A stretch of DNA of 64,000 nt, from IMG/VR virus record IMGVR_UViG_3300020180_000002. One strand, written 5' to 3'. How positions within the stretch are numbered: position 1 is the stretch's first letter; the number at the start of each line of letters is the position of its first letter. Source of the DNA: an uncultured virus (IMG/VR IMGVR_UViG_3300020180_000002) (lineage: Duplodnaviria; Heunggongvirae; Uroviricota; Caudoviricetes). The position numbers and the translations under genes were made by a program. Of the stretch, positions 1 through 64,000 are shown in pieces. Below the pieces are notes generated by a model, which was given only the letters and a program-made list of their open reading frames with translations, did not search any database and had not been told where the DNA came from.

Positions 1-2205
1 GCTCAGAATATAGTTACAACAGGTTCAGGTACATTTAGCGGAACATTTGATTTAGCTCAAATAGCCACTCCTTCTAATCCCACTGCAAGTCGAAATAGAC
101 TATACTTTAAATCAGATGGAAATCTTTATAAATTAAATTCATCAGGTGTAGAAACAGTATTTTCTTCTGGATCTGGGGATATCCTAAATGGAGGAAATTC
201 ATTCGGCAGCGCGATAACTATAGGCACAAATGATACTTTTGCTTTGCAGTTTGAAACTGATAGTGTTGTTAAAGGATCTATTTCAACCACAGGCGCTTGG
301 GTGGTAGGTGCATCAGGCGGAACTGAAACTCATCAAGCTATAGGCAGAATGAGATTTGAAGGTGCAGATTCCGCTACTGTATTTGGTTCAGTAGGCACTG
401 GAAATAATATAATTGTAAGAAACACTAACGGTACCGCCAATACTTTTGCAGGGTTATTTTTTCAAGACCCTAGTTCAACTACCTACAGAGGTGGAATTGT
501 TGGCCAATACGTATCAGGAGCCGGCACAGCTGTTGATCTTGTTTTCTTAAATAATACAACTGAAAATGGTAGACTATCAGCCGCTGGACTATGGACATTA
601 GGCGCATCAGGTGGAACAAATACACATCTCCTTAATGGAGCGATGAGAGCAACTAGACCTTCATCAATATTTGGTGCTCCCGTTGCAAGTCAAGGATTTA
701 CTGTCACTGGATCACATACTGCCACCGGAGTATCTTCTTGGGGTTTAACAGCTTCTTACACTAATACTACAGCTCAAACATCCAGGTCTACTGGATTTTA
801 TTCACAATTAGTTACAGCAAATAGTGCATTTACAACCGGAGTAGTTTCTAACTTCCAATCAGATGGTGTCTCAAAAGGCGCAGCTCATACTATCACACGT
901 TTCATTGGCTTTGAAATAACTCAAGCGACCACATCAGCTACAAATAACTGTACAGGTATTGCTGATAATTCATCATTCACTGGAAACTGGTTTATTAATA
1001 GTACCTCTGCTAATCCTTCATTGCTAAGCGGGCAATTAACATCCGCTAGTTTTATTCCTACTAGTTCAACTGTTCCTACTAACGGACTTTACTTAAGCGC
1101 AGCTAATATACCGAGTATATCTGCAAATAGTACGGCTACGGTTAGATGGGGTACCAATGCATCTTCATCTTATCAACAATTCATGTCTACGACAGGAACT
1201 CGGCAAGGGCTTATATTCAACGAAACATCTGATTCATCTATCACTATATCAGGAGACACAGGGTCATCTTTAGGCGCTCAATTAAAAGTATGTGGATCAA
1301 CTCACGCTACTTTAGCGAATATTACTCAATTCATAGTTGGTCCTTCTACGGTTAACGGATCTGTATCAGCCGCTGGACTATGGACATTAGGCGCAGCAAG
1401 TGGAACTCAAGTTCATGAAGTTAATGGCTCGCTAACTATTTCCAGGCAATTAGCTACTCAACGCGGCACAGATTTCACTACCACTGGAAGCTCTAACAAT
1501 GTATCTACAAGTAACACATCTCTTTTAAGATACTCTGGAGCTAGTTCAGCAATCATTACAGGTTTTGCTAACGGAGCTGATGGTAAGTTCTTAGTTTTTA
1601 TGAACTCTACAGCTTTTACTGTAAATTTAAATAACTTAGATGGCAGTTCAAGTTCAGCTAATCAAATAGAAACTGGAACCTCTGTAGCTGTAGTTATTCA
1701 ACCCGGGACCTCTGTATTCCTCCAATATGACTCACAATCCACTAAATGGCGAGTTATTGCGGGAAGTGGTGGAGCTATTGTAGGGGTTACAAATGGTTCT
1801 AATGCTCTCGCTGGATATATCGGCGAGTATGTCAGTTCTGAAGTAACTACTCCTGCAAGTGTACCAACAACTGCTCAAACAGGTAACATTACCTCTATTT
1901 CATTAACTGCTGGTGATTGGGATATATCAGCAGCAGCCCACCAACATGCTAACGGAGCAACCGTTACTAGGTTTTTGTTAGGAATTGGAACAGTAACTGG
2001 TAATGATCAAACAGGAATGGTTGAAGGTATTAATACAGTAGACGGACCTGTGCCATTAAATGCTGTTAGAGGAGCAGGTGCATCAATTCCATCATGGAGA
2101 GTTAGTCTAACTAGCACAACAACATATTATCTTAAAATACTGTGCACTTATAGTGTAGCCACCCCACTTGCTACAGGTAGAATTAGTGCAAGACGAGTTA
2201 GATAA
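1..2205 (+). CDS. Tail fibre / receptor-binding-like protein (5' partial; frame is open from base 1)
   Basis: Frame 1 has no stop from base 1 to 2205. G/S/T/A-rich, beta-rich composition; three internal G-x-W-x-x-G-A-x-x-G-T-x-x-H repeats; fibre-like C-terminus (SISLTAGDWDI...ISARRVR); directly upstream of tail genes. Confidence 0.7.
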   Translation, partial: AQNIVTTGSGTFSGTFDLAQIATPSNPTASRNRLYFKSDGNLYKLNSSGVETVFSSGSGDILNGGNSFGSAITIGTNDTFALQFETDSVVKGSISTTGAWVVGASGGTETHQAIGRMRFEGADSATVFGSVGTGNNIIVRNTNGTANTFAGLFFQDPSSTTYRGGIVGQYVSGAGTAVDLVFLNNTTENGRLSAAGLWTLGASGGTNTHLLNGAMRATRPSSIFGAPVASQGFTVTGSHTATGVSSWGLTASYTNTTAQTSRSTGFYSQLVTANSAFTTGVVSNFQSDGVSKGAAHTITRFIGFEITQATTSATNNCTGIADNSSFTGNWFINSTSANPSLLSGQLTSASFIPTSSTVPTNGLYLSAANIPSISANSTATVRWGTNASSSYQQFMSTTGTRQGLIFNETSDSSITISGDTGSSLGAQLKVCGSTHATLANITQFIVGPSTVNGSVSAAGLWTLGAASGTQVHEVNGSLTISRQLATQRGTDFTTTGSSNNVSTSNTSLLRYSGASSAIITGFANGADGKFLVFMNSTAFTVNLNNLDGSSSSANQIETGTSVAVVIQPGTSVFLQYDSQSTKWRVIAGSGGAIVGVTNGSNALAGYIGEYVSSEVTTPASVPTTAQTGNITSISLTAGDWDISAAAHQHANGATVTRFLLGIGTVTGNDQTGMVEGINTVDGPVPLNAVRGAGASIPSWRVSLTSTTTYYLKILCTYSVATPLATGRISARRVR

Positions 2206-2393
2206 TGTTTGCAGAACTTTTACATATAATTAATCGATCTCCAAACAATACATGGAATAAGTATCTATCTAGATTCCTTGGCGACGCCTCTGAACAAGAA
2301 AATGGCTGGGATTTTAAGAATGTAGTTGATACCGCCGCCTGGACAGCAGGTACAATGGCGATATCCCTAGGGATTTATTTTTTAATTAGATAA
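2205..2393 (+). CDS. Small membrane protein (C-terminal TM helix)
   Basis: Overlaps the fibre stop codon (TAATG); hydrophobic C-terminus. Confidence 0.55.
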   Translation: MFAELLHIINRSPNNTWNKYLSRFLGDASEQENGWDFKNVVDTAAWTAGTMAISLGIYFLIR

Positions 2394-2446
2394 AAATTTA
2401 GACATAATAAGTAATATATCAGTTTTAATTGAAAGGAAATGAATAA

Positions 2447-2776
2447 ATGTTAGACAACGAACTAGAACAAAAATCAAAGATAGAGACTCTAATGGAGATT
2501 GTTAGATTGATGAAACAACTTCAAGGAAGCCCTAAGGATAAAAAACCAATGGCAATGGAGCTTGAAGTTAAATCCCATAAAATGCCAGGTGCAGAAGAAG
2601 AATCACCTTCTGATGAAGCAAATGATCTTAGCTCTGAACTTTCTCTTGAATCTCCTGAACAAGATCAAGAAGAAATGGAACCAGAAGCAGTAGAAGGTCT
2701 TGATGAAGAATCAGAACAAGAAATGGAATTACCTGAGGCTTTCAAGAAATTGCTAGCTGAAAAACTTAAGAGATAA
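2447..2776 (+). CDS. Acidic hypothetical phage protein
   Basis: Good RBS (GAAAGGAA); Glu-rich ORF. Confidence 0.65.
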   Translation: MLDNELEQKSKIETLMEIVRLMKQLQGSPKDKKPMAMELEVKSHKMPGAEEESPSDEANDLSSELSLESPEQDQEEMEPEAVEGLDEESEQEMELPEAFKKLLAEKLKR

Positions 2777-2925
2777 TGAAATCATTAGATTCTAAAGTTA
2801 AAATTGATGTCCTTAAAGGGCTATCAAATAAAATGCGTTTTGATAAACAGCCGAAAAAAGATTTTATTATTTTAGCTGAAACAAAACGTAAGATTAATCC
2901 TGACTATAAACCATCTAAAAAATAG
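2776..2925 (+). CDS. Small basic hypothetical protein (49 aa, MKSLDSKVKIDVLKG...)
   Basis: Read manually; ATG overlaps the preceding TAA; below the ORF-track cutoff. Confidence 0.5.
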   Translation: MKSLDSKVKIDVLKGLSNKMRFDKQPKKDFIILAETKRKINPDYKPSKK

Positions 2926-2971
2926 TCTAACTAGTAAACTTTACTAGTATTAATCCAAGGGTAATTTAAAT

Positions 2972-3931
2972 ATGAGTGGCTTTAATTATACAACAACAAA
3001 TTTACTTGCTGATATCAAGCGAAGATCCTTTACTCCAATTTCACAGATTACATTCACAAATGCTGATCTTTTAAATATGGCAGATGAAGAAATTCAAGTA
3101 GGTATTGTTCCTTTCCTAATGGAAGCCAGAGAAGAGTATTTAGTTACCTATAAAGACTATAACATTGAAGGAGATACAAACGAATTTGAAGTTCCTTCTA
3201 GGTCAATCGGGGCTAAATTAAGAGATGTAACTGTCCTTACATCACCCTCTTCTCAAGGCAATCAACCTAATGAAAAGTCTATACCTCAGATAAATGCAGA
3301 AGATTCAGTCTGGAATAACAACAATAATAATCTCCTTTCAATTCAATCTTTCTTTTTAAGAGATAACAATGTTGTATTATCTCCTTCTGCATCAAGTTAC
3401 GCTGGTCAACAATTAAGACTTTATTACTTTAAACGCCCTAATAAACTTATATTACCTACAGAATGTTCTCAAATCACAAGTATTACTGATAATACATGTA
3501 CTGTAAACATTGTTCCAACATCATATGGCTCTGGACAGTCACTTACTATAACTTCAGATGTAGTTAAAGCTAAACCTCCTTTTAAATTATTAACAATGGA
3601 TATTGATTTAATAGTGGACTCCACTGCAAACACAATAACTTTTCCTGATGATTTATCTTCATATGATATTGAAATTGGTGACTATATATGCTTAGCTGGC
3701 GAAACACCAATTCCAATTTTACCAGTTGAATTACAAAGCTTTTTAGCTCAAAGGGTTGCGGTAACTTTATTATCGTCAATGGGCGACCAACGTAACTTTC
3801 AAATGGCAACTAATAGACTTGTAGAAATGGAAAAGAATATTAGAAATTTAATTTCTAATAGAGTTGAAGGTGCTAACCGTAAGGTAGTTAATAGGTTTTC
3901 TACGTTTAATCAGTCGCCGTATAGACGTTAA
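2972..3931 (+). CDS. Head-tail adaptor / tail tubular protein A-like
   Basis: Size, N-terminal helical pattern (LLADIKRRS...LLNMADEE) and position immediately before the large nozzle-like gene. Confidence 0.6.
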   Translation: MSGFNYTTTNLLADIKRRSFTPISQITFTNADLLNMADEEIQVGIVPFLMEAREEYLVTYKDYNIEGDTNEFEVPSRSIGAKLRDVTVLTSPSSQGNQPNEKSIPQINAEDSVWNNNNNNLLSIQSFFLRDNNVVLSPSASSYAGQQLRLYYFKRPNKLILPTECSQITSITDNTCTVNIVPTSYGSGQSLTITSDVVKAKPPFKLLTMDIDLIVDSTANTITFPDDLSSYDIEIGDYICLAGETPIPILPVELQSFLAQRVAVTLLSSMGDQRNFQMATNRLVEMEKNIRNLISNRVEGANRKVVNRFSTFNQSPYRR

Positions 3932-3985
3932 TAGTTATATGTAAGTATTAATAACCATAGGTCAACCATCTTGGATTAAAAGAAA

Positions 3986-6900
3986 ATGCAAAATTTAACT
4001 ATAAAAAATTCAGGATTAAAGACTTATAGTAATAGACTATCTGAAGTAAAACCTGGATCATTAGTTCAAGCTGATAATGTTGTTTTAGATAGAGAAGCTG
4101 TAATTGAACCTCGACGAGGGTACAACTCTTTACCCGGTACACTTAGTACTACATTAACAGATAGAGCTAATCAAATATTTAAATTTGAAGATAACTTAAT
4201 ATCTCACTATGGTGTATTAAATGCTCCAACTAAATTAGCGTTTTATGCACCTACTGTTACTATCACAGGCTCTCAAGTTTCTGCATCAAACGTAATATCT
4301 AATTTAAATTCAATTGAAAATTTATATGTTAATCAATATGTTACAGTAGATACAATTGAACAATCATTTACAGGTTCAATCGTATTAGGTACAAATCAAA
4401 TAACTAATGTTGCTTCTGTAATAGGTTTATATGTAGGCCAATTCATCGGTGGAACTGGTATACCAGCAAACACCACCATTACCGCAATCAGCGGGGCTGG
4501 ACCTTTTACACTCACTATTTCTGATACCATAACATATACAAATGCCAATGCAGGCTTAAGTGCATCTAATGCTAATTTATTAGGAATACCAGTTAATACC
4601 ACAATTACCGCTGTAGGGCCTTCTACTATTACATTATCAACCCCTGTTACTATTTCTAGTAGAACATTTACTTTTAGTCCATCAGATGTAGATATTGTTG
4701 AAGATCAAATAAATGTATTATACCATGGATTAGTTGAAGGTCAAACAGTTGAATTTACATCATCAGGTACATTACCGGCTGGATTAACAGCCGGAGTAAT
4801 CTATTATGTAATAAATGTAGCAGATGATTATTTTCAAGTATCATTAACTGAAGGCGGCAATGCTGTTGATATAACTACACAAGGAACAGGAACACATACC
4901 GCCACCTCTAGAAATTCTATTAGAGCATATGGCTGGATAGATTATGCCGGTACCTATAATCAACCAGATACCGCTACTAAATTACGATCAGTAGAAGCTA
5001 ATAATAATGTTTATTTTACTACATCAACTGGTATACAAAAATTAGATTCATTAACTAGTGTAATAGTACCAGCAGGTGCACCTAAAGGTCTTGATGGATT
5101 TGCAATTTTGAGTGATTCTTCAAGCGGATTTATGCCTAATGATACTCAAGTTGCATACAGAGTAGTCTGGGGTTATAAAGATTTAAATCAAAATCTTGTT
5201 TTAGGTGCACCTAGTCAACGTATTTTAGTTTCAAATAGCACAGGTGAAACCAAAGATGTAAATCTTAATATTACTATACCTCAAGAAGTCACAACTAGTT
5301 ATTTTTATCAAATATATAGATCAGGATTTAGTGCTTCAGCACAAGACGAACCTAATGATGAAATGTCTCTTGTATATGAAGCTAATCCAACATCATTGGA
5401 TTTAACTAATGAATATTTAATAGTTACCGATGAAACTCCTGAAAGTTTACGTAATGGAGCTACACTTTATACTTCTCCTAGTCAAGAAGGTATCTTACAA
5501 GCTAATGAGCCGCCTCCATTTGCTAAAGATGTTACTTTATTTAAAGGTAGTACATTTTATGCAAATACAAAAACTAAACAAAATTTAACTTTAAGTATAT
5601 TATCAGTATCTTCTCAATTTAATATATTTGGAAATACAACTAATGTAGTAGGAGATACACCTACTACTATAAGAAACTTATCATACAGCATAGTGGGCAC
5701 ACTAACCGCAGGTAGTAACCAAATCACAGGAATAGCCGATACGGGATCTTTATATGAAGGTCAGACTATATCTGATACCACAAACCCTTCTTATATCCCA
5801 ACTGGCACAGTTATAACAGAAATAGTAAGTTCTAGTGTTATTACTATTAGTAATCCAGCTACAACCTCTTCAATAGGCGACACATTATCAATTGGAGTAG
5901 CTGGATTACTAATTGGACAACTAATCTCAGGAACTGGCATTCCATCTAGTACAACAGTCACAGAAATATATTCTGCATTTACTTCAATCGGAGATACAAC
6001 TATAGGATCTCCAACTGTAATAAATATAGCATCTACCACAGGCTTCAAAGTAGGTCAAATTATAACAGGAGCTGGTATACCGGTAAATACAACTGTATTA
6101 AATATTCCCACCAACACAAGTATTACTTTAAGTAAGAATGCAACAGCAACCGCAGCCGCAGTAACTCTAACTCTAGAAGAGGGATTCCAAATATCCAATG
6201 CAGCTACCGCAGTTGGATCAAATGTAACTCTCACTTTAAAAAACGGTTTATTAGGTATACAATTCAATGATACACTAACAATAGCTGGAATTACATACAC
6301 CGCAAAATTAGTAGAAAATGTAGCTAATAAAGAATTTAAAATATACGCCCAAGGATCCCCCGCTCAAAACATTGGAGATACTGCACAATCTTTAATTAGA
6401 GTTGTTAATAGAACAACATCCCCCGCTCCAACCATATACGCTTATTACTTATCGGGGTTTAACGCTCTACCAGGTAAGATCTTATTTCAAGAAAGATCAT
6501 TTGGAGGGGGAATATTCTATGCAACCGCTAATTCCACTTCAGCCGGCGCAGCATATAGTCCTAACTTACCTGCATCAGGTACAACAGTAGGTTCTCAAAA
6601 TGATCAATTTCAAAATGGTCTTTATTTTAGTAAAACTCAACAACCGGACGCTGTTCCATTATTGAATTTTACTAAAGTAGGTAGCGCACATGCTGCTATT
6701 TTAAGAATTATCCCACTTAGAGATAGTTTATTTATTTTAAAAGAAGACGGTATATTTAGACTAACAGGTGAAAGTCCCACAAGCTTTAGAGTGGATCTAT
6801 TTGATAGTACTACCCAAATACTTGCAGCAGAATCTGCAGTGAGTTTAAATAATCTTATATTTATGTTCTCTAGATACGGCATTGTAACTGTATCTGACAC

Positions 6901-7993
6901 GGGCGTTACTGTTATTTCTAGACCAATTGAAGATAAGATGTTAGATTTATTAGAAATAGATCAAGCTAAGGTTAGAGATTTAAGCTTTGGTATATCTTAT
7001 GAATCTGACAGAAAATATATTTTTTATAGTATCACAACATCCACCGACACATCTTGCACACAGGCATATGTATATAATACATTTACAGAAACCTGGACTA
7101 GATATGTAAGAAATCAAACCTGCGGTATAGTACAACCAGTTGATGATCTTTTATACATGGGCGATGCTACAGAAAATATATTTGATATAGAACGAAAAAG
7201 CCGATCTTTTACTGATTATACAGATACTTCATTTGAAGTGACATTAAGTCAGTTAACCGGAACTACCACTTTAGGTTCTTCAATAATCACCTCAATAGCT
7301 AATACTAGTTATTTTGAAAGAGGAGATTTAATCTCCGGAATTGGCATTCCCCCTGATGCTCAAATTATTGACACAGGCGGAAGTACTATCACTTTAAATA
7401 AGGTTGCCACTTCCTCGGGCGTCACCACATTGCTTTTAAACGAAGGTAAATCCCTTATAATCAATTCTTTAGCAGATGTTGAGGTTGGGGACGCTTTATG
7501 GCAATCTGACGGCAGGTATAGCATTATATCAGCTATAAACGATATTACACAAGTTATCACAGTGAATGATTATATAAATGACTGGGTTTCAGGTCCTGCT
7601 AGCATATTAAAGGCATTCTCTAGTATTATTAAATATGTACCTCAAACCTCTCAAAACCCTGGAAATATTAAACAATTTAGAGAAACTACTCTATTATTCC
7701 AGGTTCCTTATTTTAATAACATAACCCTAAGTTTTGATACAGACCTATCGTCTGGCCCTGAATCTGTATTATTACAAGGTTTATATGGAGACCAATGGGG
7801 TCGTTTTCCATGGGGCAATATACCATGGGGTGGTATAACTAAGCCTATTCCTTTAAGAACTTATGTTCCTCAGCAAAAGCAAAGATGTTCATTATTAAAT
7901 ATAGCTATTACACATAGAGAAGCATATTCATATTACCGGTTAAACGGACTAAGCTTTATACATGGGGACCTTAACGAAAGAGTAGCTAAGTAA
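3986..7993 (+). CDS. Tail tubular protein B / nozzle-like protein with inserted repeated beta domains
   Basis: N-terminus (ADNVVLDREAVIEPRRG), propeller-like LFILKEDGIFRLTG segment and WG-x-FPWG-x-IPWGG C-terminus typical of podovirus nozzle/stabilisation proteins; about 6 GIP-x-x-T repeats. Confidence 0.65.
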   Translation: MQNLTIKNSGLKTYSNRLSEVKPGSLVQADNVVLDREAVIEPRRGYNSLPGTLSTTLTDRANQIFKFEDNLISHYGVLNAPTKLAFYAPTVTITGSQVSASNVISNLNSIENLYVNQYVTVDTIEQSFTGSIVLGTNQITNVASVIGLYVGQFIGGTGIPANTTITAISGAGPFTLTISDTITYTNANAGLSASNANLLGIPVNTTITAVGPSTITLSTPVTISSRTFTFSPSDVDIVEDQINVLYHGLVEGQTVEFTSSGTLPAGLTAGVIYYVINVADDYFQVSLTEGGNAVDITTQGTGTHTATSRNSIRAYGWIDYAGTYNQPDTATKLRSVEANNNVYFTTSTGIQKLDSLTSVIVPAGAPKGLDGFAILSDSSSGFMPNDTQVAYRVVWGYKDLNQNLVLGAPSQRILVSNSTGETKDVNLNITIPQEVTTSYFYQIYRSGFSASAQDEPNDEMSLVYEANPTSLDLTNEYLIVTDETPESLRNGATLYTSPSQEGILQANEPPPFAKDVTLFKGSTFYANTKTKQNLTLSILSVSSQFNIFGNTTNVVGDTPTTIRNLSYSIVGTLTAGSNQITGIADTGSLYEGQTISDTTNPSYIPTGTVITEIVSSSVITISNPATTSSIGDTLSIGVAGLLIGQLISGTGIPSSTTVTEIYSAFTSIGDTTIGSPTVINIASTTGFKVGQIITGAGIPVNTTVLNIPTNTSITLSKNATATAAAVTLTLEEGFQISNAATAVGSNVTLTLKNGLLGIQFNDTLTIAGITYTAKLVENVANKEFKIYAQGSPAQNIGDTAQSLIRVVNRTTSPAPTIYAYYLSGFNALPGKILFQERSFGGGIFYATANSTSAGAAYSPNLPASGTTVGSQNDQFQNGLYFSKTQQPDAVPLLNFTKVGSAHAAILRIIPLRDSLFILKEDGIFRLTGESPTSFRVDLFDSTTQILAAESAVSLNNLIFMFSRYGIVTVSDTGVTVISRPIEDKMLDLLEIDQAKVRDLSFGISYESDRKYIFYSITTSTDTSCTQAYVYNTFTETWTRYVRNQTCGIVQPVDDLLYMGDATENIFDIERKSRSFTDYTDTSFEVTLSQLTGTTTLGSSIITSIANTSYFERGDLISGIGIPPDAQIIDTGGSTITLNKVATSSGVTTLLLNEGKSLIINSLADVEVGDALWQSDGRYSIISAINDITQVITVNDYINDWVSGPASILKAFSSIIKYVPQTSQNPGNIKQFRETTLLFQVPYFNNITLSFDTDLSSGPESVLLQGLYGDQWGRFPWGNIPWGGITKPIPLRTYVPQQKQRCSLLNIAITHREAYSYYRLNGLSFIHGDLNERVAK

Positions 7994-7994
7994 C

Positions 7995-8399
7995 ATGATT
8001 ATTAGTAATGTTAAAAGAATTATAAAAGAACAACTACCATCCTCGGTACTCCCCTGGGTTGATCAAATTCTTATTCCTATTAACAACGCTATTACTCAAT
8101 TTACTAATGCATTTTCAAATCAAATCACAATCACCGATAACATGTTAGGCGCTGTAAAAACCTTTACATTGAAAACCTCTGATTTTCCTTTCACTTTTTC
8201 ACATTCATTGAATGTTAGACCTAAAATTCTTTTTATAGGTCAAATACAAGAAACATCATCAAACCCTGTTAATTTTTTAACAGGCCCGGTTGTACAGTGG
8301 GACCTAGGGGCAGCAGGAAGTACAGTTGTAATTCAAACTATAACTGGACTTGATTCATCTAAACAATATAATGTAACATTAGTTTTATTAGGGTCTTAA
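7995..8399 (+). CDS. Putative small tail/virion protein
   Basis: Follows the nozzle gene after a 1-nt gap. Confidence 0.55.
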   Translation: MIISNVKRIIKEQLPSSVLPWVDQILIPINNAITQFTNAFSNQITITDNMLGAVKTFTLKTSDFPFTFSHSLNVRPKILFIGQIQETSSNPVNFLTGPVVQWDLGAAGSTVVIQTITGLDSSKQYNVTLVLLGS

Positions 8400-8435
8400 T
8401 CTTAATAAGTACATTATACCATAATTTAAACGAAA

Positions 8436-10157
8436 GTGAAGGGTAATTATATTCCTTTAAATCCAGATAAATTTGACGAATTAAGTGATGAACAAAAGGC
8501 TACAAATAGCGGCCAACTTACATCAGGAGAAGGTGCGGATATCGCTGGTCCACAAACTACATTGGCATCCACCCCCGCGTCAAATAAATCATCTGGATCT
8601 TTTACAAATTTAAATCAATATGTAGAAGCTAATAAAGATCAAGGCGCCGGACTTGGCGGTAAAATTCAACAGAATGTTGAAAAAAGTGCACAAGAAGGTG
8701 CAAGCGCCCTCGGTGAATCTGTTAAACAGTATAATCAAGCTCAAGATGCTGCAGGCGTTAATCCTGAAAACTTTAGTACAGAAAAAGTTCAATCATTTGC
8801 ACAAAAGGCTTTATCTTCCCCTTCAAAAGTTGGTCAATCAGATATTGATTCTTTTAACGAAGCAAGAACAAAATCAGAAGCCTTAACATCCGGAAAAGAT
8901 ACTGCACCCAAAACACTAACAGAATTAAATACATATCAAGATGCAAAAGGTAAATTACAAACAACCGCTGAAAAAGCACAATCCACTGGAACAGAAGGCG
9001 GCCGCGAACAACTTCTTCAAGAAACATTTAAAAGACCTAATTATACAAAAGGCCAAAGTACATTTGATCAACTTTTAACTCAAAACGTTCCTGGTAACAA
9101 AGCTAAATTTGAATCATTAAGAGAAAATCTTTTAGGTCAATATGGATTAGCTAGCCAAGATGCTGCTGCAATACAAGCCGCTGCCGATAAACGCAATGAA
9201 GTTGTTACAAATACAAAACAATCTGTAGCTAATATTCAAGAAGGTCTATTAGGTGAACAAGGTGCGCTTACTAAATATCAAACAGATTTATTAGCAAGAC
9301 CTGATCAATTAAAAACAGGACAACAAACTAAAATTGATCAAAAAAAAGATTCAATACGTAAATATTTATTAAACAATTATGGACCAAAACCATTCGGCAT
9401 GGACCTTGAGTCATTAGTTAATTCCACCGTCAGTGGCGCACAGCCCACTTCTAATATTAATATACAAAATGCTATTTCGCGTGGAGAAAATAGTGACCTG
9501 GCTAAATTACAAGTTTTAAATAAACTAGCTGGTAGAGAATCTAATTTACTAGGTGAAAATGTATTATCAGAAACTGGTGACCAATTTAATACTGACATTA
9601 ATGTAGATGAAAAAGGCCTCGGCACTAAAATTCAAGATAGAAAAAATATTGTATCTAATGATATAATATCTAAAGCAAATCAAACACTTAATAAAAACAT
9701 TGTTGATTTCAATGGAGAAAGTAAACCTGTTGAACAGGCGTCATCTGAAGCTCTTAGTATGATATTTACCCCTCGTGGTGCGATGCGTGACGAGGAAGGG
9801 TATGCAAAAGAGGCTACTAAAGCAAACGATAGAATAGTTAATGAACTAGCTGGACAATTAGCTGATATAAATAATTATAGAAAACAAAATGGATTAACCC
9901 CGGTCTCTGTAACAAAAGCAGACTGGGAGCCAATTTATAATGTATATAAAACTAATGCTTTAAACCGCCGCCTCTTTGCAGGTCAGATTAATACCGCTAT
10001 AGATGTTTTTAAAAACCCAGGTAAATATCCTAATGTTATTAACGCTCTTATATCAGCAGCTGTCCAAAACGCCATGATAATTAAATTTAGAGATCTTAAA
10101 GTTAATCCATTAATGGGAGATGTTATTAGACTACCATCTAATACAAGATCATTTTAA
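8436..10157 (+). CDS. Putative internal virion (ejection) protein
   Basis: Q/N/A/T-rich helical composition, SGSFTNLNQYVEAN motif, position after tail genes. Start codon uncertain. Confidence 0.5.
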   Translation: MKGNYIPLNPDKFDELSDEQKATNSGQLTSGEGADIAGPQTTLASTPASNKSSGSFTNLNQYVEANKDQGAGLGGKIQQNVEKSAQEGASALGESVKQYNQAQDAAGVNPENFSTEKVQSFAQKALSSPSKVGQSDIDSFNEARTKSEALTSGKDTAPKTLTELNTYQDAKGKLQTTAEKAQSTGTEGGREQLLQETFKRPNYTKGQSTFDQLLTQNVPGNKAKFESLRENLLGQYGLASQDAAAIQAAADKRNEVVTNTKQSVANIQEGLLGEQGALTKYQTDLLARPDQLKTGQQTKIDQKKDSIRKYLLNNYGPKPFGMDLESLVNSTVSGAQPTSNINIQNAISRGENSDLAKLQVLNKLAGRESNLLGENVLSETGDQFNTDINVDEKGLGTKIQDRKNIVSNDIISKANQTLNKNIVDFNGESKPVEQASSEALSMIFTPRGAMRDEEGYAKEATKANDRIVNELAGQLADINNYRKQNGLTPVSVTKADWEPIYNVYKTNALNRRLFAGQINTAIDVFKNPGKYPNVINALISAAVQNAMIIKFRDLKVNPLMGDVIRLPSNTRSF

Positions 10158-10159
10158 TT

Positions 10160-10591
10160 ATGAATACTAATCCTAAACAATTAGAAAACATCGAATCTGT
10201 TATAAAGATTGAACAATTCGACCCTTCTAAACATGCAAATGAACTCTCTTCATGGTATTCATTTTATAATATGGGAGATTTAGATTTAAATAAATTGCCT
10301 CAATATGGGCTAGTTGCATATAATGATATATCACCATTAGCTATTCTTTTTATATGTAACTCAGATTGTAAAATAGTATGGTTTGATCTTATAATCGGAA
10401 ATCCTAAAGCTGATAAAGATATTAGATCAAAAGCTCTTGATGCTGTTTCCGATGAAATGTTTATTAAAGCTAAAGAAAAAGGATATACAACAATTTTAGC
10501 AGCATCTGCAATTCCTGCAATGATTGATAGATTAGCTAAACAATTTAAAACTTGTGAAACTAAAGCTTCTTTATTCATGAAAGAAATATAA
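10160..10591 (+). CDS. GNAT-like acetyltransferase in the virion module (T7 gp13-like position)
   Basis: GNAT-like pattern (...AKEKGYTTILAAS...) in the position typical of podovirus acetyltransferases. Confidence 0.5.
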   Translation: MNTNPKQLENIESVIKIEQFDPSKHANELSSWYSFYNMGDLDLNKLPQYGLVAYNDISPLAILFICNSDCKIVWFDLIIGNPKADKDIRSKALDAVSDEMFIKAKEKGYTTILAASAIPAMIDRLAKQFKTCETKASLFMKEI

Positions 10592-10592
10592 T

Positions 10593-11666
10593 ATGAAAAG
10601 ACATAATAATACATTTATAGACAGAATTGTAAATCCATTTAATGGAAAATTTAAAACATCATTTGCATGGGGGGCTGCCATTGCGGGCGGCGTTGCCCTA
10701 GCTGGTACGGCAGTTAGTGCCGTGAGCGCCATGAACGGGGCTAATGCTAAAAAGAAAGCTCAAAAAGGAGCAGAAAGAATAGCTCAACAAGCTGTTTCGG
10801 GTTATGATTCGGCTAATATTCCTGAAATCGAACAACAACTTTTACAATTAGAACGTATTAAATCATCTGGTAATTTAACTCCTGAACAAGAACAAGTAAT
10901 TGAACAAAAACAATCTGAACTTCAAGCTATTCAAGCTAATCCTGATCTAAGAACAGCTCAAATGCAAGCCCTTAGAAAGCTTCAAGAAGTCGGAACAGAA
11001 GGCGGTTTAACTGCAGTTGATAAAGCTCAATTAAATGATATTACAAATGCAACTAATAGACAAGAACAAGCTAATAGAAATGCACTTGTACAAAACTTCC
11101 AACAACGTGGAATGGGCGGCTCTGGAGTAGAATTAGCGGCTCAATTAGCTGGAAATCAAGCTTCAGGTGAAGAAGCCTCTAAACGAGGATTTGATGTATC
11201 CGCCCAAGCTCAACAGCGAGCATTAGATGCTATTCAAAAATCTGGAGCTTTAGGAAGTCAAATAGAAGGTCAACAATTTGGACAAGATGCTCAAAAAGCT
11301 AATGCACAAGATGCTATTAATAGATTTAATACTCAAAATCAACAATCAATATTAGGTCAAAATGTTCAACGTAGTAATTATGCACAAGAACGTAATTTAA
11401 ATAATGAACAACAATTAAATGCATCTAATGTTGGTATTTCTAACCAAGAGCAGGTTGCTAATAAAGGATTGTATCAAAAACAATTTGAAAATGAAATGAA
11501 TAAAGCATCTGGAAAAGCCAACGCATTAACTAATCAAGCTAATGTTGCATCCAAAGGTGGAGACGCAGACGCTGCATTATATGGTGCACTAGGTCAAGCG
11601 GCCGCAAAAGTAGGATCATCAGTTGGATCTTATTTAGATGACAATAAAAAGAAAAAAGAAGAATAA
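10593..11666 (+). CDS. Internal virion / DNA pilot (ejection) protein
   Basis: G/A-rich hydrophobic N-terminal segment followed by Q/N/A-rich coiled coil (QRGMGGSGVELAAQL). Confidence 0.6.
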   Translation: MKRHNNTFIDRIVNPFNGKFKTSFAWGAAIAGGVALAGTAVSAVSAMNGANAKKKAQKGAERIAQQAVSGYDSANIPEIEQQLLQLERIKSSGNLTPEQEQVIEQKQSELQAIQANPDLRTAQMQALRKLQEVGTEGGLTAVDKAQLNDITNATNRQEQANRNALVQNFQQRGMGGSGVELAAQLAGNQASGEEASKRGFDVSAQAQQRALDAIQKSGALGSQIEGQQFGQDAQKANAQDAINRFNTQNQQSILGQNVQRSNYAQERNLNNEQQLNASNVGISNQEQVANKGLYQKQFENEMNKASGKANALTNQANVASKGGDADAALYGALGQAAAKVGSSVGSYLDDNKKKKEE

Positions 11667-11674
11667 GAGGCTAT

Positions 11675-13222
11675 ATGGCAACTCAATTATCTGACGATGA
11701 ATTTGAACAAAAACTAAATCAATTAGGTTTACAATCTAAATCTATGTCAGAAATGACTCCAACTGGCGAAGAAGCCCCATTACTTGAAGCTGCCCCTGTG
11801 GACACATCAGCAATTAAAATCCCAGATGCTGAAGCATCTTTACCTGCGGCACCTGTTTCAGTTAGTAATGCTAGTTTAGATGCAATGGCGGGTGAAGCTA
11901 AAAGATCATTAGCTGGTGAACAACTTGACCTACCAGAGGTTAAAAACCCAGCTCCAGTTGAAGCGACACAAGCTCCTAAACATGTAGATCGACTTCAACA
12001 ATTATTAACAGGTGAAATTAATGCTGAAACAGAAGAAGATAAGAAGATGCTTGAAAATTACTTCAATCAGTCTTCTAAACAACCAAATCCAAATACAGCA
12101 ATTAAACCTGTTGATGCAGTTTCACAACAAGATCCATTTGAACAGAATCCAGAGTTAAATGACGAAGCCTTGAAAAATGCACAAGCTAGTGCAGGTCGAA
12201 AAGCTTTTTTTACAAATTTAGGTCAAGCGGGCGCAGGGCTTGCCGCAGGTGCAACTGGTCAACAATTTGATTCAGGATTCTTTACTGAACTTCAAAAACA
12301 AAATCAACAACCGGTTGAAGATCTTAAAGTTCGTAGAGATTCACTACTTAAAGGTCTAAATGCAGCTAAGATTGTAACAGACTTAGGTACAAGTAAATTA
12401 GATGCAAATCGCAAAGCTCAATTAATGGACCCTAATTCTCAAGTATCTAAAGCAATCGGTGTTATTCAATTGCAAGCTTTAGATGTAGTTAATAAAGATT
12501 TAGCTGATAAACTTAGAGCTAGCCCAGAATGGAATGCATTATCTGGACAAGATAAAAAAGAATATATAGATCACATGATTGAAAATGTATCTAAACTTCA
12601 AGCTCAAAAAGACGTTAGAGCTGAAAGAGCTGAAGCAAAAGAAGTAGATAATAAACTTAAACAAGAAACCAGGAATGACTCTTGGTCATTATCAGCTGCA
12701 AGAACCATTACTGCATCGCAACCGTTTAAAAATTATCAAGAGTTTAAAGTAAGACAAGAAACACTTGAAAATGCAGCACGTAATCCAAGTGCATATGGCG
12801 ACATTGGATCCATTTTTGCATTCATGAAAACTTTAGATCCAGCTTCAGTGGTTAGAGAAAGTGAATACGCTACTGCAGCCGGAGCTGGATCGCTTTTGAC
12901 ACGTGCACAAAATGCTGTACAAAAAGCTGCAACTGGTAAAATGCTAGCACCTGAACAAAGAGATGATTTATTAAAATTTACTAAACACCTAGGTTCAGTA
13001 TATAAAAATAACTATAATGATTTTGTTAAACCATTTAAAAAACAAGGATCAGATAGAGGCGTAGATTTAACTTCTGTTGATCCGTATCATAGCCCAGTTG
13101 ATGAAAAACAAACTAAATCCTCTGATGAAATCACTCCTGACGTGGCTAATTACGCTAAATCACATAATATGACACCAGAGCAAGCATTAGCTATTAAGAA
13201 ACAAAGAACTGGAGCGAAGTAA
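11675..13222 (+). CDS. Internal virion (ejection) protein
   Basis: FMKTLDPASVVRESEYA motif of the kind seen in podovirus DNA-transfer proteins; position. Confidence 0.6.
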   Translation: MATQLSDDEFEQKLNQLGLQSKSMSEMTPTGEEAPLLEAAPVDTSAIKIPDAEASLPAAPVSVSNASLDAMAGEAKRSLAGEQLDLPEVKNPAPVEATQAPKHVDRLQQLLTGEINAETEEDKKMLENYFNQSSKQPNPNTAIKPVDAVSQQDPFEQNPELNDEALKNAQASAGRKAFFTNLGQAGAGLAAGATGQQFDSGFFTELQKQNQQPVEDLKVRRDSLLKGLNAAKIVTDLGTSKLDANRKAQLMDPNSQVSKAIGVIQLQALDVVNKDLADKLRASPEWNALSGQDKKEYIDHMIENVSKLQAQKDVRAERAEAKEVDNKLKQETRNDSWSLSAARTITASQPFKNYQEFKVRQETLENAARNPSAYGDIGSIFAFMKTLDPASVVRESEYATAAGAGSLLTRAQNAVQKAATGKMLAPEQRDDLLKFTKHLGSVYKNNYNDFVKPFKKQGSDRGVDLTSVDPYHSPVDEKQTKSSDEITPDVANYAKSHNMTPEQALAIKKQRTGAK

Positions 13223-13223
13223 C

Positions 13224-15116
13224 ATGGCATCTTGGGACGAATTACCTCCAACTAAAGAGGAACTAAAAGCTGTAGAACCTATTAATACCCTACCTAAGGT
13301 TGAGTCTAAATCTCTGAATACTCAGCCCTCTTCTTCGCCTGTAGAGCCTCAAATGTCATCTAATGACGATTGGTCACAACAGCCACCTACTCCAAGTGAA
13401 TTAGGTGAAGAATCGTCTCCCGTAATGGACAGTGATCCTATTCATAAACTCTTAAGAACAGGTTATAACTTTGACGAATATTACAAATTATCTAAAGAAG
13501 ATAAAAGAAAATATGACCAACTATCTTCACACATGGGAGAAGTATTTCAATCAGGTGTAAAACAAGGAGCATCTGGAGCTCTAACCCTTGGATTTAAAAA
13601 GGATTTATTTAATAATCCTGAAGAAGCTCAAAGTAAAATAGCTGAATTAACTCCAGAAGAACAAGAACTAGCTAAACGAAACTTATCCGCTGGTGAATTT
13701 ACAGGTGGAGCTGCTGCAAATATTCCTATTGCATTAGGAACAGGTGGACTAGTTAATGCAGCAACTAAGAGTATTTCTACTGTGGCCCAATTAGGCCCTC
13801 TTGCAACTAGAGGAGTCCAAGCCGCTGGTAACATTGGCGCTGCCGGCCTAATGGGAGAAGCCCAAGGTATAGCTCAATCTGATGCACCTACATTAGGTGA
13901 AAGAGCTGTCGAGGCTCTCCCCACTGCATTACTAGGTGCAGGTACCGCTGGTGTACTTGAAGGTGTAGCCGCGTTGGCTGCCCCAGGAGCCCAAGCCGCT
14001 GGTAAATCTTTAGCATCTAAATTAAGAGGTAAAGCTGAAATTGCGGCGGAAAAATCATTAAATCCCACTGCTGCTGAATTTCTTAAACTTCAACAAAATC
14101 CAAATAATACAGTTGGTAAACAATTATTAGATGACGGTCTTGGTTCTAATCCATTAATGTCTAATGAATCTAAAGCAAATATATTATCTCAAGCTAAAAA
14201 TAAAGCAGGCCAAGCTATCGGGGGTTCAACAAAAGAACTTGATAGTGAAATTAATAAATTAATGCAATCTGCTCAAACCTCCCCTCAAAGAGGTCAATTA
14301 ATTGAATCTATATTAGATAAAAAGAAGTTTGTTAGAGAATTAAAACAAGAATTATTATCTCCACTTGAAGCCGCTGGTGATCCAAATAATGTTAGTTTTA
14401 AAATTAAAGAATTATTAAGTAAACTTGAACAATCAGGTGGACCTAATTCATCTTTAATAACATTAGATGATTTAAATACCTTTAAACAAATGGCTAGAGA
14501 AGGTATTAACTATAATACACCTGGTGGCGCAGCGTCAGCAAATGCCGTTAAAGATTTTACTCGTAAATTAAATGATAAAATCTTACAAAAATCCCAAATG
14601 TTAGATGAAATCGCTGGAACTAATATTGCAGATAATCTTATTAAATCTAATAAAGAATACGGCACATTAAAAACAGGAGAAAAAGCAGCTCAACGTGCTT
14701 TTGCTAAAGAAGAACTTAAAAGAGATAATCTAACTCCAGTTGCAGGTGCAGCTGGATATGCATTAGATGGTTTATCAGGCGGCGCAGCGGGCGTTGCATT
14801 AGGTACAGCTAAAAAACTAACTAATACCTATGGAAGAAACTTTCAAGCCACTTCGTTAAATCAATTAGCTAATTTAGTTAAAACTGCTCCACAAGTATTA
14901 GGTAAATATTCAGCTCCTTTACAAAATGCCTCTACAAGAGGTTCTACTGCGCTAGCTGCAATGCATTTTACTCTTTACAGTAAAGACCCTGGTTATAGAG
15001 AAAAAATAGATCCATTGCAAGAAGAAGCTGAAAAGAATAGCAAAAATGGTAATCCTTCTTTAGATAATTCACCAAATACTGATGAACCTAGTGCAGCTGG
15101 CAATTATAATGATTAA
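13224..15116 (+). CDS. Internal virion (ejection) protein
   Basis: N-terminal WDELPP repeats, G/A-rich membrane-like segments; position. Confidence 0.55.
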   Translation: MASWDELPPTKEELKAVEPINTLPKVESKSLNTQPSSSPVEPQMSSNDDWSQQPPTPSELGEESSPVMDSDPIHKLLRTGYNFDEYYKLSKEDKRKYDQLSSHMGEVFQSGVKQGASGALTLGFKKDLFNNPEEAQSKIAELTPEEQELAKRNLSAGEFTGGAAANIPIALGTGGLVNAATKSISTVAQLGPLATRGVQAAGNIGAAGLMGEAQGIAQSDAPTLGERAVEALPTALLGAGTAGVLEGVAALAAPGAQAAGKSLASKLRGKAEIAAEKSLNPTAAEFLKLQQNPNNTVGKQLLDDGLGSNPLMSNESKANILSQAKNKAGQAIGGSTKELDSEINKLMQSAQTSPQRGQLIESILDKKKFVRELKQELLSPLEAAGDPNNVSFKIKELLSKLEQSGGPNSSLITLDDLNTFKQMAREGINYNTPGGAASANAVKDFTRKLNDKILQKSQMLDEIAGTNIADNLIKSNKEYGTLKTGEKAAQRAFAKEELKRDNLTPVAGAAGYALDGLSGGAAGVALGTAKKLTNTYGRNFQATSLNQLANLVKTAPQVLGKYSAPLQNASTRGSTALAAMHFTLYSKDPGYREKIDPLQEEAEKNSKNGNPSLDNSPNTDEPSAAGNYND

Positions 15117-15255
15117 TAAGTTATTTATACACTTAAAGAGGGCTTTATATGCGATTTTCAAAAGGGCGACAAAAGAGATTAAATATTTACCGAAACCCGT
15201 CAAGTCGCGCGCTTTGGCTCAAGTTATCAATATTCGCCGAGCTTCTAGAAGGTAA
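15109..15255 (+). CDS. Small basic hypothetical protein (48 aa, MINKLFIHLKRALY...)
   Basis: Read manually; overlaps the previous stop codon. Confidence 0.35.
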   Translation: MINKLFIHLKRALYAIFKRATKEIKYLPKPVKSRALAQVINIRRASRR

Positions 15256-15297
15256 AAAAGTAATATATGGAATGGCTTTCTAACAAGAGAAAATTAT

Positions 15298-15606
15298 ATG
15301 TCAGATAACAAAGATTTATATATAATTGCTCTGAAAGAACTTAGAGAAGATATTCGTCAAATTGATAATAAACTTGATTACATGAATGAAGTTCTTATTA
15401 AAAATACCGCAGTACTTGAAGAGCATGAACGTAGATCCACTGCTAGTGAAAATAGATTAAATGTTATGGAAGATCAACATTATAAACTTCAAAAGTCGGC
15501 TGACAATGTCGCTGCATTTTTTGTATACTCTGGTATACTAATTACAACCCTTGGATCATTAGCTGCATTATATTTTAATTACATAAAACCTTTTCTAGGA
15601 AAATAA
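15298..15606 (+). CDS. Coiled-coil plus C-terminal TM protein (holin/XhlA-like)
   Basis: Coiled coil followed by a single TM helix. Confidence 0.45.
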   Translation: MSDNKDLYIIALKELREDIRQIDNKLDYMNEVLIKNTAVLEEHERRSTASENRLNVMEDQHYKLQKSADNVAAFFVYSGILITTLGSLAALYFNYIKPFLGK

Positions 15607-15607
15607 T

Positions 15608-15940
15608 ATGTTAATGATATCAATACCATGTGCATTTGAGAACAATATCTTAAAAGTTAATGGACTAGGATTTAAAGCCGAAGGTGATAGCCCAGAACAA
15701 GCTCTTCTTGTATGTATTAAAAATACCCCATATTATAACCCATTGATATTGGCTACTTTTACTAAATTTAAGAATCATCGCGGACGAGAGTTCATGCATC
15801 TTGAAACTATATATGATGAATCTATCATTAAATTGATTAATGAAGTAGAACCATATCCACCTGAAAAACCTAATAAACTTAAACAAAAAATAGAAACGTC
15901 AACAGCTCAGGAGGTAATAGATTATGCATACCCTGAGTAA
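15608..15940 (+). CDS. Hypothetical protein
   Basis: ORF in operon, 1-nt gap from upstream gene. Confidence 0.55.
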   Translation: MLMISIPCAFENNILKVNGLGFKAEGDSPEQALLVCIKNTPYYNPLILATFTKFKNHRGREFMHLETIYDESIIKLINEVEPYPPEKPNKLKQKIETSTAQEVIDYAYPE

Positions 15941-16055
15941 ATTAATTAATAAAAAATGCACCAAGTGTAAAGAAATTAAAACCCTGTATGATTTTCAAAA
16001 ACAAACTAGATCTATTGACGGTTTAAACCATGCACTAAAATATTTGGAGTAAATA

Positions 16056-16895
16056 ATGAAAAAGAAGTCTGTTAAAAAAGCTAAATTATGGTTAAAAGAT
16101 CAATTGTTTTATGCAAAACAAGGTGCTAAAGTTGTAGCATGTAAATTAGCTTCACTTATAGTTGTAAGTGCAACAGTTATAATTCTTGTAGTTTTTATCA
16201 TGGCAGCATCTTTAACGGCCAATAGAGTCCATAAAGTATATCTAGAAAATAAAGTTGGTCAAAATACTCTTTTTATTAAATCAATGCCAGATAGCATATT
16301 ACAAGGCAGCGGGACAGCATTTCAAGTTAAAGCTCCATCAGGTAAAGTATATACACTAACTAATCGTCATATTTGTGAATTAGCTAATGCAAATGGTGAA
16401 CTTTCTATTTATGATAAAAAAGTAACTGGTGAATTAGTAACTAAAAAAATTGTTCAAGTATATGATAAAAATGACTTATGTCTAGTAGAAGGTCTAGACG
16501 GCTATGATGGTTTAACCATTGGCGATGATGTTCATGTAGGGGATACCGTATTTGCTTTTGGTTATGCGCTTGGCGAAGCCATGAATGTTGCCGAAGGTAG
16601 AGTTAAAGAATACGGCTTTACTACTCTTATTGATCTATCTACCCCATTAGAGGCTTGCGTAGGTCCTAGACATGCAATTAAATCTATTAATTTTTTATTC
16701 TTTTCTATACCTGTATGTACTGTCACTTTAGATAGTATTAATACTAGTGTATTTATATATCCAGGTAATTCTGGCTCAGCCATGGTTAATTCATGGGGTA
16801 ACGTGGTAGGTGTGTTTTTTGCCGGCAATGCTCGAACAAACTGGGGAAATGCTGCGCCACTTAAAGATGTTAAAAGTTTATTGAGTAAATTTTAA
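16056..16895 (+). CDS. Membrane-anchored trypsin-like serine protease
   Basis: Catalytic triad motifs TNRH, DLCL and PGNSGS; N-terminal TM helix. Confidence 0.85.
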   Translation: MKKKSVKKAKLWLKDQLFYAKQGAKVVACKLASLIVVSATVIILVVFIMAASLTANRVHKVYLENKVGQNTLFIKSMPDSILQGSGTAFQVKAPSGKVYTLTNRHICELANANGELSIYDKKVTGELVTKKIVQVYDKNDLCLVEGLDGYDGLTIGDDVHVGDTVFAFGYALGEAMNVAEGRVKEYGFTTLIDLSTPLEACVGPRHAIKSINFLFFSIPVCTVTLDSINTSVFIYPGNSGSAMVNSWGNVVGVFFAGNARTNWGNAAPLKDVKSLLSKF

Positions 16896-16905
16896 TAAAT
16901 ACTAT

Positions 16906-17061
16906 ATGCCATTAATTAAAGGTAAAAGTGATAAGACTAGAGAAGAGAATATTAAGAAAGAAATTGAATCTGGTCGTGATCCTAAACAAAGTGTCGCAAT
17001 TGGATACTCGGTACAACGTGAAGCTATAAAACGAGCTTTAAATAAAATTAGAGGAAAGTAA
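16906..17061 (+). CDS. Small conserved phage protein (MPLIKGKS...KQSVAIGYS)
   Basis: Read manually; matches a widespread small phage protein pattern MPLxKGxS...N...KQAVAIA. Confidence 0.65.
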   Translation: MPLIKGKSDKTREENIKKEIESGRDPKQSVAIGYSVQREAIKRALNKIRGK

Positions 17062-17062
17062 T

Positions 17063-17254
17063 ATGCCAATTAACCCAAACGAACTACCGCCTAAATATCC
17101 AGCTAGGGTGCCATTTGATCCTTTTGAAGATCAACAAGATGAAGAAAAGAAACAAACATCTAAGTATAAAAAAGAAGTAGCTAAATCAGTATCAGATTCA
17201 TTTAAAGATAAATTTAGTAAACTTAAAAACTTTTTAAACAGTGAAAAAGATTAA
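17063..17254 (+). CDS. Small hypothetical protein
   Basis: ORF in tight operon; shares an F-x-K-L motif with its neighbours. Confidence 0.55.
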   Translation: MPINPNELPPKYPARVPFDPFEDQQDEEKKQTSKYKKEVAKSVSDSFKDKFSKLKNFLNSEKD

Positions 17255-17257
17255 TTT

Positions 17258-17449
17258 ATGAAGAAACCAGTTATAGACTCAAAGAAACCTGATTATAGAT
17301 TTCAAAAATTAACACAATATGTTGTTGAGAAATCTTCGCCGCAGGATCAATTCCAACAAGCAGTTAGCCCTGAAAAGGAAGCTGAAGAAATAGTTAAAAA
17401 ACGAAACGCAATTAAACGCCATGAAGGTGTGCCCCTTTACGAGGATTAA
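17258..17449 (+). CDS. Small hypothetical protein
   Basis: ORF in tight operon; RFQKLTQYVVEKSSP motif. Confidence 0.55.
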   Translation: MKKPVIDSKKPDYRFQKLTQYVVEKSSPQDQFQQAVSPEKEAEEIVKKRNAIKRHEGVPLYED

Positions 17450-17453
17450 TATT

Positions 17454-17648
17454 ATGAAAAACGATAAAAAAAGCAAATCTGATAAAAAACGATTTAATAA
17501 AATAATTGATTTTATTGTAGAAAAAGGATCTCCTGTAAGTAAAGGTGACCCAATTACAGTAGAAGACGAGGCAGACGCCGGGTTAGTACAACACGGTACT
17601 GATCATAAGATTAAGCGAACAGACCTTAATTCTAACAACTTTAGATAA
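17454..17648 (+). CDS. Small hypothetical protein
   Basis: Likely start is the ATG at 17454 after GAGG; RFNKIIDFIVEKGSP motif. Confidence 0.55.
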   Translation: MKNDKKSKSDKKRFNKIIDFIVEKGSPVSKGDPITVEDEADAGLVQHGTDHKIKRTDLNSNNFR

Positions 17649-17724
17649 ATATAGGGTAAACCCTCGTACCTGTACTCGAAAATCGTTTATAGGTCATTCT
17701 CGTGCGTTTAAATAGGGATATAAA

Positions 17725-18006
17725 ATGGATAATTCAACTAAAGATCAACAAGACGCCATACAAAGAGCTATAGATGCTATTAAGGCACGTGCTAACGGCC
17801 AGGCTGACGCTTCCAACTCCCCAGAGGTTGTAGAACCAATGCAGCCTCCTGCTAACCCTATGCCATATAGCCCTAAATCTACTAATAATGACCAGAATGC
17901 TCTTAATGATGAGCAAACTATGCAAGTTAACCCAGGTGCCCTTCTTGATACATTAAAACGTAAAAAACAACAAGAGATGGTAGATAGTCTATTTAAGAAC
18001 CAATAA
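17725..18006 (+). CDS. Hypothetical protein
   Basis: ORF with upstream AGGGA. Confidence 0.55.
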   Translation: MDNSTKDQQDAIQRAIDAIKARANGQADASNSPEVVEPMQPPANPMPYSPKSTNNDQNALNDEQTMQVNPGALLDTLKRKKQQEMVDSLFKNQ

Positions 18007-18007
18007 T

Positions 18008-18526
18008 ATGCCACTAGATGAAGAAATGGAAGCTAAAAAACGAGCGTTAGACGCCTTTGACCCTTCATCTGTTTTACCTGGTCTTTCTGAAATTGAATCC
18101 TCTGGAGGCAAGTTTAGAGAGCATGATGTTAATAAATCAGGTCTTCAAAAGGGAACTAGAGCTGTTTCCAGCTACGGTTTAATGCCTAATACGGTATATG
18201 AATACACTAAAAGAGATAAAGAATTTCAAAAGACCCCACAAGGGCAAGCTATTCTATCTTCAAATGGTGACCCAGAATCTATTAATGAAATCACAAGAGA
18301 TGTAAACAATGACGATGTTATTATGAAAAGCTTGTTAGCTGAACAAAATAAACGTCTTAATCCACACTCTAGTCAATACGGCGTAGATGCCGAAGTGGCT
18401 AATGTATTAGCAAATCGTAGAGGTGTAGCGGGCGCTATTAAATCTATGAGAGATGGTTCTTATAAAGAAGATCCATATGTTATTAAATACCTTCAATTAA
18501 AAAATAAAACTATACCAGTTAGCTAA
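18008..18526 (+). CDS. Lytic transglycosylase / lysozyme-like protein
   Basis: IESSGG (catalytic Glu) and YGLMP motifs resembling the SLT-family E-S...G-L-M-Q signature; adjacent to the endolysin. Confidence 0.5.
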   Translation: MPLDEEMEAKKRALDAFDPSSVLPGLSEIESSGGKFREHDVNKSGLQKGTRAVSSYGLMPNTVYEYTKRDKEFQKTPQGQAILSSNGDPESINEITRDVNNDDVIMKSLLAEQNKRLNPHSSQYGVDAEVANVLANRRGVAGAIKSMRDGSYKEDPYVIKYLQLKNKTIPVS

Positions 18527-18530
18527 TTTT

Positions 18531-18965
18531 ATGAAACTATTAACATTAGAAGATCTTATAACCTCATCTGGGAAATACCCTGAACGTGCTAATTCGCCTG
18601 AGCTAACAGCCGAATTAAAGGCTAATGGCGCTGATCTAGTAAAACGTATAAATAATCTTTTAAAAGATATCTATACAATAGACGTTAAAGTGAGTAGCGG
18701 CTTTCGTCCATCTTCAGTGAACTCTACTATACTAAATGCAGCTAAAAGAAGTTTGCATATGACATTAAAAGCCTGTGATATTTCAGATCCACAAGGCAAA
18801 TTACGTGATATTCTTTTAAAAAATGTAGATGAAAAATCAAATTCAAGTGATGACGTATTAACTAAATACGGCCTTTGGTTAGAAAACCCTCAAGCAACGA
18901 AGGGCTGGATTCATCTTGATGCAGGCGTAAGAACTCCTCGTAAACGAAAAGTCTTTAATCCATAA
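18531..18965 (+). CDS. Peptidase M15-family endolysin
   Basis: VSSGFRP...SLH...ACD...WIHLD zinc-peptidase motifs. Confidence 0.8.
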   Translation: MKLLTLEDLITSSGKYPERANSPELTAELKANGADLVKRINNLLKDIYTIDVKVSSGFRPSSVNSTILNAAKRSLHMTLKACDISDPQGKLRDILLKNVDEKSNSSDDVLTKYGLWLENPQATKGWIHLDAGVRTPRKRKVFNP

Positions 18966-19411
18966 GTTTAATAAACTTTAGATCGCCCCATAGTTAAATT
19001 AATCCACCATTTGTCTTTATGAGTATACATAAGCTGTAAACCCACATAATTTATATTATAATTATCAAGTACACTTTCAAGCATAACTTTATATACTAAT
19101 CCAAATTGATTATTAAGATCACTCATATTAGAAAAAATTACCTTGTATTACATAAATCCAATAAGGATTTATATCTTTATAATGAAACCTTATTCTTATA
19201 AGACGTACTGAACCCCCAATAGAAAAAATATAAGACTGACATCCCAATTCTTTAATTAGGTCATCCACGTTTAAATCCACCTCTGTACCTATTTACATTA
19301 TAAAACCAAATATAATCTGGTACCATGTAATTATGATATTTAAATACCCCATATATAAATTCATTATTTAAGTTTTTAAATACATAACTATAACTGATTT
19401 GTGTAAATAAC

Positions 19412-19924
19412 TTAGTCATGTACATCAAATACTACATTCACTAGTTTACCGGTGAATATCTTTTCAGTATTAGCTTTATAAGCTTTCATAATAAACTCTT
19501 TAATCTTATCTCGTTTATCCATCATTTCAATTATAGCATCTTCTGGACTAAGATACTCGTTGTCGAACGAATCCATTATTAAATGATCTGTATCGTTCAT
19601 TCTATAACGTTGGTTATAAAGATCTCGATTACGAGCATTAGTGGCATCATATATCTCCTTTTTATGATGTTTATAATGCAAGTTCTTTCTAAAATCTTTA
19701 TTTAGGGTATTGCCGTAGCTTTCTTCAATAAACTTAGAATACCATTGAGCGGCTTCAGGATCTAATTTTAAGTCATTTAACATCTGTTGATCCCAATCCA
19801 TGTATTGTTGATTGGCTCTACTGAATGTTCTAACTTCTAATCCCCACAAACGTCTAGCTTTTTGTTTCTTTACTGCTTTTGTGTGTTTTATAGGTTTCTT
19901 GTCTTTTCTTTTTTGCTTCTTCAT
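19412..19924 (-). CDS. Hypothetical protein (basic N-terminus)
   Basis: ORF; IYDATNARNRD motif. Confidence 0.6.
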   Translation of the reverse strand: MKKQKRKDKKPIKHTKAVKKQKARRLWGLEVRTFSRANQQYMDWDQQMLNDLKLDPEAAQWYSKFIEESYGNTLNKDFRKNLHYKHHKKEIYDATNARNRDLYNQRYRMNDTDHLIMDSFDNEYLSPEDAIIEMMDKRDKIKEFIMKAYKANTEKIFTGKLVNVVFDVHD

Positions 19925-20246
19925 CTTCTTTTAACTCTTTATTCATGTAATAATGTTTGGAGTTATTTATCATAACAGTTTTAAAATTGTCAACTAAATA
20001 ACTATTAAATATCTTATTCCCTAATACAGAGTTATTGGTAACTCCTCTTTCTTTACACCACCCAATGTAACTATCTCTAACGGCTGTACCTTTAACTACA
20101 AATATACCATTAGTAATATCACATTCATTAAGCCACATATCCACAGTCTGATATCTTCCGGCGTTATCTTTAATAGGACTTCCACGCCAGATCATGCCTT
20201 TTCTAACGATATCAAAAAGTTGTTTAACTGTTAGTTCATCTTTCAT
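19854..20246 (-). CDS. Putative winged-helix DNA-binding protein (D5/primase C-terminal-like)
   Basis: Y-x-x-W-C-x-x-x-G...L-G-x-x-x-F pattern. Confidence 0.4.
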   Translation of the reverse strand: MKDELTVKQLFDIVRKGMIWRGSPIKDNAGRYQTVDMWLNECDITNGIFVVKGTAVRDSYIGWCKERGVTNNSVLGNKIFNSYLVDNFKTVMINNSKHYYMNKELKEDEEAKKKRQETYKTHKSSKETKS

Positions 20247-20408
20247 TTGATATAATAATCTTTATTTCACTGATCAATGTGATATAATGTTCCATCTAAT
20301 CTATAAAACCATTTAGACAAATAACTATTCGTATATTTACACATTACATATGATATACCGCCTGATAAATCAATATAATATATACTATAACTCATTCGTT
20401 TAAATAAC

Positions 20409-20702
20409 TTATTCAAGCTTTAAATCAATCCACGATTCCATTGCATTAGAAATAGCTTCTTCTACATTATCATTCAATAGATAACTTAGTCCAGTTATAT
20501 TCATCGTAGCATGAAAAGTCTCATGATAAATAACTCTAGTAATAGCTTCATTAGGTAATGTATTGTTAATATATATTACTTGTCGTTGTCCACAGAAATA
20601 TCCTAAAATATCAGTATCATCTGCTATTTTATTTAACTCCTCAGGGGGGATATATTCTACAGGTATACTACGACCCAGTACTTTGACTTTGGTTACTGTC
20701 AT
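20409..20702 (-). CDS. Small zinc metallopeptidase (HExxH; ImmA/IrrE-like)
   Basis: HETFH motif and downstream EE; likely start MTVTKVK at 20702. Confidence 0.65.
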   Translation of the reverse strand: MTVTKVKVLGRSIPVEYIPPEELNKIADDTDILGYFCGQRQVIYINNTLPNEAITRVIYHETFHATMNITGLSYLLNDNVEEAISNAMESWIDLKLE

Positions 20703-21210
20703 TTGCCACCTCTTGCCCTTGAAATACCTTAACAACAGTTGCGGTAATAACTCGGCTAACCTCTGGCTTAGAAGGATCAGGTAGTACACACTTACGGGTT
20801 TCGCCCTTAGATGCGCCTAAAATCATTACATCAATAGCTGCATTAATCTGGTTATGACCTACAGCCATAAAAGAATCTTGTCCCTTGTTTGCATCAGATT
20901 CATTACCTTCAAGTTCTTCTTTAACTTTAACTCGTACAATAGAACTGGCCACTACAGGTGTATCTACTTCTTTAAACTCTTGTTGACGTTCTACACGAAC
21001 TAGAGCAGATTCATTCATTTCATCTTCAGAGATACCTAGTTTACTCATTACAAGGTCTTCTAAAGCTTCTAAACGAATTTTTAGACTAGACAGTGTAGTT
21101 GTAAACTTTTCTGTATAGTTAATTACCTTTTGATCTTGCATATCAGATAGCATTCTAATTGCAGAAGAAAAGTCTACTGATCGCTTTTTTTGTTTAGATG
21201 ATGTTCCCAT
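20668..21210 (-). CDS. Protein with C-terminal FKBP/trigger-factor-like domain
   Basis: VG-x-x-Q-I-x-x-A-I-D-x-x-I-L-G-x-x-K-G-E pattern resembles the FKBP LG-x-G-x-x-I-x-G-x-E-x-x-L-x-G-x-x-x-G-E motif. Confidence 0.5.
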   Translation of the reverse strand: MGTSSKQKKRSVDFSSAIRMLSDMQDQKVINYTEKFTTTLSSLKIRLEALEDLVMSKLGISEDEMNESALVRVERQQEFKEVDTPVVASSIVRVKVKEELEGNESDANKGQDSFMAVGHNQINAAIDVMILGASKGETRKCVLPDPSKPEVSRVITATVVKVFQGQEVANDSNQSQSTGS

Positions 21211-21364
21211 TTTAGGCTCCTTTGTTGTTATGAATTGCTGATAAATTTAACATTGTCAAAATAAAGAATATAAATCCAATTATATAATTATTTTGCATAA
21301 AATGTAACATACTTGCATATATACATAACGCTAATGCTGTATAATTTAATATCTTCATTTAAAT

Positions 21365-21393
21365 AGAATATCAGATTAATGTAATAGTGTCAA
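21365..21393 (-). promoter_or_regulatory. Sigma70-type promoter TTGACA-17-TATTCT
   Basis: Near-consensus hexamers with a 17-bp spacer in an intergenic gap. Confidence 0.65.
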
Positions 21394-21452
21394 GAAATTA
21401 AAATGACCATATACCATTATTATATGTTAATTTCATTACTTTTTACATACTT

Positions 21453-21839
21453 TTAACAGGGTCTTAATTCATATACACTATTTTGAGTTGTAAATACATA
21501 TACATACTTATTTCTTAATTTTTTAAATGTAACAATAGGGCTAGTTCTGGACCAGTCAAAGCCTCTTCCTTGAAAAAAGAACCATATATACTCGTCATTA
21601 CCTATTACAAAAACCTTAGCATGGCTATGAATAGTTGAATTAAAATTATTATGTCCGGATTCTACCATTGATCCTATTTTTGTAAGAGTATAATATTTAC
21701 TAAAATCAAGTTTATGTAATCCTATTGCAATAGCGTTCTTTTTAATAGTTTTTATTGTAGCAGCAGATAAAGATGATTTAACTTTGTCATAAATACAAAT
21801 TATTTTACTAGTAGATTTCTTCTTTGTTTTCTTTTTCAT
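21453..21839 (-). CDS. Hypothetical protein
   Basis: ORF; RTSPIV...FTTQNSVYEL pattern common in phage proteins. Confidence 0.6.
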   Translation of the reverse strand: MKKKTKKKSTSKIICIYDKVKSSLSAATIKTIKKNAIAIGLHKLDFSKYYTLTKIGSMVESGHNNFNSTIHSHAKVFVIGNDEYIWFFFQGRGFDWSRTSPIVTFKKLRNKYVYVFTTQNSVYELRPC

Positions 21840-22242
21840 AATAACTTTTACCGGACTCTCTCCCCGGCGGTCTCGACTATCTAACCAGGGACATTATTTC
21901 ATTCCATTTATATGGTATAATAAATAAACTAGTCAAGTTTTAAGCCACATAAATCACAGTGTTGAAATACTTCATTCAACCCCGTATAGGTGACCCATCT
22001 ATGATAACATGTTGATTTATCTATAGGAAGTTTAATTTCTTCAGTTTCATCATTAACACCAGGTATATAATAAAATCCCATTACCATGGTCTAAATCTCC
22101 ATATCCCAAGCTTAATTAATAACTCATTCACGGTATAAACTCCCATATGGATTTATATTGAAACAGTTTATCTAAATATACTCTAACATGGGCATTAAAT
22201 CCTTGTAATACTGCCATATGGTATCCAATGTTATGTAATAGT

Positions 22243-22839
22243 TTATTCACTACCAGTATTACTTTCAAACATTTCATATTCTTTGACGGATTCCGTATGA
22301 GTTTTAATACCCTTTTCATTACGATGTTTTTCACATAGTACATTTAACCAGCTAAATCCACTAAGTTCTCCATGCTCCCCGCATTCCTCGCACGTGGTTT
22401 CTGATTGTGATTCAGCGTAATAAATGAGTTTATCTACAATATTATCGCTATAATTCATGTAAAAACGTAAAGTTCCATATTTCTCTTTTACATCAGATAC
22501 TTGAAATCCTTCATTTAAATAACGAAGAAATATCCATGGGCGGTGGCCAAACATGTCTTTCTTTTGGGCCCACGTCGGAAGGCTCCATAGTTTAGTATTA
22601 ATAAACGCTACAATTGAATTACCCCTTGGTACCACTCTAAGATACCATAGTTTAGAATACCATTTATCATAACCTAATACAGTATCTAAATCTTTAGACA
22701 GCTCTGCAATAATTTTATACCACCCAGGTCCACATTGGAAACCCCAGCAAAGACTAGTATATCTCATATCACCATTTCTTTGTTTATAAAGAATAGGATG
22801 TTTTTTAACTAAATCTTCGTAATCACCTTCACCACTCAT
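22243..22839 (-). CDS. Conserved phage hypothetical protein with C-terminal Zn motif
   Basis: GW...VKEKYGTLRFY...CEECG...LCEKH pattern. Confidence 0.7.
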   Translation of the reverse strand: MSGEGDYEDLVKKHPILYKQRNGDMRYTSLCWGFQCGPGWYKIIAELSKDLDTVLGYDKWYSKLWYLRVVPRGNSIVAFINTKLWSLPTWAQKKDMFGHRPWIFLRYLNEGFQVSDVKEKYGTLRFYMNYSDNIVDKLIYYAESQSETTCEECGEHGELSGFSWLNVLCEKHRNEKGIKTHTESVKEYEMFESNTGSE

Positions 22840-22840
22840 G

Positions 22841-23101
22841 TTAATTTACCTTTATAAGTCCCCAAGTTGATAGCTCAAACTCTTCTAAGGTTCTTTCTTC
22901 ATGGCAATCACAGTTACTAAAAGTCGTTACAAGTCTATAAGTATTTGTACCTAGGTTAGGTTTAACATCATGGCCGGATACAAGACATGTTTCACCTTGT
23001 AAATTATAAAACCTTCTATCTGACTCTTTAAGAAAGATAGTAGCTCCTGGTCTAATAGAAGCGCAACCTGATAATGCTAAAGCTAATAGTATATATTTCA
23101 T
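22841..23101 (-). CDS. Putative lipoprotein
   Basis: Signal peptide with lipobox LSGC. Confidence 0.6.
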   Translation of the reverse strand: MKYILLALALSGCASIRPGATIFLKESDRRFYNLQGETCLVSGHDVKPNLGTNTYRLVTTFSNCDCHEERTLEEFELSTWGLIKVN

Positions 23102-23289
23102 TTTTTGTTCTTTTCTACAGTAATTGTAATAGAATTAGTCTTAGTTGTTACTTTTACTTTTTTTACGCTATTATTTCTTACATATACATTAATGCCATCT
23201 AGCGGGTTATCAACATTATCAATTGCAGATTTAAAACTATCTCCTAGTTCTAAAATAACTTCTTCATCTTTTTTCATAAACTTATCCAA
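23098..23289 (-). CDS. Hypothetical protein
   Basis: ORF overlapping its neighbours in the operon. Confidence 0.5.
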   Translation of the reverse strand: MDKFMKKDEEVILELGDSFKSAIDNVDNPLDGINVYVRNNSVKKVKVTTKTNSITITVEKNKK

Positions 23290-23717
23290 TACTCGTTCAT
23301 ATTATTCTTAGTTCCTGTATATTCAAATCCAAGTTTTTGATGTAAATAAATAGATATATCATTATGTGTTAATACGGTTGATGTTATTTCTGTATAACCC
23401 TCTTCCATTTTAATATAATATAAAGCCATTTTTAACATCATTTCACTTAATCCATGTCCTCTAAACTCTTCACCTAAATGAAATGCCCATTCTCCAACAG
23501 GCGCATCAGGATCTCTACTAAATGATACAAACCCAACTGATACTGCATCCACTTCAAATATAAGCTTTATAGCATTATTATAAAGAAACATTGCATCATG
23601 TTCTTCTTTACTAATAGGATTAGAGGTTGTTGCATTTTTAAGCACCCTAGAATCATTACGCCACGTAAAAGTCAAGTCTAAATCTTTTTCTTCCATTGGT
23701 CTTAATGTAAAATTCAC
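23274..23717 (-). CDS. GNAT N-acetyltransferase (PseH/RimJ-like)
   Basis: LRPMEEKDL...WRND...FRGHGL...N..SI.LH.KLGF motifs. Confidence 0.8.
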   Translation of the reverse strand: MNFTLRPMEEKDLDLTFTWRNDSRVLKNATTSNPISKEEHDAMFLYNNAIKLIFEVDAVSVGFVSFSRDPDAPVGEWAFHLGEEFRGHGLSEMMLKMALYYIKMEEGYTEITSTVLTHNDISIYLHQKLGFEYTGTKNNMNEYWISL

Positions 23718-23727
23718 TTTAGCCTCT

Positions 23728-23982
23728 TTAAACTACGTACCAGTTAGCTAGATCGACTTTTTTAATCTTAATAGTCTCTCTAACAATAGGCTCATTAGTG
23801 TCGATTGCAATCCAATAACCATTTAATATATGATGATCATTATCTTCACTAATACTTAATGGATAAAATCTAACAGTTTTATTATTAACATGTTGCATTT
23901 CTTTAACAGTATACTTAGCTGCAACCAAAGGATTTAACTCATTTATCATCATCTTGATCCTCTTTCTTCTTTTTAACTTCAA
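23728..23982 (-). CDS. Hypothetical protein
   Basis: ORF in operon. Confidence 0.5.
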   Translation of the reverse strand: MKLKRRKRIKMMINELNPLVAAKYTVKEMQHVNNKTVRFYPLSISEDNDHHILNGYWIAIDTNEPIVRETIKIKKVDLANWYVV

Positions 23983-24334
23983 ATCGTCTAATTCTACTTA
24001 CATTACCAGTAGTTTCAACTTCTACTGTTTCGCCAGTTTCTTCTTTGATTAATCGTTTAACTTCATCAATTTGATCTATATATTTACCTAAGTCAACTAC
24101 GGCGTCTTTATCAACTAGGTCTAGAAAGGTAATAAACAATTGAGGCGCAGTATAAATACCCATGGAATCAGAGCATAGATACATTGGCGTTATAGTTACC
24201 ATGTCTTCATCTTCTGAAGGTATTTCAACAATACCAATAACATCAGCAAGTTGAATAACTAATTCATCTTTTTCAATATCATAGATAACCATCTTTTTTG
24301 CAGTGGGGGCGGCGATTAAAGAGTGAATTAGCAT
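23939..24334 (-). CDS. Hypothetical protein
   Basis: ORF directly downstream of a predicted promoter. Confidence 0.6.
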   Translation of the reverse strand: MLIHSLIAAPTAKKMVIYDIEKDELVIQLADVIGIVEIPSEDEDMVTITPMYLCSDSMGIYTAPQLFITFLDLVDKDAVVDLGKYIDQIDEVKRLIKEETGETVEVETTGNVSRIRRFEVKKKKEDQDDDK

Positions 24335-24341
24335 ATAAATT

Positions 24342-24371
24342 AGTATACCTTATATTATATTACTTTGTCAA
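24342..24371 (-). promoter_or_regulatory. Sigma70-type promoter TTGACA-18-TATACT
   Basis: Near-consensus hexamers upstream of the 24334 ORF. Confidence 0.6.
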
Positions 24372-24381
24372 TAAAATAATA

Positions 24382-24436
24382 ACCGGCCCACTACATGCAC
24401 ATACATGTTAAACCAGATCTAGCTGGCGGGGCCGGT
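24382..24436 (-). terminator. Branched stem-loop (terminator-like or small structured RNA)
   Basis: ACCGGCCC/GGGCCGGT outer stem enclosing two hairpins (CCAG/CTGG and ACATG/CATGT), followed on the - strand by TATTATTTT. Confidence 0.5.
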
Positions 24437-24439
24437 AAC

Positions 24440-24967
24440 TCATTTAAGTTTCTTTTTTAATTCATTAATTGCTTTAACAAAATCCTCAGGATACTTCTCT
24501 AATCGCCTAGGAGTAAACTTTTTAATAAATTTATAATCATCTGGAGTGAGTTGTTTATTAATTAATCTTTCTTCAATTGCAGCCATCTCTTTAGACTCTT
24601 GTTTCATAGTACGTTGAAATCGCTCATGATTCGTTTTGATTTTATGGCAAGACTCACAGAGGCACTGAAGATTTTCTTTACTACAATATAGTCGATCAAT
24701 AAATGTTTCCCAGTTAACAAATCCTTCTTCTATAGAAATCACAGGAATGGTATGGTCCACGCTAATCTTTGTTGACCCATAGTATTTCTTACAAACATTA
24801 CACAAATAACATACTGCATTCTTCTTAGACCGTGTACCGTCTTTATTATATTTAGGGAACTCTTTACGGCTCTCTTTAAGAACCTCTTGTTTAATAGGTG
24901 AACGAGAAAATGTACGACGTATTGCCCCGCGAATCATTGAGTTTTGGTTCCACTTTACTTTAGACAT
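24440..24967 (-). CDS. HNH endonuclease
   Basis: CNVC...VDHTIPV...NLQCLCESCH..KT motif. Confidence 0.85.
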   Translation of the reverse strand: MSKVKWNQNSMIRGAIRRTFSRSPIKQEVLKESRKEFPKYNKDGTRSKKNAVCYLCNVCKKYYGSTKISVDHTIPVISIEEGFVNWETFIDRLYCSKENLQCLCESCHKIKTNHERFQRTMKQESKEMAAIEERLINKQLTPDDYKFIKKFTPRRLEKYPEDFVKAINELKKKLK

Positions 24968-25165
24968 AAATATTAATCTTGTTCTATTGGGCCTAGCATA
25001 CTGTATGGGTCATGATAATTTAAATAACAATTATGTGAATATATATTATCATAATATTGTTGTATAAATGTATCTAATCCATTTATCTTTTGTTGACCTT
25101 TATCAACCATAATACTCATTCTAGATGTACCTAAGCAAGTTAAAGGTGATTTAATTTTAAAAGGT

Positions 25166-26239
25166 TCAATCATCCATTATATCAATGGATGAAGCAAATC
25201 CAAAGCCCCCGGTTTTCTTAGGTTTCTCAAAGTCTTTTTTAAATAAGTTAGCATACTCAATAAGCTCTTTAACAACGTTATTAATGGATTTATTATGTAA
25301 TCTACTTCTAATAACAATTTCTTGCATATGTGCTATAGAGAAATTTTCAGCCCCTTTATTAACAGACCCATTAAGGCTATCTTTTTCTTCCTGAGAAAGC
25401 TCACGTTTAGCTAAAAATTGAACTAATTCAACTCTTTCGTTATATGATGGACAACCAATTTCTAAAGCCAAGTCTAGTCTACCTGGTCTATTAGATAATG
25501 AATCCATTAGATTTTCAGGATGGTTACTTGTAGCTAGGATTAATGTAGGGATCTTAAAAACGTTATTAATACCGTCTAATAGATTCAATAACGAAGAACT
25601 AACCTCATCTCGTCTACTATACCCCTCATGGGAATTGCCGCCAATGTCTTCTATTACTAGAATCAATTTAGTACATTCTTTACTATATTCACTATAGCTT
25701 GTAAAGAATTTAAATACATTACTGGCTTCTAGTTCAGATGTAGGCCAGTTAATAATAACAGCGCCGACATCTTTAAGCTTAAGATCTTTAGCCGCTTGGA
25801 TGATACTTGAACTCTTGCCAGTTCCGGGAGGTCCATATAGTAAAATACCTCTCTTCTTGGGTTGGCCAAGTTCTTCATAAACATTAAGGTTATTAAAAAA
25901 GAAATCAGCTTCATTTAGAATCTTACTTGTATTAGTAATCGAGGTAAGCAGCTCTTTCTGAATAAACTCCATTGGGGCTAGTTCTATTCCTACCGCAGAT
26001 TTAGATAAATTATAAGAACCAGGTTTAATAACAACACTCTTTTGATTATCATTACGTTTATATTCATATTGTAAAAGGTGGTCATTAACTTGTAATGCAA
26101 GATCTGATTCACCAATAAATGAATTAGCATCGCCAATGGCCGCTTTTAAATCAATTACTTTTTTAATATGAAATCCAGATTTAAGGATTTCTTTTTCAGA
26201 ACTTTCTAAGGAGGTCTTCGATGTCGATTCCGTTTTCAT
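25166..26239 (-). CDS. AAA+ ATPase
   Basis: Walker A GPPGTGKS, Walker B VIED, LLNLLDG, TSNHPE and RPGRLD. Confidence 0.85.
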   Translation of the reverse strand: MKTESTSKTSLESSEKEILKSGFHIKKVIDLKAAIGDANSFIGESDLALQVNDHLLQYEYKRNDNQKSVVIKPGSYNLSKSAVGIELAPMEFIQKELLTSITNTSKILNEADFFFNNLNVYEELGQPKKRGILLYGPPGTGKSSSIIQAAKDLKLKDVGAVIINWPTSELEASNVFKFFTSYSEYSKECTKLILVIEDIGGNSHEGYSRRDEVSSSLLNLLDGINNVFKIPTLILATSNHPENLMDSLSNRPGRLDLALEIGCPSYNERVELVQFLAKRELSQEEKDSLNGSVNKGAENFSIAHMQEIVIRSRLHNKSINNVVKELIEYANLFKKDFEKPKKTGGFGFASSIDIMDD

Positions 26240-26441
26240 TTATATTCCTTTTGTTGATTTTACATATTAATTTATTAATTTTAGCTACTGTATAAGGTGA
26301 GTTATACCGTTGTAAATCCCAATCAGATTGGCCGTTATACTTATCTCCATATATATCTTCTCTCTCCAGTCTCCAATAGTAATCAGAGATATCTGAATGA
26401 GAATTAAATGGCGATAGTTTATTATAACCAGGCGGATACAT
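26196..26441 (-). CDS. Hypothetical protein
   Basis: ORF downstream of a TTGACA-17-TATTAT promoter (26449-26477). Confidence 0.45.
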   Translation of the reverse strand: MYPPGYNKLSPFNSHSDISDYYWRLEREDIYGDKYNGQSDWDLQRYNSPYTVAKINKLICKINKRNINENGIDIEDLLRKF

Positions 26442-26473
26442 ATAAATTATAATAGCTTATTTTAACTTTAATG

Positions 26474-28171
26474 TCAAATAAATTTTGATACGCCATTATC
26501 AAATTCTATATTGTATACTTTATCTACAATACTTTTAATAATGGGATTATGTTCAATGAGGATAACAGTACCCTTCATATCTTTTAACACTTGAACTAAG
26601 CGTTCTAAGGAAGCATCTGATAAGTCTTTAAACTGCTCATCTAATATACGAAGGTTAATAGGGTTTATAGATCGTTTACTTACAATGTCAGATAAAGCAA
26701 AGTCAACGGCTAATTGAACACGTCTTAATTGGCCTCCAGAGAGCAACCCTAAAGTACGCTCTAAACCGTCTAGAATGACCGTGGTGCGTATTTTAGTAGC
26801 CTCCCCCTCTTCCGATACGTTTGAGAACGTTAAATGCACTGGAACGTCAAATAGACGCGTTAAATAGGTATTGGTTTGTGCATTAAGCTGATCTAACAAG
26901 CCCGCGAATACATAAGACTTAATATCCTTAAAGCCATCTTTTAAGAACTCTAAGTTATACAGTTTCTCTTTAATATCAGTTAAGTTGTTGTTAACCTTAT
27001 CTAATATAACATTAGTGTCTGTAATCTTTTTATCAAATTCTTCAATTTTACCTAAATACGGGTTATTCATCAACTCTATTTCACTAACTGACCTACCCAT
27101 GTTGAGTCTTTGTTCCATTAGGGCATTTAATGACTGTATAAGATCTTTATTTTTAACCTGTTTATGCAATAATTGAGTATATTCAATGTTAACCTGTTTA
27201 ATCTCTTCAACTAAGCTATTTCGTTCTATTAATAACTGTGCGTTATCAGGGACAATTAGATCATCACACTTAGTGTTAGGTAAATCTTGTCCGCACGTAG
27301 GACAGTTATTATTTAAAATAGCCTGTTTCTTTTGAATATTGATCTGCTCAATTGAATACAATTTTTGATTACAATTGATTAGAAACTGGTTTAAATTATC
27401 TAGATGATCTTTTTTATCTTGCACACTTTCAACTTCACCTAGTGCAACCATTTCTCTATTAATTATATCTATTTGATCACCAATCACTAATGAACGTTCT
27501 AGTATAACATCTAATTTGTTAAGTTTATCTACGTCAAATGTATCAGATAGCTTACAAAAGGTATCTAGCTGTTCTTTATATACCTTTAACATAGCTTCAT
27601 TATGTAATTTACTGTTGACATACTTCAAATGATCAGTTTTAAGTTCTTTTAAACTGTCATTAGATTTCTTAGCGGCCCTATCAAAAATACTTAAGTCTTG
27701 TATTTCAGATAAAATCTTGGCCTTTTGTTCTTCATTAGCAGTGATAAACTTATTTTGATAGTTCTGAGGATAATAAACTGTTTGACAAAAAGTCTCAAAA
27801 GACATACCAATGACCTGGTCTATCAGCTTTTGACAATCTCTTACATCCTTACCGGATTCAATAGAGCCATCTGTTTTCTTAATATATAGTTTATTAGGTG
27901 ATCTAGTTCTAACTATAGAATTTCCATTATCTAATTCTACTTCAACAGAACAGCTCTTTTCCCCAGTATGAATTACTTGATCAATATTAACATCTTTAGG
28001 TAGTTTGCCATATAAGCAAAAGGTAAGCGCATTAAGTATAGAAGATTTACCAATGGCTTCACTAGTGCCATCTTGTTTATTCCAGCCAGTTAATAGAACA
28101 ACCCCTGGATCAAAGGTAAACTCTAGCTTTTTCCATGGTAAAAAGTTAATAGCTTTAATTGACTTGATCAT
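26474..28171 (-). CDS. sbcC: SbcC/Rad50 (T4 gp46-like) ATPase subunit of recombination nuclease
   Basis: N-terminal Walker A (IGKSS), central CPTC zinc hook in coiled coil, LSGGQ signature, ILDE Walker B and H-loop IEH. Confidence 0.9.
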   Translation of the reverse strand: MIKSIKAINFLPWKKLEFTFDPGVVLLTGWNKQDGTSEAIGKSSILNALTFCLYGKLPKDVNIDQVIHTGEKSCSVEVELDNGNSIVRTRSPNKLYIKKTDGSIESGKDVRDCQKLIDQVIGMSFETFCQTVYYPQNYQNKFITANEEQKAKILSEIQDLSIFDRAAKKSNDSLKELKTDHLKYVNSKLHNEAMLKVYKEQLDTFCKLSDTFDVDKLNKLDVILERSLVIGDQIDIINREMVALGEVESVQDKKDHLDNLNQFLINCNQKLYSIEQINIQKKQAILNNNCPTCGQDLPNTKCDDLIVPDNAQLLIERNSLVEEIKQVNIEYTQLLHKQVKNKDLIQSLNALMEQRLNMGRSVSEIELMNNPYLGKIEEFDKKITDTNVILDKVNNNLTDIKEKLYNLEFLKDGFKDIKSYVFAGLLDQLNAQTNTYLTRLFDVPVHLTFSNVSEEGEATKIRTTVILDGLERTLGLLSGGQLRRVQLAVDFALSDIVSKRSINPINLRILDEQFKDLSDASLERLVQVLKDMKGTVILIEHNPIIKSIVDKVYNIEFDNGVSKFI

Positions 28172-28350
28172 TTTTTAATAGCTTTTAACGTTTCAATATC
28201 TCTTAACTGTTCTTGTAATCGTCTCACTTCTAAGCTTAAAGCTCTAATACGTGCTTTTACCCAGTCTAAATCAGTTAAAGTTAATTTATCAAGTCTAGCT
28301 AGTTCATTTGTATTTAAAGGTTTAATTTCCATTACACTACTTGACCTCAT
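28168..28350 (-). CDS. Hypothetical protein
   Basis: Short ORF coupled between sbcD and sbcC. Confidence 0.5.
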   Translation of the reverse strand: MRSSSVMEIKPLNTNELARLDKLTLTDLDWVKARIRALSLEVRRLQEQLRDIETLKAIKK

Positions 28351-29281
28351 TTAAGATATCTAGACCTAGTTTATAGATATCTTGATTATCTTCTTTTTTA
28401 ACTTCTTTTATCCACTTAGTATATAGATTAACTGGTGTTTCAGTTTCTTTTAATACTAGTTTATGTTCTTCTACTTTATATTCTTCAATGAATTTAACTC
28501 CATTATACTTAGTTTTATCAAATAAGTCAATTTGTTCTTTACTGCCTTTTAGAATAACTCTATTATGATTAACAGTGTCTACCTGTAGATTAACAGGATT
28601 ATCTAGATCAATAGTTACACTAACATGCCTAGGTAAATCCAATGGGATATATTCTATGATACCTAGGTCTGTGTGAAATATAGCTAACCGCTTGTTTTCA
28701 TTAGATTCTCCGAATGAATGACTAAACGGACTACCTACATATACTACATTACCCTTATCCATAGGAGTATGATAATGTCCCATTATTACTTGTTTAAACC
28801 TAGTTAAATCTTTTAAATCAACCGCTTCATCCTCAGTATATCCGCTACCTAATGTAAATTCTTTGACACCTTGGTGCCCAATAACAAACTCTATACTAGA
28901 AAATGTAATACTATGCAGGAATTTAGCAGGATTTCTATAATAAGGAACTAATATCACGTTCATATTATTATAAAGAAATGTAGGGGTATCAATAACTCTA
29001 ACATTTGGCAAAGAGTTTAATACTCTTAATGAATGATCTGATTGTTCATTATTAAACCAACAGTGATTCCCTACTAAAATATTATACTTTAATTTAGAAC
29101 TTTTTAGTCTATTATAGATTAAATTTAAACATTTACCTCTTATAACTTCTTTAGTATCTAACACATCACCTAGTAATATAACAGGCAATTGTTTACTTTC
29201 AATTATATTAAATAATTCATTAACCTTATTTAGATTATCTGGACGACAATGAATATCACCTATAATTAAATATTTACTCAT
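28337..29281 (-). CDS. sbcD: SbcD/Mre11 (T4 gp47-like) metallophosphoesterase nuclease
   Basis: GDIH, GD, GNH, GHYH and YVGSP motifs. Confidence 0.9.
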   Translation of the reverse strand: MSKYLIIGDIHCRPDNLNKVNELFNIIESKQLPVILLGDVLDTKEVIRGKCLNLIYNRLKSSKLKYNILVGNHCWFNNEQSDHSLRVLNSLPNVRVIDTPTFLYNNMNVILVPYYRNPAKFLHSITFSSIEFVIGHQGVKEFTLGSGYTEDEAVDLKDLTRFKQVIMGHYHTPMDKGNVVYVGSPFSHSFGESNENKRLAIFHTDLGIIEYIPLDLPRHVSVTIDLDNPVNLQVDTVNHNRVILKGSKEQIDLFDKTKYNGVKFIEEYKVEEHKLVLKETETPVNLYTKWIKEVKKEDNQDIYKLGLDILNEVK

Positions 29282-29589
29282 AATTATCTATTGTTTATAA
29301 ACTTAAGTGTATTTGAATAGTTATTATGAAAAGCCAATGATTGAATAACTCCACCTGTAAAATAACCTGCGATAAACATCATCATTACTAATAACCATAA
29401 TCCAATCGGAATTAACGGTCTACGTTTAAATACTCTGGGTTTAATTAAGATAGGTGTCATTAAAATTGACCTTCATAATTTCCGTCAATGTAATTAGCTT
29501 CTTCTAGTTTCTTATGTTCTTTATGCATTTTACGTAAACTTTTTAATAGTTTAGTAAATACTTTAGAATCTTTCTTTTTAACCTTGATT

Positions 29590-30489
29590 TTAGTCTTCTG
29601 CTTCTTCATTGTTTGCTCCTACCACATTCATACCATCTTTTGTAATATCTATAAGTACTCTCTTTTGAATTAAAACGGATTCATCAAGTAAATGATTTTT
29701 GTATATCTGCCATTGTACTCTAGCTCCAGTTCTAATAGATTCACCTTTAACTGTTTTTTCTAACCATTTCTGTCGTGAAGTCTGAAAAGTAAGGGCACTA
29801 AAATAGTCTGCGGCGTTCCCGCCAGAATTCGTGCGACCTGGTGAACCCATATTAGCATACGTCTGGTTAATAATCAACAAGTGAATCTTGTCCCTAGTTA
29901 ATCTAGGAATTAAACGTCTAAGTCCACGCTTATTTACTTTAGCAGCTAAGCCCATTTGCAAACTATCGTCTACATCATTCTGTGTTTCTGCATTAGCTGG
30001 AGTATTACCAAGGCTATCAAAAATAACAAGTATACGAGCATCAGGGTCACTATCTTTAATAGCATCAACCCATTTATCAATTGCATCATACGCTTCTTCT
30101 AGGTATTGTGGTTGCACTCTTGCTACGTTTTCAGGGTCAACCCCCCATGCAGTTAAACGTGACTTGGTTGATTTTCTCTCTGTGTCGACTAAAATAACAT
30201 TTACTCCCTGATCTTGAGCTGCCTTCATTGCGCTAATCGCACATGATGTTTTTCCGCTGTCTGTGTTTCCTGCGATCATAAACAAATATCCAAATGGTAA
30301 CCCTTTAGTCCCTGAGGCATCCTGCCACCATTTAGGCATAACTACAAAGTCTTTATCATCTGTAGGAGTATTCATATCAGCGCCGGTAGAGATAACACTA
30401 GCTTTAGCATCGTCATCTTTAAATTGTTTTTTAATCTTATTTGCTAGATCAGCTAAGTTAAGCTTTTTTGGTTTAATATCTTTAGTCAT
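29590..30489 (-). CDS. recA: RecA/UvsX-like recombinase
   Basis: GLPFG, Walker A GNTDSGKT, VDTE, FDSLG and INQ motifs. Confidence 0.85.
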   Translation of the reverse strand: MTKDIKPKKLNLADLANKIKKQFKDDDAKASVISTGADMNTPTDDKDFVVMPKWWQDASGTKGLPFGYLFMIAGNTDSGKTSCAISAMKAAQDQGVNVILVDTERKSTKSRLTAWGVDPENVARVQPQYLEEAYDAIDKWVDAIKDSDPDARILVIFDSLGNTPANAETQNDVDDSLQMGLAAKVNKRGLRRLIPRLTRDKIHLLIINQTYANMGSPGRTNSGGNAADYFSALTFQTSRQKWLEKTVKGESIRTGARVQWQIYKNHLLDESVLIQKRVLIDITKDGMNVVGANNEEAED

Positions 30490-31024
30490 TTAATTTATCC
30501 TTTAACTTGTTTAATAAATGCAAATATACTCTAATGGTATTATAAGCATCATCATCGGCTCTATGTTTAGTTCCTTCAAACTTTAATCCTAATTTAGTCA
30601 TACTCTTTGCAAGTCCACCGGGATGAGATGTACCATTTGCTACAAAATAAGATTGAGCTATACTTTTAGTATCAATCCATCTGCGGCCAAATACCCATCT
30701 TGTATCTTCCATGCCTAGTTGTTTACGAAGACATTCAGTATCCCCGCCACCCCATGTAATGGCGTTCATTCTACATTCTTTAGCTTTATACTCTTCAGCC
30801 ATGATATCATATGCGTGTTTTAACGTTGTTTTTTCAGTGTTATATACATCTGTATTAATATGACAAAGCTGGATAATTTTAGGATTTAGCTCTTCATCAA
30901 TAGATACCCAAATACCAGGGTACTGAGTAATAACCTGAGTATCAGTATTAGCAATGGCATATCCAACCTGGATAATTTTACCGGAATTTTGATTCATTTC
31001 TAAATCTAATGCCATTATATTCAT
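30482..31024 (-). CDS. DEDDh 3'-5' exonuclease
   Basis: DLE...D...HRADDDA motifs. Confidence 0.85.
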   Translation of the reverse strand: MNIMALDLEMNQNSGKIIQVGYAIANTDTQVITQYPGIWVSIDEELNPKIIQLCHINTDVYNTEKTTLKHAYDIMAEEYKAKECRMNAITWGGGDTECLRKQLGMEDTRWVFGRRWIDTKSIAQSYFVANGTSHPGGLAKSMTKLGLKFEGTKHRADDDAYNTIRVYLHLLNKLKDKLND

Positions 31025-31124
31025 ATTACGTATCTTTTTGTTTTAGCCTTTGAATAGCTAACTTCATATGTTTTCTAAATATTTTATATACTATACGTTT
31101 CTTTTTAGAAACATATTTTAATCA

Positions 31125-31520
31125 TTATAACTCATTTTTAAGAAGTGCTCGATTTAACAAATGTGCGTTATTGTACACTTCCATTAAGGTTTTTAAGTAT
31201 AGTAGTTTATTATCAATCATATCCACTTGCTCATTTATGGCAAGATAATCAGGATTAGCTTTAGCGCCCGCTTCTCTAGTCTTAGCATCAGAGCCAACTG
31301 ATGATCTAATGGCTTCATTAAAAGCAATGGCAAGCAATGAATCTTTACTCACTTTCATATTAAGAAGGGTATCTCTTATTTGCGCAAACTTAGTTAGAGC
31401 TATAAGGAACTGACTGGCCTTCACTTCAGACTGACTAGTAATAGAATCACTAATAGGAAGTAATTCATTATATTTATCACTTAGTTTATTAATTTGTTCT
31501 GTAATTTGATCTAATGTCAT
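31125..31520 (-). CDS. UvsY-like recombination mediator (putative)
   Basis: All-helical protein with a REA-x-A-x-A-N-P-D-Y pattern, near the RecA-like gene. Confidence 0.4.
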   Translation of the reverse strand: MTLDQITEQINKLSDKYNELLPISDSITSQSEVKASQFLIALTKFAQIRDTLLNMKVSKDSLLAIAFNEAIRSSVGSDAKTREAGAKANPDYLAINEQVDMIDNKLLYLKTLMEVYNNAHLLNRALLKNEL

Positions 31521-31521
31521 T

Positions 31522-31815
31522 TTATTTACCTACAGCTAGTTTGTTACCGCGTTCATTAATAAGAATCACAGCAAGTTGAATACGAGCATTGTTAGCCTTC
31601 TTAATATCTTTTAAACCAGCGGTCAAATCAGCTAGATCACTTTTAAGTTGCTGATACTTAGGATTAGATTCAAGATCAGACCTAGCTTCTTCAATATTCT
31701 GTGTAGCAACTACAATTACTGATTCTAGTTGTTCTTTAGATAGCACCCTAGTTTCATTAACTACTTGTTCGCCTAATACTTTATAAATTTTATTCATTAG
31801 TTTATCATTATTCAT
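31522..31815 (-). CDS. Coiled-coil hypothetical protein
   Basis: ORF with strong RBS (AAGGAG). Confidence 0.6.
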   Translation of the reverse strand: MNNDKLMNKIYKVLGEQVVNETRVLSKEQLESVIVVATQNIEEARSDLESNPKYQQLKSDLADLTAGLKDIKKANNARIQLAVILINERGNKLAVGK

Positions 31816-31830
31816 TTTAGTTCTCCTTCT

Positions 31831-32271
31831 TTAGAATTCCATTCTAAGATACAGGGAAGTTAACGGTTTGTCAATACTCAAGTCAACCTCTGCTCCAACA
31901 TACACAGGAAACACAGGGATTTTAACATCGGAACCAACTCTATAAAACGGCTTATCTGATAAAGATCTAGGGTTTATACCTACACCAGCTTTAACTGAAT
32001 ACATCTTTTGTGATTTAGTCTTTTCAGTTGATTTATCAGTTTTTGTTACATTAGTTTCTTTTTGCTTAGTTTCTTTAGTCTCTTCAATAAGCTTACCAGT
32101 ATCTTTATCATATTTCTTGGTGGTTTTCTCATCCTTTTGAACTATAGTCTTTTCAATTATCTTTTCTTGAATAACAACCTTATCAGGTGCAAAGGTATAA
32201 CCTAATACCCCCCCAATAGCGATTGCAACAATAGATATAGCTAACATTTTAAGTATATTATTTAAGTTCAT
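31831..32271 (-). CDS. Membrane-anchored hypothetical protein
   Basis: N-terminal TM helix, K/T/E-rich linker, C-terminal beta strands ending in F. Confidence 0.55.
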   Translation of the reverse strand: MNLNNILKMLAISIVAIAIGGVLGYTFAPDKVVIQEKIIEKTIVQKDEKTTKKYDKDTGKLIEETKETKQKETNVTKTDKSTEKTKSQKMYSVKAGVGINPRSLSDKPFYRVGSDVKIPVFPVYVGAEVDLSIDKPLTSLYLRMEF

Positions 32272-32663
32272 TATTTGTTATCCTTTTTATATCGATCATC
32301 CAAATGAGGTTTATTTTTAACCATCCAAATAGCCATGGCAATGCTTGCGGCCGCGTGGCCCAAGTGATTTAACTTTGAATCATCTGCAACGTCTTCGCCC
32401 CATGAATATGCATTCAAGTGGCGAAGGGCCGCACCTAATAGTCGAGTAACTTTAATCCCGTTAGTAAAGTTATATCTGCCATATTTTTGTTCGCCATTCA
32501 TAAAAGCTTTAGCTGCTTCATCTAAAAACTCAGGAGGCAAAAGTGAATGATCAGGCTTTCCATTATCATTCTTAATGCCTTCAACTTTAGTTGGTTTTAC
32601 TTCTTGTTTAATAAAACTATCAAATGTATTATCTAATTTATCTGACATATTATCTCCTCTCAT
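32271..32663 (-). CDS. DUF5664-like dATP/dGTP diphosphohydrolase domain protein
   Basis: K-x-D-x-G-K-P-x-x-S-L-L-P...G-x-x-K-Y-G-x-x-N-F...A-A-L-R-H...G-E-D...H-L-G-H-A pattern. Confidence 0.75.
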   Translation of the reverse strand: MRGDNMSDKLDNTFDSFIKQEVKPTKVEGIKNDNGKPDHSLLPPEFLDEAAKAFMNGEQKYGRYNFTNGIKVTRLLGAALRHLNAYSWGEDVADDSKLNHLGHAAASIAMAIWMVKNKPHLDDRYKKDNK

Positions 32664-32766
32664 GAGATATCTTTTAATGTACCCAGATTTTCATATAATT
32701 AGGCAAAAGTGAATGAAGTTGAATCATAAAAACGCAATCTCCTTCATAAAGCTTATATACTCTATA

Positions 32767-32795
32767 ATCATAACCTAAGTTATATACTAAGTCAA
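32767..32795 (-). promoter_or_regulatory. Sigma70-type promoter TTGACT-17-TATGAT
   Basis: Hexamers with a 17-bp spacer in an intergenic region. Confidence 0.5.
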
Positions 32796-32931
32796 TCATT
32801 TAATTAAACACTCTCAACTTGTAAATTGAATCTCCAGATTCGTTGCCCCCATAGGCCTACCTTAAAGTTCATTATATTCTTTTCTGTTATGAATAGATAA
32901 TAATCATATCCCAGGTGTTCTAATAACTGAC

Positions 32932-33609
32932 TCAACCTATTAATTCCTTAAGCTTTTCTTTAGACCGTTTAAGGCTATAGTTAATAAATACCCCTTTCGG
33001 GATAACGGTATTGAACATTACAGAGGTTTTGAACAGTTTTTCTAATAAACGATCAACGTCATAGTCCCCTTTAAAATCTTCTACTAACGAGAGCTCGCCA
33101 TTTGACTTATAGAAGAAGTAGGCACGGTCCCCCTCTACATACTCCGTACCCGCTATCGCAGACTTCACTATGGCCTCATTAGTGCGTTTAGCGGCCATTA
33201 CAGAAGCGCTGATAGTCTTCCTAGATGCCCATCTCTTAATATCTTCAATTAAAACAATTTCTTTAACATACCTATGGTATACTTCTTCATATTTATATGT
33301 ACCATTAAGCATTTCATCTATAATGTCTTTAATAAACTGTTTTAACGCGGGTTCCTTTGTTGAACTCTTGACACTAGAGCCTTTATAAGTGATCTTTTCG
33401 CCGTCATAAAGTATATAGTTCTTGGTTTTAAAGATTATTACTCTTTTAAACGTGCCTTCTAGCTCCCAGTTGATTCCTGATTCAAATAATGAATTCAATT
33501 CATTAGTGAGGCTAACCTGTTCTTCTTCTGTAAATGCACTTTGGTCTGCTTTACAAACCATGATACTATCCGTGTCACAGTTCACTAATTTAAAGTTTTT
33601 ACTTGACAT
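32932..33609 (-). CDS. polB: Family B DNA polymerase, C-terminal subunit (motif C, thumb)
   Basis: NCDTDS motif C and K-N-Y...KG motif; own ATG at 33609 preceded by GGTGAAGA. Confidence 0.85.
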   Translation of the reverse strand: MSSKNFKLVNCDTDSIMVCKADQSAFTEEEQVSLTNELNSLFESGINWELEGTFKRVIIFKTKNYILYDGEKITYKGSSVKSSTKEPALKQFIKDIIDEMLNGTYKYEEVYHRYVKEIVLIEDIKRWASRKTISASVMAAKRTNEAIVKSAIAGTEYVEGDRAYFFYKSNGELSLVEDFKGDYDVDRLLEKLFKTSVMFNTVIPKGVFINYSLKRSKEKLKELIG

Positions 33610-35092
33610 AATCTTCACCAGTTGCCCATTTAATGGCCTTAGCTAATATCTCTCTACCTGTTCTTGTAATGAATGCAGCCCCTTCAGGGTAGTTATTATT
33701 GTTGTACTTACTAGCCATGTATCCATACATTGAGTTAATACCTTGTTTTAAGGTTAACTGTAATGCTTCATAGTATTCATCATTTTTAGCTAGTTTTTTA
33801 TATTCTAATCTCTTCTTAGTAAAATATCTACATAATTCTAACAAGTATCCTAGAGGGTCTTTAATCTTATCATACACTTCATATTGTAAAATAATACTTG
33901 GGTAAAGTGATGAGATATCCCATTTTATACAATTGGAATAAACGCCAGATGTAGAGTCAGATGTTGCACCTTCGAACACTATAGATTGCGTCACTTTAGA
34001 TATACTATGTCCGCCCTGTATGTAAGCTCGATTCATCATAGTATTGATTTGACCGCCGCTTGCAGATTCGATTACATGCTGATAGCTTCGGGCCACAGAC
34101 TGTGTCCAATAAAATGATGTTGCACACATTAAATTATATAAATTTAAACTATCATCAGCATCGAACATTGCGTATTCTTTAATCTTTTTCCATTCAACAG
34201 GGTCTTTATATTTTAATCTAATCTGCCCAGCATCATAGAACTGTCTATCTTTTACTTCTAAACCCTCTTGTTTAATAATATTCTTTAAACCATAGGTTTC
34301 ATACTTTCGACCAATATCGTACTTGTAAGATAGAAACAAAGTATCAATAACTTCTCTGCCGTATACGTGAACTTTTTTAAATTCATAGAAATTAGTAGAA
34401 TCTTTTCTAAACTTACTATCATAGGTGTCAAAGGTGATATCATCCCCGTTGCGGCCCAAAGTGAGATGTACGCCATATTTATTAGCAATGAAATTTAAAT
34501 AGGGTAAATCGAACATAACAATATTATGTCCCACTAGCAGAGAAGGGTCTTTTTCATTAACCCATTCGCACCATGCTTTTATCATTTCACCTTCATTATC
34601 ATACTCATCATAGGTAAACATCTTACGTTCTAGTTTATCTTGGCTTGAGTAAGTATTTGAAATAATAAGAACTTTAGACGAGGAGTCATGGATTAGTCCG
34701 GTGGTTTCAATATCAAATGATAACACACTAACATCAGTATGTTTTAGATCCTTGAAATACGTCAAACCCTCGCGCACCATAAGTGCCTCCTTGGAGTTCC
34801 ATATGGAGAAAATGTCTTCACCTTTATAACGGTGTCGGTCAGATGTAAATGATCTGCGAGTTTTAAATGTCTTAATCCATTTATAATGAAGATTACCCTT
34901 AAGAGCTTTAAAATGAGGGTCTAGACATTTATTAGCTAGTAACCAGTATTCATTAGGTAAAATCTGACTAGTAACAAACCCATCCTGTTGTTGAATAAAT
35001 ACCTCAGTACCATCATCGGTGGGTTCAATAGAGACAATTCGAGTTAAATTAGATTTTCCAAAGATGAGCTTATCCATTGAATATCTTTCCAT
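33599..35092 (-). CDS. polB: Family B DNA polymerase, N-terminal subunit (3'-5' exonuclease, motifs A and B)
   Basis: SFDIET, GHNIVMFDLPYL and YAMFD exonuclease motifs; DISSLYPSII motif A; K-x-x-x-NSMYG motif B. Confidence 0.9.
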   Translation of the reverse strand: MERYSMDKLIFGKSNLTRIVSIEPTDDGTEVFIQQQDGFVTSQILPNEYWLLANKCLDPHFKALKGNLHYKWIKTFKTRRSFTSDRHRYKGEDIFSIWNSKEALMVREGLTYFKDLKHTDVSVLSFDIETTGLIHDSSSKVLIISNTYSSQDKLERKMFTYDEYDNEGEMIKAWCEWVNEKDPSLLVGHNIVMFDLPYLNFIANKYGVHLTLGRNGDDITFDTYDSKFRKDSTNFYEFKKVHVYGREVIDTLFLSYKYDIGRKYETYGLKNIIKQEGLEVKDRQFYDAGQIRLKYKDPVEWKKIKEYAMFDADDSLNLYNLMCATSFYWTQSVARSYQHVIESASGGQINTMMNRAYIQGGHSISKVTQSIVFEGATSDSTSGVYSNCIKWDISSLYPSIILQYEVYDKIKDPLGYLLELCRYFTKKRLEYKKLAKNDEYYEALQLTLKQGINSMYGYMASKYNNNNYPEGAAFITRTGREILAKAIKWATGEDYVK

Positions 35093-35267
35093 GTTTTAAA
35101 TCTAAATTATAATAATAACCTTTACCTCTTAACGGGTAATGTTGTAATAATACCTTTATCTCACGTGTAACAAATGCCCCAGCGGGATTACTATAATAAT
35201 GTAAATATCCTAGTTGTGCTATTAGTTTACTCACTTTTAATCTCTTTAGCGGCCTTTTCTTTAGCAA
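35070..35267 (-). CDS. Small basic hypothetical protein
   Basis: ORF overlapping both primase-helicase and polB. Confidence 0.35.
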   Translation of the reverse strand: MLKKRPLKRLKVSKLIAQLGYLHYYSNPAGAFVTREIKVLLQHYPLRGKGYYYNLDLKHGKIFNG

Positions 35268-37047
35268 GTTTTAATAATCTTGGATAGTTATCTCTAGCTG
35301 GACTACCTTGATATTGAGTAGCCTGATTCTTTTCATCAGACCTACGAAGCATATTAGCCTTCTCTACCATTTTATTAAACTCTTCTTCTTCAATCTGTGA
35401 CAGCTGTCTAAAATCTCCTGTACTTAGATCATAATACAAATGATGACGAATGTAAACCCTAGTTAAATCATTTAACCCCACTTCTCTAATTTTACTATAC
35501 TGCCAAGCTGAACAGGTAAGCATAGTTTCATTCTGTACACGTTTAAGCGGCTGCCACACTGTAATGATGTAATCACAGAACCAAGCAAACTGTGCTGCGC
35601 CATATGCGGCGTTTAATCCCATTGGGGTATCGCCATGTCCAGCTCTTTCAATGGTTGACTGATTTTGAATAATAAGAAAACAGCCTAGCATCTCAGCTAT
35701 CACTTTCATTAGTCGGCACATCTCCTTGGTATTAATAGATTTAATCTTACCTCTACCAGACATAATATCAGTAGAGACATCAAAATTAGGTTCTTTAGTT
35801 ATATCAATCTTATCTGATAAGGCCATGAAATGATCTATTAATACCGCTCCAGCTTTCTTATTTTCTTGTTTACAAGTGTCTTGTACAAACTTAACAATAT
35901 GTTGCCAGGTCAAACGTTCATCTGAATTCTTATTATCAATAACAAATAACCGTCTGCTCATACTTGGGTCTTTACCCACAAGCTTATGCCAGCGTTGTAC
36001 GATCTGTCTAGCAGGCATTTCTAAACTAAAGAAGAAATGAATGTCATCATTTTGACTATTGTTATAAATAATGTCTCTAATAATCTTTAATGATAATGCA
36101 GTCTTGCCTGTACCTGATCCTGCAACCACTCCTAATACTTCGCCTTTTCTCCATTTCTCTTGTGTGACATCTAGGAAGTTAGGGCCACATATAGGCTCAC
36201 TTTGTTTATATAAATCAGGGTTACACTCTAAATCAAATATACTACTTGCGATGTACTCGGTCTTCTCTGATAACCCTCTAGGGTCATGCTTAGGGTCATT
36301 AGTGAATGCAGATGACACGGTGCGTTCTAGTTCATCTTCACTGAAGTCTTTATCTAGACAAGGAGACTTTGAAAGCTTTTCAACGGCCTCTTCTAATGTA
36401 TACCCTTGTTCTTGTAAATCCTTAGCAGCTTTAAAACAAGATATGTTTCGTCCGCCGGCTGCGGCCCCATTAATAATAAATTCCATAGTAGCTCTAGATA
36501 GCTTACCTTTGGTTAACATCAACTCAAGCCTAGGTTTCTCAAATACCGTTGGCATTACATTAACAGTGACTGGGTTAATGGGCTTTCCTGGGTTCTCATA
36601 AACAAAACTTTTAGATTGATAATAAAAACGTGCAAAGTCTTTACATGTCTGGTCAATGAATGGAAATCGATTGGCTAGGTAATACCATGTATTTTTATAG
36701 ATTTCTTTATCAATAATAGTTGACGACAGGGGTATGATCACTCTAAATCTATCTGTAGTGTTACCATGTTTTAACACTTGATGGGATTTAGTAGTTACAA
36801 TGATATGGTTATATTCTTTAAATAACTCTTTAGCTTCTTCGATTGTACAGTGTTGAATTGATTTGTCATCATTATCAATATCTAAAACCATTACATCGCA
36901 ACTGGACCAATTCTCCCCTGTTCGATAATTATCTTTAAAAACAAAAGGTGACCAATTATGATGCAAGGTAAAATCTGTAAGCTGTTTAAAATTATTAAAC
37001 TTCTGATCATGAGATTGTGTCAGGTTAATTAACCTTGATATGAACAT
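35227..37047 (-). CDS. Primase-helicase (AEP-type primase, PriCT domain and SF4/DnaB-like helicase)
   Basis: VLDIDND, TTKSH and RFRVIIPL primase motifs; GGRN PriCT motif; GSGTGKT Walker A, FSLEM and LIDH. Confidence 0.85.
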   Translation of the reverse strand: MFISRLINLTQSHDQKFNNFKQLTDFTLHHNWSPFVFKDNYRTGENWSSCDVMVLDIDNDDKSIQHCTIEEAKELFKEYNHIIVTTKSHQVLKHGNTTDRFRVIIPLSSTIIDKEIYKNTWYYLANRFPFIDQTCKDFARFYYQSKSFVYENPGKPINPVTVNVMPTVFEKPRLELMLTKGKLSRATMEFIINGAAAGGRNISCFKAAKDLQEQGYTLEEAVEKLSKSPCLDKDFSEDELERTVSSAFTNDPKHDPRGLSEKTEYIASSIFDLECNPDLYKQSEPICGPNFLDVTQEKWRKGEVLGVVAGSGTGKTALSLKIIRDIIYNNSQNDDIHFFFSLEMPARQIVQRWHKLVGKDPSMSRRLFVIDNKNSDERLTWQHIVKFVQDTCKQENKKAGAVLIDHFMALSDKIDITKEPNFDVSTDIMSGRGKIKSINTKEMCRLMKVIAEMLGCFLIIQNQSTIERAGHGDTPMGLNAAYGAAQFAWFCDYIITVWQPLKRVQNETMLTCSAWQYSKIREVGLNDLTRVYIRHHLYYDLSTGDFRQLSQIEEEEFNKMVEKANMLRRSDEKNQATQYQGSPARDNYPRLLKLAKEKAAKEIKSE

Positions 37048-37070
37048 TTCTTAACTCTCCTAATAAAATG

Positions 37071-37327
37071 CTGCGGGCCATAGTAAGTTAATGGCTACCG
37101 ATTATTCCGCGCACGGACAGCTGATATAAACCTCATTAGAGGGAGCACCGACTCCTGCTTTATAATATCTAGCCTCCAGCTAATGCTGGCCGCAGTCATA
37201 TGGTAAAACTTTATGCTGTCTCTCCAGCTGTCACACAACTAGGCACGATTCTTACGAATCCATTTAGACCTCTTGGTCTTACTTTAAATACCTACTGATA
37301 TCCTCGGTATTCCAGGTATGTGTCACC
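37071..37327 (-). ncRNA. Two adjacent multi-hairpin structured elements (putative ncRNA or cis-regulatory RNA)
   Basis: CTGCGG/CCGCAG closing stem (37071-37195) with internal hairpins. Second element has AGACC/GGTCT, GATTC-GTAA-GAATC and GCTG-GAGAGA-CAGC hairpins. Confidence 0.45.
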
Positions 37328-37335
37328 TAACTATA

Positions 37336-37776
37336 TCATCGCTTTCTATTAGAGAACTTAGATCCAGAATCAGGTGCATCTGCGGTAGCTTCAGCAAGAG
37401 CTGTTTTATCGCCAGCAAGTGCATTGGAAGCATCATCAGCTGAAATAATATCTGCTTCATCTTGAGCTACTGAAAATACAGGAACTTGTCGGAATTCATT
37501 ATTAGAATCACGTGACTTAGTTGAAGTACGTGTTCCAGTTCTAGTGATTACAGTCCATGCATTCAAAGATACATTACCTTCTTCGATTTCTGTTTCAAGA
37601 TAGCTAAGGTTACCGTTTGGATACAAAGTTTCAACTTTAGCATCTTTAGATAGCAATTTGATACCAAAGTTATACTTTGATTCTACTAGTCCAATTAGGT
37701 ATCCTGAAATTGTTTCGCCCATTTGTAGGGAAGAAGCTTTACGTCCGCTTGTCCCCATTTTTAATGTTAGTGCCAT
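37336..37776 (-). CDS. Putative single-stranded DNA-binding protein
   Basis: OB-fold-like beta pattern with acidic tail, next to the primase-helicase; strong RBS (AAGGAG). Confidence 0.45.
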   Translation of the reverse strand: MALTLKMGTSGRKASSLQMGETISGYLIGLVESKYNFGIKLLSKDAKVETLYPNGNLSYLETEIEEGNVSLNAWTVITRTGTRTSTKSRDSNNEFRQVPVFSVAQDEADIISADDASNALAGDKTALAEATADAPDSGSKFSNRKR

Positions 37777-37838
37777 ATTATGTTCTCCTTTTATATTATA
37801 TTATATATTACTATTCTAAAACGTTTAGACTAGCAAAC

Positions 37839-38630
37839 TTAATTCCTTAATGACTTTTTCTTTTCTTTAGAAAATAGATTATTTCTATCTTTAGCTTCTG
37901 ATCCACATGATTTGCACAGATATCTTTGATACTTGCCACTTGATGTGTATTTGAATCCCTTTTTAATAAAATCTACACTTCCGCATGTACACATCTGTGT
38001 AAGTGAATCTGTATATAGATTAGGATTAAAACCATTGTCATATGGTTGTAATTTAAGGTACAACTCTTCTGTCGCTAGAATGTCTTGTATATTATAAGCT
38101 TTCATTTCATTCCAAGCTGCTTTATTACCTTTAAGACATTCCTTCCATAGTTCAAAACCTGGAAACTTCTTATGAGTGAGCTTCTTATATTTAGTACAAA
38201 GCTTCTTAGAAAGATACTCTAGTTTATTAGAAGTGAAGTTAAAATGCTTCTTAGCTATTCTCATGGTATCTAACTGTTTAAAACTACTAGGAGGTTTCAT
38301 CCCATGGATTAGCATTCTAGCTTTAATACGCTTAATATCAAATGAGATTGAGTTTTGACCAATTACAACATCTGCTTCATCTAACAGTTTCCAAAGATCT
38401 TGTAATAGCGGCTTATCGTTTCTAACGTCCTTTTGATTACGAACATCAGCGTAATGTACCTTTTTCTCTCCAAGCCATTTAACTGAATAAGAAAGAATAC
38501 TCCAGTCTTCAACAATCTGATTAAGGGCAACGTTTTGATCGAACAGGGCCCATGTGTATGATACGATAGGCGCCGTTTCAATATCTATCACTGCTATTCT
38601 AGCTGATTTATGTTTTTTATTTGTCTTCAT
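37839..38630 (-). CDS. RNase H-like (DnaQ-family) exonuclease with C-terminal zinc ribbon
   Basis: DIETAP, GQNSISFD and YNIQD motifs; CTCG...CKSCG. Confidence 0.8.
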   Translation of the reverse strand: MKTNKKHKSARIAVIDIETAPIVSYTWALFDQNVALNQIVEDWSILSYSVKWLGEKKVHYADVRNQKDVRNDKPLLQDLWKLLDEADVVIGQNSISFDIKRIKARMLIHGMKPPSSFKQLDTMRIAKKHFNFTSNKLEYLSKKLCTKYKKLTHKKFPGFELWKECLKGNKAAWNEMKAYNIQDILATEELYLKLQPYDNGFNPNLYTDSLTQMCTCGSVDFIKKGFKYTSSGKYQRYLCKSCGSEAKDRNNLFSKEKKKSLRN

Positions 38631-38656
38631 AATATTTAACCCTTGTATAAGATCTA

Positions 38657-38896
38657 TTATTCATAATATTCAACCAGTGTTTGTCCGTTGTGACCAAAAA
38701 TTTCAATAGCTTCTTTTATGTTATCATATATATTTAAAGAATGATGTTTTGATAACCAGTTTATCGTTATTCGACCATTGCTCCACTCAACCCCCTCAGC
38801 TACAATTCCAGTTCCTGATACACCTGATTCATCTTCTAGTCTTTGAAGATAAAACAGACGCATACCTGATTTAGGTTTCTTTGGTTTTCTAGGCAT
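38657..38896 (-). CDS. Conserved phage hypothetical protein
   Basis: F-x-L-x-R-x-E-D-x-S-G-V-S-G-T-G-x-V-A-E-G motif, widespread in phages. Confidence 0.7.
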   Translation of the reverse strand: MPRKPKKPKSGMRLFYLQRLEDESGVSGTGIVAEGVEWSNGRITINWLSKHHSLNIYDNIKEAIEIFGHNGQTLVEYYE

Positions 38897-39117
38897 TACT
38901 GTTGTCCTTTAATTTTTAGTTCAACATCCAATCTTTTATAAGCTTGATATACTTCATTAAGATCTTCTTCTTTTAAAGTTTTCTTAAGTGCTATTAGCAT
39001 GAATACTTGTTCATCCCTGGCCCCCATGATATATGCACCCTTAGTTGCAATTCTAAATCCTAGTAAAAATGATACTACACTTATAAAAACCACTAAAGCT
39101 GATAATATAATTGTCAT
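38896..39117 (-). CDS. Small membrane protein
   Basis: N-terminal TM helix. Confidence 0.55.
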   Translation of the reverse strand: MTIILSALVVFISVVSFLLGFRIATKGAYIMGARDEQVFMLIALKKTLKEEDLNEVYQAYKRLDVELKIKGQQ

Positions 39118-39608
39118 TTAGTTAACTCCTGTATTAGTTTCTTGATTTCACTTTTACGGCCCAATGCCTTGGCGCGTTCCATTACTTCTTCAATCACTTG
39201 ATCATAAATTTCCATAAGTTCAGTGGTTTGATTACCCAGAGACTGTTGTTCTTTAAGGTCAATCAATAGTTCAATACCGTCGCAAAGTTTACATAGCTTC
39301 TTTTCATCATCTGAAATAAATTGAATAGAATGCTCTGGCAGTAGCTCAAACTCTTTAATAGCAGGTATCTTAGCTTTAACTGGACTAGGACAATCAAAGC
39401 CTAAGAAAGCTTCGGACATGTCATGCATTAAAGCTGCAAACACTTCCTTGCCGCCTAGATACTGATACAACATAGCAACTCGTGCTGAATGCTCTAACAC
39501 ACTCTTAGGTTTAATCATGGTATAAGAAGTAAACCGGCTTACTCTGTGTAAACGATTGATTACTTGTTTTAGTTTAATAAATGTAAAATCCATTTGATTT
39601 TCTTTCAT
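39114..39608 (-). CDS. HD-domain nucleotidase (YfbR/DatZ-like)
   Basis: SVLEHS...ALMHDMSEA..GD-like...K..D motifs. Confidence 0.8.
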   Translation of the reverse strand: MKENQMDFTFIKLKQVINRLHRVSRFTSYTMIKPKSVLEHSARVAMLYQYLGGKEVFAALMHDMSEAFLGFDCPSPVKAKIPAIKEFELLPEHSIQFISDDEKKLCKLCDGIELLIDLKEQQSLGNQTTELMEIYDQVIEEVMERAKALGRKSEIKKLIQELTK

Positions 39609-39615
39609 TAGTTAT

Positions 39616-39644
39616 AGTATATATGCATTTGTTATAATAATCAA
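39616..39644 (-). promoter_or_regulatory. Sigma70-type promoter TTGATT-17-TATACT
   Basis: Immediately upstream of the HD gene. Confidence 0.5.
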
Positions 39645-39654
39645 GTAAAAAGTG

Positions 39655-39876
39655 TTATTTCTTGCTTCCGTTTATTACTTTCAAATGCTTACGGTCTAAT
39701 ATATCTAGTTTATTAATACAATCATTTATACCGTCATCAATTGATTCATAGGTGCCGCCGACGGTATTATTACCTTTTGTAATAGTGACCAGTACATGGG
39801 CTGATTCAAGTACTTCAATAGAAAAGATTACATTCTTTTTTTCAAACAATTTAGCTAATCTTTCATCTGCTGTCAT
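39655..39876 (-). CDS. Hypothetical protein
   Basis: ORF with RBS (AAGGGG). Confidence 0.55.
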   Translation of the reverse strand: MTADERLAKLFEKKNVIFSIEVLESAHVLVTITKGNNTVGGTYESIDDGINDCINKLDILDRKHLKVINGSKK

Positions 39877-39888
39877 TATGTTTCCCCT

Positions 39889-41865
39889 TTATTCATATAC
39901 AACTTTACCTGCAAATTGTTTCTGATAAATTTCAACCCTTTGGGTTAAATGCTTAGTCATATATTTAGTATACTTGAAATTGAAATCATATACAATAGCT
40001 ACCTTTTTACCAGGTGATAGTCGTACTGCTCGTCCTATTGCTTGTGTCACCATGATTTCACTTTTGCCGCCTCTAGCCATAATGAGATGTGTGGTCGTCC
40101 TTAGGTCACACCCTTCGCCAAACACAGTTGATCCGATTAGTATACGAGTTTTGTTATCATTAAAATCTTCAATAGCTTCCCTGATCTCATCCTTAGTATT
40201 ATCACCTGTTACATAAGAACAGGTGATACCTGACTCAATTAAGTATTTATAAATAACATCACCTGAATGTTCTTTTTTGTCAATAAGAATAAGAATAGGC
40301 TCGTCTTTGGGTATTTTATTTTTAACTAAATCCTTAATAGATTCAAGTAGTTCTTTACATTTATAGTTAATTTTATATTCATTTTGATAATTACGATCAG
40401 GTTTACCCGATAGGGGTATAATCCTAAACTCCACAGGCGTTAGGTATCCTTCTTTAGTGGCCTGTATTGCATTGTAATCATATATCACTTCACCCGACAT
40501 ACCTTGAAGGTCCATAAGTTTAGAGTCATTGCGAGTATATGTAGCAGTCATGTTTAAACGAAAGTAAATAGGCTGTAGTGCATTTAAAAGATCAAGATAG
40601 GAGTCAGACGCACTATTTGATACTAAAAGACCATTGGCAAAATAATTATGATTATCTTTAACCTCGATATCATATACAGTCGGATATAATCGTCTAGTTG
40701 CCACGCCATTGCAATATAAATTTTTTATTCGTTTTATTGATTTTATTTTACTCATTTTTGATGTATTATCAAACAATTTATTACAAATAGGGCAACCCGC
40801 TTCAGTTTGAATTATAAAATCATCTTCTAATGTTAAATCTTTAGCCTCGGTATACCCTCGGTTAGAAGTAAATATTTTATGATTTTCAGTACATAAAATC
40901 GTTTTAGTATGATTATTATGTTCAAATTCTATTTGTATTAATTCAGTTTTAGGTGCATCATATTTAAAATAATTTATTACTTCTTTATATTCTAATGCGC
41001 CGCTAGGTGATTTACTTAAAACTTTACATTGTATTTTTTTATCTACAATTTGTTTTATAGATATTAAGCCTTTATCTGTAATTATTTTTTCTCCGCCGCT
41101 TAAACAATGATGAGCTTCGTCCATTATGAATAAATCTACGTTGTTTAATGGGGTCTTTATAAGCCCTTGCTTATTAAGGGAAGCTAGTGTTTGTATAGTG
41201 GCAACTCTAATAGGTTTAAGCTTCTTATCTTTCTTCATATCCAGTGTAGTTATCTTTTGAACATTCTTTTCGCCAAATGAAGATACAAAGATATCATATG
41301 CTTGAGTTAATAGTGCACTAGATGGAACCACAAATAAAGTGTTTACACCTAGCTGTTTAATAATTTCTACAGCTATTCTAGTTTTACCGGCACCGCAAGC
41401 TAGCTGTAATACCCCCCTACAATGCTTTATAAACACATCAACCGCCTCCTGTTGATAGTATCTTAATGCATGGGGTTTGTTATGCCATCTAAATATATTA
41501 TATGGCGCAGGTTTAATCCGTTCGTCTGATATGGTATATTGTGAACCTTGCAAAGATTCTTTAACTAAATGAATCAGCCCTGTGGGGAATTCATTATCTT
41601 TATTTAACCAGCACACTTGATCTGGACCTAAGGCTTTAAATTTACCTCTAAGCGCCATGAGGAGGGGTATATTTCGTTTAGCACCTGCTCTTTTAATTTG
41701 ACTATAAAGCATTTGCTTTTCAAGAATAACGTCTTCATTAGTATAAGTTAATGATTTTTTTACCTTTTCAATATCAATGGAGGTAAAACCGTTAAGCGTA
41801 CAAAATGAATTGTTAAGTTTAATTGTACTCATATATTCATTTACATTGGAATTAGATACATCCAT
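39889..41865 (-). CDS. SF2 DEAH helicase (UvsW/XPB-like) containing an intein
   Basis: LRYYQ Q-motif, ACGAGKT, DEAHH, MTAT, GEGCD and QAIGRAVR. Confidence 0.9.
   Translation of the reverse strand: MDVSNSNVNEYMSTIKLNNSFCTLNGFTSIDIEKVKKSLTYTNEDVILEKQMLYSQIKRAGAKRNIPLLMALRGKFKALGPDQVCWLNKDNEFPTGLIHLVKESLQGSQYTISDERIKPAPYNIFRWHNKPHALRYYQQEAVDVFIKHCRGVLQLACGAGKTRIAVEIIKQLGVNTLFVVPSSALLTQAYDIFVSSFGEKNVQKITTLDMKKDKKLKPIRVATIQTLASLNKQGLIKTPLNNVDLFIMDEAHHCLSGGEKIITDKGLISIKQIVDKKIQCKVLSKSPSGALEYKEVINYFKYDAPKTELIQIEFEHNNHTKTILCTENHKIFTSNRGYTEAKDLTLEDDFIIQTEAGCPICNKLFDNTSKMSKIKSIKRIKNLYCNGVATRRLYPTVYDIEVKDNHNYFANGLLVSNSASDSYLDLLNALQPIYFRLNMTATYTRNDSKLMDLQGMSGEVIYDYNAIQATKEGYLTPVEFRIIPLSGKPDRNYQNEYKINYKCKELLESIKDLVKNKIPKDEPILILIDKKEHSGDVIYKYLIESGITCSYVTGDNTKDEIREAIEDFNDNKTRILIGSTVFGEGCDLRTTTHLIMARGGKSEIMVTQAIGRAVRLSPGKKVAIVYDFNFKYTKYMTKHLTQRVEIYQKQFAGKVVYE
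40615..41106 (-). mobile_element. Mini-intein (164 aa) in the helicase
   Basis: Begins CLSGGEKI directly after DEAHH; block B CTENHKIF; block F/G VYDIEVKDNHNYFANGLLVSN followed by Ser; no endonuclease domain. Confidence 0.9.
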
Positions 41866-42098
41866 GCATGTGGATTTCTATGGTCAGCTGTTAATAGTTT
41901 AATTATTTCATATTTAAAATAAGTTGATGTTTTATATAAATAGCCAAATTGTTTACATAAATGTTTCATACACTATAGAGCCATAAATAATTCAACTCAT
42001 TAATTTTGCTAAATGGATATTCTCTTTCTAATACAACGGTTTTAAGTTTAAAAGAATATACACTTACAAAATAATAAAAATTAAGTTGTTTAACTAGA

Positions 42099-43262
42099 TT
42101 ATTCATTACTCGATTTAATTCTTACTAAACTACCGTAAGGTGGTTTAACTGAATCATTATTTATTACCCATAAACATTTATAAGTAACTTCTTTAGCATC
42201 AGGAAATTCAGCATATCCATCCGTCAAGTAAATTACCCCTTTAAATCGTTCTTCAATGGCTATATCATGGACCGCAATAAAACTTGTACCGCCTTGACAT
42301 AAACGTGAAGCTTCAAATCCTTTTACATATTTAGCACGTTGGTGTACATTAGTGTCAAATACTGCAATTTCAATATCAATATTTCCAGTTGAGTTAATAG
42401 CTTCAATTTCTGAATAGAAGGCCCTAAGGTCATCATCACTAACGCTGCCGCTGCTATCAATTCCGATTAGAATCTCAGTCTTAGGAATCTTTTTAATACC
42501 AGGTATTTTACTGCCAAATCGTCTACTAGGACGTTTCCATGTATTTAAAGTATTGACATCAATTAAACTTTGTGTAAATTGACGTAGCACTTGCTGCCAT
42601 GGTATTTGTTTACTAGCTTCATATTGAAACATAAAGTCTTTAACGTCTTTAGGTAGCTCTCCAGCTGAAAGTGTCTTAGCTTTTTTAGTCGCATTAGCCA
42701 CTGCTTCTTTCATTAGATCTTTATTATTAGTAGAATCTTTAAAATACTCATGATCTTGATGGCTGCTATTTTGTACTTTAGCTTTAGATTTTAATTGAGC
42801 ATAATAATTAATCCAGCTATCGCCAGTTGTAAAATCAAAGTGTTTAGGATAAACAGGCTGCATTTCAGCTTTTTTTACATCAGGCCCCATCAGTTTACTT
42901 TTTACAAGTTCTTCGATGTAAGGGTTAATCTCTAGATCCATAGCGATATTAGCCATTTGCATTTGAGTTTCAATACCCATTTTTGCACTAATAGAATCTA
43001 ATAAACCTTCTTTAGTTTGTTTAATATGATCTTTATAGATATGACCAAATTCATGAAGGATAATACCGGCCTGCTCTTCCATTGGTAACTTTGAAAATAG
43101 AGTGGGGTTGATGACCATCTCGATTCTGTTTTGCACTTTAACAGCCGCAATATAAGGCTGTTTATCATCTAATGTAATCTTACATAATTGTAAAAGAGAA
43201 TAAAAAAAACTGTAATTCTTTAAAAGATAAAGCTTAACTGGCCTTAAATCTAATTCATCCAT
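42099..43262 (-). CDS. Metallopeptidase-like plus vWA domain protein (DUF2201-type)
   Basis: HEFGH motif; MIDAS DSSGS, GGT and YLTDG motifs. Confidence 0.85.
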   Translation of the reverse strand: MDELDLRPVKLYLLKNYSFFYSLLQLCKITLDDKQPYIAAVKVQNRIEMVINPTLFSKLPMEEQAGIILHEFGHIYKDHIKQTKEGLLDSISAKMGIETQMQMANIAMDLEINPYIEELVKSKLMGPDVKKAEMQPVYPKHFDFTTGDSWINYYAQLKSKAKVQNSSHQDHEYFKDSTNNKDLMKEAVANATKKAKTLSAGELPKDVKDFMFQYEASKQIPWQQVLRQFTQSLIDVNTLNTWKRPSRRFGSKIPGIKKIPKTEILIGIDSSGSVSDDDLRAFYSEIEAINSTGNIDIEIAVFDTNVHQRAKYVKGFEASRLCQGGTSFIAVHDIAIEERFKGVIYLTDGYAEFPDAKEVTYKCLWVINNDSVKPPYGSLVRIKSSNE

Positions 43263-43456
43263 AAACTGCTCTCTTTCTCAATTAACAATATGATATAAGT
43301 GTCTTTAACCCCAGTGCGCTCGACCGAAAACTCTTCGGCCACGTGGAATACATTATTTTGGAGTTGATAAATCCGCCAAGAGACAAATCCGGTAGCTAGC
43401 GCCGCCAATCCTGCTGCGGCGCTGGAAATGACAGACATAAGTTCGTATGAAGTCAT
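43250..43456 (-). pseudogene. Truncated foreign membrane-protein gene fused to the repeat sequence
   Basis: First 52 codons are in the GC-richer block (TM helix, ATGA overlap with hsdS). The last 16 residues come from the 36-bp repeat and the adjoining phage sequence. Confidence 0.6.
43265..43300. repeat. 36-bp direct repeat, copy 1 (ACTGCTCTCTTTCTCAATTAACAATATGATATAAGT)
   Basis: Identical to 46129-46164; flanking bases differ on both sides. Confidence 0.95.
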
Positions 43457-44622
43457 GCTTTAACCCTCACTTTTCCAGTGAGTAGCTGCTGCATTAGACC
43501 TTGCTTCTGTTTCCACAAATTTGCACGGATCTCACCATAGCGCGCACCAGCGAGAGTTATAGAATTGAGCAGATTTGTAATATTGTCTTGAACAGAACGA
43601 GTCGGAACATCCAGAGTGATTGACTCCAGCTCAGACTTGTTGAGCTTTGCTCGCGTCCCGCCATTCAAAACCGGAGTAATATCCCTATGCACCAGGCTAT
43701 AAAACAAGAAATCCTGACTCACTAAATTACTGCGTGCGCGGAGAACGTGTGCATGATTGTTTACCCAAGACTTTCCACGAATTTGGTAAGCGATGGGTCT
43801 TGTTCGATATTCAGAAAAATTACCCCCGTCCTCAGCTAGGAGGACTAATGGCTCATCAAAAATGAACTCATTAATACTATCTACCTGGCCATTTGCTCCA
43901 TAGTACGGATAGGAGCCCTGCATTACGGCACGCTGTTCTTGGTTTAGGGGCTTTCGTTTATTGTCTAAAATGTCACATGATTCTGAAATGCTAAGTTTTC
44001 GGGCCGAAGGAATGTTTTTAGAATAAATGAGCCTTCGTAGAAGTTCCGATTTTAATCTGAAGATTGATCGTAAAACTGAGTCCACCTCCTCAATCCCCCG
44101 ATCCCAGCAGGAGAGGATTTCGGCGATTTTCTTTTGTTCGGGGAGAGGAGGGAGCGAAATCGCAAACAATCTCTGCGCCGTAATCGGAACCTGGTTTCGC
44201 GTCGATTGACCCATTACTTTTTCATACTGTTTTCTAAATATGTAGGAAGACATCGATTGCATTAAAAAGTCTTCGGACAACTTTTTAGCGTCCGTGCGAA
44301 ACAGAGTAAGAGTAGTACTAAGAATTGCTTCGGGTATACCGATGAGTTTCGCAACAGGACCAACCGTTGCATTATGTGCAAAGAGGACATCTCCCGCTCT
44401 TGCTTTGCCTTTTCGAAGCGAATCGGCCTTCTCTCTGGTAAGGTACTTTGCTTTAGCGAGGTCAACTACACCGCCAATAATACAATTTGCCGAAAGGTAG
44501 GGTATGCCAGCAGAAACGAACTCATCTGAAGTTGGATATAGTTCCCCATGATTTCCATCAATATGATCTACGATCGATCCATCATCTAAAAGAGATTGAA
44601 TTGAACGGGTTGGCCAACTCAC
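43453..44622 (-). CDS. hsdS: Type I restriction-modification specificity subunit
   Basis: Two TRDs separated by LPPLPEQKKIAEIL; C-terminal KQGLMQQLLTGKVRV; GTGA overlap with hsdM. Confidence 0.93.
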   Translation of the reverse strand: MSWPTRSIQSLLDDGSIVDHIDGNHGELYPTSDEFVSAGIPYLSANCIIGGVVDLAKAKYLTREKADSLRKGKARAGDVLFAHNATVGPVAKLIGIPEAILSTTLTLFRTDAKKLSEDFLMQSMSSYIFRKQYEKVMGQSTRNQVPITAQRLFAISLPPLPEQKKIAEILSCWDRGIEEVDSVLRSIFRLKSELLRRLIYSKNIPSARKLSISESCDILDNKRKPLNQEQRAVMQGSYPYYGANGQVDSINEFIFDEPLVLLAEDGGNFSEYRTRPIAYQIRGKSWVNNHAHVLRARSNLVSQDFLFYSLVHRDITPVLNGGTRAKLNKSELESITLDVPTRSVQDNITNLLNSITLAGARYGEIRANLWKQKQGLMQQLLTGKVRVKA

Positions 44623-46127
44623 AACCCCAACTCCTTAAGATACCGATTCATCTCCTTACGAGTTTCAGCAAGCTGTCCTTCGATCTGCTCGATCTCCTTC
44701 TGCACAGCCTTAATGTCGATCTGCTCTTCTTCTTCGGCAGTATCTACGTAGCGCGGGATGTTGAGATTGAACTCGTTCTCACGAATCTGATCGAGACTCG
44801 CGACAAAGGAATACTTTTCTTCAGTCTTTCGCTCTTTGAACACTCGCAACACATGCTGAATGTCTTCAGGGCGAAGCTTGTTTTGATTTTTGCCTTCTTG
44901 GTACTCCCGGCTGGCATCAATAAAAAGCACGTCGTCGGTCTTCTTGCCTTTATTCAAGATCAAAATAGCCGCAGGAATTCCTGTTCCGTAAAAGAGATTG
45001 CTCGGTAGACCAATCACAGCGTCCAGATAGTTTTCTTCAATGAGTCGTTGCCGAATTGTCCCTTCGCTAGAGCCTCGAAACAAAACTCCATGAGGTACAA
45101 CGACGCCGACCTTTCCGTTCTTTGCGCTCGCCGTTTCGATCATGTGCGAAATGAATGCAAAGTCGCCTTTGCTCTTAGGCGGAATACCGCGATGAAAGCG
45201 GCTAAACGGATCGCCTGCAGCATGTTCTGCGCCCCACTTATCAAGCGAGAATGGTGGATTTGCGACGACGATCTCAAAGTTCATAAGCTTGTCTTTTTCG
45301 ATAAGCTTTGGATTATTGAGAGTATCGCCCCACTCGATGCGGGCGTTGTCCATGCCGTGCAGAAACATATTCATGCGAGAAAGCGCCCAGGTGGCGCCGT
45401 TGTTCTCTTGGCCGTAGAGCGAAAAATCATCGCTCCCGATCTCTTGAGCTACGCGAATCAGAAGCGAACCCGACCCACAAGCAGGGTCGCAGATGCGGTT
45501 ACCCTTTTTCGCCTGAAGGAGTTTAGCGAGTAAGATCGCTACTTCGGTAGGCGTATAAAATTCCCCGCCTTTTTTACCGGCGTCGGGCGCGAATCGAGAA
45601 ATAAGATACTCGTACGCGTTACCGATGATGTCTTGTTTGCCGACCTTCGAAGGTCTGAGATCCAGAACAGGATTAGCAAAATCACCAATCAGAAGCTCAA
45701 GCCTGCGGTTACGTTCTTTTGTCTGGCCTAGGTTAGACTCGCTATTGAAGTCGATGTTTCTAAACACACCTTCGAGTTTGGCTTTGTTAGCCTCTTCGAT
45801 TTGCTCAAGAATATTGTTAATGAACTCGCCAATTTTTACGGATTTTCGGTGCTCGTAGATGTCATCAAACGTGCATCCATCTGGAACGATAAAGCGCTCT
45901 CGGGCCAACATGCGTTTGGCGCGCGTTTCGTCGCCTTTGTGTTCTTTCAGGTAAGCGTCTTTTTTATCCTTCCAGACATCACTTAGGTATTTGATGAACA
46001 AGAAAACCAAAATGTAGTTTTTGTACTCGGATGGATCGACCGTACCGCGAAAAGTGTCGCAGGCTTTCCAGAGGATTTTATTGATTTCTTCTTGGTTAAT
46101 TTGAACGACAGGTTCTTTAGTGGTCAT
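44619..46127 (-). CDS. hsdM: Type I restriction-modification N6-adenine methyltransferase subunit
   Basis: LWKACDTFRG, GEFYTP, DPACGSGSLL (motif I), ANPPF (motif IV), PHGVLFRG and NLNIPRYV; ATG at 46127, one base after the repeat. Confidence 0.96.
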   Translation of the reverse strand: MTTKEPVVQINQEEINKILWKACDTFRGTVDPSEYKNYILVFLFIKYLSDVWKDKKDAYLKEHKGDETRAKRMLARERFIVPDGCTFDDIYEHRKSVKIGEFINNILEQIEEANKAKLEGVFRNIDFNSESNLGQTKERNRRLELLIGDFANPVLDLRPSKVGKQDIIGNAYEYLISRFAPDAGKKGGEFYTPTEVAILLAKLLQAKKGNRICDPACGSGSLLIRVAQEIGSDDFSLYGQENNGATWALSRMNMFLHGMDNARIEWGDTLNNPKLIEKDKLMNFEIVVANPPFSLDKWGAEHAAGDPFSRFHRGIPPKSKGDFAFISHMIETASAKNGKVGVVVPHGVLFRGSSEGTIRQRLIEENYLDAVIGLPSNLFYGTGIPAAILILNKGKKTDDVLFIDASREYQEGKNQNKLRPEDIQHVLRVFKERKTEEKYSFVASLDQIRENEFNLNIPRYVDTAEEEEQIDIKAVQKEIEQIEGQLAETRKEMNRYLKELGL

Positions 46128-46128
46128 G

Positions 46129-46164
46129 ACTGCTCTCTTTCTCAATTAACAATATGATATAAGT
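46129..46164. repeat. 36-bp direct repeat, copy 2 (contains GAGAAAGAGAG RBS on the - strand)
   Basis: Identical to 43265-43300. Confidence 0.95.
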
Positions 46165-46221
46165 TATAATGTTTGCCTAATTGTAAAGTTAACTGGTTCA
46201 TTTATATATTATCTCTTTATT

Positions 46222-46250
46222 AGAGTATAACAGTTACTTCTCACTGTCAA
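46222..46250 (-). promoter_or_regulatory. Sigma70-type promoter TTGACA-17-TACTCT (or TTGACA-15-TATACT) upstream of hsdM and vWA
   Basis: Perfect -35 hexamer in the intergenic gap after the AAA gene. Confidence 0.55.
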
Positions 46251-46283
46251 GCCACCCAACTTGAGGCATGTGTCGCCTATAAA

Positions 46284-47630
46284 TTAAGCTTGCTCTTTCT
46301 TTTTGTTCTTATTAACTTCTTTAGTAGCTGCCATAAACTTATCATAAAGGCCTTTATGTCCTTTTACTTTGATAAGATCATCTCGATACATAAAAAAGAT
46401 AATTGAATTAAAAGAGTTAAATCGTTTAATTTGATTTTTATGATGTTCTTCAGTTGTTAAACTGCCGTCATTTGCTAAGAATGGGGGCGTAGTAATTAAT
46501 GCATGGCTGATTTGAAACAACGCAGGTGTTTCCATGTTATTTAAAAACGCAACTAAATTAGTAAGTTTATCTGCAATACCGCAGAAGCCCGACTTTACAA
46601 ACCCATTTAGTTCTTCAATACATTCTTTAACAAGTTTTTTATCAACATCTCTATCAAATTCAAGAATACTTACATTATAATCAAAACTATATGCAACTTG
46701 TTCATGTAGTTGTCTAACACCTGATATGATATTCTCATGTGTTCCTGCAATTAAATCATTTTGTAATAGCTTTTCCATTTTGTTATACTTTTTAATAGCA
46801 TCTTTTGAATTTGTTACAATCTCATCAAAGGTGATAGGCTTTTCAATGGTTTCTAGGTATCCTAAAAATGCACCGGCAGCTTCAATACCTACAGAACAAG
46901 TGATGATATCTCTAACTAAATCAATATCAGATACATTACCTTCTTCTTCGATTACATTAAGAATATTAGATACGGCATTAGTAAGAAGTCTAGGACAAGG
47001 TTCCATCTTGATAAGGGTATCAAGTTTCTTTTCTGCACCAGTAATTTCAGGTCTATGTTTAAGAAATCCTAGTAATGTCTTATTGAATTTAGAATTACCT
47101 TCTGCCCAGTTAATAAATTCTTTATTCTCTGGTTCAAATGGCACCACGATAAAACGTTTAACTAGTGCCGATGTCATTGTATTGGCGGTGGTATATTCTG
47201 CGCTGGCGGGGTTAATAGCGCCACAGATATAGCTATCTGGGTGAAGACGATGAGTATGAATACGACCTTCAAGTACAAGCTGTAGCATACCTGATTCAAC
47301 ATCAACACGTGCATTGTTAAGTTCATCAAGAAAGATAACACAAGGCTCATGAGGCATCCATTCAGGTCTAGCCCATGATGTAACTTTACTTACCTTTTTA
47401 TTACCTTCTTCATCTAACAATGTAAGTGTATTTACTTCAGGGATGCCAATAAAATCGCCCATTTCTTGTTGAGCGGCAAAGATAGAAACAAATTTATGAT
47501 TAGGAAATACTTCCTTAGCAATCTGTTCAGTAATTTGAGTTTTACCAATTCCTGAGTGTCCAACTAGCAAAAACGGCTGCTTTGCTTTCATTGCTAATCG
47601 CATGATTCTTTGTGATTGTTTAATATTCAT
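46284..47630 (-). CDS. MoxR-like / dynein-related AAA+ ATPase
   Basis: GHSGIGKT, IFLDELNN, AINP, ALVKRF and PCPR motifs; usual partner of vWA/DUF2201 proteins. Confidence 0.85.
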   Translation of the reverse strand: MNIKQSQRIMRLAMKAKQPFLLVGHSGIGKTQITEQIAKEVFPNHKFVSIFAAQQEMGDFIGIPEVNTLTLLDEEGNKKVSKVTSWARPEWMPHEPCVIFLDELNNARVDVESGMLQLVLEGRIHTHRLHPDSYICGAINPASAEYTTANTMTSALVKRFIVVPFEPENKEFINWAEGNSKFNKTLLGFLKHRPEITGAEKKLDTLIKMEPCPRLLTNAVSNILNVIEEEGNVSDIDLVRDIITCSVGIEAAGAFLGYLETIEKPITFDEIVTNSKDAIKKYNKMEKLLQNDLIAGTHENIISGVRQLHEQVAYSFDYNVSILEFDRDVDKKLVKECIEELNGFVKSGFCGIADKLTNLVAFLNNMETPALFQISHALITTPPFLANDGSLTTEEHHKNQIKRFNSFNSIIFFMYRDDLIKVKGHKGLYDKFMAATKEVNKNKKKEQA

Positions 47631-47647
47631 ATCTTACATGCTCCTCT

Positions 47648-48580
47648 TTAATATCCATCTTCATCAATTGTTAAACTTGATAAGTTGAATTTTTTACGCC
47701 ATTTTCTTAAAGATGATTGTCTTTCAGTTTCTTCATCATCTTTATCTTCATCATATCGATATTCTTTTAATCTGTCAATAGCGTCTTGAAAAGAAACATT
47801 TAAACATAAAACACTAATAACAAGATCTTTAAGATGGTCAATAGTCATGCCATCTGTTTCTTTTACCCATAGGTCTACATCTATATTCTCATCTGGAAGG
47901 AGTTTACTAGTAATATAAAGCCTACGAGTTGCTTCATTAGGTAGCGGAATCTCAATAACACTAGCAAACCGACTAGGCCGATTTCTAAACCTAGCTGGAA
48001 TACGATCTAAGTAGTTAGTGGTGGCCAAATAAACAATATTATCAATTTGATTTTGACCATCTAGTAATGAAAGGTAACCAGATTCATCCGAATTAAGAGC
48101 AGAATCAAATTCTTCCCACACTACTAAGCATCTGATATTACCTTCAATTTCTCTAATAGCTTTAAGGGCGTGAGTTAATGTACCGGGGGTTGGGCCAAAG
48201 AATACTATACCCCCTGCTTTCACTTCTGCTTCCATGATTTGCATCACGCAGGATGTTTTTCCGGTACCTGGTTTGCCGTGCATAAGAATACCGCGTTTAT
48301 AAACGATATTACGTCTCTCAAATTTATCCCTGGTAGCTTGATTCCAAAAGTTATTAACATCTTTAATAACAATTTCAGATGTAAAATCAGGTAAAGTAAT
48401 TAATCCATCGGATACCACTTGCATGGGGGCTACATATATTGCGCCACTTTTATCTACTTCCAGTGTGTATACACCAGGTGGTAGTTTGTTATAAGTAACA
48501 GAAGGCTGCCCAAAATAGTAATCTGTTCCAGATTTTTCATAATGAGTGACACCTAGTTTTGTTTCATTAAGTATTTTCAT
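47648..48580 (-). CDS. AAA+ ATPase
   Basis: GKPGTGKT, WEE Walker B variant, LSLLDG, TTNY and RPSRF. Confidence 0.85.
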   Translation of the reverse strand: MKILNETKLGVTHYEKSGTDYYFGQPSVTYNKLPPGVYTLEVDKSGAIYVAPMQVVSDGLITLPDFTSEIVIKDVNNFWNQATRDKFERRNIVYKRGILMHGKPGTGKTSCVMQIMEAEVKAGGIVFFGPTPGTLTHALKAIREIEGNIRCLVVWEEFDSALNSDESGYLSLLDGQNQIDNIVYLATTNYLDRIPARFRNRPSRFASVIEIPLPNEATRRLYITSKLLPDENIDVDLWVKETDGMTIDHLKDLVISVLCLNVSFQDAIDRLKEYRYDEDKDDEETERQSSLRKWRKKFNLSSLTIDEDGY

Positions 48581-48884
48581 TTATATTCCTTCATTTACAT
48601 TGTATCTATAAATCCAGTATGTATAATCCGCCCATTGCCATGTATTCTTATATTGTTTCCATATACCAATGATGTTTTGATTAAAGTAAATTAATTGAAC
48701 TCCATATCTTAAGTGAATTTGTAATAAAAGTTTGTTCATTGCTCTTCATCTTTAATCATTGTATCCCAGTCTGGTTCCCATTGAGCCGCTTCTTCGATAG
48801 CTTTAGTTAGCTCTTCATCAGTTGGCTCTCTGCGTAGTTCTTCACATAACGCTTCAAATATTTCTTCTTCAATATTAAAGTAAT

Positions 48885-49310
48885 TCATATAACTGGGTTC
48901 CTTCTATTAAAAAATTCTTCCATTAAACGTTTAGTTACTTGAATAATTTGTTTATTTTTTAAATATGTACAATAGGCTTCCATGATGGCCTTGTGACTAG
49001 GTACATCAAAAGTAAATTTAATTCCAAAGCCTAGTGATTCAGTAGAACCTTTTTTTAAAGTCCATCTCTTCCATTTAACAGTCCCTGTTAATTCAAGAAT
49101 ACCTAAATCTTTAGGTAGTACAAACTTAACACGGATATCTTCACCAATAACTGGAAATTTACTTGATTTAATGAATACACCATCTGACGTAATATCAGTT
49201 ATAGAACAGCTTTCTCCTGTCACGGTGGTTGATGTCCAGTAACATGCTTCTACTAAAAGGGGGATTCTTATTTTAGAACGTTTTTCTTTATTTACCAGGT
49301 TATTGTCCAT
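48885..49310 (-). CDS. PilZ domain protein
   Basis: EKRSKIR (RxxxR) and DITSDG (D-x-S/T-x-x-G) motifs; G-x-V-x-W; GFGIKF. Confidence 0.8.
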   Translation of the reverse strand: MDNNLVNKEKRSKIRIPLLVEACYWTSTTVTGESCSITDITSDGVFIKSSKFPVIGEDIRVKFVLPKDLGILELTGTVKWKRWTLKKGSTESLGFGIKFTFDVPSHKAIMEAYCTYLKNKQIIQVTKRLMEEFFNRRNPVI

Positions 49311-49492
49311 ATGATATATCCTAACATGATTAAATAAACTAGCGCAAGATACCCTTTACGAATTCTATCGAGTGATTCTAAGTCATTGTAATATATAGCA
49401 ATTACATAAAATAGATATTGACATCCAAGCGCCAATAGAATAAACATGGCTAGAAATGATCTAACCTTGTATTCGAAGCTCCATTCTGGCAT
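49292..49492 (-). CDS. Small two-TM membrane protein
   Basis: Two hydrophobic helices. Confidence 0.5.
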   Translation of the reverse strand: MPEWSFEYKVRSFLAMFILLALGCQYLFYVIAIYYNDLESLDRIRKGYLALVYLIMLGYIIWTITW

Positions 49493-49642
49493 TAGCTATT
49501 CTCGTAATTACTTTTAATATAGTTGACAACATCTTCAATTAGTGATATAGGATCTGTTTCAAGTTTAGCAGTTTGCCAGTGATCTGATCCTAATTGCAAA
49601 TACCTAATTTCAGTGATACCATTTTCAGTTGATATGATTAGT

Positions 49643-49855
49643 TTATAATTCATCAGTTGGTTTCTTTCCTGCGAGTTGAATATAATGTAACAATTGAGGT
49701 GCAATCTGACCTAGAGTTGCAAGAAAGTGAGCATACTGAGGAAGCTTCTCAATTGAATCTTTAGCCATGGCTCCAGCTAAGAAGGCAATATCAAGCTCTT
49801 CTAGCTTTTCAGCATTAGCATACGCTTTAATAAAATCTTTAAGTCCGCCTTCCAT
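49643..49855 (-). CDS. Hypothetical protein
   Basis: ORF in operon. Confidence 0.55.
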   Translation of the reverse strand: MEGGLKDFIKAYANAEKLEELDIAFLAGAMAKDSIEKLPQYAHFLATLGQIAPQLLHYIQLAGKKPTDEL

Positions 49856-49857
49856 GA

Positions 49858-50373
49858 TTAATGATGCTCGTTATAAATGTTGCCGTTAGTATCAATAGAG
49901 AAGAAACATCCGCTATTGTCGGTAGTGATATAATTAACGCCCGCCTTTAGAATAGAAAACCTAGTCATATTTCCAGCTGCGTTGTTACTGAAAGATGCAA
50001 TAATGGTTCCATTAGCAAGCTTTAAAAGCACTTCATCTTGCCCGCCCGATGCGCCGCATGGGTCAATAATGTTAACAATTCCATATTGTTGGTTAGGTGC
50101 ATCTTCGCCATTAGCTCCGTCACATACAACTTCGGAGTCTTGTACTTCTGATAGATCAAGTACGTTATTGCGATTCATATCAAGACCTGTTTTTACAAAT
50201 ACACCTGCTTCTGATGCACATACAGATGCATCTGAGGTAAACCGAAGTGTAGAAAGTAAACCATTGTAACCATCTAAGCCATTAGACCCGGCATCACCTT
50301 TAATTAGTTTCTCTTGGTACACTTCTTGGCCACATCCGGCCGACAATAAAGTTATAAATAATAGTTTTTTCAT
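49858..50373 (-). CDS. Lipoprotein with short collagen-like Gly-X-Y repeats
   Basis: Lipobox SAGC; GDAGSNGLDG and GANGED repeats; D-x-N-x-N-x-x-L-D EF-hand-like loop; IIDPCG motif. Confidence 0.7.
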   Translation of the reverse strand: MKKLLFITLLSAGCGQEVYQEKLIKGDAGSNGLDGYNGLLSTLRFTSDASVCASEAGVFVKTGLDMNRNNVLDLSEVQDSEVVCDGANGEDAPNQQYGIVNIIDPCGASGGQDEVLLKLANGTIIASFSNNAAGNMTRFSILKAGVNYITTDNSGCFFSIDTNGNIYNEHH

Positions 50374-50579
50374 TTTTCAATCCTCACAGTTATATTATCA
50401 TCATATTGCCCTAATGTTTCTTCAAACAATGGAGCCAGTTTACATTCTAATTTGAGACGATCAATCGCCTCAAGCATTTCTAAATCACATTCATTAATCT
50501 TCTTTGTTTTAAGCATATCAGAAGTATCAAGCATAGTCAATAAATTTAATAGTCTATAATGTCTACTTTTTAATTGCAT
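50370..50579 (-). CDS. Hypothetical protein
   Basis: ORF preceded by a (GA)n tract. Confidence 0.55.
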   Translation of the reverse strand: MQLKSRHYRLLNLLTMLDTSDMLKTKKINECDLEMLEAIDRLKLECKLAPLFEETLGQYDDNITVRIEK

Positions 50580-50600
50580 ATTATTCTCTCTCTCTCTCTC

Positions 50601-50786
50601 CTATTTCAATTCAATATTCAAATATTCTTTGCCGTCATATGACGATAGCTTAGTTTTAGCTGATTCATCTCCATCGGCAACTAGCCCGCCATATTCAAAT
50701 GCGTTAAACTTCACTTCTAAGTTACCGTATTGTTCTTTATATTCCGATAACAATTGAATAAGATCTGTAATTCTATTTAATTCCAT
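50601..50786 (-). CDS. Hypothetical protein
   Basis: ORF with RBS (AAGGAG). Confidence 0.55.
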   Translation of the reverse strand: MELNRITDLIQLLSEYKEQYGNLEVKFNAFEYGGLVADGDESAKTKLSSYDGKEYLNIELK

Positions 50787-51048
50787 TTACATTCTCCTTA
50801 TAATAAACTCTAACATCTTTTACAACATAAAACAAGTCCCCATTAGAACATTGATATTCAGTTTCTGCTTTACCTTGTGCATTCATGTAAACATTAACTG
50901 ATTCACATTTTTTATAGTTATCTGATCTAATTTGAAATTCAACTTGTTGTGATTCGGTAAATGAAGTAATAGTTGCAAAAGGGTGTACCCAGCAGGTTAA
51001 TATTGCTCCAGCTGTGAATCCAAATATTAGTTTAATCATTGTATCCAT
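50773..51048 (-). CDS. Putative exported protein
   Basis: Hydrophobic N-terminus; directly after a promoter. Confidence 0.55.
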   Translation of the reverse strand: MDTMIKLIFGFTAGAILTCWVHPFATITSFTESQQVEFQIRSDNYKKCESVNVYMNAQGKAETEYQCSNGDLFYVVKDVRVYYKENVNGIK

Positions 51049-51054
51049 GTTTTA

Positions 51055-51083
51055 AGATTAACATGGTTCTATGATGTAGTCAA
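51055..51083 (-). promoter_or_regulatory. Sigma70-type promoter TTGACT-17-TAATCT
   Basis: Hexamers with a 17-bp spacer. Confidence 0.55.
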
Positions 51084-51134
51084 CAAGGTCAAAATGCCCT
51101 ATAAACGACGTAAGGATAGGGGGTGATGTCTTAC

Positions 51135-51272
51135 TATCAACTATAGAGTGAAAATCGTTTATAGGGCAATTGTGTGCGTTTAAATAGGTAATTAGAGGGG
51201 GTGTTATATCAACTATAGAGTGAAAATCGTTTATAAGGGGTAATTGTGTGCGTTTAAATAGGTAATTAGAGG
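51135..51272. repeat. Two tandem copies of a ~65-bp dispersed motif (TATCAACTATAGAGTGAAAATCGTTTATAGGG...GTGTGCGTTTAAATAGGTAATTAGAG)
   Basis: Copies at 51135 and 51207; further copies at 54658-54722, inverted at ~55136-55190, and partial at 17678-17717. Confidence 0.9.
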
Positions 51273-51297
51273 AGGAGGGGGAGGTGGGGGGTGTTAA

Positions 51298-51513
51298 CTA
51301 CACCTTTTGTCCGTTGGACACGAAGTAACCAATAACTTGTTCTGTATATCCAACGATTCTATCTAGATCGCCGCCCATTGATAACACATTACCATTAACT
51401 ATTGATGTGTACATGCCACTTTTCTTATCAAGCTCAATCTTATAAGGAACAGCTGCAAATATGTTTTCAATTACAATAACTGGTTTCACTTTAAATTCTA
51501 GTATCTTAGCCAT
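51298..51513 (-). CDS. Hypothetical protein
   Basis: ORF with RBS (AAGGA). Confidence 0.55.
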   Translation of the reverse strand: MAKILEFKVKPVIVIENIFAAVPYKIELDKKSGMYTSIVNGNVLSMGGDLDRIVGYTEQVIGYFVSNGQKV

Positions 51514-51951
51514 AATAAATTATTTATCCTTTTTAAATCCTAATTGATGTGCATAAGGAAACCGGCCATCTTGAAAGCCATTAGCAACCTTCCAAGCTTC
51601 CCAGTCTGCTTTATATTGTGCAAACTCTTTTTCTTGTTCAATTTCTTGAAGCCATTCTGTTTGAGTAAAAGTATTATATTCTAATTTCATATTATTATCC
51701 CATTAAATGATACATTAAGTTTAATATAGTTCCAGTTATAGCAATAGGTATGATAACGTCTAGTATACCAGATATAAAGTCTAATCGTTTAATTTCTTTG
51801 TCAATTTGTTTCACTTTACGTGCGAAAGGATGACTTCTTTTTCGTTGCACGATAATATGTTCCATGAAAATGCTCCTTCTAAGTCTTGAATTTCTTTAGC
51901 TAATTCAAGCTGTTCATATGTATTTTGTGTATAGTATTTATCCATATAACT

Positions 51952-51980
51952 AGATTACCCTAATTCTAATTAGTTGTCAA
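51952..51980 (-). promoter_or_regulatory. Sigma70-type promoter TTGACA-17-TAATCT
   Basis: Perfect -35 hexamer, 17-bp spacer. Confidence 0.6.
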
Positions 51981-52053
51981 TAGGCGATTATTATTCACTA
52001 TTTCCATAATTAATTCCTTTTTACCAAGGTTAATTGTAAATAGTCTTAGTTGG

Positions 52054-52344
52054 TTAAAAGCTAATCTTAATAGTTAAAGCACTTAAAGCCACTCCAGCGG
52101 TATTGGCTAGCATATCCATTGCATGTTGCTCGCCCGTATTCTTCCCGCCATCCATAACTTCTTTAGTTAGTCCTACAGCTAATGTACCAGCCATAGCAGC
52201 TATTAAGCAAGCGTTCTTATCATCTGATATCAGTTCTTTACATACAGCGTAAGAAACTGTATTAATTGTAAAGGATACTCCAAAATGCGCGGCCTTATCT
52301 ACTGGAACTTCTGAGGTAAGTAATAGTAATGCTAAGCTAATCAT
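52054..52344 (-). CDS. YfiM/DUF2279- or VanZ-like membrane protein
   Basis: DKAAHF...KE..D...D..AN..G pattern. Confidence 0.65.
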   Translation of the reverse strand: MISLALLLLTSEVPVDKAAHFGVSFTINTVSYAVCKELISDDKNACLIAAMAGTLAVGLTKEVMDGGKNTGEQHAMDMLANTAGVALSALTIKISF

Positions 52345-52531
52345 GTTATTTGTTTCCTTTGTTTAATTGCGTTAATTCGGTTAATATCTGCCATTGATAC
52401 TTCATATTAAATCCCATCACTTAATGCGAAGATTACTATTACTGTTAAAATTGCGATAATCATATATATACCTCTTATTAATATTCTACTACAGATTTAC
52501 CGTTTTTACTACCGTGAACTCGATATTCGTT

Positions 52532-52723
52532 TTAATATTCTTCTTTTAAATGTCCACAATCACATGTGGGGTAGTATTCTTCTTTTTCAATATCAATGTA
52601 TCGGCTTAAACCGTTACTTAAGTCTTGTGTATAGTTTACTGCATCATCATAACTATCGAAACATTGAATATGTTGTCCGTCATCGTATAAACAGTAAACC
52701 ATTTGTTCTTCTTTTGTTTTCAT
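52532..52723 (-). CDS. Hypothetical protein
   Basis: ORF preceded by GGGAGAGAGAGA. Confidence 0.5.
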   Translation of the reverse strand: MKTKEEQMVYCLYDDGQHIQCFDSYDDAVNYTQDLSNGLSRYIDIEKEEYYPTCDCGHLKEEY

Positions 52724-52727
52724 AAAC

Positions 52728-52850
52728 TTATCTCTCTCTCCCTATTGCTTTCATCAACTCTTCAATTAGAATGTGGTCATGAATAACATCAACTGCATTA
52801 TCTATCTCATCATTCATTAATGTCTTAATTGTATGCTCATTATAACGCAT
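52728..52850 (-). CDS. Small hypothetical protein (40 aa, MRYNEHTIK...)
   Basis: Read manually; preceded by a (GA)10-AGG tract. Confidence 0.45.
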   Translation of the reverse strand: MRYNEHTIKTLMNDEIDNAVDVIHDHILIEELMKAIGRER

Positions 52851-52878
52851 ATATACCTTCTCTCTCTCTCTCTCTCTC

Positions 52879-53037
52879 TCAGTTAGCTTTTTCAATCATG
52901 ATGTACTGTTTACCTAGTCTTGTTACAATGGATGCATCCAAGAGGCGTTTAAACTCATTAAACCCTACTAATAATGTCCTGAACAAAGGCAGTCGGTATC
53001 CATCTAGTGTTTCTTCATATAAATGTATTCTTACCAT
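52879..53037 (-). CDS. Small hypothetical protein (52 aa, MVRIHLYEE...)
   Basis: Read manually; downstream of TTGACA at 53068-53073. Confidence 0.45.
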   Translation of the reverse strand: MVRIHLYEETLDGYRLPLFRTLLVGFNEFKRLLDASIVTRLGKQYIMIEKAN

Positions 53038-53138
53038 ATACTCTAATCTCTCATGCTTTTAATTACTTGTCAACACCGCATGTGAAATCAATATGTTATA
53101 TACCCGATAAGGTATATTATGTCACATATTGCCATCTA

Positions 53139-53450
53139 TTATACCTTATCAGGTATATTCAATAACATATCTTTAATCCCATCATGTAAGCTTTTATCTA
53201 ATTGTTCTTTTAAATCAACACAATAGCGTTCAAATGGCTTTTTAGGTAAAACTTTATGTAATACCCAAAACTTGTCTTTAATAGTTATCTTATCAAGTAC
53301 AACAAACTCTAATACATTGCCATTAAACTCACCGTAATGCATTAGCCAATTACTTAATCGTTCTTCACAAGGTGAAAACCCTTTAATGATGTTCGTATTA
53401 ACGATAAACTGTTCTGGTGGTGGTGGCGGAGGTGGTGGTGGTTGTTTCAT
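53139..53450 (-). CDS. Hypothetical protein with N-terminal poly-Pro
   Basis: ORF; (CCA)n repeat encodes 9 Pro; PCEERL..W pattern. Confidence 0.55.
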   Translation of the reverse strand: MKQPPPPPPPPPEQFIVNTNIIKGFSPCEERLSNWLMHYGEFNGNVLEFVVLDKITIKDKFWVLHKVLPKKPFERYCVDLKEQLDKSLHDGIKDMLLNIPDKV

Positions 53451-53712
53451 GTTTATTATTCACCTAACAAAGCGTACGTTTAGCATCTCTATTGCGCCTA
53501 GGCCAATAAAACAAGCAACTAGAACAGCAACCACCACTGCGAATAGCAGCAGTGGTGGTGGTATTAGGTATAATGCTAAAAACTCTTTAATATTCATTAT
53601 CATAAATCCCCTCTTCCCTCTATTAACCGTTAATGAATTTGTTAAGAATCCACCAAATTGCTACTGTATAAATAATAATCATCATATAACCAATATATCA
53701 CACATGAAATAG

Positions 53713-55600
53713 AAACACAATAGGGGGTGATAGATTATAATAAACACAATAGAGAGAGAGAGAGTGTGTGTATGCGCCATATAAGACCTGTTTTATCATA
53801 TATACACACACACACACACACTTATACGGTGTATAATAAACACAATTATATCAAATATGACATTAAGTGTAATAGGTATGTATGTATCTTATACGGTGTA
53901 TAATAAACACAATTATATCAAATATGGTGGTGGTATTAAGTAATAGGTACAGTAGATACCACTATAATAGCTAACACACACACACTATAATATAATAACC
54001 ATAACAACTATAATATAATAACCATAATAGCTAACACACACCCACATACCCACCACTATAATAGCTAACACACACCCACATGCCCACCACTATAATAGCT
54101 AACACACACATATACACCCACTATAGCTAGTGTAGATACAACTAAGTGGGTGGGTGGGTATGTGTGTACAATATACCAATACTAGCTTACAATTAACAGC
54201 TTACAATTAACAGCTAACAATTAACAATTAACAGCTAACAATTAACCGTGTATACATACTGCACACCAGCAACCCGCACACACTCACTGTGCAAACTATT
54301 GCACACCAGCAACCCGCTAACAAGTATACAGCGCATACATACTCTTTCTCTCTATTACACCTATACATACCCTCTATTACCATAGGTATATATACACACT
54401 CTCTCTATTACCATAGGTATATATACACACTCTCTCTATTACACTCTCTCTATTACACACACACTCTATTATTACCATAGGTGTGTATACACACACATAT
54501 ATACACTCTATTATACCTATACACCCCCTCCCCCTATTGTTTGGTATTAGGGTATATGCACACACACACACTCTCTATTACACCTATACACACACATACT
54601 CTCTCTCTCCCCCTATTGTTTGGTGGCGGGTATGCTGTATACAGCTAACATACACACTATCAACTATAGAGTGAAAATCGTTTATAGGGGGCAATTGTGT
54701 GCGTTTAAATAGGTAATTAGAGAGAGGGTGTATGTATATGTATGTTAGCTGTATGCGCATACACACACACACACACACACTTCTCTTGCACGTACGTAAA
54801 CATTAAACGGTTAACAGATGGCTCTAATTGGGTTTGGTTGGTATTGCGTACACACACACCCCTATGTAATAGCTAACACATACATATACCTACCTATGTT
54901 AGCTATATACACATCAGCTCTGTGTAGAGAGAGAGAGAGAGAGTGTATACCGTATACTTGAACACACACTGTATACCACCACCCCCAGTTGGGGACGGAG
55001 GGGTATGCTAATGGTTAATGGGTGTCCAGTATACAGCAGCGCGAGATTAAAGATTTTAGTATAAATAGGTTATAGCGGGCTGTAATGGCTAACAGCTAGC
55101 AATAAGGTGGTGGTGGTTGGTATCTAGTTTTATAATGCCTGTTAAACGAACACAATCACCCTATAAACGATTTTCACTCTATAGTTGATAGGTAGAGAGG
55201 AGAGAGGTGTATACACCGTTGTATATTACAGTGGTGGCGGTGATTAAACATATGGTTTACAGTTTACTATACACTGTAAACAATGTTATAATGTGTGTCA
55301 AGTTATAGTTATGTTATGGTTATTATATTATAGTTATGGTTATAATGTCAAGTTATGGTTGTATTAATAAATCCATAGTATGTAAATGAGTTTTATCACA
55401 TAGAAAGTACATAGGAAATGGGTTATAGTGTGTGTAGTGTAGTGTAGTTTTATAGTTTGTTATAATTATGTTAAGATTGTGTTAATAAACACCATAGGTA
55501 GGGGGGGTTTTATCACATAGAAAGTACATAGGAAATGGGTTATAATGAAAACAGTGTGTAACGAACGAGGTTGACGTGAGGTTGATTTTAAAATGAAAAG
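53713..55600. repeat. Low-complexity, microsatellite- and tandem-repeat-rich non-coding region
   Basis: (CA)n, (GA)n and (GGT)n tracts; duplicated 39-bp (53821, 53888) and 38-bp (55390, 55507) units; ACAATTAACAGCT-type array at ~54190-54245. Confidence 0.9.
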
Positions 55601-56144
55601 TAGGTATGGATACGATTTATCAATTTACGTTCAACCAGATGGCGTATAGCTCGTTTAAACGCTATTTCTAACATATAAACCTAATCTAAGCTGTACCATT
55701 TCCATTTTATGTTATGGTAGGTGTAAACAGCCACTCGATAGATGGCCATAAACGATGGATGGGTATTGTAACTTATGTGTCCAGTTTCCAGAACCTGGTA
55801 ATTATACCCCATATGTTTTAATAAGCTAAACACCGCTGCCACCACCACCACTTTGAGTATTAACTCCTAGTTTATATTCCATGCTATAGAACCAACGCCA
55901 ATATGGTCTAGATATATAACCAATTGCTATATCATCTCTCACTTTGTAAACATAATCTACACCTAGCTGTCGAAATAGCTTAGTCATTTAGCATCCATAC
56001 CATATTAAAAGGGTCACCGTTATAATGAATACATACAAATATAATTGATCCAAACTTGTTATTAACCATATAAGATGTATAGTGATAATTGAATTGGTTC
56101 ACCAATACATTCATATATTATTTATTAAACCCACCACCCCCCTA

Positions 56145-56174
56145 TTGACTTTAAACGGTGTTGTGTGGTATAAT
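56145..56174 (+). promoter_or_regulatory. Sigma70-type promoter TTGACT-18-TATAAT with TG extension
   Basis: Perfect -10 with TGn extension, 6 nt before the ATG at 56181. Confidence 0.65.
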
Positions 56175-56180
56175 AACTTT

Positions 56181-56363
56181 ATGAAACTAATTAAAGTGAC
56201 AATCATATCTGGAGCTAATATTTATGTTAATCCATTGGAAGTGGCTTATTTAAGAAGTGACCCTATGGACCCAACCGTTACATGGATTTATGCAGGGGAT
56301 ATGGTTCATAAAATTAAACTTTCATTAGAAGAAACAGTTAAACTTTTAGAAAAAAGTAAATAG
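56181..56363 (+). CDS. FlbD/SwrD-like small protein
   Basis: I-x-V-T-x-x-x-G-x-x-I-Y-V-N-P-x-x-V...T-x-I...S-L-E-E pattern; true start likely the ATG at 56181. Confidence 0.5.
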   Translation: MKLIKVTIISGANIYVNPLEVAYLRSDPMDPTVTWIYAGDMVHKIKLSLEETVKLLEKSK

Positions 56364-56373
56364 AATATTGTTC

Positions 56374-56445
56374 ACCGAGGTGGCGAAGAGGAAACGCAGC
56401 ACGCTGTTAACGTGCCTATCGTAGGTTCGAATCCTACCCTCGGTG
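56374..56445 (+). tRNA. tRNA-Asn (GTT)
   Basis: Acceptor stem ACCGAGG/CCTCGGT, anticodon arm GCACG-CTGTTAA-CGTGC, T arm GTAGG-TTCGAAT-CCTAC; CCA not encoded. Confidence 0.92.
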
Positions 56446-56477
56446 GAGAGTATATATTTTAAAAAGGAGATAATAAC

Positions 56478-56681
56478 ATGATAGAATTCAATTTAGTATT
56501 AGATGGTGATTTAAAGGGACAAGTATCTATTGTTAATCCTCAGCATATTGAAACCATTGTTGATGGTATGCCTTTACATAAGAAACCTGTTACTCAGATT
56601 TGTACAGTATCTGGTGCTCGGTTTTTTGTTGATCATCCTTATCTAGAAGTTAAAAAAATGTTAAATGAATATACTTTGTAA
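56478..56681 (+). CDS. FlbD/SwrD-like small protein
   Basis: V-N-P-x-H-I-E-T-I...T-x-I-x-x-x-S-G-x-x-F-x-V...E-V pattern; RBS AAGGAG. Confidence 0.55.
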   Translation: MIEFNLVLDGDLKGQVSIVNPQHIETIVDGMPLHKKPVTQICTVSGARFFVDHPYLEVKKMLNEYTL

Positions 56682-56809
56682 AGAAATAGGTTGTCATTAA
56701 ACTGTACCAAGTATCTTCGTACACACCTATGACCCCCTTTAATATATAAATATAGGGTGTGTGTGTATATGCAACAGCTTATGATAGATTCATATGGGTG
56801 GATTAATTT

Positions 56810-57013
56810 ATGAAAAATAACATACCTAATGGGTTCACTGAACTACTTAATTCATTTGATCCTACTAATTTAAATAAATTACCTGCAGCTGAATTAATTA
56901 AAGTATTCAGTCTACTTAAAGATTCTCAACAAGTATTGAGTGAACTATCTCAATATAGTAATTTAAACGCACACATTTCCCCTATAATCAATAGATACAA
57001 AGAATGGAAGTAA
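56810..57013 (+). CDS. Hypothetical protein
   Basis: ORF. Confidence 0.5.
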   Translation: MKNNIPNGFTELLNSFDPTNLNKLPAAELIKVFSLLKDSQQVLSELSQYSNLNAHISPIINRYKEWK

Positions 57014-57207
57014 TAATGCAAACAATACTATTAGCTTTAACTGGCAGCCTTCTAGGAGGTTTAACATTATCTTTAACTGTATACTTGCTATACCGTCATG
57101 AACAAGCTAAGTATAAACAAAAGATAGCTGATGCTTTAAAGCAGACTAAAGATATGTATTATGAAAAGTTAACAGATAGAGCTAATTCATTAGGTAAAAT
57201 GAATTGA
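57004..57207 (+). CDS. Small membrane protein
   Basis: N-terminal TM helix. Confidence 0.55.
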   Translation: MEVIMQTILLALTGSLLGGLTLSLTVYLLYRHEQAKYKQKIADALKQTKDMYYEKLTDRANSLGKMN

Positions 57208-57322
57208 CATTACTCACTGATAACTTTCAGTATCAATATTTAATATATGAAGATTATAGAAGAATAGTATTATATAAACTTCTTATTATGCCTAATACTT
57301 GGACTTATAATGTATAATTTAC

Positions 57323-57351
57323 TTGACAGCTAAGCAAATAAAGTATATTCT
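57323..57351 (+). promoter_or_regulatory. Sigma70-type promoter TTGACA-17-TATTCT
   Basis: Near-consensus; no ORF between it and the terminator. Confidence 0.65.
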
Positions 57352-57357
57352 ATAGAA

Positions 57358-57452
57358 GAACGAACGTATCTTACCTTTCACTCAGTACTCACTAACTCCT
57401 TTCTTAGTTAGTGAGTGGACCCCGTTAGTTTTTACAGCTAACGGGGTTTTTT
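57358..57452 (+). ncRNA. Putative ~95-nt small RNA
   Basis: Bounded by a promoter and an intrinsic terminator; 11-bp hairpin ACTCACTAACT/AGTTAGTGAGT with a CCTTTCTT loop. Confidence 0.6.
57419..57452 (+). terminator. Rho-independent terminator
   Basis: ACCCCGTTAG/CTAACGGGGT stem followed by a T tract. Confidence 0.85.
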
Positions 57453-57509
57453 ATTATTAAGTATCATATGGATTTACCTTTTAAATTACTTATAGTTGAA
57501 CATCTTAAA

Positions 57510-57672
57510 TAATACTAATTATTATAGTTAACAGTTAACAGTATACAGAATACTAATACTAATTATTATAGTTAACTGTTAGCTAGTATACAGTATACAG
57601 TATACAGAATACTAATACTAATTATTATAGTTAACTGTTAGCTAGTATACAGTATACAGTATACAGAATACT
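57510..57672. repeat. 59-bp tandem repeat (two exact copies plus one degenerate) with internal AGTATAC heptamers
   Basis: Units start at 57551 and 57610; degenerate copy from ~57510. Confidence 0.85.
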
Positions 57673-58061
57673 AGCTAACAGAACACAGCGAGACCTCATG
57701 GTCAAATCCCATTTGAGCAAATTATTACTGGTTAAACCGCTGATAGATACCTTGTATACTACTTGTAGCTAAGTCTTAACAACTAGGAAGCTAGGAAGTT
57801 CTATATTTGACCTTTGAGCTAGGCATTGAGAACCAAGACTCCGGACCTACTATGTCCTATATCTAAATATCTATTTTATGATCTAATAAGCTGTTCACTG
57901 ACTAAGCGTGTCTCGTAAATGTTCAACCAATTTCAAATACTCAGTCAACTCTACACTTTGGCTATCATCGCCGTTTTCTTTTACGTCTAAACTCCAATTG
58001 CGATATAAAAGACGTTTATTTCTAATACGATAAAACATATATGTTTAGCCGTATTACTAAT

Positions 58062-58090
58062 ATGTTACAATAGAACCTATTAATTGTCAA
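58062..58090 (-). promoter_or_regulatory. Sigma70-type promoter TTGACA-17-TAACAT facing an ORF-less structured region
   Basis: Perfect -35 hexamer, 17-bp spacer. Confidence 0.5.
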
Positions 58091-58385
58091 CTAGTATTTA
58101 TAATATATTGATTTAATTAGCCTTTAATAACATTATAATAACATTATAATATATTGATTTAATTAGCCTTTAATAACATTATAATAATTATAAATAAATA
58201 GTAAGAATTATAATAAGTATTATATAAAGAGTATTAGTTTAGGTTAGCACCTTCAACTTAAAACACATATTTGAGTGATCATCCTACTAAGAACCTTTAT
58301 ATTAAAATAAGCTTATTCCACACACTACCATGGAGCAGCTTGCCCCTTTAGTTAACTTAATTGAAACCACCAAGGAGATAATTCA

Positions 58386-58631
58386 ATGTCTGAACAACCT
58401 GTTATTTATAACGAACAAGAACAAAAACAACTTCAACAACTAGATGCTCAAGTACAAGGATTTGCTAATTTTAAAAATGCTACCCTTCGTTCACTACACT
58501 CTGGCCAAGACGCTAAAATAGTTGCAGATTTAGTACAATTCTTACATGAAATTGGCTCACAAGCTGTTAAACAAGCTGAGACAATTAAAGCCGCTGCCGA
58601 AGCTAGAGCTAACGCTCCTAAAGCTGAATAA
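58386..58631 (+). CDS. Hypothetical protein
   Basis: Strong RBS (AAGGAG). Confidence 0.65.
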   Translation: MSEQPVIYNEQEQKQLQQLDAQVQGFANFKNATLRSLHSGQDAKIVADLVQFLHEIGSQAVKQAETIKAAAEARANAPKAE

Positions 58632-58676
58632 TAAATTCATTTTTCCCTCTGTTGTTAATAGAAAGAAAATAAACTT

Positions 58677-58922
58677 ATGGTATTTAAACCAAAACAAAAA
58701 GCAGCTAAACCGGAAACAATTAAAGAAGAAACTATTAAGTCTGATTCTCCTATCCATAAAGCTTTTTATATTGAAAAAGAAAACGGCTCATGGAATCTAG
58801 TAATAGCTGATATTCAAGACGATAAGATTATTAGTAAAAAAGTTAAAGTATGTGATAACAAAGCTTTGTCGTTAGAAAACTTTAAGATACGGTTTGCGGA
58901 AACTTATTACTTTGGTCAATAA
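58677..58922 (+). CDS. Hypothetical protein
   Basis: ORF in operon. Confidence 0.6.
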   Translation: MVFKPKQKAAKPETIKEETIKSDSPIHKAFYIEKENGSWNLVIADIQDDKIISKKVKVCDNKALSLENFKIRFAETYYFGQ

Positions 58923-58923
58923 T

Positions 58924-59274
58924 ATGATTCATAAACTAAAAGAAATTGAATTAAAAAAACAACTACTAAAAATAGGTAGATTCTTTCGTGTAGTAGATGA
59001 ATCAGAACCTGTACTTTCTATTACTAATACTGCTGTACTTGTAGTGTTAGCTAAAGTAACATTCTCTGCAGAACCTAGTATTGCAGAAATGGGCGGTCTC
59101 TTGATAACATTAGCACTCTATTACGGTAAGAAAAGAATTAATAAAGATAAATCTAAATTAAGTGATGAAAATAAAAAAGCTATTGAAGACGTGACAGCCA
59201 AAGTTCAACAAATAGCTGATAAGACATCAGGACTTGCAGCTTCGATTGGTCTACGTAATCCATTACAGAAATAA
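58924..59274 (+). CDS. Two-TM membrane protein (holin-like)
   Basis: LSITN...two hydrophobic helices, then coiled coil; likely start ATG at 58924. Confidence 0.5.
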   Translation: MIHKLKEIELKKQLLKIGRFFRVVDESEPVLSITNTAVLVVLAKVTFSAEPSIAEMGGLLITLALYYGKKRINKDKSKLSDENKKAIEDVTAKVQQIADKTSGLAASIGLRNPLQK

Positions 59275-59277
59275 TAT

Positions 59278-59520
59278 ATGACCGAAGAAACTAAAAGTAA
59301 GATTGAAACTATACTCATTAGTAGCGTTAATCGTTTATATTCTAAAGAAGAATCAATCGGACTGGAATATGAAGATTTCAAGGTTTTAGAAATTATTTTT
59401 AAAATAGTTAAAGATCATTCAGATACCACCTCTCCTATTTCAACACAAGCCCCTTCTTCAACAGAAGACATTGTAGAATTATTAAAATCTGTAAGGGGAT
59501 TTACCCCACGTGGAGAATAA
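59278..59520 (+). CDS. Putative terminase small subunit
   Basis: Small helical protein overlapping the terL start; positional inference only. Confidence 0.4.
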   Translation: MTEETKSKIETILISSVNRLYSKEESIGLEYEDFKVLEIIFKIVKDHSDTTSPISTQAPSSTEDIVELLKSVRGFTPRGE

Positions 59521-60991
59521 ACCTACTGTAGACCAGGCCGCCGCTGCTGAAAAACTATGGAGACTAGGTTTAGTTTCATGGAAATTTCATAATGCCCAAT
59601 TAGATATCTATCAGGCTATAAATAAATCCACTGCATCTACATTTGTTATAAATGTTGCCAGACAGTCAGGAAAATCTTATATGCTTTCCGGGTATGCAAT
59701 TGAATTTGCTTTACAACACCCCGGTGCTAAAATATGTTTTCTAGCTCCTACAGCAAAAGCAATTAAAAAAATTGTTTTACCTCGTATAAAAGAAATTCTT
59801 TCCGATTGTCCAAGAGATCTTCTTCCATCATATAAAGTAAATGATCAAGTATATAAATTTAAAAATGGATCAGAAGTACACCTAGCCGGAACGGACGCAG
59901 AACGTGCAGAAAACCTCAGAGGACAAGTATTTCATTTAGTTATATGCGATGAAGCTGGGTTTATGAATAAACTAGATTACGTTGTATCTAGTATTCTTAG
60001 GCCATTAACAGCCACTGTATCGGGAAAAATTATTCTTTCATCAACTCCTCCAGTTTCACCTTCTCATCCATTTAAAAAAATATTTGTAGAACAGGCCATC
60101 AAAACTGGAAATTATATTAAAAAAACAGTACATGATAATCCTTTAATTTCTGATAAAATTAAACAACAATACATGCAAGAATCTGGTGGAGAAGACAGCG
60201 TAGCCTGGAGAAGAGAATATTTAGCTGAATTTATTATTGATGAAAATGAAGCAGTTATTCCAGAAGCTAATGAAAAGAAAGTTGAAAGTCTTATTAAAAA
60301 AGTTATACCTAACGGGCATAACATATCAGGTGAACATGAAATAATGGAACCTATGTTCTATGATGCATATACGGTAGCTGACCTTGGATATACGGATAAC
60401 ACAGGTATTCTATTTGGATACTGGGATTTCAACCGTGCTACATTAGTTATACAAGATGAAGCTCTTTTTAACAAACCTAATACACAAACAATTTCTAATA
60501 TAATTGTTCAAAAAGAAGGCGCCCTATGGGGCCAAAAAAAGCCATATCTTAGGTTTTGTGATGGAGACCCAATTACTATTAGTGATTTAAATTCAGCCCA
60601 TCAATTGGCTTTTAGTCAAACTCGTAATGATGAATTAGAAGCTTCAGTTAACTCTGTACGTCTTTTTATACAAGATAATAAAATTAATATAGATCCAAGG
60701 TGTACAAATCTAATTCTTCAATTAAAATCAGCCATCTGGGATAGCAGTCGTAGAAAATTCGCTAGATCAGGAGATCATGGTCATTTTGACTTAATTGCTG
60801 CATTGATATACATGGTTCGTAATATCCGTAGAGCACGCAACCCTAACCCAACTGGATACGGAACTAGTATTGATAATATGTACCTTCCTCCTGATAATTT
60901 TGTTGCAAAAGATAATAGTAACTTACAAAAATTAGTATCAGAGCCAATGAAAAAATATTTCCCAGGACATTCAGGAAATGATAAGGGTTAA
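59510..60991 (+). CDS. terL: Terminase large subunit
   Basis: ARQSGKS Walker A, LRG...ICDEAG Walker B, SSTP motif III, REYLAEF; nuclease DLG...HFDLIAALIY. Confidence 0.93.
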   Translation: MENKPTVDQAAAAEKLWRLGLVSWKFHNAQLDIYQAINKSTASTFVINVARQSGKSYMLSGYAIEFALQHPGAKICFLAPTAKAIKKIVLPRIKEILSDCPRDLLPSYKVNDQVYKFKNGSEVHLAGTDAERAENLRGQVFHLVICDEAGFMNKLDYVVSSILRPLTATVSGKIILSSTPPVSPSHPFKKIFVEQAIKTGNYIKKTVHDNPLISDKIKQQYMQESGGEDSVAWRREYLAEFIIDENEAVIPEANEKKVESLIKKVIPNGHNISGEHEIMEPMFYDAYTVADLGYTDNTGILFGYWDFNRATLVIQDEALFNKPNTQTISNIIVQKEGALWGQKKPYLRFCDGDPITISDLNSAHQLAFSQTRNDELEASVNSVRLFIQDNKINIDPRCTNLILQLKSAIWDSSRRKFARSGDHGHFDLIAALIYMVRNIRRARNPNPTGYGTSIDNMYLPPDNFVAKDNSNLQKLVSEPMKKYFPGHSGNDKG

Positions 60992-61032
60992 TAAGTAAAT
61001 TATACCAGTTTTAATCTATAAAGGACGTTTAA

Positions 61033-63042
61033 ATGTCAAATAATTATAATGAATATTTCGCCTCCCTCCCAGGGCCAGAAATTGCAGCTGAATTAGAAAA
61101 ACGTCATGACACGTGGTATAACAACATTGGCGCCAGTGGTGTTTATCGTAAGATGCGTAAATCTTATGCAGCTTATTATGGATACAATACAACAGGCGCT
61201 GGACACACTGCATCTGAACAAGTAAAAGCCGGAGAACAAGGCGAACTTACTCTTATAAAAGCTAATCATTTTCGTAACTTAATTCAACATCTTCTTGTTA
61301 TGACAACTTCTAGCCGTCCATCTATGGATGCACGTGCTATTAATACTGATTATAGATCTATAGCTCAAACTGTTCTTGCAAATGGAATTCTCGATTATTA
61401 CATGAGAGAAAAACGTCTAGAACGTTATTTGAAACAAGCTACTGAATATGCCCTAGTATTTGGAGAAGGGTATATTCGTTTAGAATGGGATACATCTGAA
61501 GGTGATGAATATACAGTGGATCCAGAATCTAATAAAATTACATATACTGGTGATATAAAATATACTATTTTAAATCCACTAGATGTAATTAAAGATGTAT
61601 TTAAAACAGATGACAATGATAACCAATGGTTGATTGTACGTCATTATAAAAATAGATTCGAATTGGCCGCTAAATACCCTGAACTTAAAGATGAAATATT
61701 AGCCGCTAAAACAAAAGATGAACTAGATATTAATTTTAATTCTAGATTTATCGTAAGTGGTGATTTTCGTTCAGATTTAATCCCTGTATATGAATTTTAC
61801 CATGAAAAGTCAGATGCCCTACCAAATGGACGTCAAGTTGTTTATGTAAATAAAGAAACGATTCTTTTTGATGGACCCCTTCCATATAAGCATATCCCTG
61901 TGTACAGAATCGCCCCAGGTGAGTACATGGGCACCCCAAATGGATATACTGTCGCTTTTGACCTAATTGCTCTACAAGAGACATTAGACGGCCTTTATTC
62001 GGTAGTGGTAACAAATCAATCTACCTTCGGTGTTCAAAATCTACTTTTACCCCAAGGTCATAATATTTCATATAGTTCATTACCAGGCGGCCTTAATGTT
62101 ATTGAATATGACGCTTCGGTTGGTAAACCAGAGGCCCTTAATTTAACAAAAACTCCACCTGAAATCTTTAGTTTTATTGATAAAATTGAATCAGTAATGG
62201 AAACTATATCCGGCGTTAACTCTGTATCTAGAGGTAACCCAGAAGCTAATTTACGATCAGGTAATGCACTTGCTCTTATTCAATCAATGGCGATCCAATT
62301 TAACTCTGGATTACAACAGTCATATGCTCAACTTCTTGAAGATGTGGGCACCGCCACTCTTACCACATTAAGAGACTTTGCTGCTACCCCTAGAGTTGCA
62401 ATGATTGTAGGTAAAAATAATAGATCGTTTATGAAAGAATTTACTGGCAATGATCTTGATAAGATCAATCGAGTAGTTGTAGATATGGGTAACCCTTTAT
62501 CTCGTACAACAGCTGGTAAATTAGAAATGGCCAGTAATCTTTTACAACAAGGCATTATTAAAAATGCACAAGATTATATCATGGTAATGAAAACTGGTAA
62601 TCTTGATATGATGTTAGAAGGCGACGTAAGTGAACTTTCTAATATTAAATCTGAAAATGAAAGATTATCAGAAGGTAAACAAGTTATTGTAATTGTAACT
62701 GATGAACATGTTACTCATATTAAAGAACATAAATCAGTAATTGCTTCTCCAGATGCAAGAGAAAATCCAGAAGTAGTTAAAGCTGTATTAGATCATATTC
62801 AACAACATATTGAGCAACTAAAAACTGCAGACCCTAACCTTTTAAATATACTAGGTCAGCCTTCATTAGCCCAACCTCAAGGTGCACCTATGCCTGAAGG
62901 CGCTCCAGCTCCCGGAGGTCCCTCATCAGGTGCTGCCCCTATGGACCCTAATAATGCAGCCCCCCAAGAACCTGGAATGCCAGGATTACCAAAAGATCCT
63001 ATTACTAATCAACCGCCTAATATACCAGGAGTAAACTCTTAA
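61033..63042 (+). CDS. Portal protein (podovirus/P22-like)
   Basis: Follows terL; ALVFGEG, ISGVNSVSRG...SGNAL motifs; Pro-rich C-terminal tail. Confidence 0.85.
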   Translation: MSNNYNEYFASLPGPEIAAELEKRHDTWYNNIGASGVYRKMRKSYAAYYGYNTTGAGHTASEQVKAGEQGELTLIKANHFRNLIQHLLVMTTSSRPSMDARAINTDYRSIAQTVLANGILDYYMREKRLERYLKQATEYALVFGEGYIRLEWDTSEGDEYTVDPESNKITYTGDIKYTILNPLDVIKDVFKTDDNDNQWLIVRHYKNRFELAAKYPELKDEILAAKTKDELDINFNSRFIVSGDFRSDLIPVYEFYHEKSDALPNGRQVVYVNKETILFDGPLPYKHIPVYRIAPGEYMGTPNGYTVAFDLIALQETLDGLYSVVVTNQSTFGVQNLLLPQGHNISYSSLPGGLNVIEYDASVGKPEALNLTKTPPEIFSFIDKIESVMETISGVNSVSRGNPEANLRSGNALALIQSMAIQFNSGLQQSYAQLLEDVGTATLTTLRDFAATPRVAMIVGKNNRSFMKEFTGNDLDKINRVVVDMGNPLSRTTAGKLEMASNLLQQGIIKNAQDYIMVMKTGNLDMMLEGDVSELSNIKSENERLSEGKQVIVIVTDEHVTHIKEHKSVIASPDARENPEVVKAVLDHIQQHIEQLKTADPNLLNILGQPSLAQPQGAPMPEGAPAPGGPSSGAAPMDPNNAAPQEPGMPGLPKDPITNQPPNIPGVNS

Positions 63043-63110
63043 TAGTTGTTACCAAATATAATATTTAGTAATAATTTAAACTTTAACGGATTATAAAAAA
63101 GTAAAAATAT

Positions 63111-63464
63111 ATGTCTTTTGAATCTAAACCTACAGAAATATTACTAGCTTCTGATGTTAATAACATGGGAAGTACAGTATTTTGTTTACCAGGTAATATT
63201 ACAAATGTATCTGGTTATTGTATACAAGCTATTTGGTCCGATGGAAGTCCGGTAGGGATCATGTCATTACAAGCATGTATTGATAGTACTAGTGATAATT
63301 GGTCAGATATTCCTAATAGTAGTTTACCAGTTCCAACTGTAGCAGGTGAAACTAATAATATTTTTAATGTAAGTAAACATGCTTACTATAATTTTGTAAG
63401 ATTAAAGTATACCAGAACCAGTGGAAATGGTATTTTAGTAGTTTACATGGTATCAAAGAGTTAA
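63111..63464 (+). CDS. Putative virion structural protein (jelly-roll-like)
   Basis: G-x-x-x-L-Q-x-x-x-D...W-x-D...Y-x-x-V-R-L-x-Y-T-x-x-S-G-x-G pattern. Confidence 0.5.
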   Translation: MSFESKPTEILLASDVNNMGSTVFCLPGNITNVSGYCIQAIWSDGSPVGIMSLQACIDSTSDNWSDIPNSSLPVPTVAGETNNIFNVSKHAYYNFVRLKYTRTSGNGILVVYMVSKS

Positions 63465-63465
63465 T

Positions 63466-63828
63466 ATGGCATATATTGATATTAATGATACAACCGGCGC
63501 TGGCGGGGGAGATGCAACCGCTGCTAATCAACTAGTTGAAATAGCTTTACTTACTAGTATAAATAGTAAAGACCCCCCCCTTGGGCAAGCGACAATGGCT
63601 AATTCTAAGCCAGTTGTTATTGCTTCAGATCAGTCACCCATTGATATAAAAGTAATTGGAAGTTTAGTTCCAGAACATTATGATAAAATTGATTTAAGTT
63701 ATATTGTCTCTGGATTTGGTATAGGTCAAATTGGAGTTGTAGTTTATAAATTATCAGCTACAACTATTGCAACTCTTACCTTAACATATAATGCAAGCAG
63801 TCAAGTAATAAGTATTGTGAGATCATAA
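63466..63828 (+). CDS. Putative virion structural protein
   Basis: GDATAANQ and LGQATMANSKPVVIASDQS motifs; V-A-T-L-T-L-T-Y-type C-terminus. Confidence 0.5.
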   Translation: MAYIDINDTTGAGGGDATAANQLVEIALLTSINSKDPPLGQATMANSKPVVIASDQSPIDIKVIGSLVPEHYDKIDLSYIVSGFGIGQIGVVVYKLSATTIATLTLTYNASSQVISIVRS

Positions 63829-64000
63829 TGGCAGCTACTCCACAAATAGTTTTTAATCCATTCACTGGAACCTTTGATTATATAGGATCAAATACAGATG
63901 GATTTAGTTGGTATAATATACCAGTTGGAGGTACAGTAACTATTGATAATAATAGAGAAATGGTTACAACTTCGCCTCAAACAGTTTTAGGTACTTTAAC
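63828..64000 (+). CDS. Putative structural protein (3' partial)
   Basis: ATG overlaps the previous stop; FNPFTGTFDY motif; open to the window end. Confidence 0.5.
   Translation, partial: MAATPQIVFNPFTGTFDYIGSNTDGFSWYNIPVGGTVTIDNNREMVTTSPQTVLGTL

Follow-up and report, generated by a model that had tools for sequence, protein, structure and literature searches.

A 2828-bp block that is much richer in GC than its surroundings lies between two phage genes in the window (the whole 64 000-nucleotide stretch of DNA analysed here), and is bracketed by an exact 36-bp direct repeat (Table 1). Identity between the two 36-mers stops at their ends (43264 A versus 46128 G; 43301 G versus 46165 T). They were the only such pair within three mismatches in the window, and none of 100 shuffles produced a match. 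The GC content of the block was 0.462 compared with 0.337 across the remaining window; 1-kb intervals wholly within it ranged from 0.441 to 0.492, against a maximum of 0.415 outside (mean 0.337, sd 0.027). GC at third codon positions (GC3) was 0.53 in hsdM and 0.40 in hsdS, the two recognizable genes of the block, and 0.22 in each flanking phage gene. The cassette and its neighbours occupy the minus strand throughout. The original prediction of a repeat-bracketed, GC-rich insert was therefore borne out by the coordinates, the shuffles and the GC profile, as was its claim of an intact hsdM and hsdS, both full length.

Table 1. Features of the inserted block and its phage flanks, in window coordinates
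Feature	Position	Strand	Details
AAA_5 (MoxR-like) ATPase, upstream neighbour	46284..47630	-	PF07728 E 1e-8; phrog_1297
Native phage intergenic DNA upstream of the 36-mer	46165..46283	-	Nearly identical in empty-allele contig L002 and in contig L087
36-mer copy 1	46129..46164	-	Now 5'UTR and purine-rich ribosome-binding site of hsdM; ATG 1 nt beyond
Whole inserted block	43301..46128	-	2828 bp; with one 36-mer, 2864 bp absent from empty alleles
hsdM, intact	44619..46127	-	502 aa; PF12161 E 7e-32 and PF02384 E 7e-107
hsdS, full length	43453..44622	-	389 aa; PF01420 in two stretches
First 32 codons of donor gene X	43361..43456	-	62% identity to N-terminus of 173-aa protein P0124
hsdR relic, 20 codons	43301..43360	-	N-terminal nuclease domain, in frame, ends just before PD motif
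36-mer copy 2	43265..43300	-	Retained 5'UTR and ribosome-binding site of VWA gene; ATG 2 nt beyond
DUF2201 VWA-like/putative metallopeptidase, downstream neighbour	42099..43262	-	PF09967, PF13203; phrog_1314

The hsdM translation displayed motif I (DPACGSGS) and NPPF, and aligned over its full length with solved HsdM chains (EcoR124, E 5e-72; EcoKI, 6e-23). HsdS comprised two target-recognition domains plus two conserved regions. The hsdS gene starts at a GTG codon in a 4-nt overlap with the hsdM stop, and its Shine-Dalgarno sequence is located inside hsdM. These were the only ORFs of the block with family matches, the antisense ORFs having none, and PADLOC returned generic type I methylase and specificity-subunit models only. 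Judged from sequence, the domain make-up is that of a type I restriction-modification (R-M) methyltransferase (M2S1), a complex described as an active methylase in PMC12707154.

The 68-codon ORF that follows hsdS is a chimera, in which the start of a donor gene, designated X, is fused in frame to 20 codons left over from the HsdR nuclease domain; the frame then runs through the second 36-mer copy to a stop at 43250. Gene X encodes a small membrane-anchored protein and in relatives is located between hsdS and hsdR. The small phage ORF did not align directly to gene X of L004, a locus with a full operon and an HsdR of 1064 aa; the connection runs via P0124, residues 30-171 of which match the 199-aa gene lying between hsdS and hsdR in L004. 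The overlap of X with hsdS is 4 nt in the phage and in L004 alike. The relic shared 74% identity with L004 HsdR near residue 130, inside the HSDR_N match, and a same-strand downstream match to it was present at 50 of 80 genome loci; 37 of these had E<1e-3, and 33 of the 37 fell in open frames 500 aa or longer. The gene X start and the hsdR relic together therefore indicate that the donor was a full hsdM-hsdS-X-hsdR operon.

No intact HsdR, with the nuclease and SF2 motor of a complete type I R-M system, was found within the 64-kb window: Pfam searches identified HSDR_N or T1R domains in 0 of the 58 window ORFs scanned. The contig itself measures at least 76.6 kb, of which about 12.6 kb lie outside the window. 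The earlier statement that hsdR is absent thus holds for an intact gene among these ORFs, but not for the 20-codon remnant. The broader claim of a foreign block derived from a type I R-M operon minus hsdR gained support from that relic, the donor-style gene layout, the base composition and the empty allele described below.

A near-identical donor hsd locus, which the original prediction proposed to search for, was not encountered, and neither a donor nor a cognate host was found: HsdS was at most 57% identical to anything among 5.8 billion proteins. The nearest HsdM proteins were 86-88% identical, and 76% at the DNA level. The best genome match was a Bdellovibrionota metagenome-assembled genome (88% identity in protein, 76% in DNA), whose recognition domains are different, and 131 Bdellovibrionota genomes contained no close HsdS, the best match being partial at 45%. 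In the comparison with L004 HsdS, both conserved regions aligned and the recognition domains differed.

The carrier is a tailed phage of virulent type whose replication module is N4-like; phage genes in the window include terminase, portal and DNA polymerase B, together with RecA-like, SbcCD-like, exonuclease, MazZ-like and HD genes. In distant N4-like phages (Schitoviridae) the AAA gene abuts the metallopeptidase/VWA gene with gaps of 12 and 6 nt, and the block is an insertion into this conserved AAA ATPase/DUF2201-VWA gene pair. The VWA-like protein was 100% identical in L002 and in a second filled genome, G001. The 36-mer sits directly before both start codons and contains the purine-rich stretch that also precedes many other genes of the phage. 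It had been proposed as a recombination module; instead, it is a duplicate of the 5'UTR and ribosome-binding site native to the VWA gene, one copy now serving hsdM and the other the VWA gene. The 36-mer did not belong to any repeat family of the window. A regulatory cassette repeated at many intergenic sites (PeSL-like) was considered and rejected, as only two copies occur within three mismatches in 64 kb. A sigma-70 scan gave 22 sites versus a shuffle mean of 23.6, i.e. no excess, and we claim no promoter.

The empty site that had been predicted in relatives was found twice. Contig L002, from a 99.3% identical phage (flanks 99.2-99.6%), carries a single 36-mer, and in the independent freshwater run X11 a 6179-nt contig joins 43264 to 46129, skipping 2864 bases, with 36 letters that fit both sides. 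The filled junction was present in three assemblies, namely the window, G001 and, for the left junction, the low-coverage contig L087. In run X1 depth was 55.7 and 50.9 over the two flanks and 56 over the cassette, with 97.5 for the 36-mer unitig; the corresponding values in run X2 were 12.3, 17.1 and 13.4. We regard it as very improbable that the block is an assembly chimera, or a collapsed or expanded repeat, and not truly part of the phage genome, because cassette depth equals flank depth in two runs. The 36-mer does form a separate node in the k=31 graph, so that the graph alone leaves the path order undecided, and L087 has only about twofold coverage and a chimeric-looking 3' part. Nevertheless, three separate assemblies carry the junction, the chimeric ORF is continuous across it, and X11, with the empty allele, has zero cover over hsdS and the relic. 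Exact scans with the 36-mer returned only two viral records and one metagenome contig, and no third kind of cargo. An exact scan of viral contigs with 30 nt of the hsdM start gave 0 matches, G001 differing at 46124 and the window's own record possibly being absent from the set, and megablast of 42000-47500 against 50,697 phage records gave no match.

The two filled genomes differ from each other at 8 of 6169 flank sites and each from the empty genome at 40-46; L002 accounts for 39 private sites and is without the helicase intein. The empty genomes are outgroups to the filled clade and also intein-free. These relationships point to an insertion that was gained rather than lost, although three genomes cannot formally separate gain from precise loss. 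The capture had been predicted to be recent, and relative to the phage lineage this holds, given the exact repeats, the undrifted GC3 and the 8 versus 40-46 differences. The same data bear on the proposal of a reversible, swappable slot, in which a phage RecA-like recombinase would excise, re-insert or amplify the cassette via the 36-bp repeats, both states being kept as a bet-hedge. Both alleles do occur in nature, the phage encodes the recombination genes named above, and 36 bp exceeds the usual minimum for RecA-type recombination. Against this, the empty genomes fall outside the filled clade, with no signal of excision: the flanks in X1 are no deeper than the cassette, no joint skipping the cassette was present in the contigs of X1 or X2 (rare variants being dropped from contigs), and exact-match scans yielded no alternative cargo at the site. 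The 'passport slot' is therefore unsupported, and we consider it improbable.

A separate proposal, which we put forward tentatively and hold to be unlikely, is that phage hsdM acts as a homology handle exchanging with cellular hsd loci, whereby hosts could update the specificity of the module. The two filled genomes show 12 differences in hsdM versus 9 in the other 9.1 kb compared, and six of the hsdM differences are third-codon-position changes within 22 nt, a cluster that looks like a conversion patch. In L087 the phage junction leads into the first 900 nt of hsdM, after which a different hsdM 3' half takes over (GC 0.60, 65% identical to distant HsdMs); the switch falls inside a conserved motif, and the divergent half is possibly an assembly chimera.

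Taken together, we consider it likely that the phage captured the 5' part of a type I hsdM-hsdS-X-hsdR operon in the 5'UTR between the AAA and VWA genes by illegitimate joins, leaving a self-protecting M2S1 methyltransferase. Short identities at the junctions suggest how this may have occurred. The last 7 nt of 36-mer copy 1 (GAGCAGT, minus strand) are common to a second, non-phage context of the hsdM start, represented by two low-depth contigs (3.3-3.4) from runs X2 and X11 whose agreement with the window stops at 46135, 7 nt into the 36-mer. At the other end, the first 6 nt of copy 2 (ACTTAT) coincide with conserved HsdR Thr-Tyr codons at that position, as deduced from relatives rather than from the true donor. 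Such microhomologies would be consistent with an illegitimate, template-switch-type capture comprising two joins (template switching or MMBIR-like), one via GAGCAGT at the 3' end of the 36-mer and the other via ACTTAT (6 nt at most) at the 5' end. Exit from and re-entry to the phage template 36 nt apart would have duplicated the VWA 5'UTR and ribosome-binding site, as a result of which hsdM would be translated from a phage ribosome-binding site whilst the VWA gene retains the original site. Another deletion or switch would have joined X codon 32 to approximately codon 130 of hsdR, and the phage junction would truncate hsdR 20 codons later, before the PD nuclease motif.

Self-insertion of a mobile element (transposon, integron cassette or homing element), with the 36 bp as its target-site duplication, would also leave a direct repeat of target sequence around the insert. 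Terminal inverted repeats are absent from the block ends, however, as are transposase, integrase and homing-endonuclease ORFs from the block; one end is positioned 1 nt ahead of a start codon, the other within a truncated gene, and 36 bp is far longer than usual target-site duplications. We give this explanation almost no weight.

As regards function, the captured M2S1 methyltransferase would be co-transcribed with replication genes and most likely sets a bipartite m6A mark on replicating phage DNA, which would protect progeny against the cognate type I restriction enzyme, including progeny grown on hosts without that system. The phage probably marks its own DNA as 'self' in this way. De novo methylation efficiency varies between type I families, and another modification on the phage DNA (MazZ-like and HD genes), if present, may make the methylase matter less. 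The M2S1 complex could instead act mainly via host HsdR, sequestering it or forming a restriction enzyme of new specificity against host or competitor DNA. Relatives of this HsdM family adjoin HsdR, and subunit exchange within type I families is presented as established in PMC12707154. However, there is no evidence for a compatible host HsdR, such a complex would also endanger unmethylated phage DNA, and the sequence features fit simple protection equally well; we judge this activity unlikely to be the main one.

How a virulent phage obtains an orphan methylase is rarely visible. Here, before-and-after alleles, a nuclease-gene stub, a donor-style operon layout, microhomologies at the joins and a duplicated ribosome-binding site, predicted to maintain expression of the new gene as well as of the phage gene downstream, are all evident in the sequence. 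The locus offers a concrete natural example of anti-defence gene capture, putatively by illegitimate recombination, and the filled and empty phages form a matched pair for measuring the worth of a type I methylase to a phage. We found no paper on this arrangement among titles and selected passages of the literature. HsdM-like genes occurred in 42 of 50,697 phage records, all at less than 60% identity (PHROG families phrog_2713 and phrog_2668). Two of the 42 were inspected: a partial Staphylococcus record with hsdMS beside spl protease genes, and a P1-like phage in which further large genes lie downstream.

With a methylase in a phage genome without its cognate nuclease, and insert depth equal to phage depth, the locus is a phage orphan methyltransferase: an ordinary kind of thing, in a case that is unusually well documented. 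The module resembles the type I M2S1 core, EcoR124I-like rather than EcoKI-like, in its domains, its hsdM-hsdS overlap and its HsdS spacer regions, but lacks a functional HsdR, is predicted to be driven by a phage 5'UTR, and has recognition domains unlike those of any sampled protein (57% at most). T4-type phages undergo moron acquisition and PeSL-type regulatory-cassette shuffling, in which foreign genes are flanked by repeated regulatory sequence; the present insert likewise lies between conserved genes with repeated regulatory flanks, yet its 36-mer is a unique pair and not a genome-wide promoter cassette. Among near-identical environmental phages, methylases are the commonest known genes of variable islands, according to PMC7468147. 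Lytic phages acquire orphan methylases as protection, as set out in PMC4190342, and the lactococcal 936-type and phi50/pTR2030 cases, whose enzymes derive from host or prophage R-M systems, share with ours a methylase without nuclease in a virulent-type phage, read as anti-restriction. Those are single-gene type II enzymes, whereas here a two-gene type I M+S module occurs together with a still visible hsdR stub, the ribosome-binding site is present in duplicate, and an empty allele exists.

The original prediction described a GC-rich hsdM-hsdS block (43301-46128) bracketed by a direct repeat, and both coordinates and description were borne out. The two copies of the 36-mer were exactly identical, with identity stopping at both ends such that no extension was possible; no other copies at three or fewer mismatches were found in the window, and 0/100 shuffles gave a match. 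GC content was 0.462 in the 2828 bp block versus 0.337 in the rest of the window. Windows of 1 kb wholly within the block ranged from 0.441 to 0.492, against a maximum of 0.415 outside it (mean 0.337, sd 0.027), and GC3 was 0.53 for hsdM and 0.40 for hsdS versus 0.22 for each flanking phage gene. The 36-mer forms the 5'UTR of VWA, copy 2 standing two bases ahead of the ATG, and it contains a purine-rich stretch resembling those ahead of many other genes of this phage.

Features at the insertion site, in gene order, and copies of an intergenic repeat family
Feature	Coordinates	Strand	Order
AAA_5 ATPase	46284-47630	-	1
Native intergenic DNA, 119 nt	46165-46283	-	2
36-mer copy 1, then one base, then hsdM ATG	46129-46164	-	3
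hsdM, 502 aa, HsdM_N + N6_Mtase	44619-46127	-	4
hsdS, 389 aa; 4 nt overlap with hsdM; own Shine-Dalgarno within hsdM	43453-44622	-	5
68-codon ORF; 4 nt overlap with hsdS	43250-43456	-	6
36-mer copy 2, then two bases, then VWA ATG	43265-43300	-	7
DUF2201 VWA-like / metallopeptidase gene	42099-43262	-	8
~40-65 nt repeat copies	51129-51271, 54657-54722, 55142-55196, 17678-17725, 56945-56992	both

The window is a tailed phage, with genes for a large terminase, P22-like portal, split DNA polymerase B, DnaB-like helicase, and RecA-like and SbcCD-like proteins. Every gene at the insertion site is encoded on the minus strand, the cassette sharing the orientation of the replication genes. The block has been inserted between the two genes of a conserved AAA-VWA pair. 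Relatives of the VWA protein among deposited phages were confined to Schitoviridae and one Moorella phage (22-27 % identity), two of which have AAA adjoining a metallopeptidase/VWA gene (gaps of 12 and 6 nt).

An empty allele with a single 36-mer, as originally predicted, was found in two places. In L002 (IMG/VR 3300007799_000078, 15.4 kb), whose flanks are both 99.2-99.6 % identical to the window, the 36-mer joins window 46129 onward straight to 43300 downward. Independently of L002, in the freshwater run X11 a 6179 nt contig (depth 8) connects 43264 with 46129, skipping 2864 bases, with 36 letters that fit either side; X11 gave no cover over hsdS or the HsdR remnant (relic) in the 68-codon ORF. 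The filled allele is also real. A second filled genome, G001 (IMG/VR 3300020596_000100), is colinear with the window across 10.6 kb. The ENA contig L087 (microbial-mat metagenome) runs from upstream phage DNA (80 nt) through the 36-mer and 900 nt into hsdM, showing 4 mismatches. Unitig depths for left flank, cassette, right flank and 36-mer were 55.7, 56, 50.9 and 97.5 in run X1, which may be the source sample, and 12.3, 13.4, 17.1 and 20.8 in run X2. Path order through a 36 bp repeat is not resolvable from a k=31 graph alone, and the ordering therefore rests on three assemblies.

Sequence comparison indicates that the block originated from a complete R-M operon whose hsdR has been truncated, and that the 68-codon ORF is chimeric. 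Its residues 1-37 showed 62 % identity to the start of P0124 (173 aa; exhaustive phmmer search), and P0124 residues 30-171 match gene X, the 199 aa gene between hsdS and hsdR in L004, a Bdellovibrionota MAG. Residues 33-52 derive in frame from HsdR, with 74 % identity to L004 HsdR at around residue 130, within HSDR_N. When a 23-residue stretch covering the relic (residues 31-53 of the ORF) served alone as query, 50 of 80 genome loci had a same-strand match downstream of hsdM, 37 of them at E<1e-3. Among these 37, 33 fell in open frames spanning 500 aa or more and the other four frames were cut by locus ends; the matches lay ~127-206 residues into the frame. The residues next after the relic in HsdR relatives are Thr-Tyr-Arg-Pro-Asp, the PD nuclease motif, placing the phage junction just ahead of it. 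The L004 operon comprises hsdM, two extra genes, hsdS, X and a 1064 aa HsdR, with 4 nt overlaps as in the phage. The true donor was absent from sampled sequences, where the nearest HsdM was 86-88 % identical (protein; 76 % for DNA) and the nearest HsdS only 57 %. Across 131 Bdellovibrionota genomes the best HsdS match was partial at 45 %, with matches at E<=1e-15 in 7/131.

At the right junction, from hsdR to phage, the 36-mer opens with ACTTAT, possible codons for the conserved HsdR Thr-Tyr at exactly that point; from relatives only, we infer microhomology of up to 6 nt. At the left junction, a 176 nt contig from X2 (depth 3.4) is identical to window 46098-46135 and then diverges for 138 nt; a 376 nt contig from X11 (depth 3.3) follows 45874-46135, with 5 mismatches, before 114 unlike letters. 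Both depart from the window at 46135, 7 nt into the 36-mer, and therefore a second, non-phage hsdM-start context shares GAGCAGT and C-ATG with the phage. X11 also yielded hsdM-like pieces (91-98 % identical, depth ~3) though its phage has the empty allele; a donor-like gene is therefore present in that habitat. Capture probably proceeded through two (or three) template switches guided by microhomology, which left and rejoined the phage template at points 36 nt apart. Switching with this offset would explain why the 36-mer is duplicated, why hsdM is fused precisely to a phage ribosome-binding site and why VWA retains its own, an outcome that selection against polar insertions would favour.

The proposal that the repeats form a reversible slot was not borne out. 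Across 6169 flank columns the window and G001 differ at 8 sites, whilst L002 differs from these filled genomes at 46 and 40, 39 of them private to L002. L002 also lacks a helicase mini-intein (PF14890; ~486 bp, 40617-41103) within the ResIII/Helicase_C gene (39889-41865, minus strand); this second presence/absence polymorphism goes together with the cassette, the intein being present in the window and G001 and cleanly absent from the 99 %-identical L002. Flank depth showed no excess over cassette depth in X1, and no skipping joint was seen in X1 or X2 contigs, which drop rare variants. Such a pattern is consistent with a single insertion on the lineage leading to the filled genomes; the 36 bp repeats would be expected to recombine on rare occasions.

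Within the cassette, the 1509 bp of hsdM account for 12 of the 21 differences that separate the window from G001 over 10.6 kb, and hsdS has none. Third codon positions are affected in nine of these 12, with six clustered in 22 nt (45498-45519, hsdM codons 203-210). X2 carries the same 12, and the window is otherwise 99.8 % identical to G001/X2. This cluster resembles a short conversion tract derived from a related hsdM. In L087 the sequence changes at ~45345, inside a conserved motif, to a 60 %-GC hsdM only ~65 % identical: past 900 nt of near-identity with the window, its positions 1017-1675 hold the hsdM 3' half of a distant lineage. This contig may be a real mosaic or an assembly chimera (~2x coverage). 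Elsewhere, three adjacent substitutions (48659-48661, CCA in the window versus TTG in G001) lie within a small ORF (48581-48739).

Other features of the phage were also apparent. Intergenic sites carry a ~40-65 nt repeat family (87-100 % alike, both orientations), which may represent phage promoters or other regulatory units. The 36-mer was rejected as a repeated regulatory unit, having only two copies in the window and falling outside its repeat families. The region 53740-58190 has few ORFs, dense tandem and interspersed short repeats, CA/CT-rich tracts, exact 39-59 nt duplications and a tRNA-Asn (56373-56446), and may be an origin or genome-end region. DNA polymerase B is split into two adjacent, slightly overlapping minus-strand ORFs (497 aa and 228 aa, 32932-35092). 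A MazZ-like dATP/dGTP diphosphohydrolase domain (PF18909, E 2e-25; 32271-32663) and an HD YfbR-like deoxynucleotidase (39114-39608) are also on the minus strand; genes of this kind go along with nucleotide-pool editing or base replacement in other phages. No PurZ-like gene was present among the window ORFs scanned.

HsdM and HsdS are both intact, and M2S1 is described as an active methylase (PMC12707154). HsdM resembled EcoR124 (E 5e-72) more closely than EcoKI (E 6e-23). The best-supported role, by analogy with phages described as having acquired methylases (PMC4190342; PMC7468147), is that the cassette would protect progeny against the cognate restriction enzyme. Among 50,697 phage records, 42 had HsdM-like genes, none reaching 60 % identity; of two inspected, one was a partial record that also carried staphylococcal island genes, and the other a P1-like phage. 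PHROG families exist for both subunits. A phage-borne orphan methylase is a known kind, and the value of this case lies in its unusually complete record of the capture event.

Follow-up and report, generated by a model that had tools for sequence, protein, structure and literature searches.

The window, a 64,000-nt stretch of DNA from an uncultured virus of the Caudoviricetes (IMG/VR record IMGVR_UViG_3300020180_000002), holds on its minus strand a foreign segment between two genes that have phage counterparts. The segment carries two type I methyltransferase genes and lies between two exact copies of a 36-nt sequence (36-mer). The features of the locus are the following.

42099 to 43262, minus strand: vWA/metallopeptidase gene with DUF2201_N and DUF2201 domains (Pfam; phrog_1314, 3e-57), the displaced downstream gene
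43265 to 43300, minus strand: copy B of the 36-mer, the identical leader, 2 nt 5' of the ATG of the vWA gene
43301 to 46128, minus strand: foreign segment of 2,828 bp, GC content 0.44-0.49
43453 to 44622, minus strand: hsdS, specificity subunit of 389 aa with two target-recognition stretches (Pfam Methylase_S, 4e-24)
44619 to 46127, minus strand: hsdM, type I N6-adenine methyltransferase subunit of 502 aa, apparently intact (Pfam)
46129 to 46164, minus strand: copy A of the 36-mer (exact match), a phage leader that includes an RBS-like purine-rich run and now lies 1 nt 5' of the hsdM ATG
46224 to 46250, minus strand: promoter-like TTGACA, 15-nt spacer and TATACT, read from the sequence and of putative function
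46284 to 47630, minus strand: MoxR-like AAA ATPase gene, the upstream neighbour (Pfam AAA_5; phrog_1297, 1e-46)

The GC content of the insert (0.44-0.49) compares with 0.33-0.34 in both neighbouring genes. HsdM shows the Pfam domains N6_Mtase (7e-107) and HsdM_N (7e-32), with DPACGSG at residue 214 and NPPF at residue 290, which we take to be the AdoMet-binding and the NPPF/Y catalytic-domain motifs. The hsdS gene overlaps the hsdM stop codon, and its AAGGAG-type RBS lies inside the 3' end of hsdM. The locus thus has the HsdM domains and motifs of a type I methyltransferase and, adjacent to them, a two-stretch HsdS; it does not hold a complete type I restriction-modification (R-M) system, hsdR being reduced to 19 codons (43301-43357). 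HsdM and HsdS, both intact, would most likely assemble into an M2S1 methyltransferase, which would probably serve self-methylation against restriction.

The neighbouring genes bear on the kind of phage that received the segment. The vWA protein matches nine phage records at 22-27% identity, eight of which are Erwinia or Vibrio phages. Two of the nine records were examined; both are classified as Schitoviridae, and in both an AAA ATPase lies directly upstream of the vWA gene. We regard the phage as a putative lytic N4-like (Schitoviridae) phage. It has no DNA match, near or distant, among the named phage genomes. In IMG/VR, beyond the two contigs already known (the window's own and L002, described below), the closest relatives of the vWA protein are 26-30% identical, and relatives at 51-60% identity are known as proteins only (P0003-P0018). 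A tblastn search with the AAA ATPase against 79 distant vWA loci gave no match; in 72 of the 79, the vWA gene directly adjoins or overlaps the first ORF of 100 aa or more upstream of it, a matter of position only that carries little weight.

The 36-mer occurs in the window exactly twice, both times on the minus strand, against an expected count of 0, and gave no match in 100 shuffles. An independent exact-repeat search of the window recovered the same pair, whose copies sit 2,864 nt apart and which is the sole exact long-range repeat of at least 16 nt bracketing GC-anomalous DNA there. Its length is exactly 36 nt, as the flanking bases differ on either side of both copies. It includes GAGAAAGAGAG, the purine-rich RBS-like leader of the phage vWA gene, and similar purine-rich leaders precede other genes of the same phage. 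Read on the minus strand, copy A is followed by the C-ATG of the 502-aa HsdM and copy B by the TT-ATG of the DUF2201 vWA/metallopeptidase gene, so that exact matches and context confirm the duplication and the two start contexts of the original prediction. Its description of the duplicated unit as an RBS-like leader, one copy of which stands 1 nt before hsdM while the vWA gene retains the other, is equally accurate, and to judge by the repeat boundary it is right that the foreign DNA starts one base 5' of the ATG. The homologues of HsdM begin 0-9 residues downstream of the Met in the window, which places the hsdM ATG at or near the native start, and hsdM would be translated from the phage RBS in the 36-mer. 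For a one-off random break, a joint exactly 1 nt before a native start codon is a striking coincidence, one that tells against such an event. The ACT...AGT inverted ends that had been remarked on are present, but they are only 3 nt long, and no significant folding is predicted for the 36-mer (-1.3 kcal/mol, z +0.87; z +1.78 for the copy-B region).

A TTGACA promoter had also been placed upstream of copy A. The hexamer is present at 46250-46245, 81-86 nt upstream of copy A, and is followed by TATACT at 46229-46224 with a TG one base before it. A consensus promoter scan (spacer 16-18), however, did not call it, and the region has no more promoter-like sites than shuffles do (7 found, 7.3 expected). 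The phage with the empty site has the same TTGACA/TATACT element, with one SNP in the second hexamer.

Comparison with relatives shows the locus with and without the insert. The phage contig L002 has one 36-mer and no insert, and both of its flanks are 99.2-99.3% identical to those of the window (in the nearest 300 nt, 300/300 on one flank and 297/300 on the other). The difference from this empty site is 2,864 bp, the insert plus one repeat copy. Run X11, an independent freshwater data set, has a 6,179-nt contig that likewise holds one 36-mer and no insert: it passes from 43264 directly to 46129, a gap of exactly 2,864 nt, with 36 ambiguous bases at the joint. The filled site recurs in a microbial-mat contig (L087) and in run X2, both of which have the joint of copy A to hsdM; in X2, 6 SNPs are also clustered at 45498-45519. 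Over the leader and the initial ~795 nt of hsdM, L087 agrees with the window at ~99.5%; beyond that point it continues into a different, GC-richer 3' half of hsdM. Forms with and without the insert thus both occur in nature, and the empty sites of L002 and X11 may have arisen by later precise deletion instead of being ancestral. Tabulating what lies between copies of the 36-mer in relatives, as had been proposed, gave this cargo or none and no other, from sparse sampling: the leader has hsdM or nothing behind it in two IMG/VR contigs, one metagenome contig and four runs, and the relatives that carry it amount to about four independent ones, so that the absence of other cargo is weakly sampled.

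These contigs also bear on whether the arrangement could be an assembly artefact, with a bacterial hsdMS contig threaded into the phage contig via a shared short sequence. The k=31 graph contigs of X2 do break inside the 36-mer, where linkage consists of 24-30 nt overlaps. But the IMG/VR contig matches the window at 100% across 7,001 nt, L087 comes from another data set and spans 80 nt of phage leader, the 36-mer, the C-ATG joint and hsdM in one contig, and a bacterial gene is not expected to be bounded on each side by 36 nt of AT-rich phage leader. We give an artefact almost no credence.

Several further contigs were weighed and set aside. In run X7 a contig joins the end of the hsdR remnant to the start of hsdM through one 36-mer (46128 to 43265, back 2864). 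Its reading as a circle or tandem junction was rejected, since the same contig is equally expected from a k=31 assembly graph at low depth: X7 has a depth of ~4-6x, neither of the true flanking paths is covered there, and 31-mers cannot resolve a repeat of 36 nt. A 376-nt contig of X11 aligns to 45874-46135 apart from 5 differences and extends by another 114 letters that have no match in the window; it may represent this hsdM behind another upstream sequence, with only the last 7 nt of the 36-mer shared, and was given no weight. The many ~90% hsdM pieces in runs X8 and X11 are genes of other organisms. The mosaic hsdM of L087, the end-to-start contig of X7 and the X11 contig with different upstream sequence are what traces of repeated traffic at a docking point would look like.

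The other end of the insert is of a different kind. Behind hsdS lies ORF68, a 68-codon chimera made of 33 codons of one gene, 19 codons of hsdR and a read-through of the repeat.

43358 to 43456, minus strand: ORF68 codons 1-33, corresponding to the N-terminus of the small membrane protein encoded by 'gene X', assigned by protein homology
43301 to 43357, minus strand: ORF68 codons 34-52, an internal hsdR fragment, assigned by tblastn and alignments
43250 to 43300, minus strand: read-through tail of ORF68 over copy B into the start of the vWA gene, probably meaningless

The pieces can be placed by comparison with the closest donor-like operon, locus L007 of a Bdellovibrionota MAG, whose HsdM is 88% identical in amino acids and 76% in nucleotides. 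Its order is hsdM, a RhuM-family gene, a small ORF, hsdS, a 199-aa gene and hsdR, the last an ORF with HSDR_N (2e-38) and SWI2_SNF2. Codons 1-33 of ORF68 are 78% identical to the N-terminus of a 173-aa protein (P0032), which is homologous (E 4e-20) to the 199-aa gene between hsdS and hsdR in L007, and gene X overlaps the hsdS stop by ATGA in the window and L007 alike. Codons 34-52 correspond to about residues 131-151 of the L007 HsdR and end just 5' of the R-P-D...E-x-K nuclease motif; this hsdR-type piece was matched in 33 of 81 loci by tblastn. Because the remnant consists of codons 1-33 of gene X and residues ~131-151 of HsdR, the capture was not bounded by gene ends. The boundary between the two fragments is a further internal deletion joint, and the insert has at least three novel joints. 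The true donor was not found in the genome-contig, viral-contig and large protein collections, where the best matches of HsdM reach 88%, 64% and (non-self) 86% amino-acid identity, respectively.

At the downstream joint, K-E-T-Y of the L007 HsdR aligns with K-D-T-Y of the window, whose T-Y codons are the six bases with which the 36-mer begins. The first 6 nt of copy B (ACTTAT) may equally derive from the donor hsdR codons for T-Y, and this one close homologue suggests up to 6 nt of microhomology at the hsdR side. Among 31 aligned HsdR sequences, T-Y stands at the joint in one and T alone in 16. At the hsdM side, the L007 leader is uninformative for comparison with GAGAGCAGT. The original prediction had named two observations that would speak for a one-off illegitimate recombination: relatives that never carry other cargo here, and ordinary microhomology in the donor. 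The first agrees with the sparsely sampled relatives, and the second appears to hold at the downstream joint.

The precision of the upstream joint had been attributed either to selection among random captures or to a dedicated integron-like or spacer-acquisition-like mechanism. In the latter the 36-mer would be recognised and duplicated, and promoterless, leaderless cargo docked behind the phage RBS. An upstream joint 1 nt 5' of the native ATG and a clean site duplication with no other scar are what such capture would leave, and since the genome is at least 76.7 kb long and the window covers 64 kb, the enzyme could lie outside it. The downstream joint, however, lies inside a truncated hsdR, and the remnant contains its further internal joint. 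A PHROG scan found no integrase, transposase or Cas gene among the 84 ORFs of the 64-kb window, which bears out the earlier remark that neither an integrase nor Cas1 is visible there; its matches include UvsX-like, SbcC/SbcD-like, HNH and replication genes. Measured against integrons, IntI is absent from the 84 ORFs, the 36-mer forms no attC-type hairpin, no inverted repeat was found at the ends of the insert, and varied cassettes or arrays were not found in the thin sampling. Measured against CRISPR adaptation, there is no Cas1, Cas2 or Cas4 in the 84 ORFs and there are just two repeat copies. The window has a single site with a single cargo, no array and no second repeat pair of this type. 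We consider a dedicated mechanism very improbable, and selection among random captures fits the evidence.

The direct duplication around the insert could also recall a transposon, with staggered cuts producing a 36-bp target-site duplication. But the insert contains no transposase gene, no terminal inverted repeats were found at its ends, and those ends are a start codon and a broken gene. A duplication of 36 bp far exceeds the target duplications of any transposon we know of. An insertion of this type is hardly tenable.

Exchange of modules between phages deserves more attention, although we hold it to be unlikely. The cassette would have arisen in an unsampled phage and entered via homologous recombination in the flanks, the 36-mer being a short conserved boundary, and empty and filled forms would interconvert in mixed infections. 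The phage encodes UvsX-like and SbcCD-like recombination proteins, and the flanks of filled and empty forms differ by <1%. The switch within the L087 hsdM after ~795 nt would fit recombination inside the cassette, and the SNP cluster of X2 points the same way. The authors who described the mycobacteriophage LRRHood weigh the same alternative for its insert (PMC3029335). The L087 contig, however, has 1.95x coverage, with its break immediately behind a highly conserved motif, and may have been chimerically assembled. No other IMG/VR phage has this hsdM (four loci were found, the window's own contig and others at 40-64% identity). Above all, exchange merely moves the original capture elsewhere, and the first insertion still needs an illegitimate event. 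A related scheme, which we regard as quite improbable, makes the vWA leader a recurrent docking point: UvsX/SbcCD-type short-homology recombination would swap and reload counter-defence cargo behind a ready-made RBS, the 36-bp repeat allowing the cassette to be excised in circular form and reinserted into related phages.

In our judgement the insert probably goes back to a one-off illegitimate, microhomology-mediated capture of a type I R-M fragment that was then kept by selection. The layout of the locus, its empty counterpart, the foreign source of the segment and its broken pieces are shown by the sequences; the joining we infer as follows. The lytic N4-like phage would have undergone rare illegitimate recombination with a bacterial operon of the order hsdM ... 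hsdS, gene X, hsdR, and the two ends of the fragment would have been linked to phage DNA within the vWA gene leader, at points separated by 30-36 bp, by template switching in replication or by end joining at few-base microhomology. The spacing of these two points would explain why the leader stands on both sides of the insert. The hsdS gene would have arrived with its own RBS, and gene X and hsdR would have been destroyed in the capture event itself or through later deletions. The variant would have survived because a functional phage RBS came to stand 1 nt ahead of hsdM and the vWA gene was left with its own. The M2S1 enzyme would mark phage DNA at the target sequence of the donor, so that progeny would be protected from hosts with that system, and the 36-bp direct repeat would permit precise loss of the cassette by homologous recombination.

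Microhomology-mediated template switching of the MMBIR/FoSTeS type is described mainly in cellular genomes. The insert resembles it in its several novel joints, in the short duplication at the return to the original template and probably in few-base microhomology; it differs in that nothing here shows replication-based over break-and-join chemistry. Phage-borne orphan DNA methyltransferases serve against restriction, and most of those described are single-subunit, type II-like enzymes; a lactococcal phage reportedly acquired part of a host plasmid methylase gene. The pair in the window is likewise the modification half, taken from the host gene pool without the nuclease. It differs from the orphan enzymes in being a two-gene type I M+S pair, of predicted activity, with the hsdR stump still visible. 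With integron gene cassettes (attI/attC, IntI) the insert has in common a promoterless cargo behind a resident expression signal, but it has no IntI, no attC fold and no array, one boundary lies in a broken gene and the duplication is of 36 bp, and we do not count it among them.

A close parallel is the 1.35-kb insert with genes 43-46 of mycobacteriophage LRRHood; 29-bp direct repeats stand on both sides of it, and relatives have a single copy of the repeat (Pope et al. 2011, PMC3029335). Both cases have ~1-3 kb of foreign DNA, a direct repeat of ~30 bp (29 bp there, 36 bp here) that is single-copy in close relatives, and a cargo that plausibly aids phage-host or phage-phage conflict; in either case both gain by recombination and loss between repeats can be read (PMC3029335). 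The LRRHood cargo is a repressor from another phage cluster, and the repeat lies at a gene's 3' end (PMC3029335), whereas here the cargo is a fragment of a bacterial R-M operon with broken remnants and the repeat is a translation-initiation leader. A literature search found no paper on an hsdM-hsdS pair in an N4-like phage, which is not proof of absence; PMC3915230 only mentions a Lar-like gene.

The insert indicates no new mechanism. As a natural record of gene capture from host to phage it is unusually legible, with the states before and after at ~99% identity and the type of donor operon nameable from the broken pieces left in the insert. A lytic phage would here have turned half of a bacterial defence system into a likely counter-defence via its own RBS. 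The locus offers a worked example of how accessory genes enter phage genomes and of how similar repeat-flanked inserts may be read.

Two exact copies of a 36-mer carrying a purine-rich, RBS-like leader lie on the - strand of the window, at 43265-43300 and 46129-46164, and the 36-mer had no match in 100 dinucleotide-preserving shuffles. The neighbouring bases differ on both sides, so the repeat is exactly 36 nt long. In the sense of the - strand, the upstream copy leads into the C-ATG of a 502-aa ORF and the downstream copy into the TT-ATG of a 387-aa ORF. The original prediction had described a duplicated translation-initiation leader with these two start contexts (hsdM and a vWA gene), and on this descriptive account it was right. 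The genes concerned are these:

42099-43262, - strand, vWA/metallopeptidase gene (Pfam DUF2201_N and DUF2201)
43250-43456, - strand, ORF68, a 68-codon ORF behind hsdS, overlapping the hsdS stop as ATGA, as in the Bdellovibrionota MAG locus L007
43453-44622, - strand, HsdS (Pfam Methylase_S, two stretches)
44619-46127, - strand, HsdM (Pfam N6_Mtase, 7e-107; HsdM_N, 7e-32)
46284-47630, - strand, MoxR-like AAA ATPase, the upstream neighbour (Pfam AAA_5)

The GC content between the repeats is 0.44-0.49, compared with 0.33-0.34 in both neighbour genes and 0.343 in the whole window. Among long-range exact repeats of at least 16 nt in the window, only the 36-mer pair flanks compositionally foreign DNA; the remaining long repeats are either in tandem or situated between genes at 51-58 kb, where the GC content is native.

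The exact 36-mer was found in two IMG/VR contigs. The first has two copies and matches the window without a difference over 7,001 nt (100% identity). The second, L002, has a single copy and aligns to window positions 41104-43300 and 46129-51166 at 99.2-99.3% identity, with the 36-mer common to both alignments; within the nearest 300 nt on either side, 300/300 and 297/300 positions are identical. By these alignments L002 is the same phage minus 2,864 nt. Four of 16 listed sequencing runs were compared with the window. A 6,179-nt contig (depth 8) from the freshwater run X11 jumps from 43264 to 46129, with 36 bases that fit either side, while contigs from the microbial-mat run X2 span the whole insert and both of its joints with the 36-mer, ending inside the repeats as expected of 31-mer graphs. 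When metagenomes were scanned with the final 24 nt of the 36-mer, one more contig emerged, L087 from a microbial mat, in which 80 nt of phage leader run unbroken into the 36-mer, C-ATG and hsdM. The insertion is therefore real, and both filled and empty forms of the phage occur in nature. L002 and the X11 phage may be ancestral or may be revertants, since a 36-bp repeat permits precise loss.

Several contigs depart from this picture in detail. L087 (positions 1-1675, against window 46244-44900) agrees with the window at ~99.5% identity for some 795 nt from the hsdM start, up to roughly window 45330, shortly after a conserved N-M-F-L-H-G-M stretch. Its 3' half is a different allele (GC 0.57-0.63), with best amino-acid identities of 65-67% to Leptonemataceae and Leptospiraceae MAG loci (L015 and L010). 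The mosaic either arose by recombination between two hsdM genes or is a chimera made in assembly, the contig's coverage being 1.95x. In X2, six substitutions fall within 22 nt of hsdM (45498-45519) in a contig that has 12 other differences over 2,888 nt, which looks like a short conversion patch. A 376-nt X11 contig (depth 3.3) matches 45874-46135, the 5' end of hsdM, with five differences; the fit ends 7 nt into the 36-mer and the other 114 letters have no match in the window, so that it may represent a second context, or the donor context, of hsdM. An 812-nt contig from a further run, X7, joins the start of hsdM to the end of the hsdR remnant through one 36-mer (46128 to 43265). Excision of the cassette as a circle, or its tandem duplication, would create this junction and may account for it, but we treated the contig as a probable graph artefact: a 31-mer graph takes such a path, both true flanks were left uncovered and the depth was low.

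The origin of the cargo can be read from its debris. Among the best 80 of 467 confirmed matches, the closest genomic relative of HsdM is in L007 (88% amino-acid and 76% nucleotide identity), and the other matches are at 62-70%. The gene order in L007 is hsdM, a RhuM-family gene, a small ORF, hsdS, a 199-aa gene and hsdR. There the RhuM-family gene (Pfam, 1e-115) and a 74-aa ORF (2692-3732) separate hsdM from hsdS, which are adjacent in the phage, and the L007 hsdM is immediately preceded by an HsdS-like half gene. ORF68 is a chimera of three parts. Codons 1-33 resemble the N-terminus of P0032 (78% identity), a 173-aa database protein homologous to the 199-aa gene of L007 (E 4e-20); codons 34-52 correspond to an interior segment of HsdR, with matches in 33 of the 81 loci searched and the best of them in L007 (residues 129-151, inside the HSDR_N domain); codons 53-68 are read-through of the 36-mer. 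HsdR homologues run on past the fragment as R-P-D-I-V-L-F-V-N-G-I-P, and thus the phage fragment ends just before the nuclease motif. The remnants of hsdR and of gene X, the small membrane-protein gene between hsdS and hsdR, indicate that the donor operon encoded an entire type I R-M system like that of L007, of which hsdM and hsdS were kept intact. At least three junctions in the foreign DNA are new: phage to hsdM, gene X to hsdR, and hsdR to phage.

HsdM homologues start 0-9 residues downstream of the window methionine, some with M-T-T-K or M-A-T-K. This places the ATG at or near the native start and the joint 1 nt before it, as had been predicted. At the downstream joint the window reads ...K-D, T-Y...; the opening six bases of the 36-mer code for T-Y, and L007 HsdR has K-E-T-Y at the aligned place. 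Threonine occurs here in 16 of 31 aligned HsdR homologues; T-Y occurs in L007 only, the other 30 having R instead of Y. Since two residues are unlikely to match those of the closest relative by chance, we infer that donor and phage had up to six bases (ACNTAY) in common at the hsdR-side joint, in which case the phage-derived duplication would be 30-36 nt. The closest donor protein identity in all collections searched is 86-88%.

A dedicated integron- or spacer-acquisition-like mechanism had also been proposed for the duplication, and this proposal is not supported. The PHROG scan of the 84 window ORFs gave no integrase, transposase, Cas protein or other site-specific capture enzyme, in line with the earlier remark that neither integrase nor Cas1 was visible. 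The insert ends have no inverted repeats. The ACT...AGT inverted ends noted for the 36-mer are present, but they are three bases long, and the 36-mer with its surroundings folds no better than shuffles. As for varied cargo between the copies, each leader occurrence found (IMG/VR, the metagenome contig and four runs) is followed by either hsdM or the vWA gene. Since the cargo also ends inside the broken hsdR, the features examined exclude membership in the integron, transposon and CRISPR-adaptation classes, and leave little room for a novel capture system of that kind. The predicted TTGACA upstream of hsdM exists (46250-46245), followed by a 15-nt spacer and TATACT, with TG one base ahead of the latter, but a consensus promoter scan requiring a 16-18-nt spacer did not call it, and promoter-like sites are not enriched around the 36-mer/hsdM region. 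The putative -10 hexamer (46224-46229) is TATACT in the filled phage and TATATT in the empty L002, one base apart.

The same PHROG scan identified terminase, portal and internal virion protein, DNA polymerase pieces, primase-helicase and an intein-bearing helicase, a UvsX-like recombinase, SbcC- and SbcD-like nuclease subunits and an HNH endonuclease. Nine named phage records match the vWA protein at 22-27% identity, eight of them Erwinia or Vibrio phages, and in the two Schitoviridae records inspected an AAA ATPase lies directly upstream of the vWA homologue (6-12 nt gap). By gene content and order, this is probably a lytic, N4-like phage with its own recombination machinery. The helicase gene (39889-41865) contains a mini-intein of ~492 nt (40617-41103, - strand; Pfam Intein_splicing, residues 269-417) that is absent from the 99.7% identical contig L002, so two mobile insertions separate these near-identical phages. 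A ~65-70-nt repeat, with two tandem copies at 51133-51271 and a third 3.5 kb off (54656-54722; 97% identity), brackets native-GC DNA with small ORFs, and a related piece of 39 nt is found at 17678-17716; the repeat is possibly a regulatory or a genome-end element. Dense short repeats, dispersed and tandem, occupy a mostly non-coding stretch (53750-55550 and 57500-58190) beside tRNA-Asn (56373-56446), with CA-rich and TATAATAGCTAACACAC-type units, 59-nt and 46-nt tandem units and exact pairs of 38-44 nt.

Repeat-flanked capture of host genes by the phage through illegitimate recombination, retained by selection, is the most likely explanation. On one route, phage DNA under replication would have taken up a host fragment, with the two joining points 30-36 bp from each other; on another, a strand in synthesis would have changed template to host DNA and come back 30-36 bp behind where it had left. 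Both would duplicate the interval. The majority of comparable products would be dead or useless. In the survivor, hsdM would have come to lie behind the phage RBS at a usable distance (one base less than for the vWA gene) and the vWA gene would have retained its own; purine-rich leaders similar to the 36-mer precede other phage genes. Gene X and hsdR could have been lost in the same complex event or through later trimming. The unameliorated GC content and the identity of the repeat copies point to a recent capture.

A precedent is mycobacteriophage LRRHood, in which 1.35 kb of foreign DNA lies between 29-bp direct repeats that are single-copy in relatives; its authors likewise left two readings of the insert open, gain by recombination or loss between the repeats, the general view being that illegitimate recombination, possibly aided by phage recombinases, makes mosaic joints (PMC3029335). 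The architecture is the same. New in the present case are a bacterial donor operon whose debris identifies it, cargo consisting of a type I M+S pair, and the coincidence that the duplicated sequence is a leader for translation initiation. A non-exhaustive literature search found no N4-like phage with hsdM-hsdS.

HsdM retains its AdoMet and NPPF motifs. With HsdS it is predicted to form a methyltransferase that would mark phage DNA at the target of the donor system, and the marked progeny would be protected against hosts with that R-M system. Such an anti-restriction role is known for orphan phage methyltransferases. The insert is valuable as a clean, datable example of host-gene capture by a phage.
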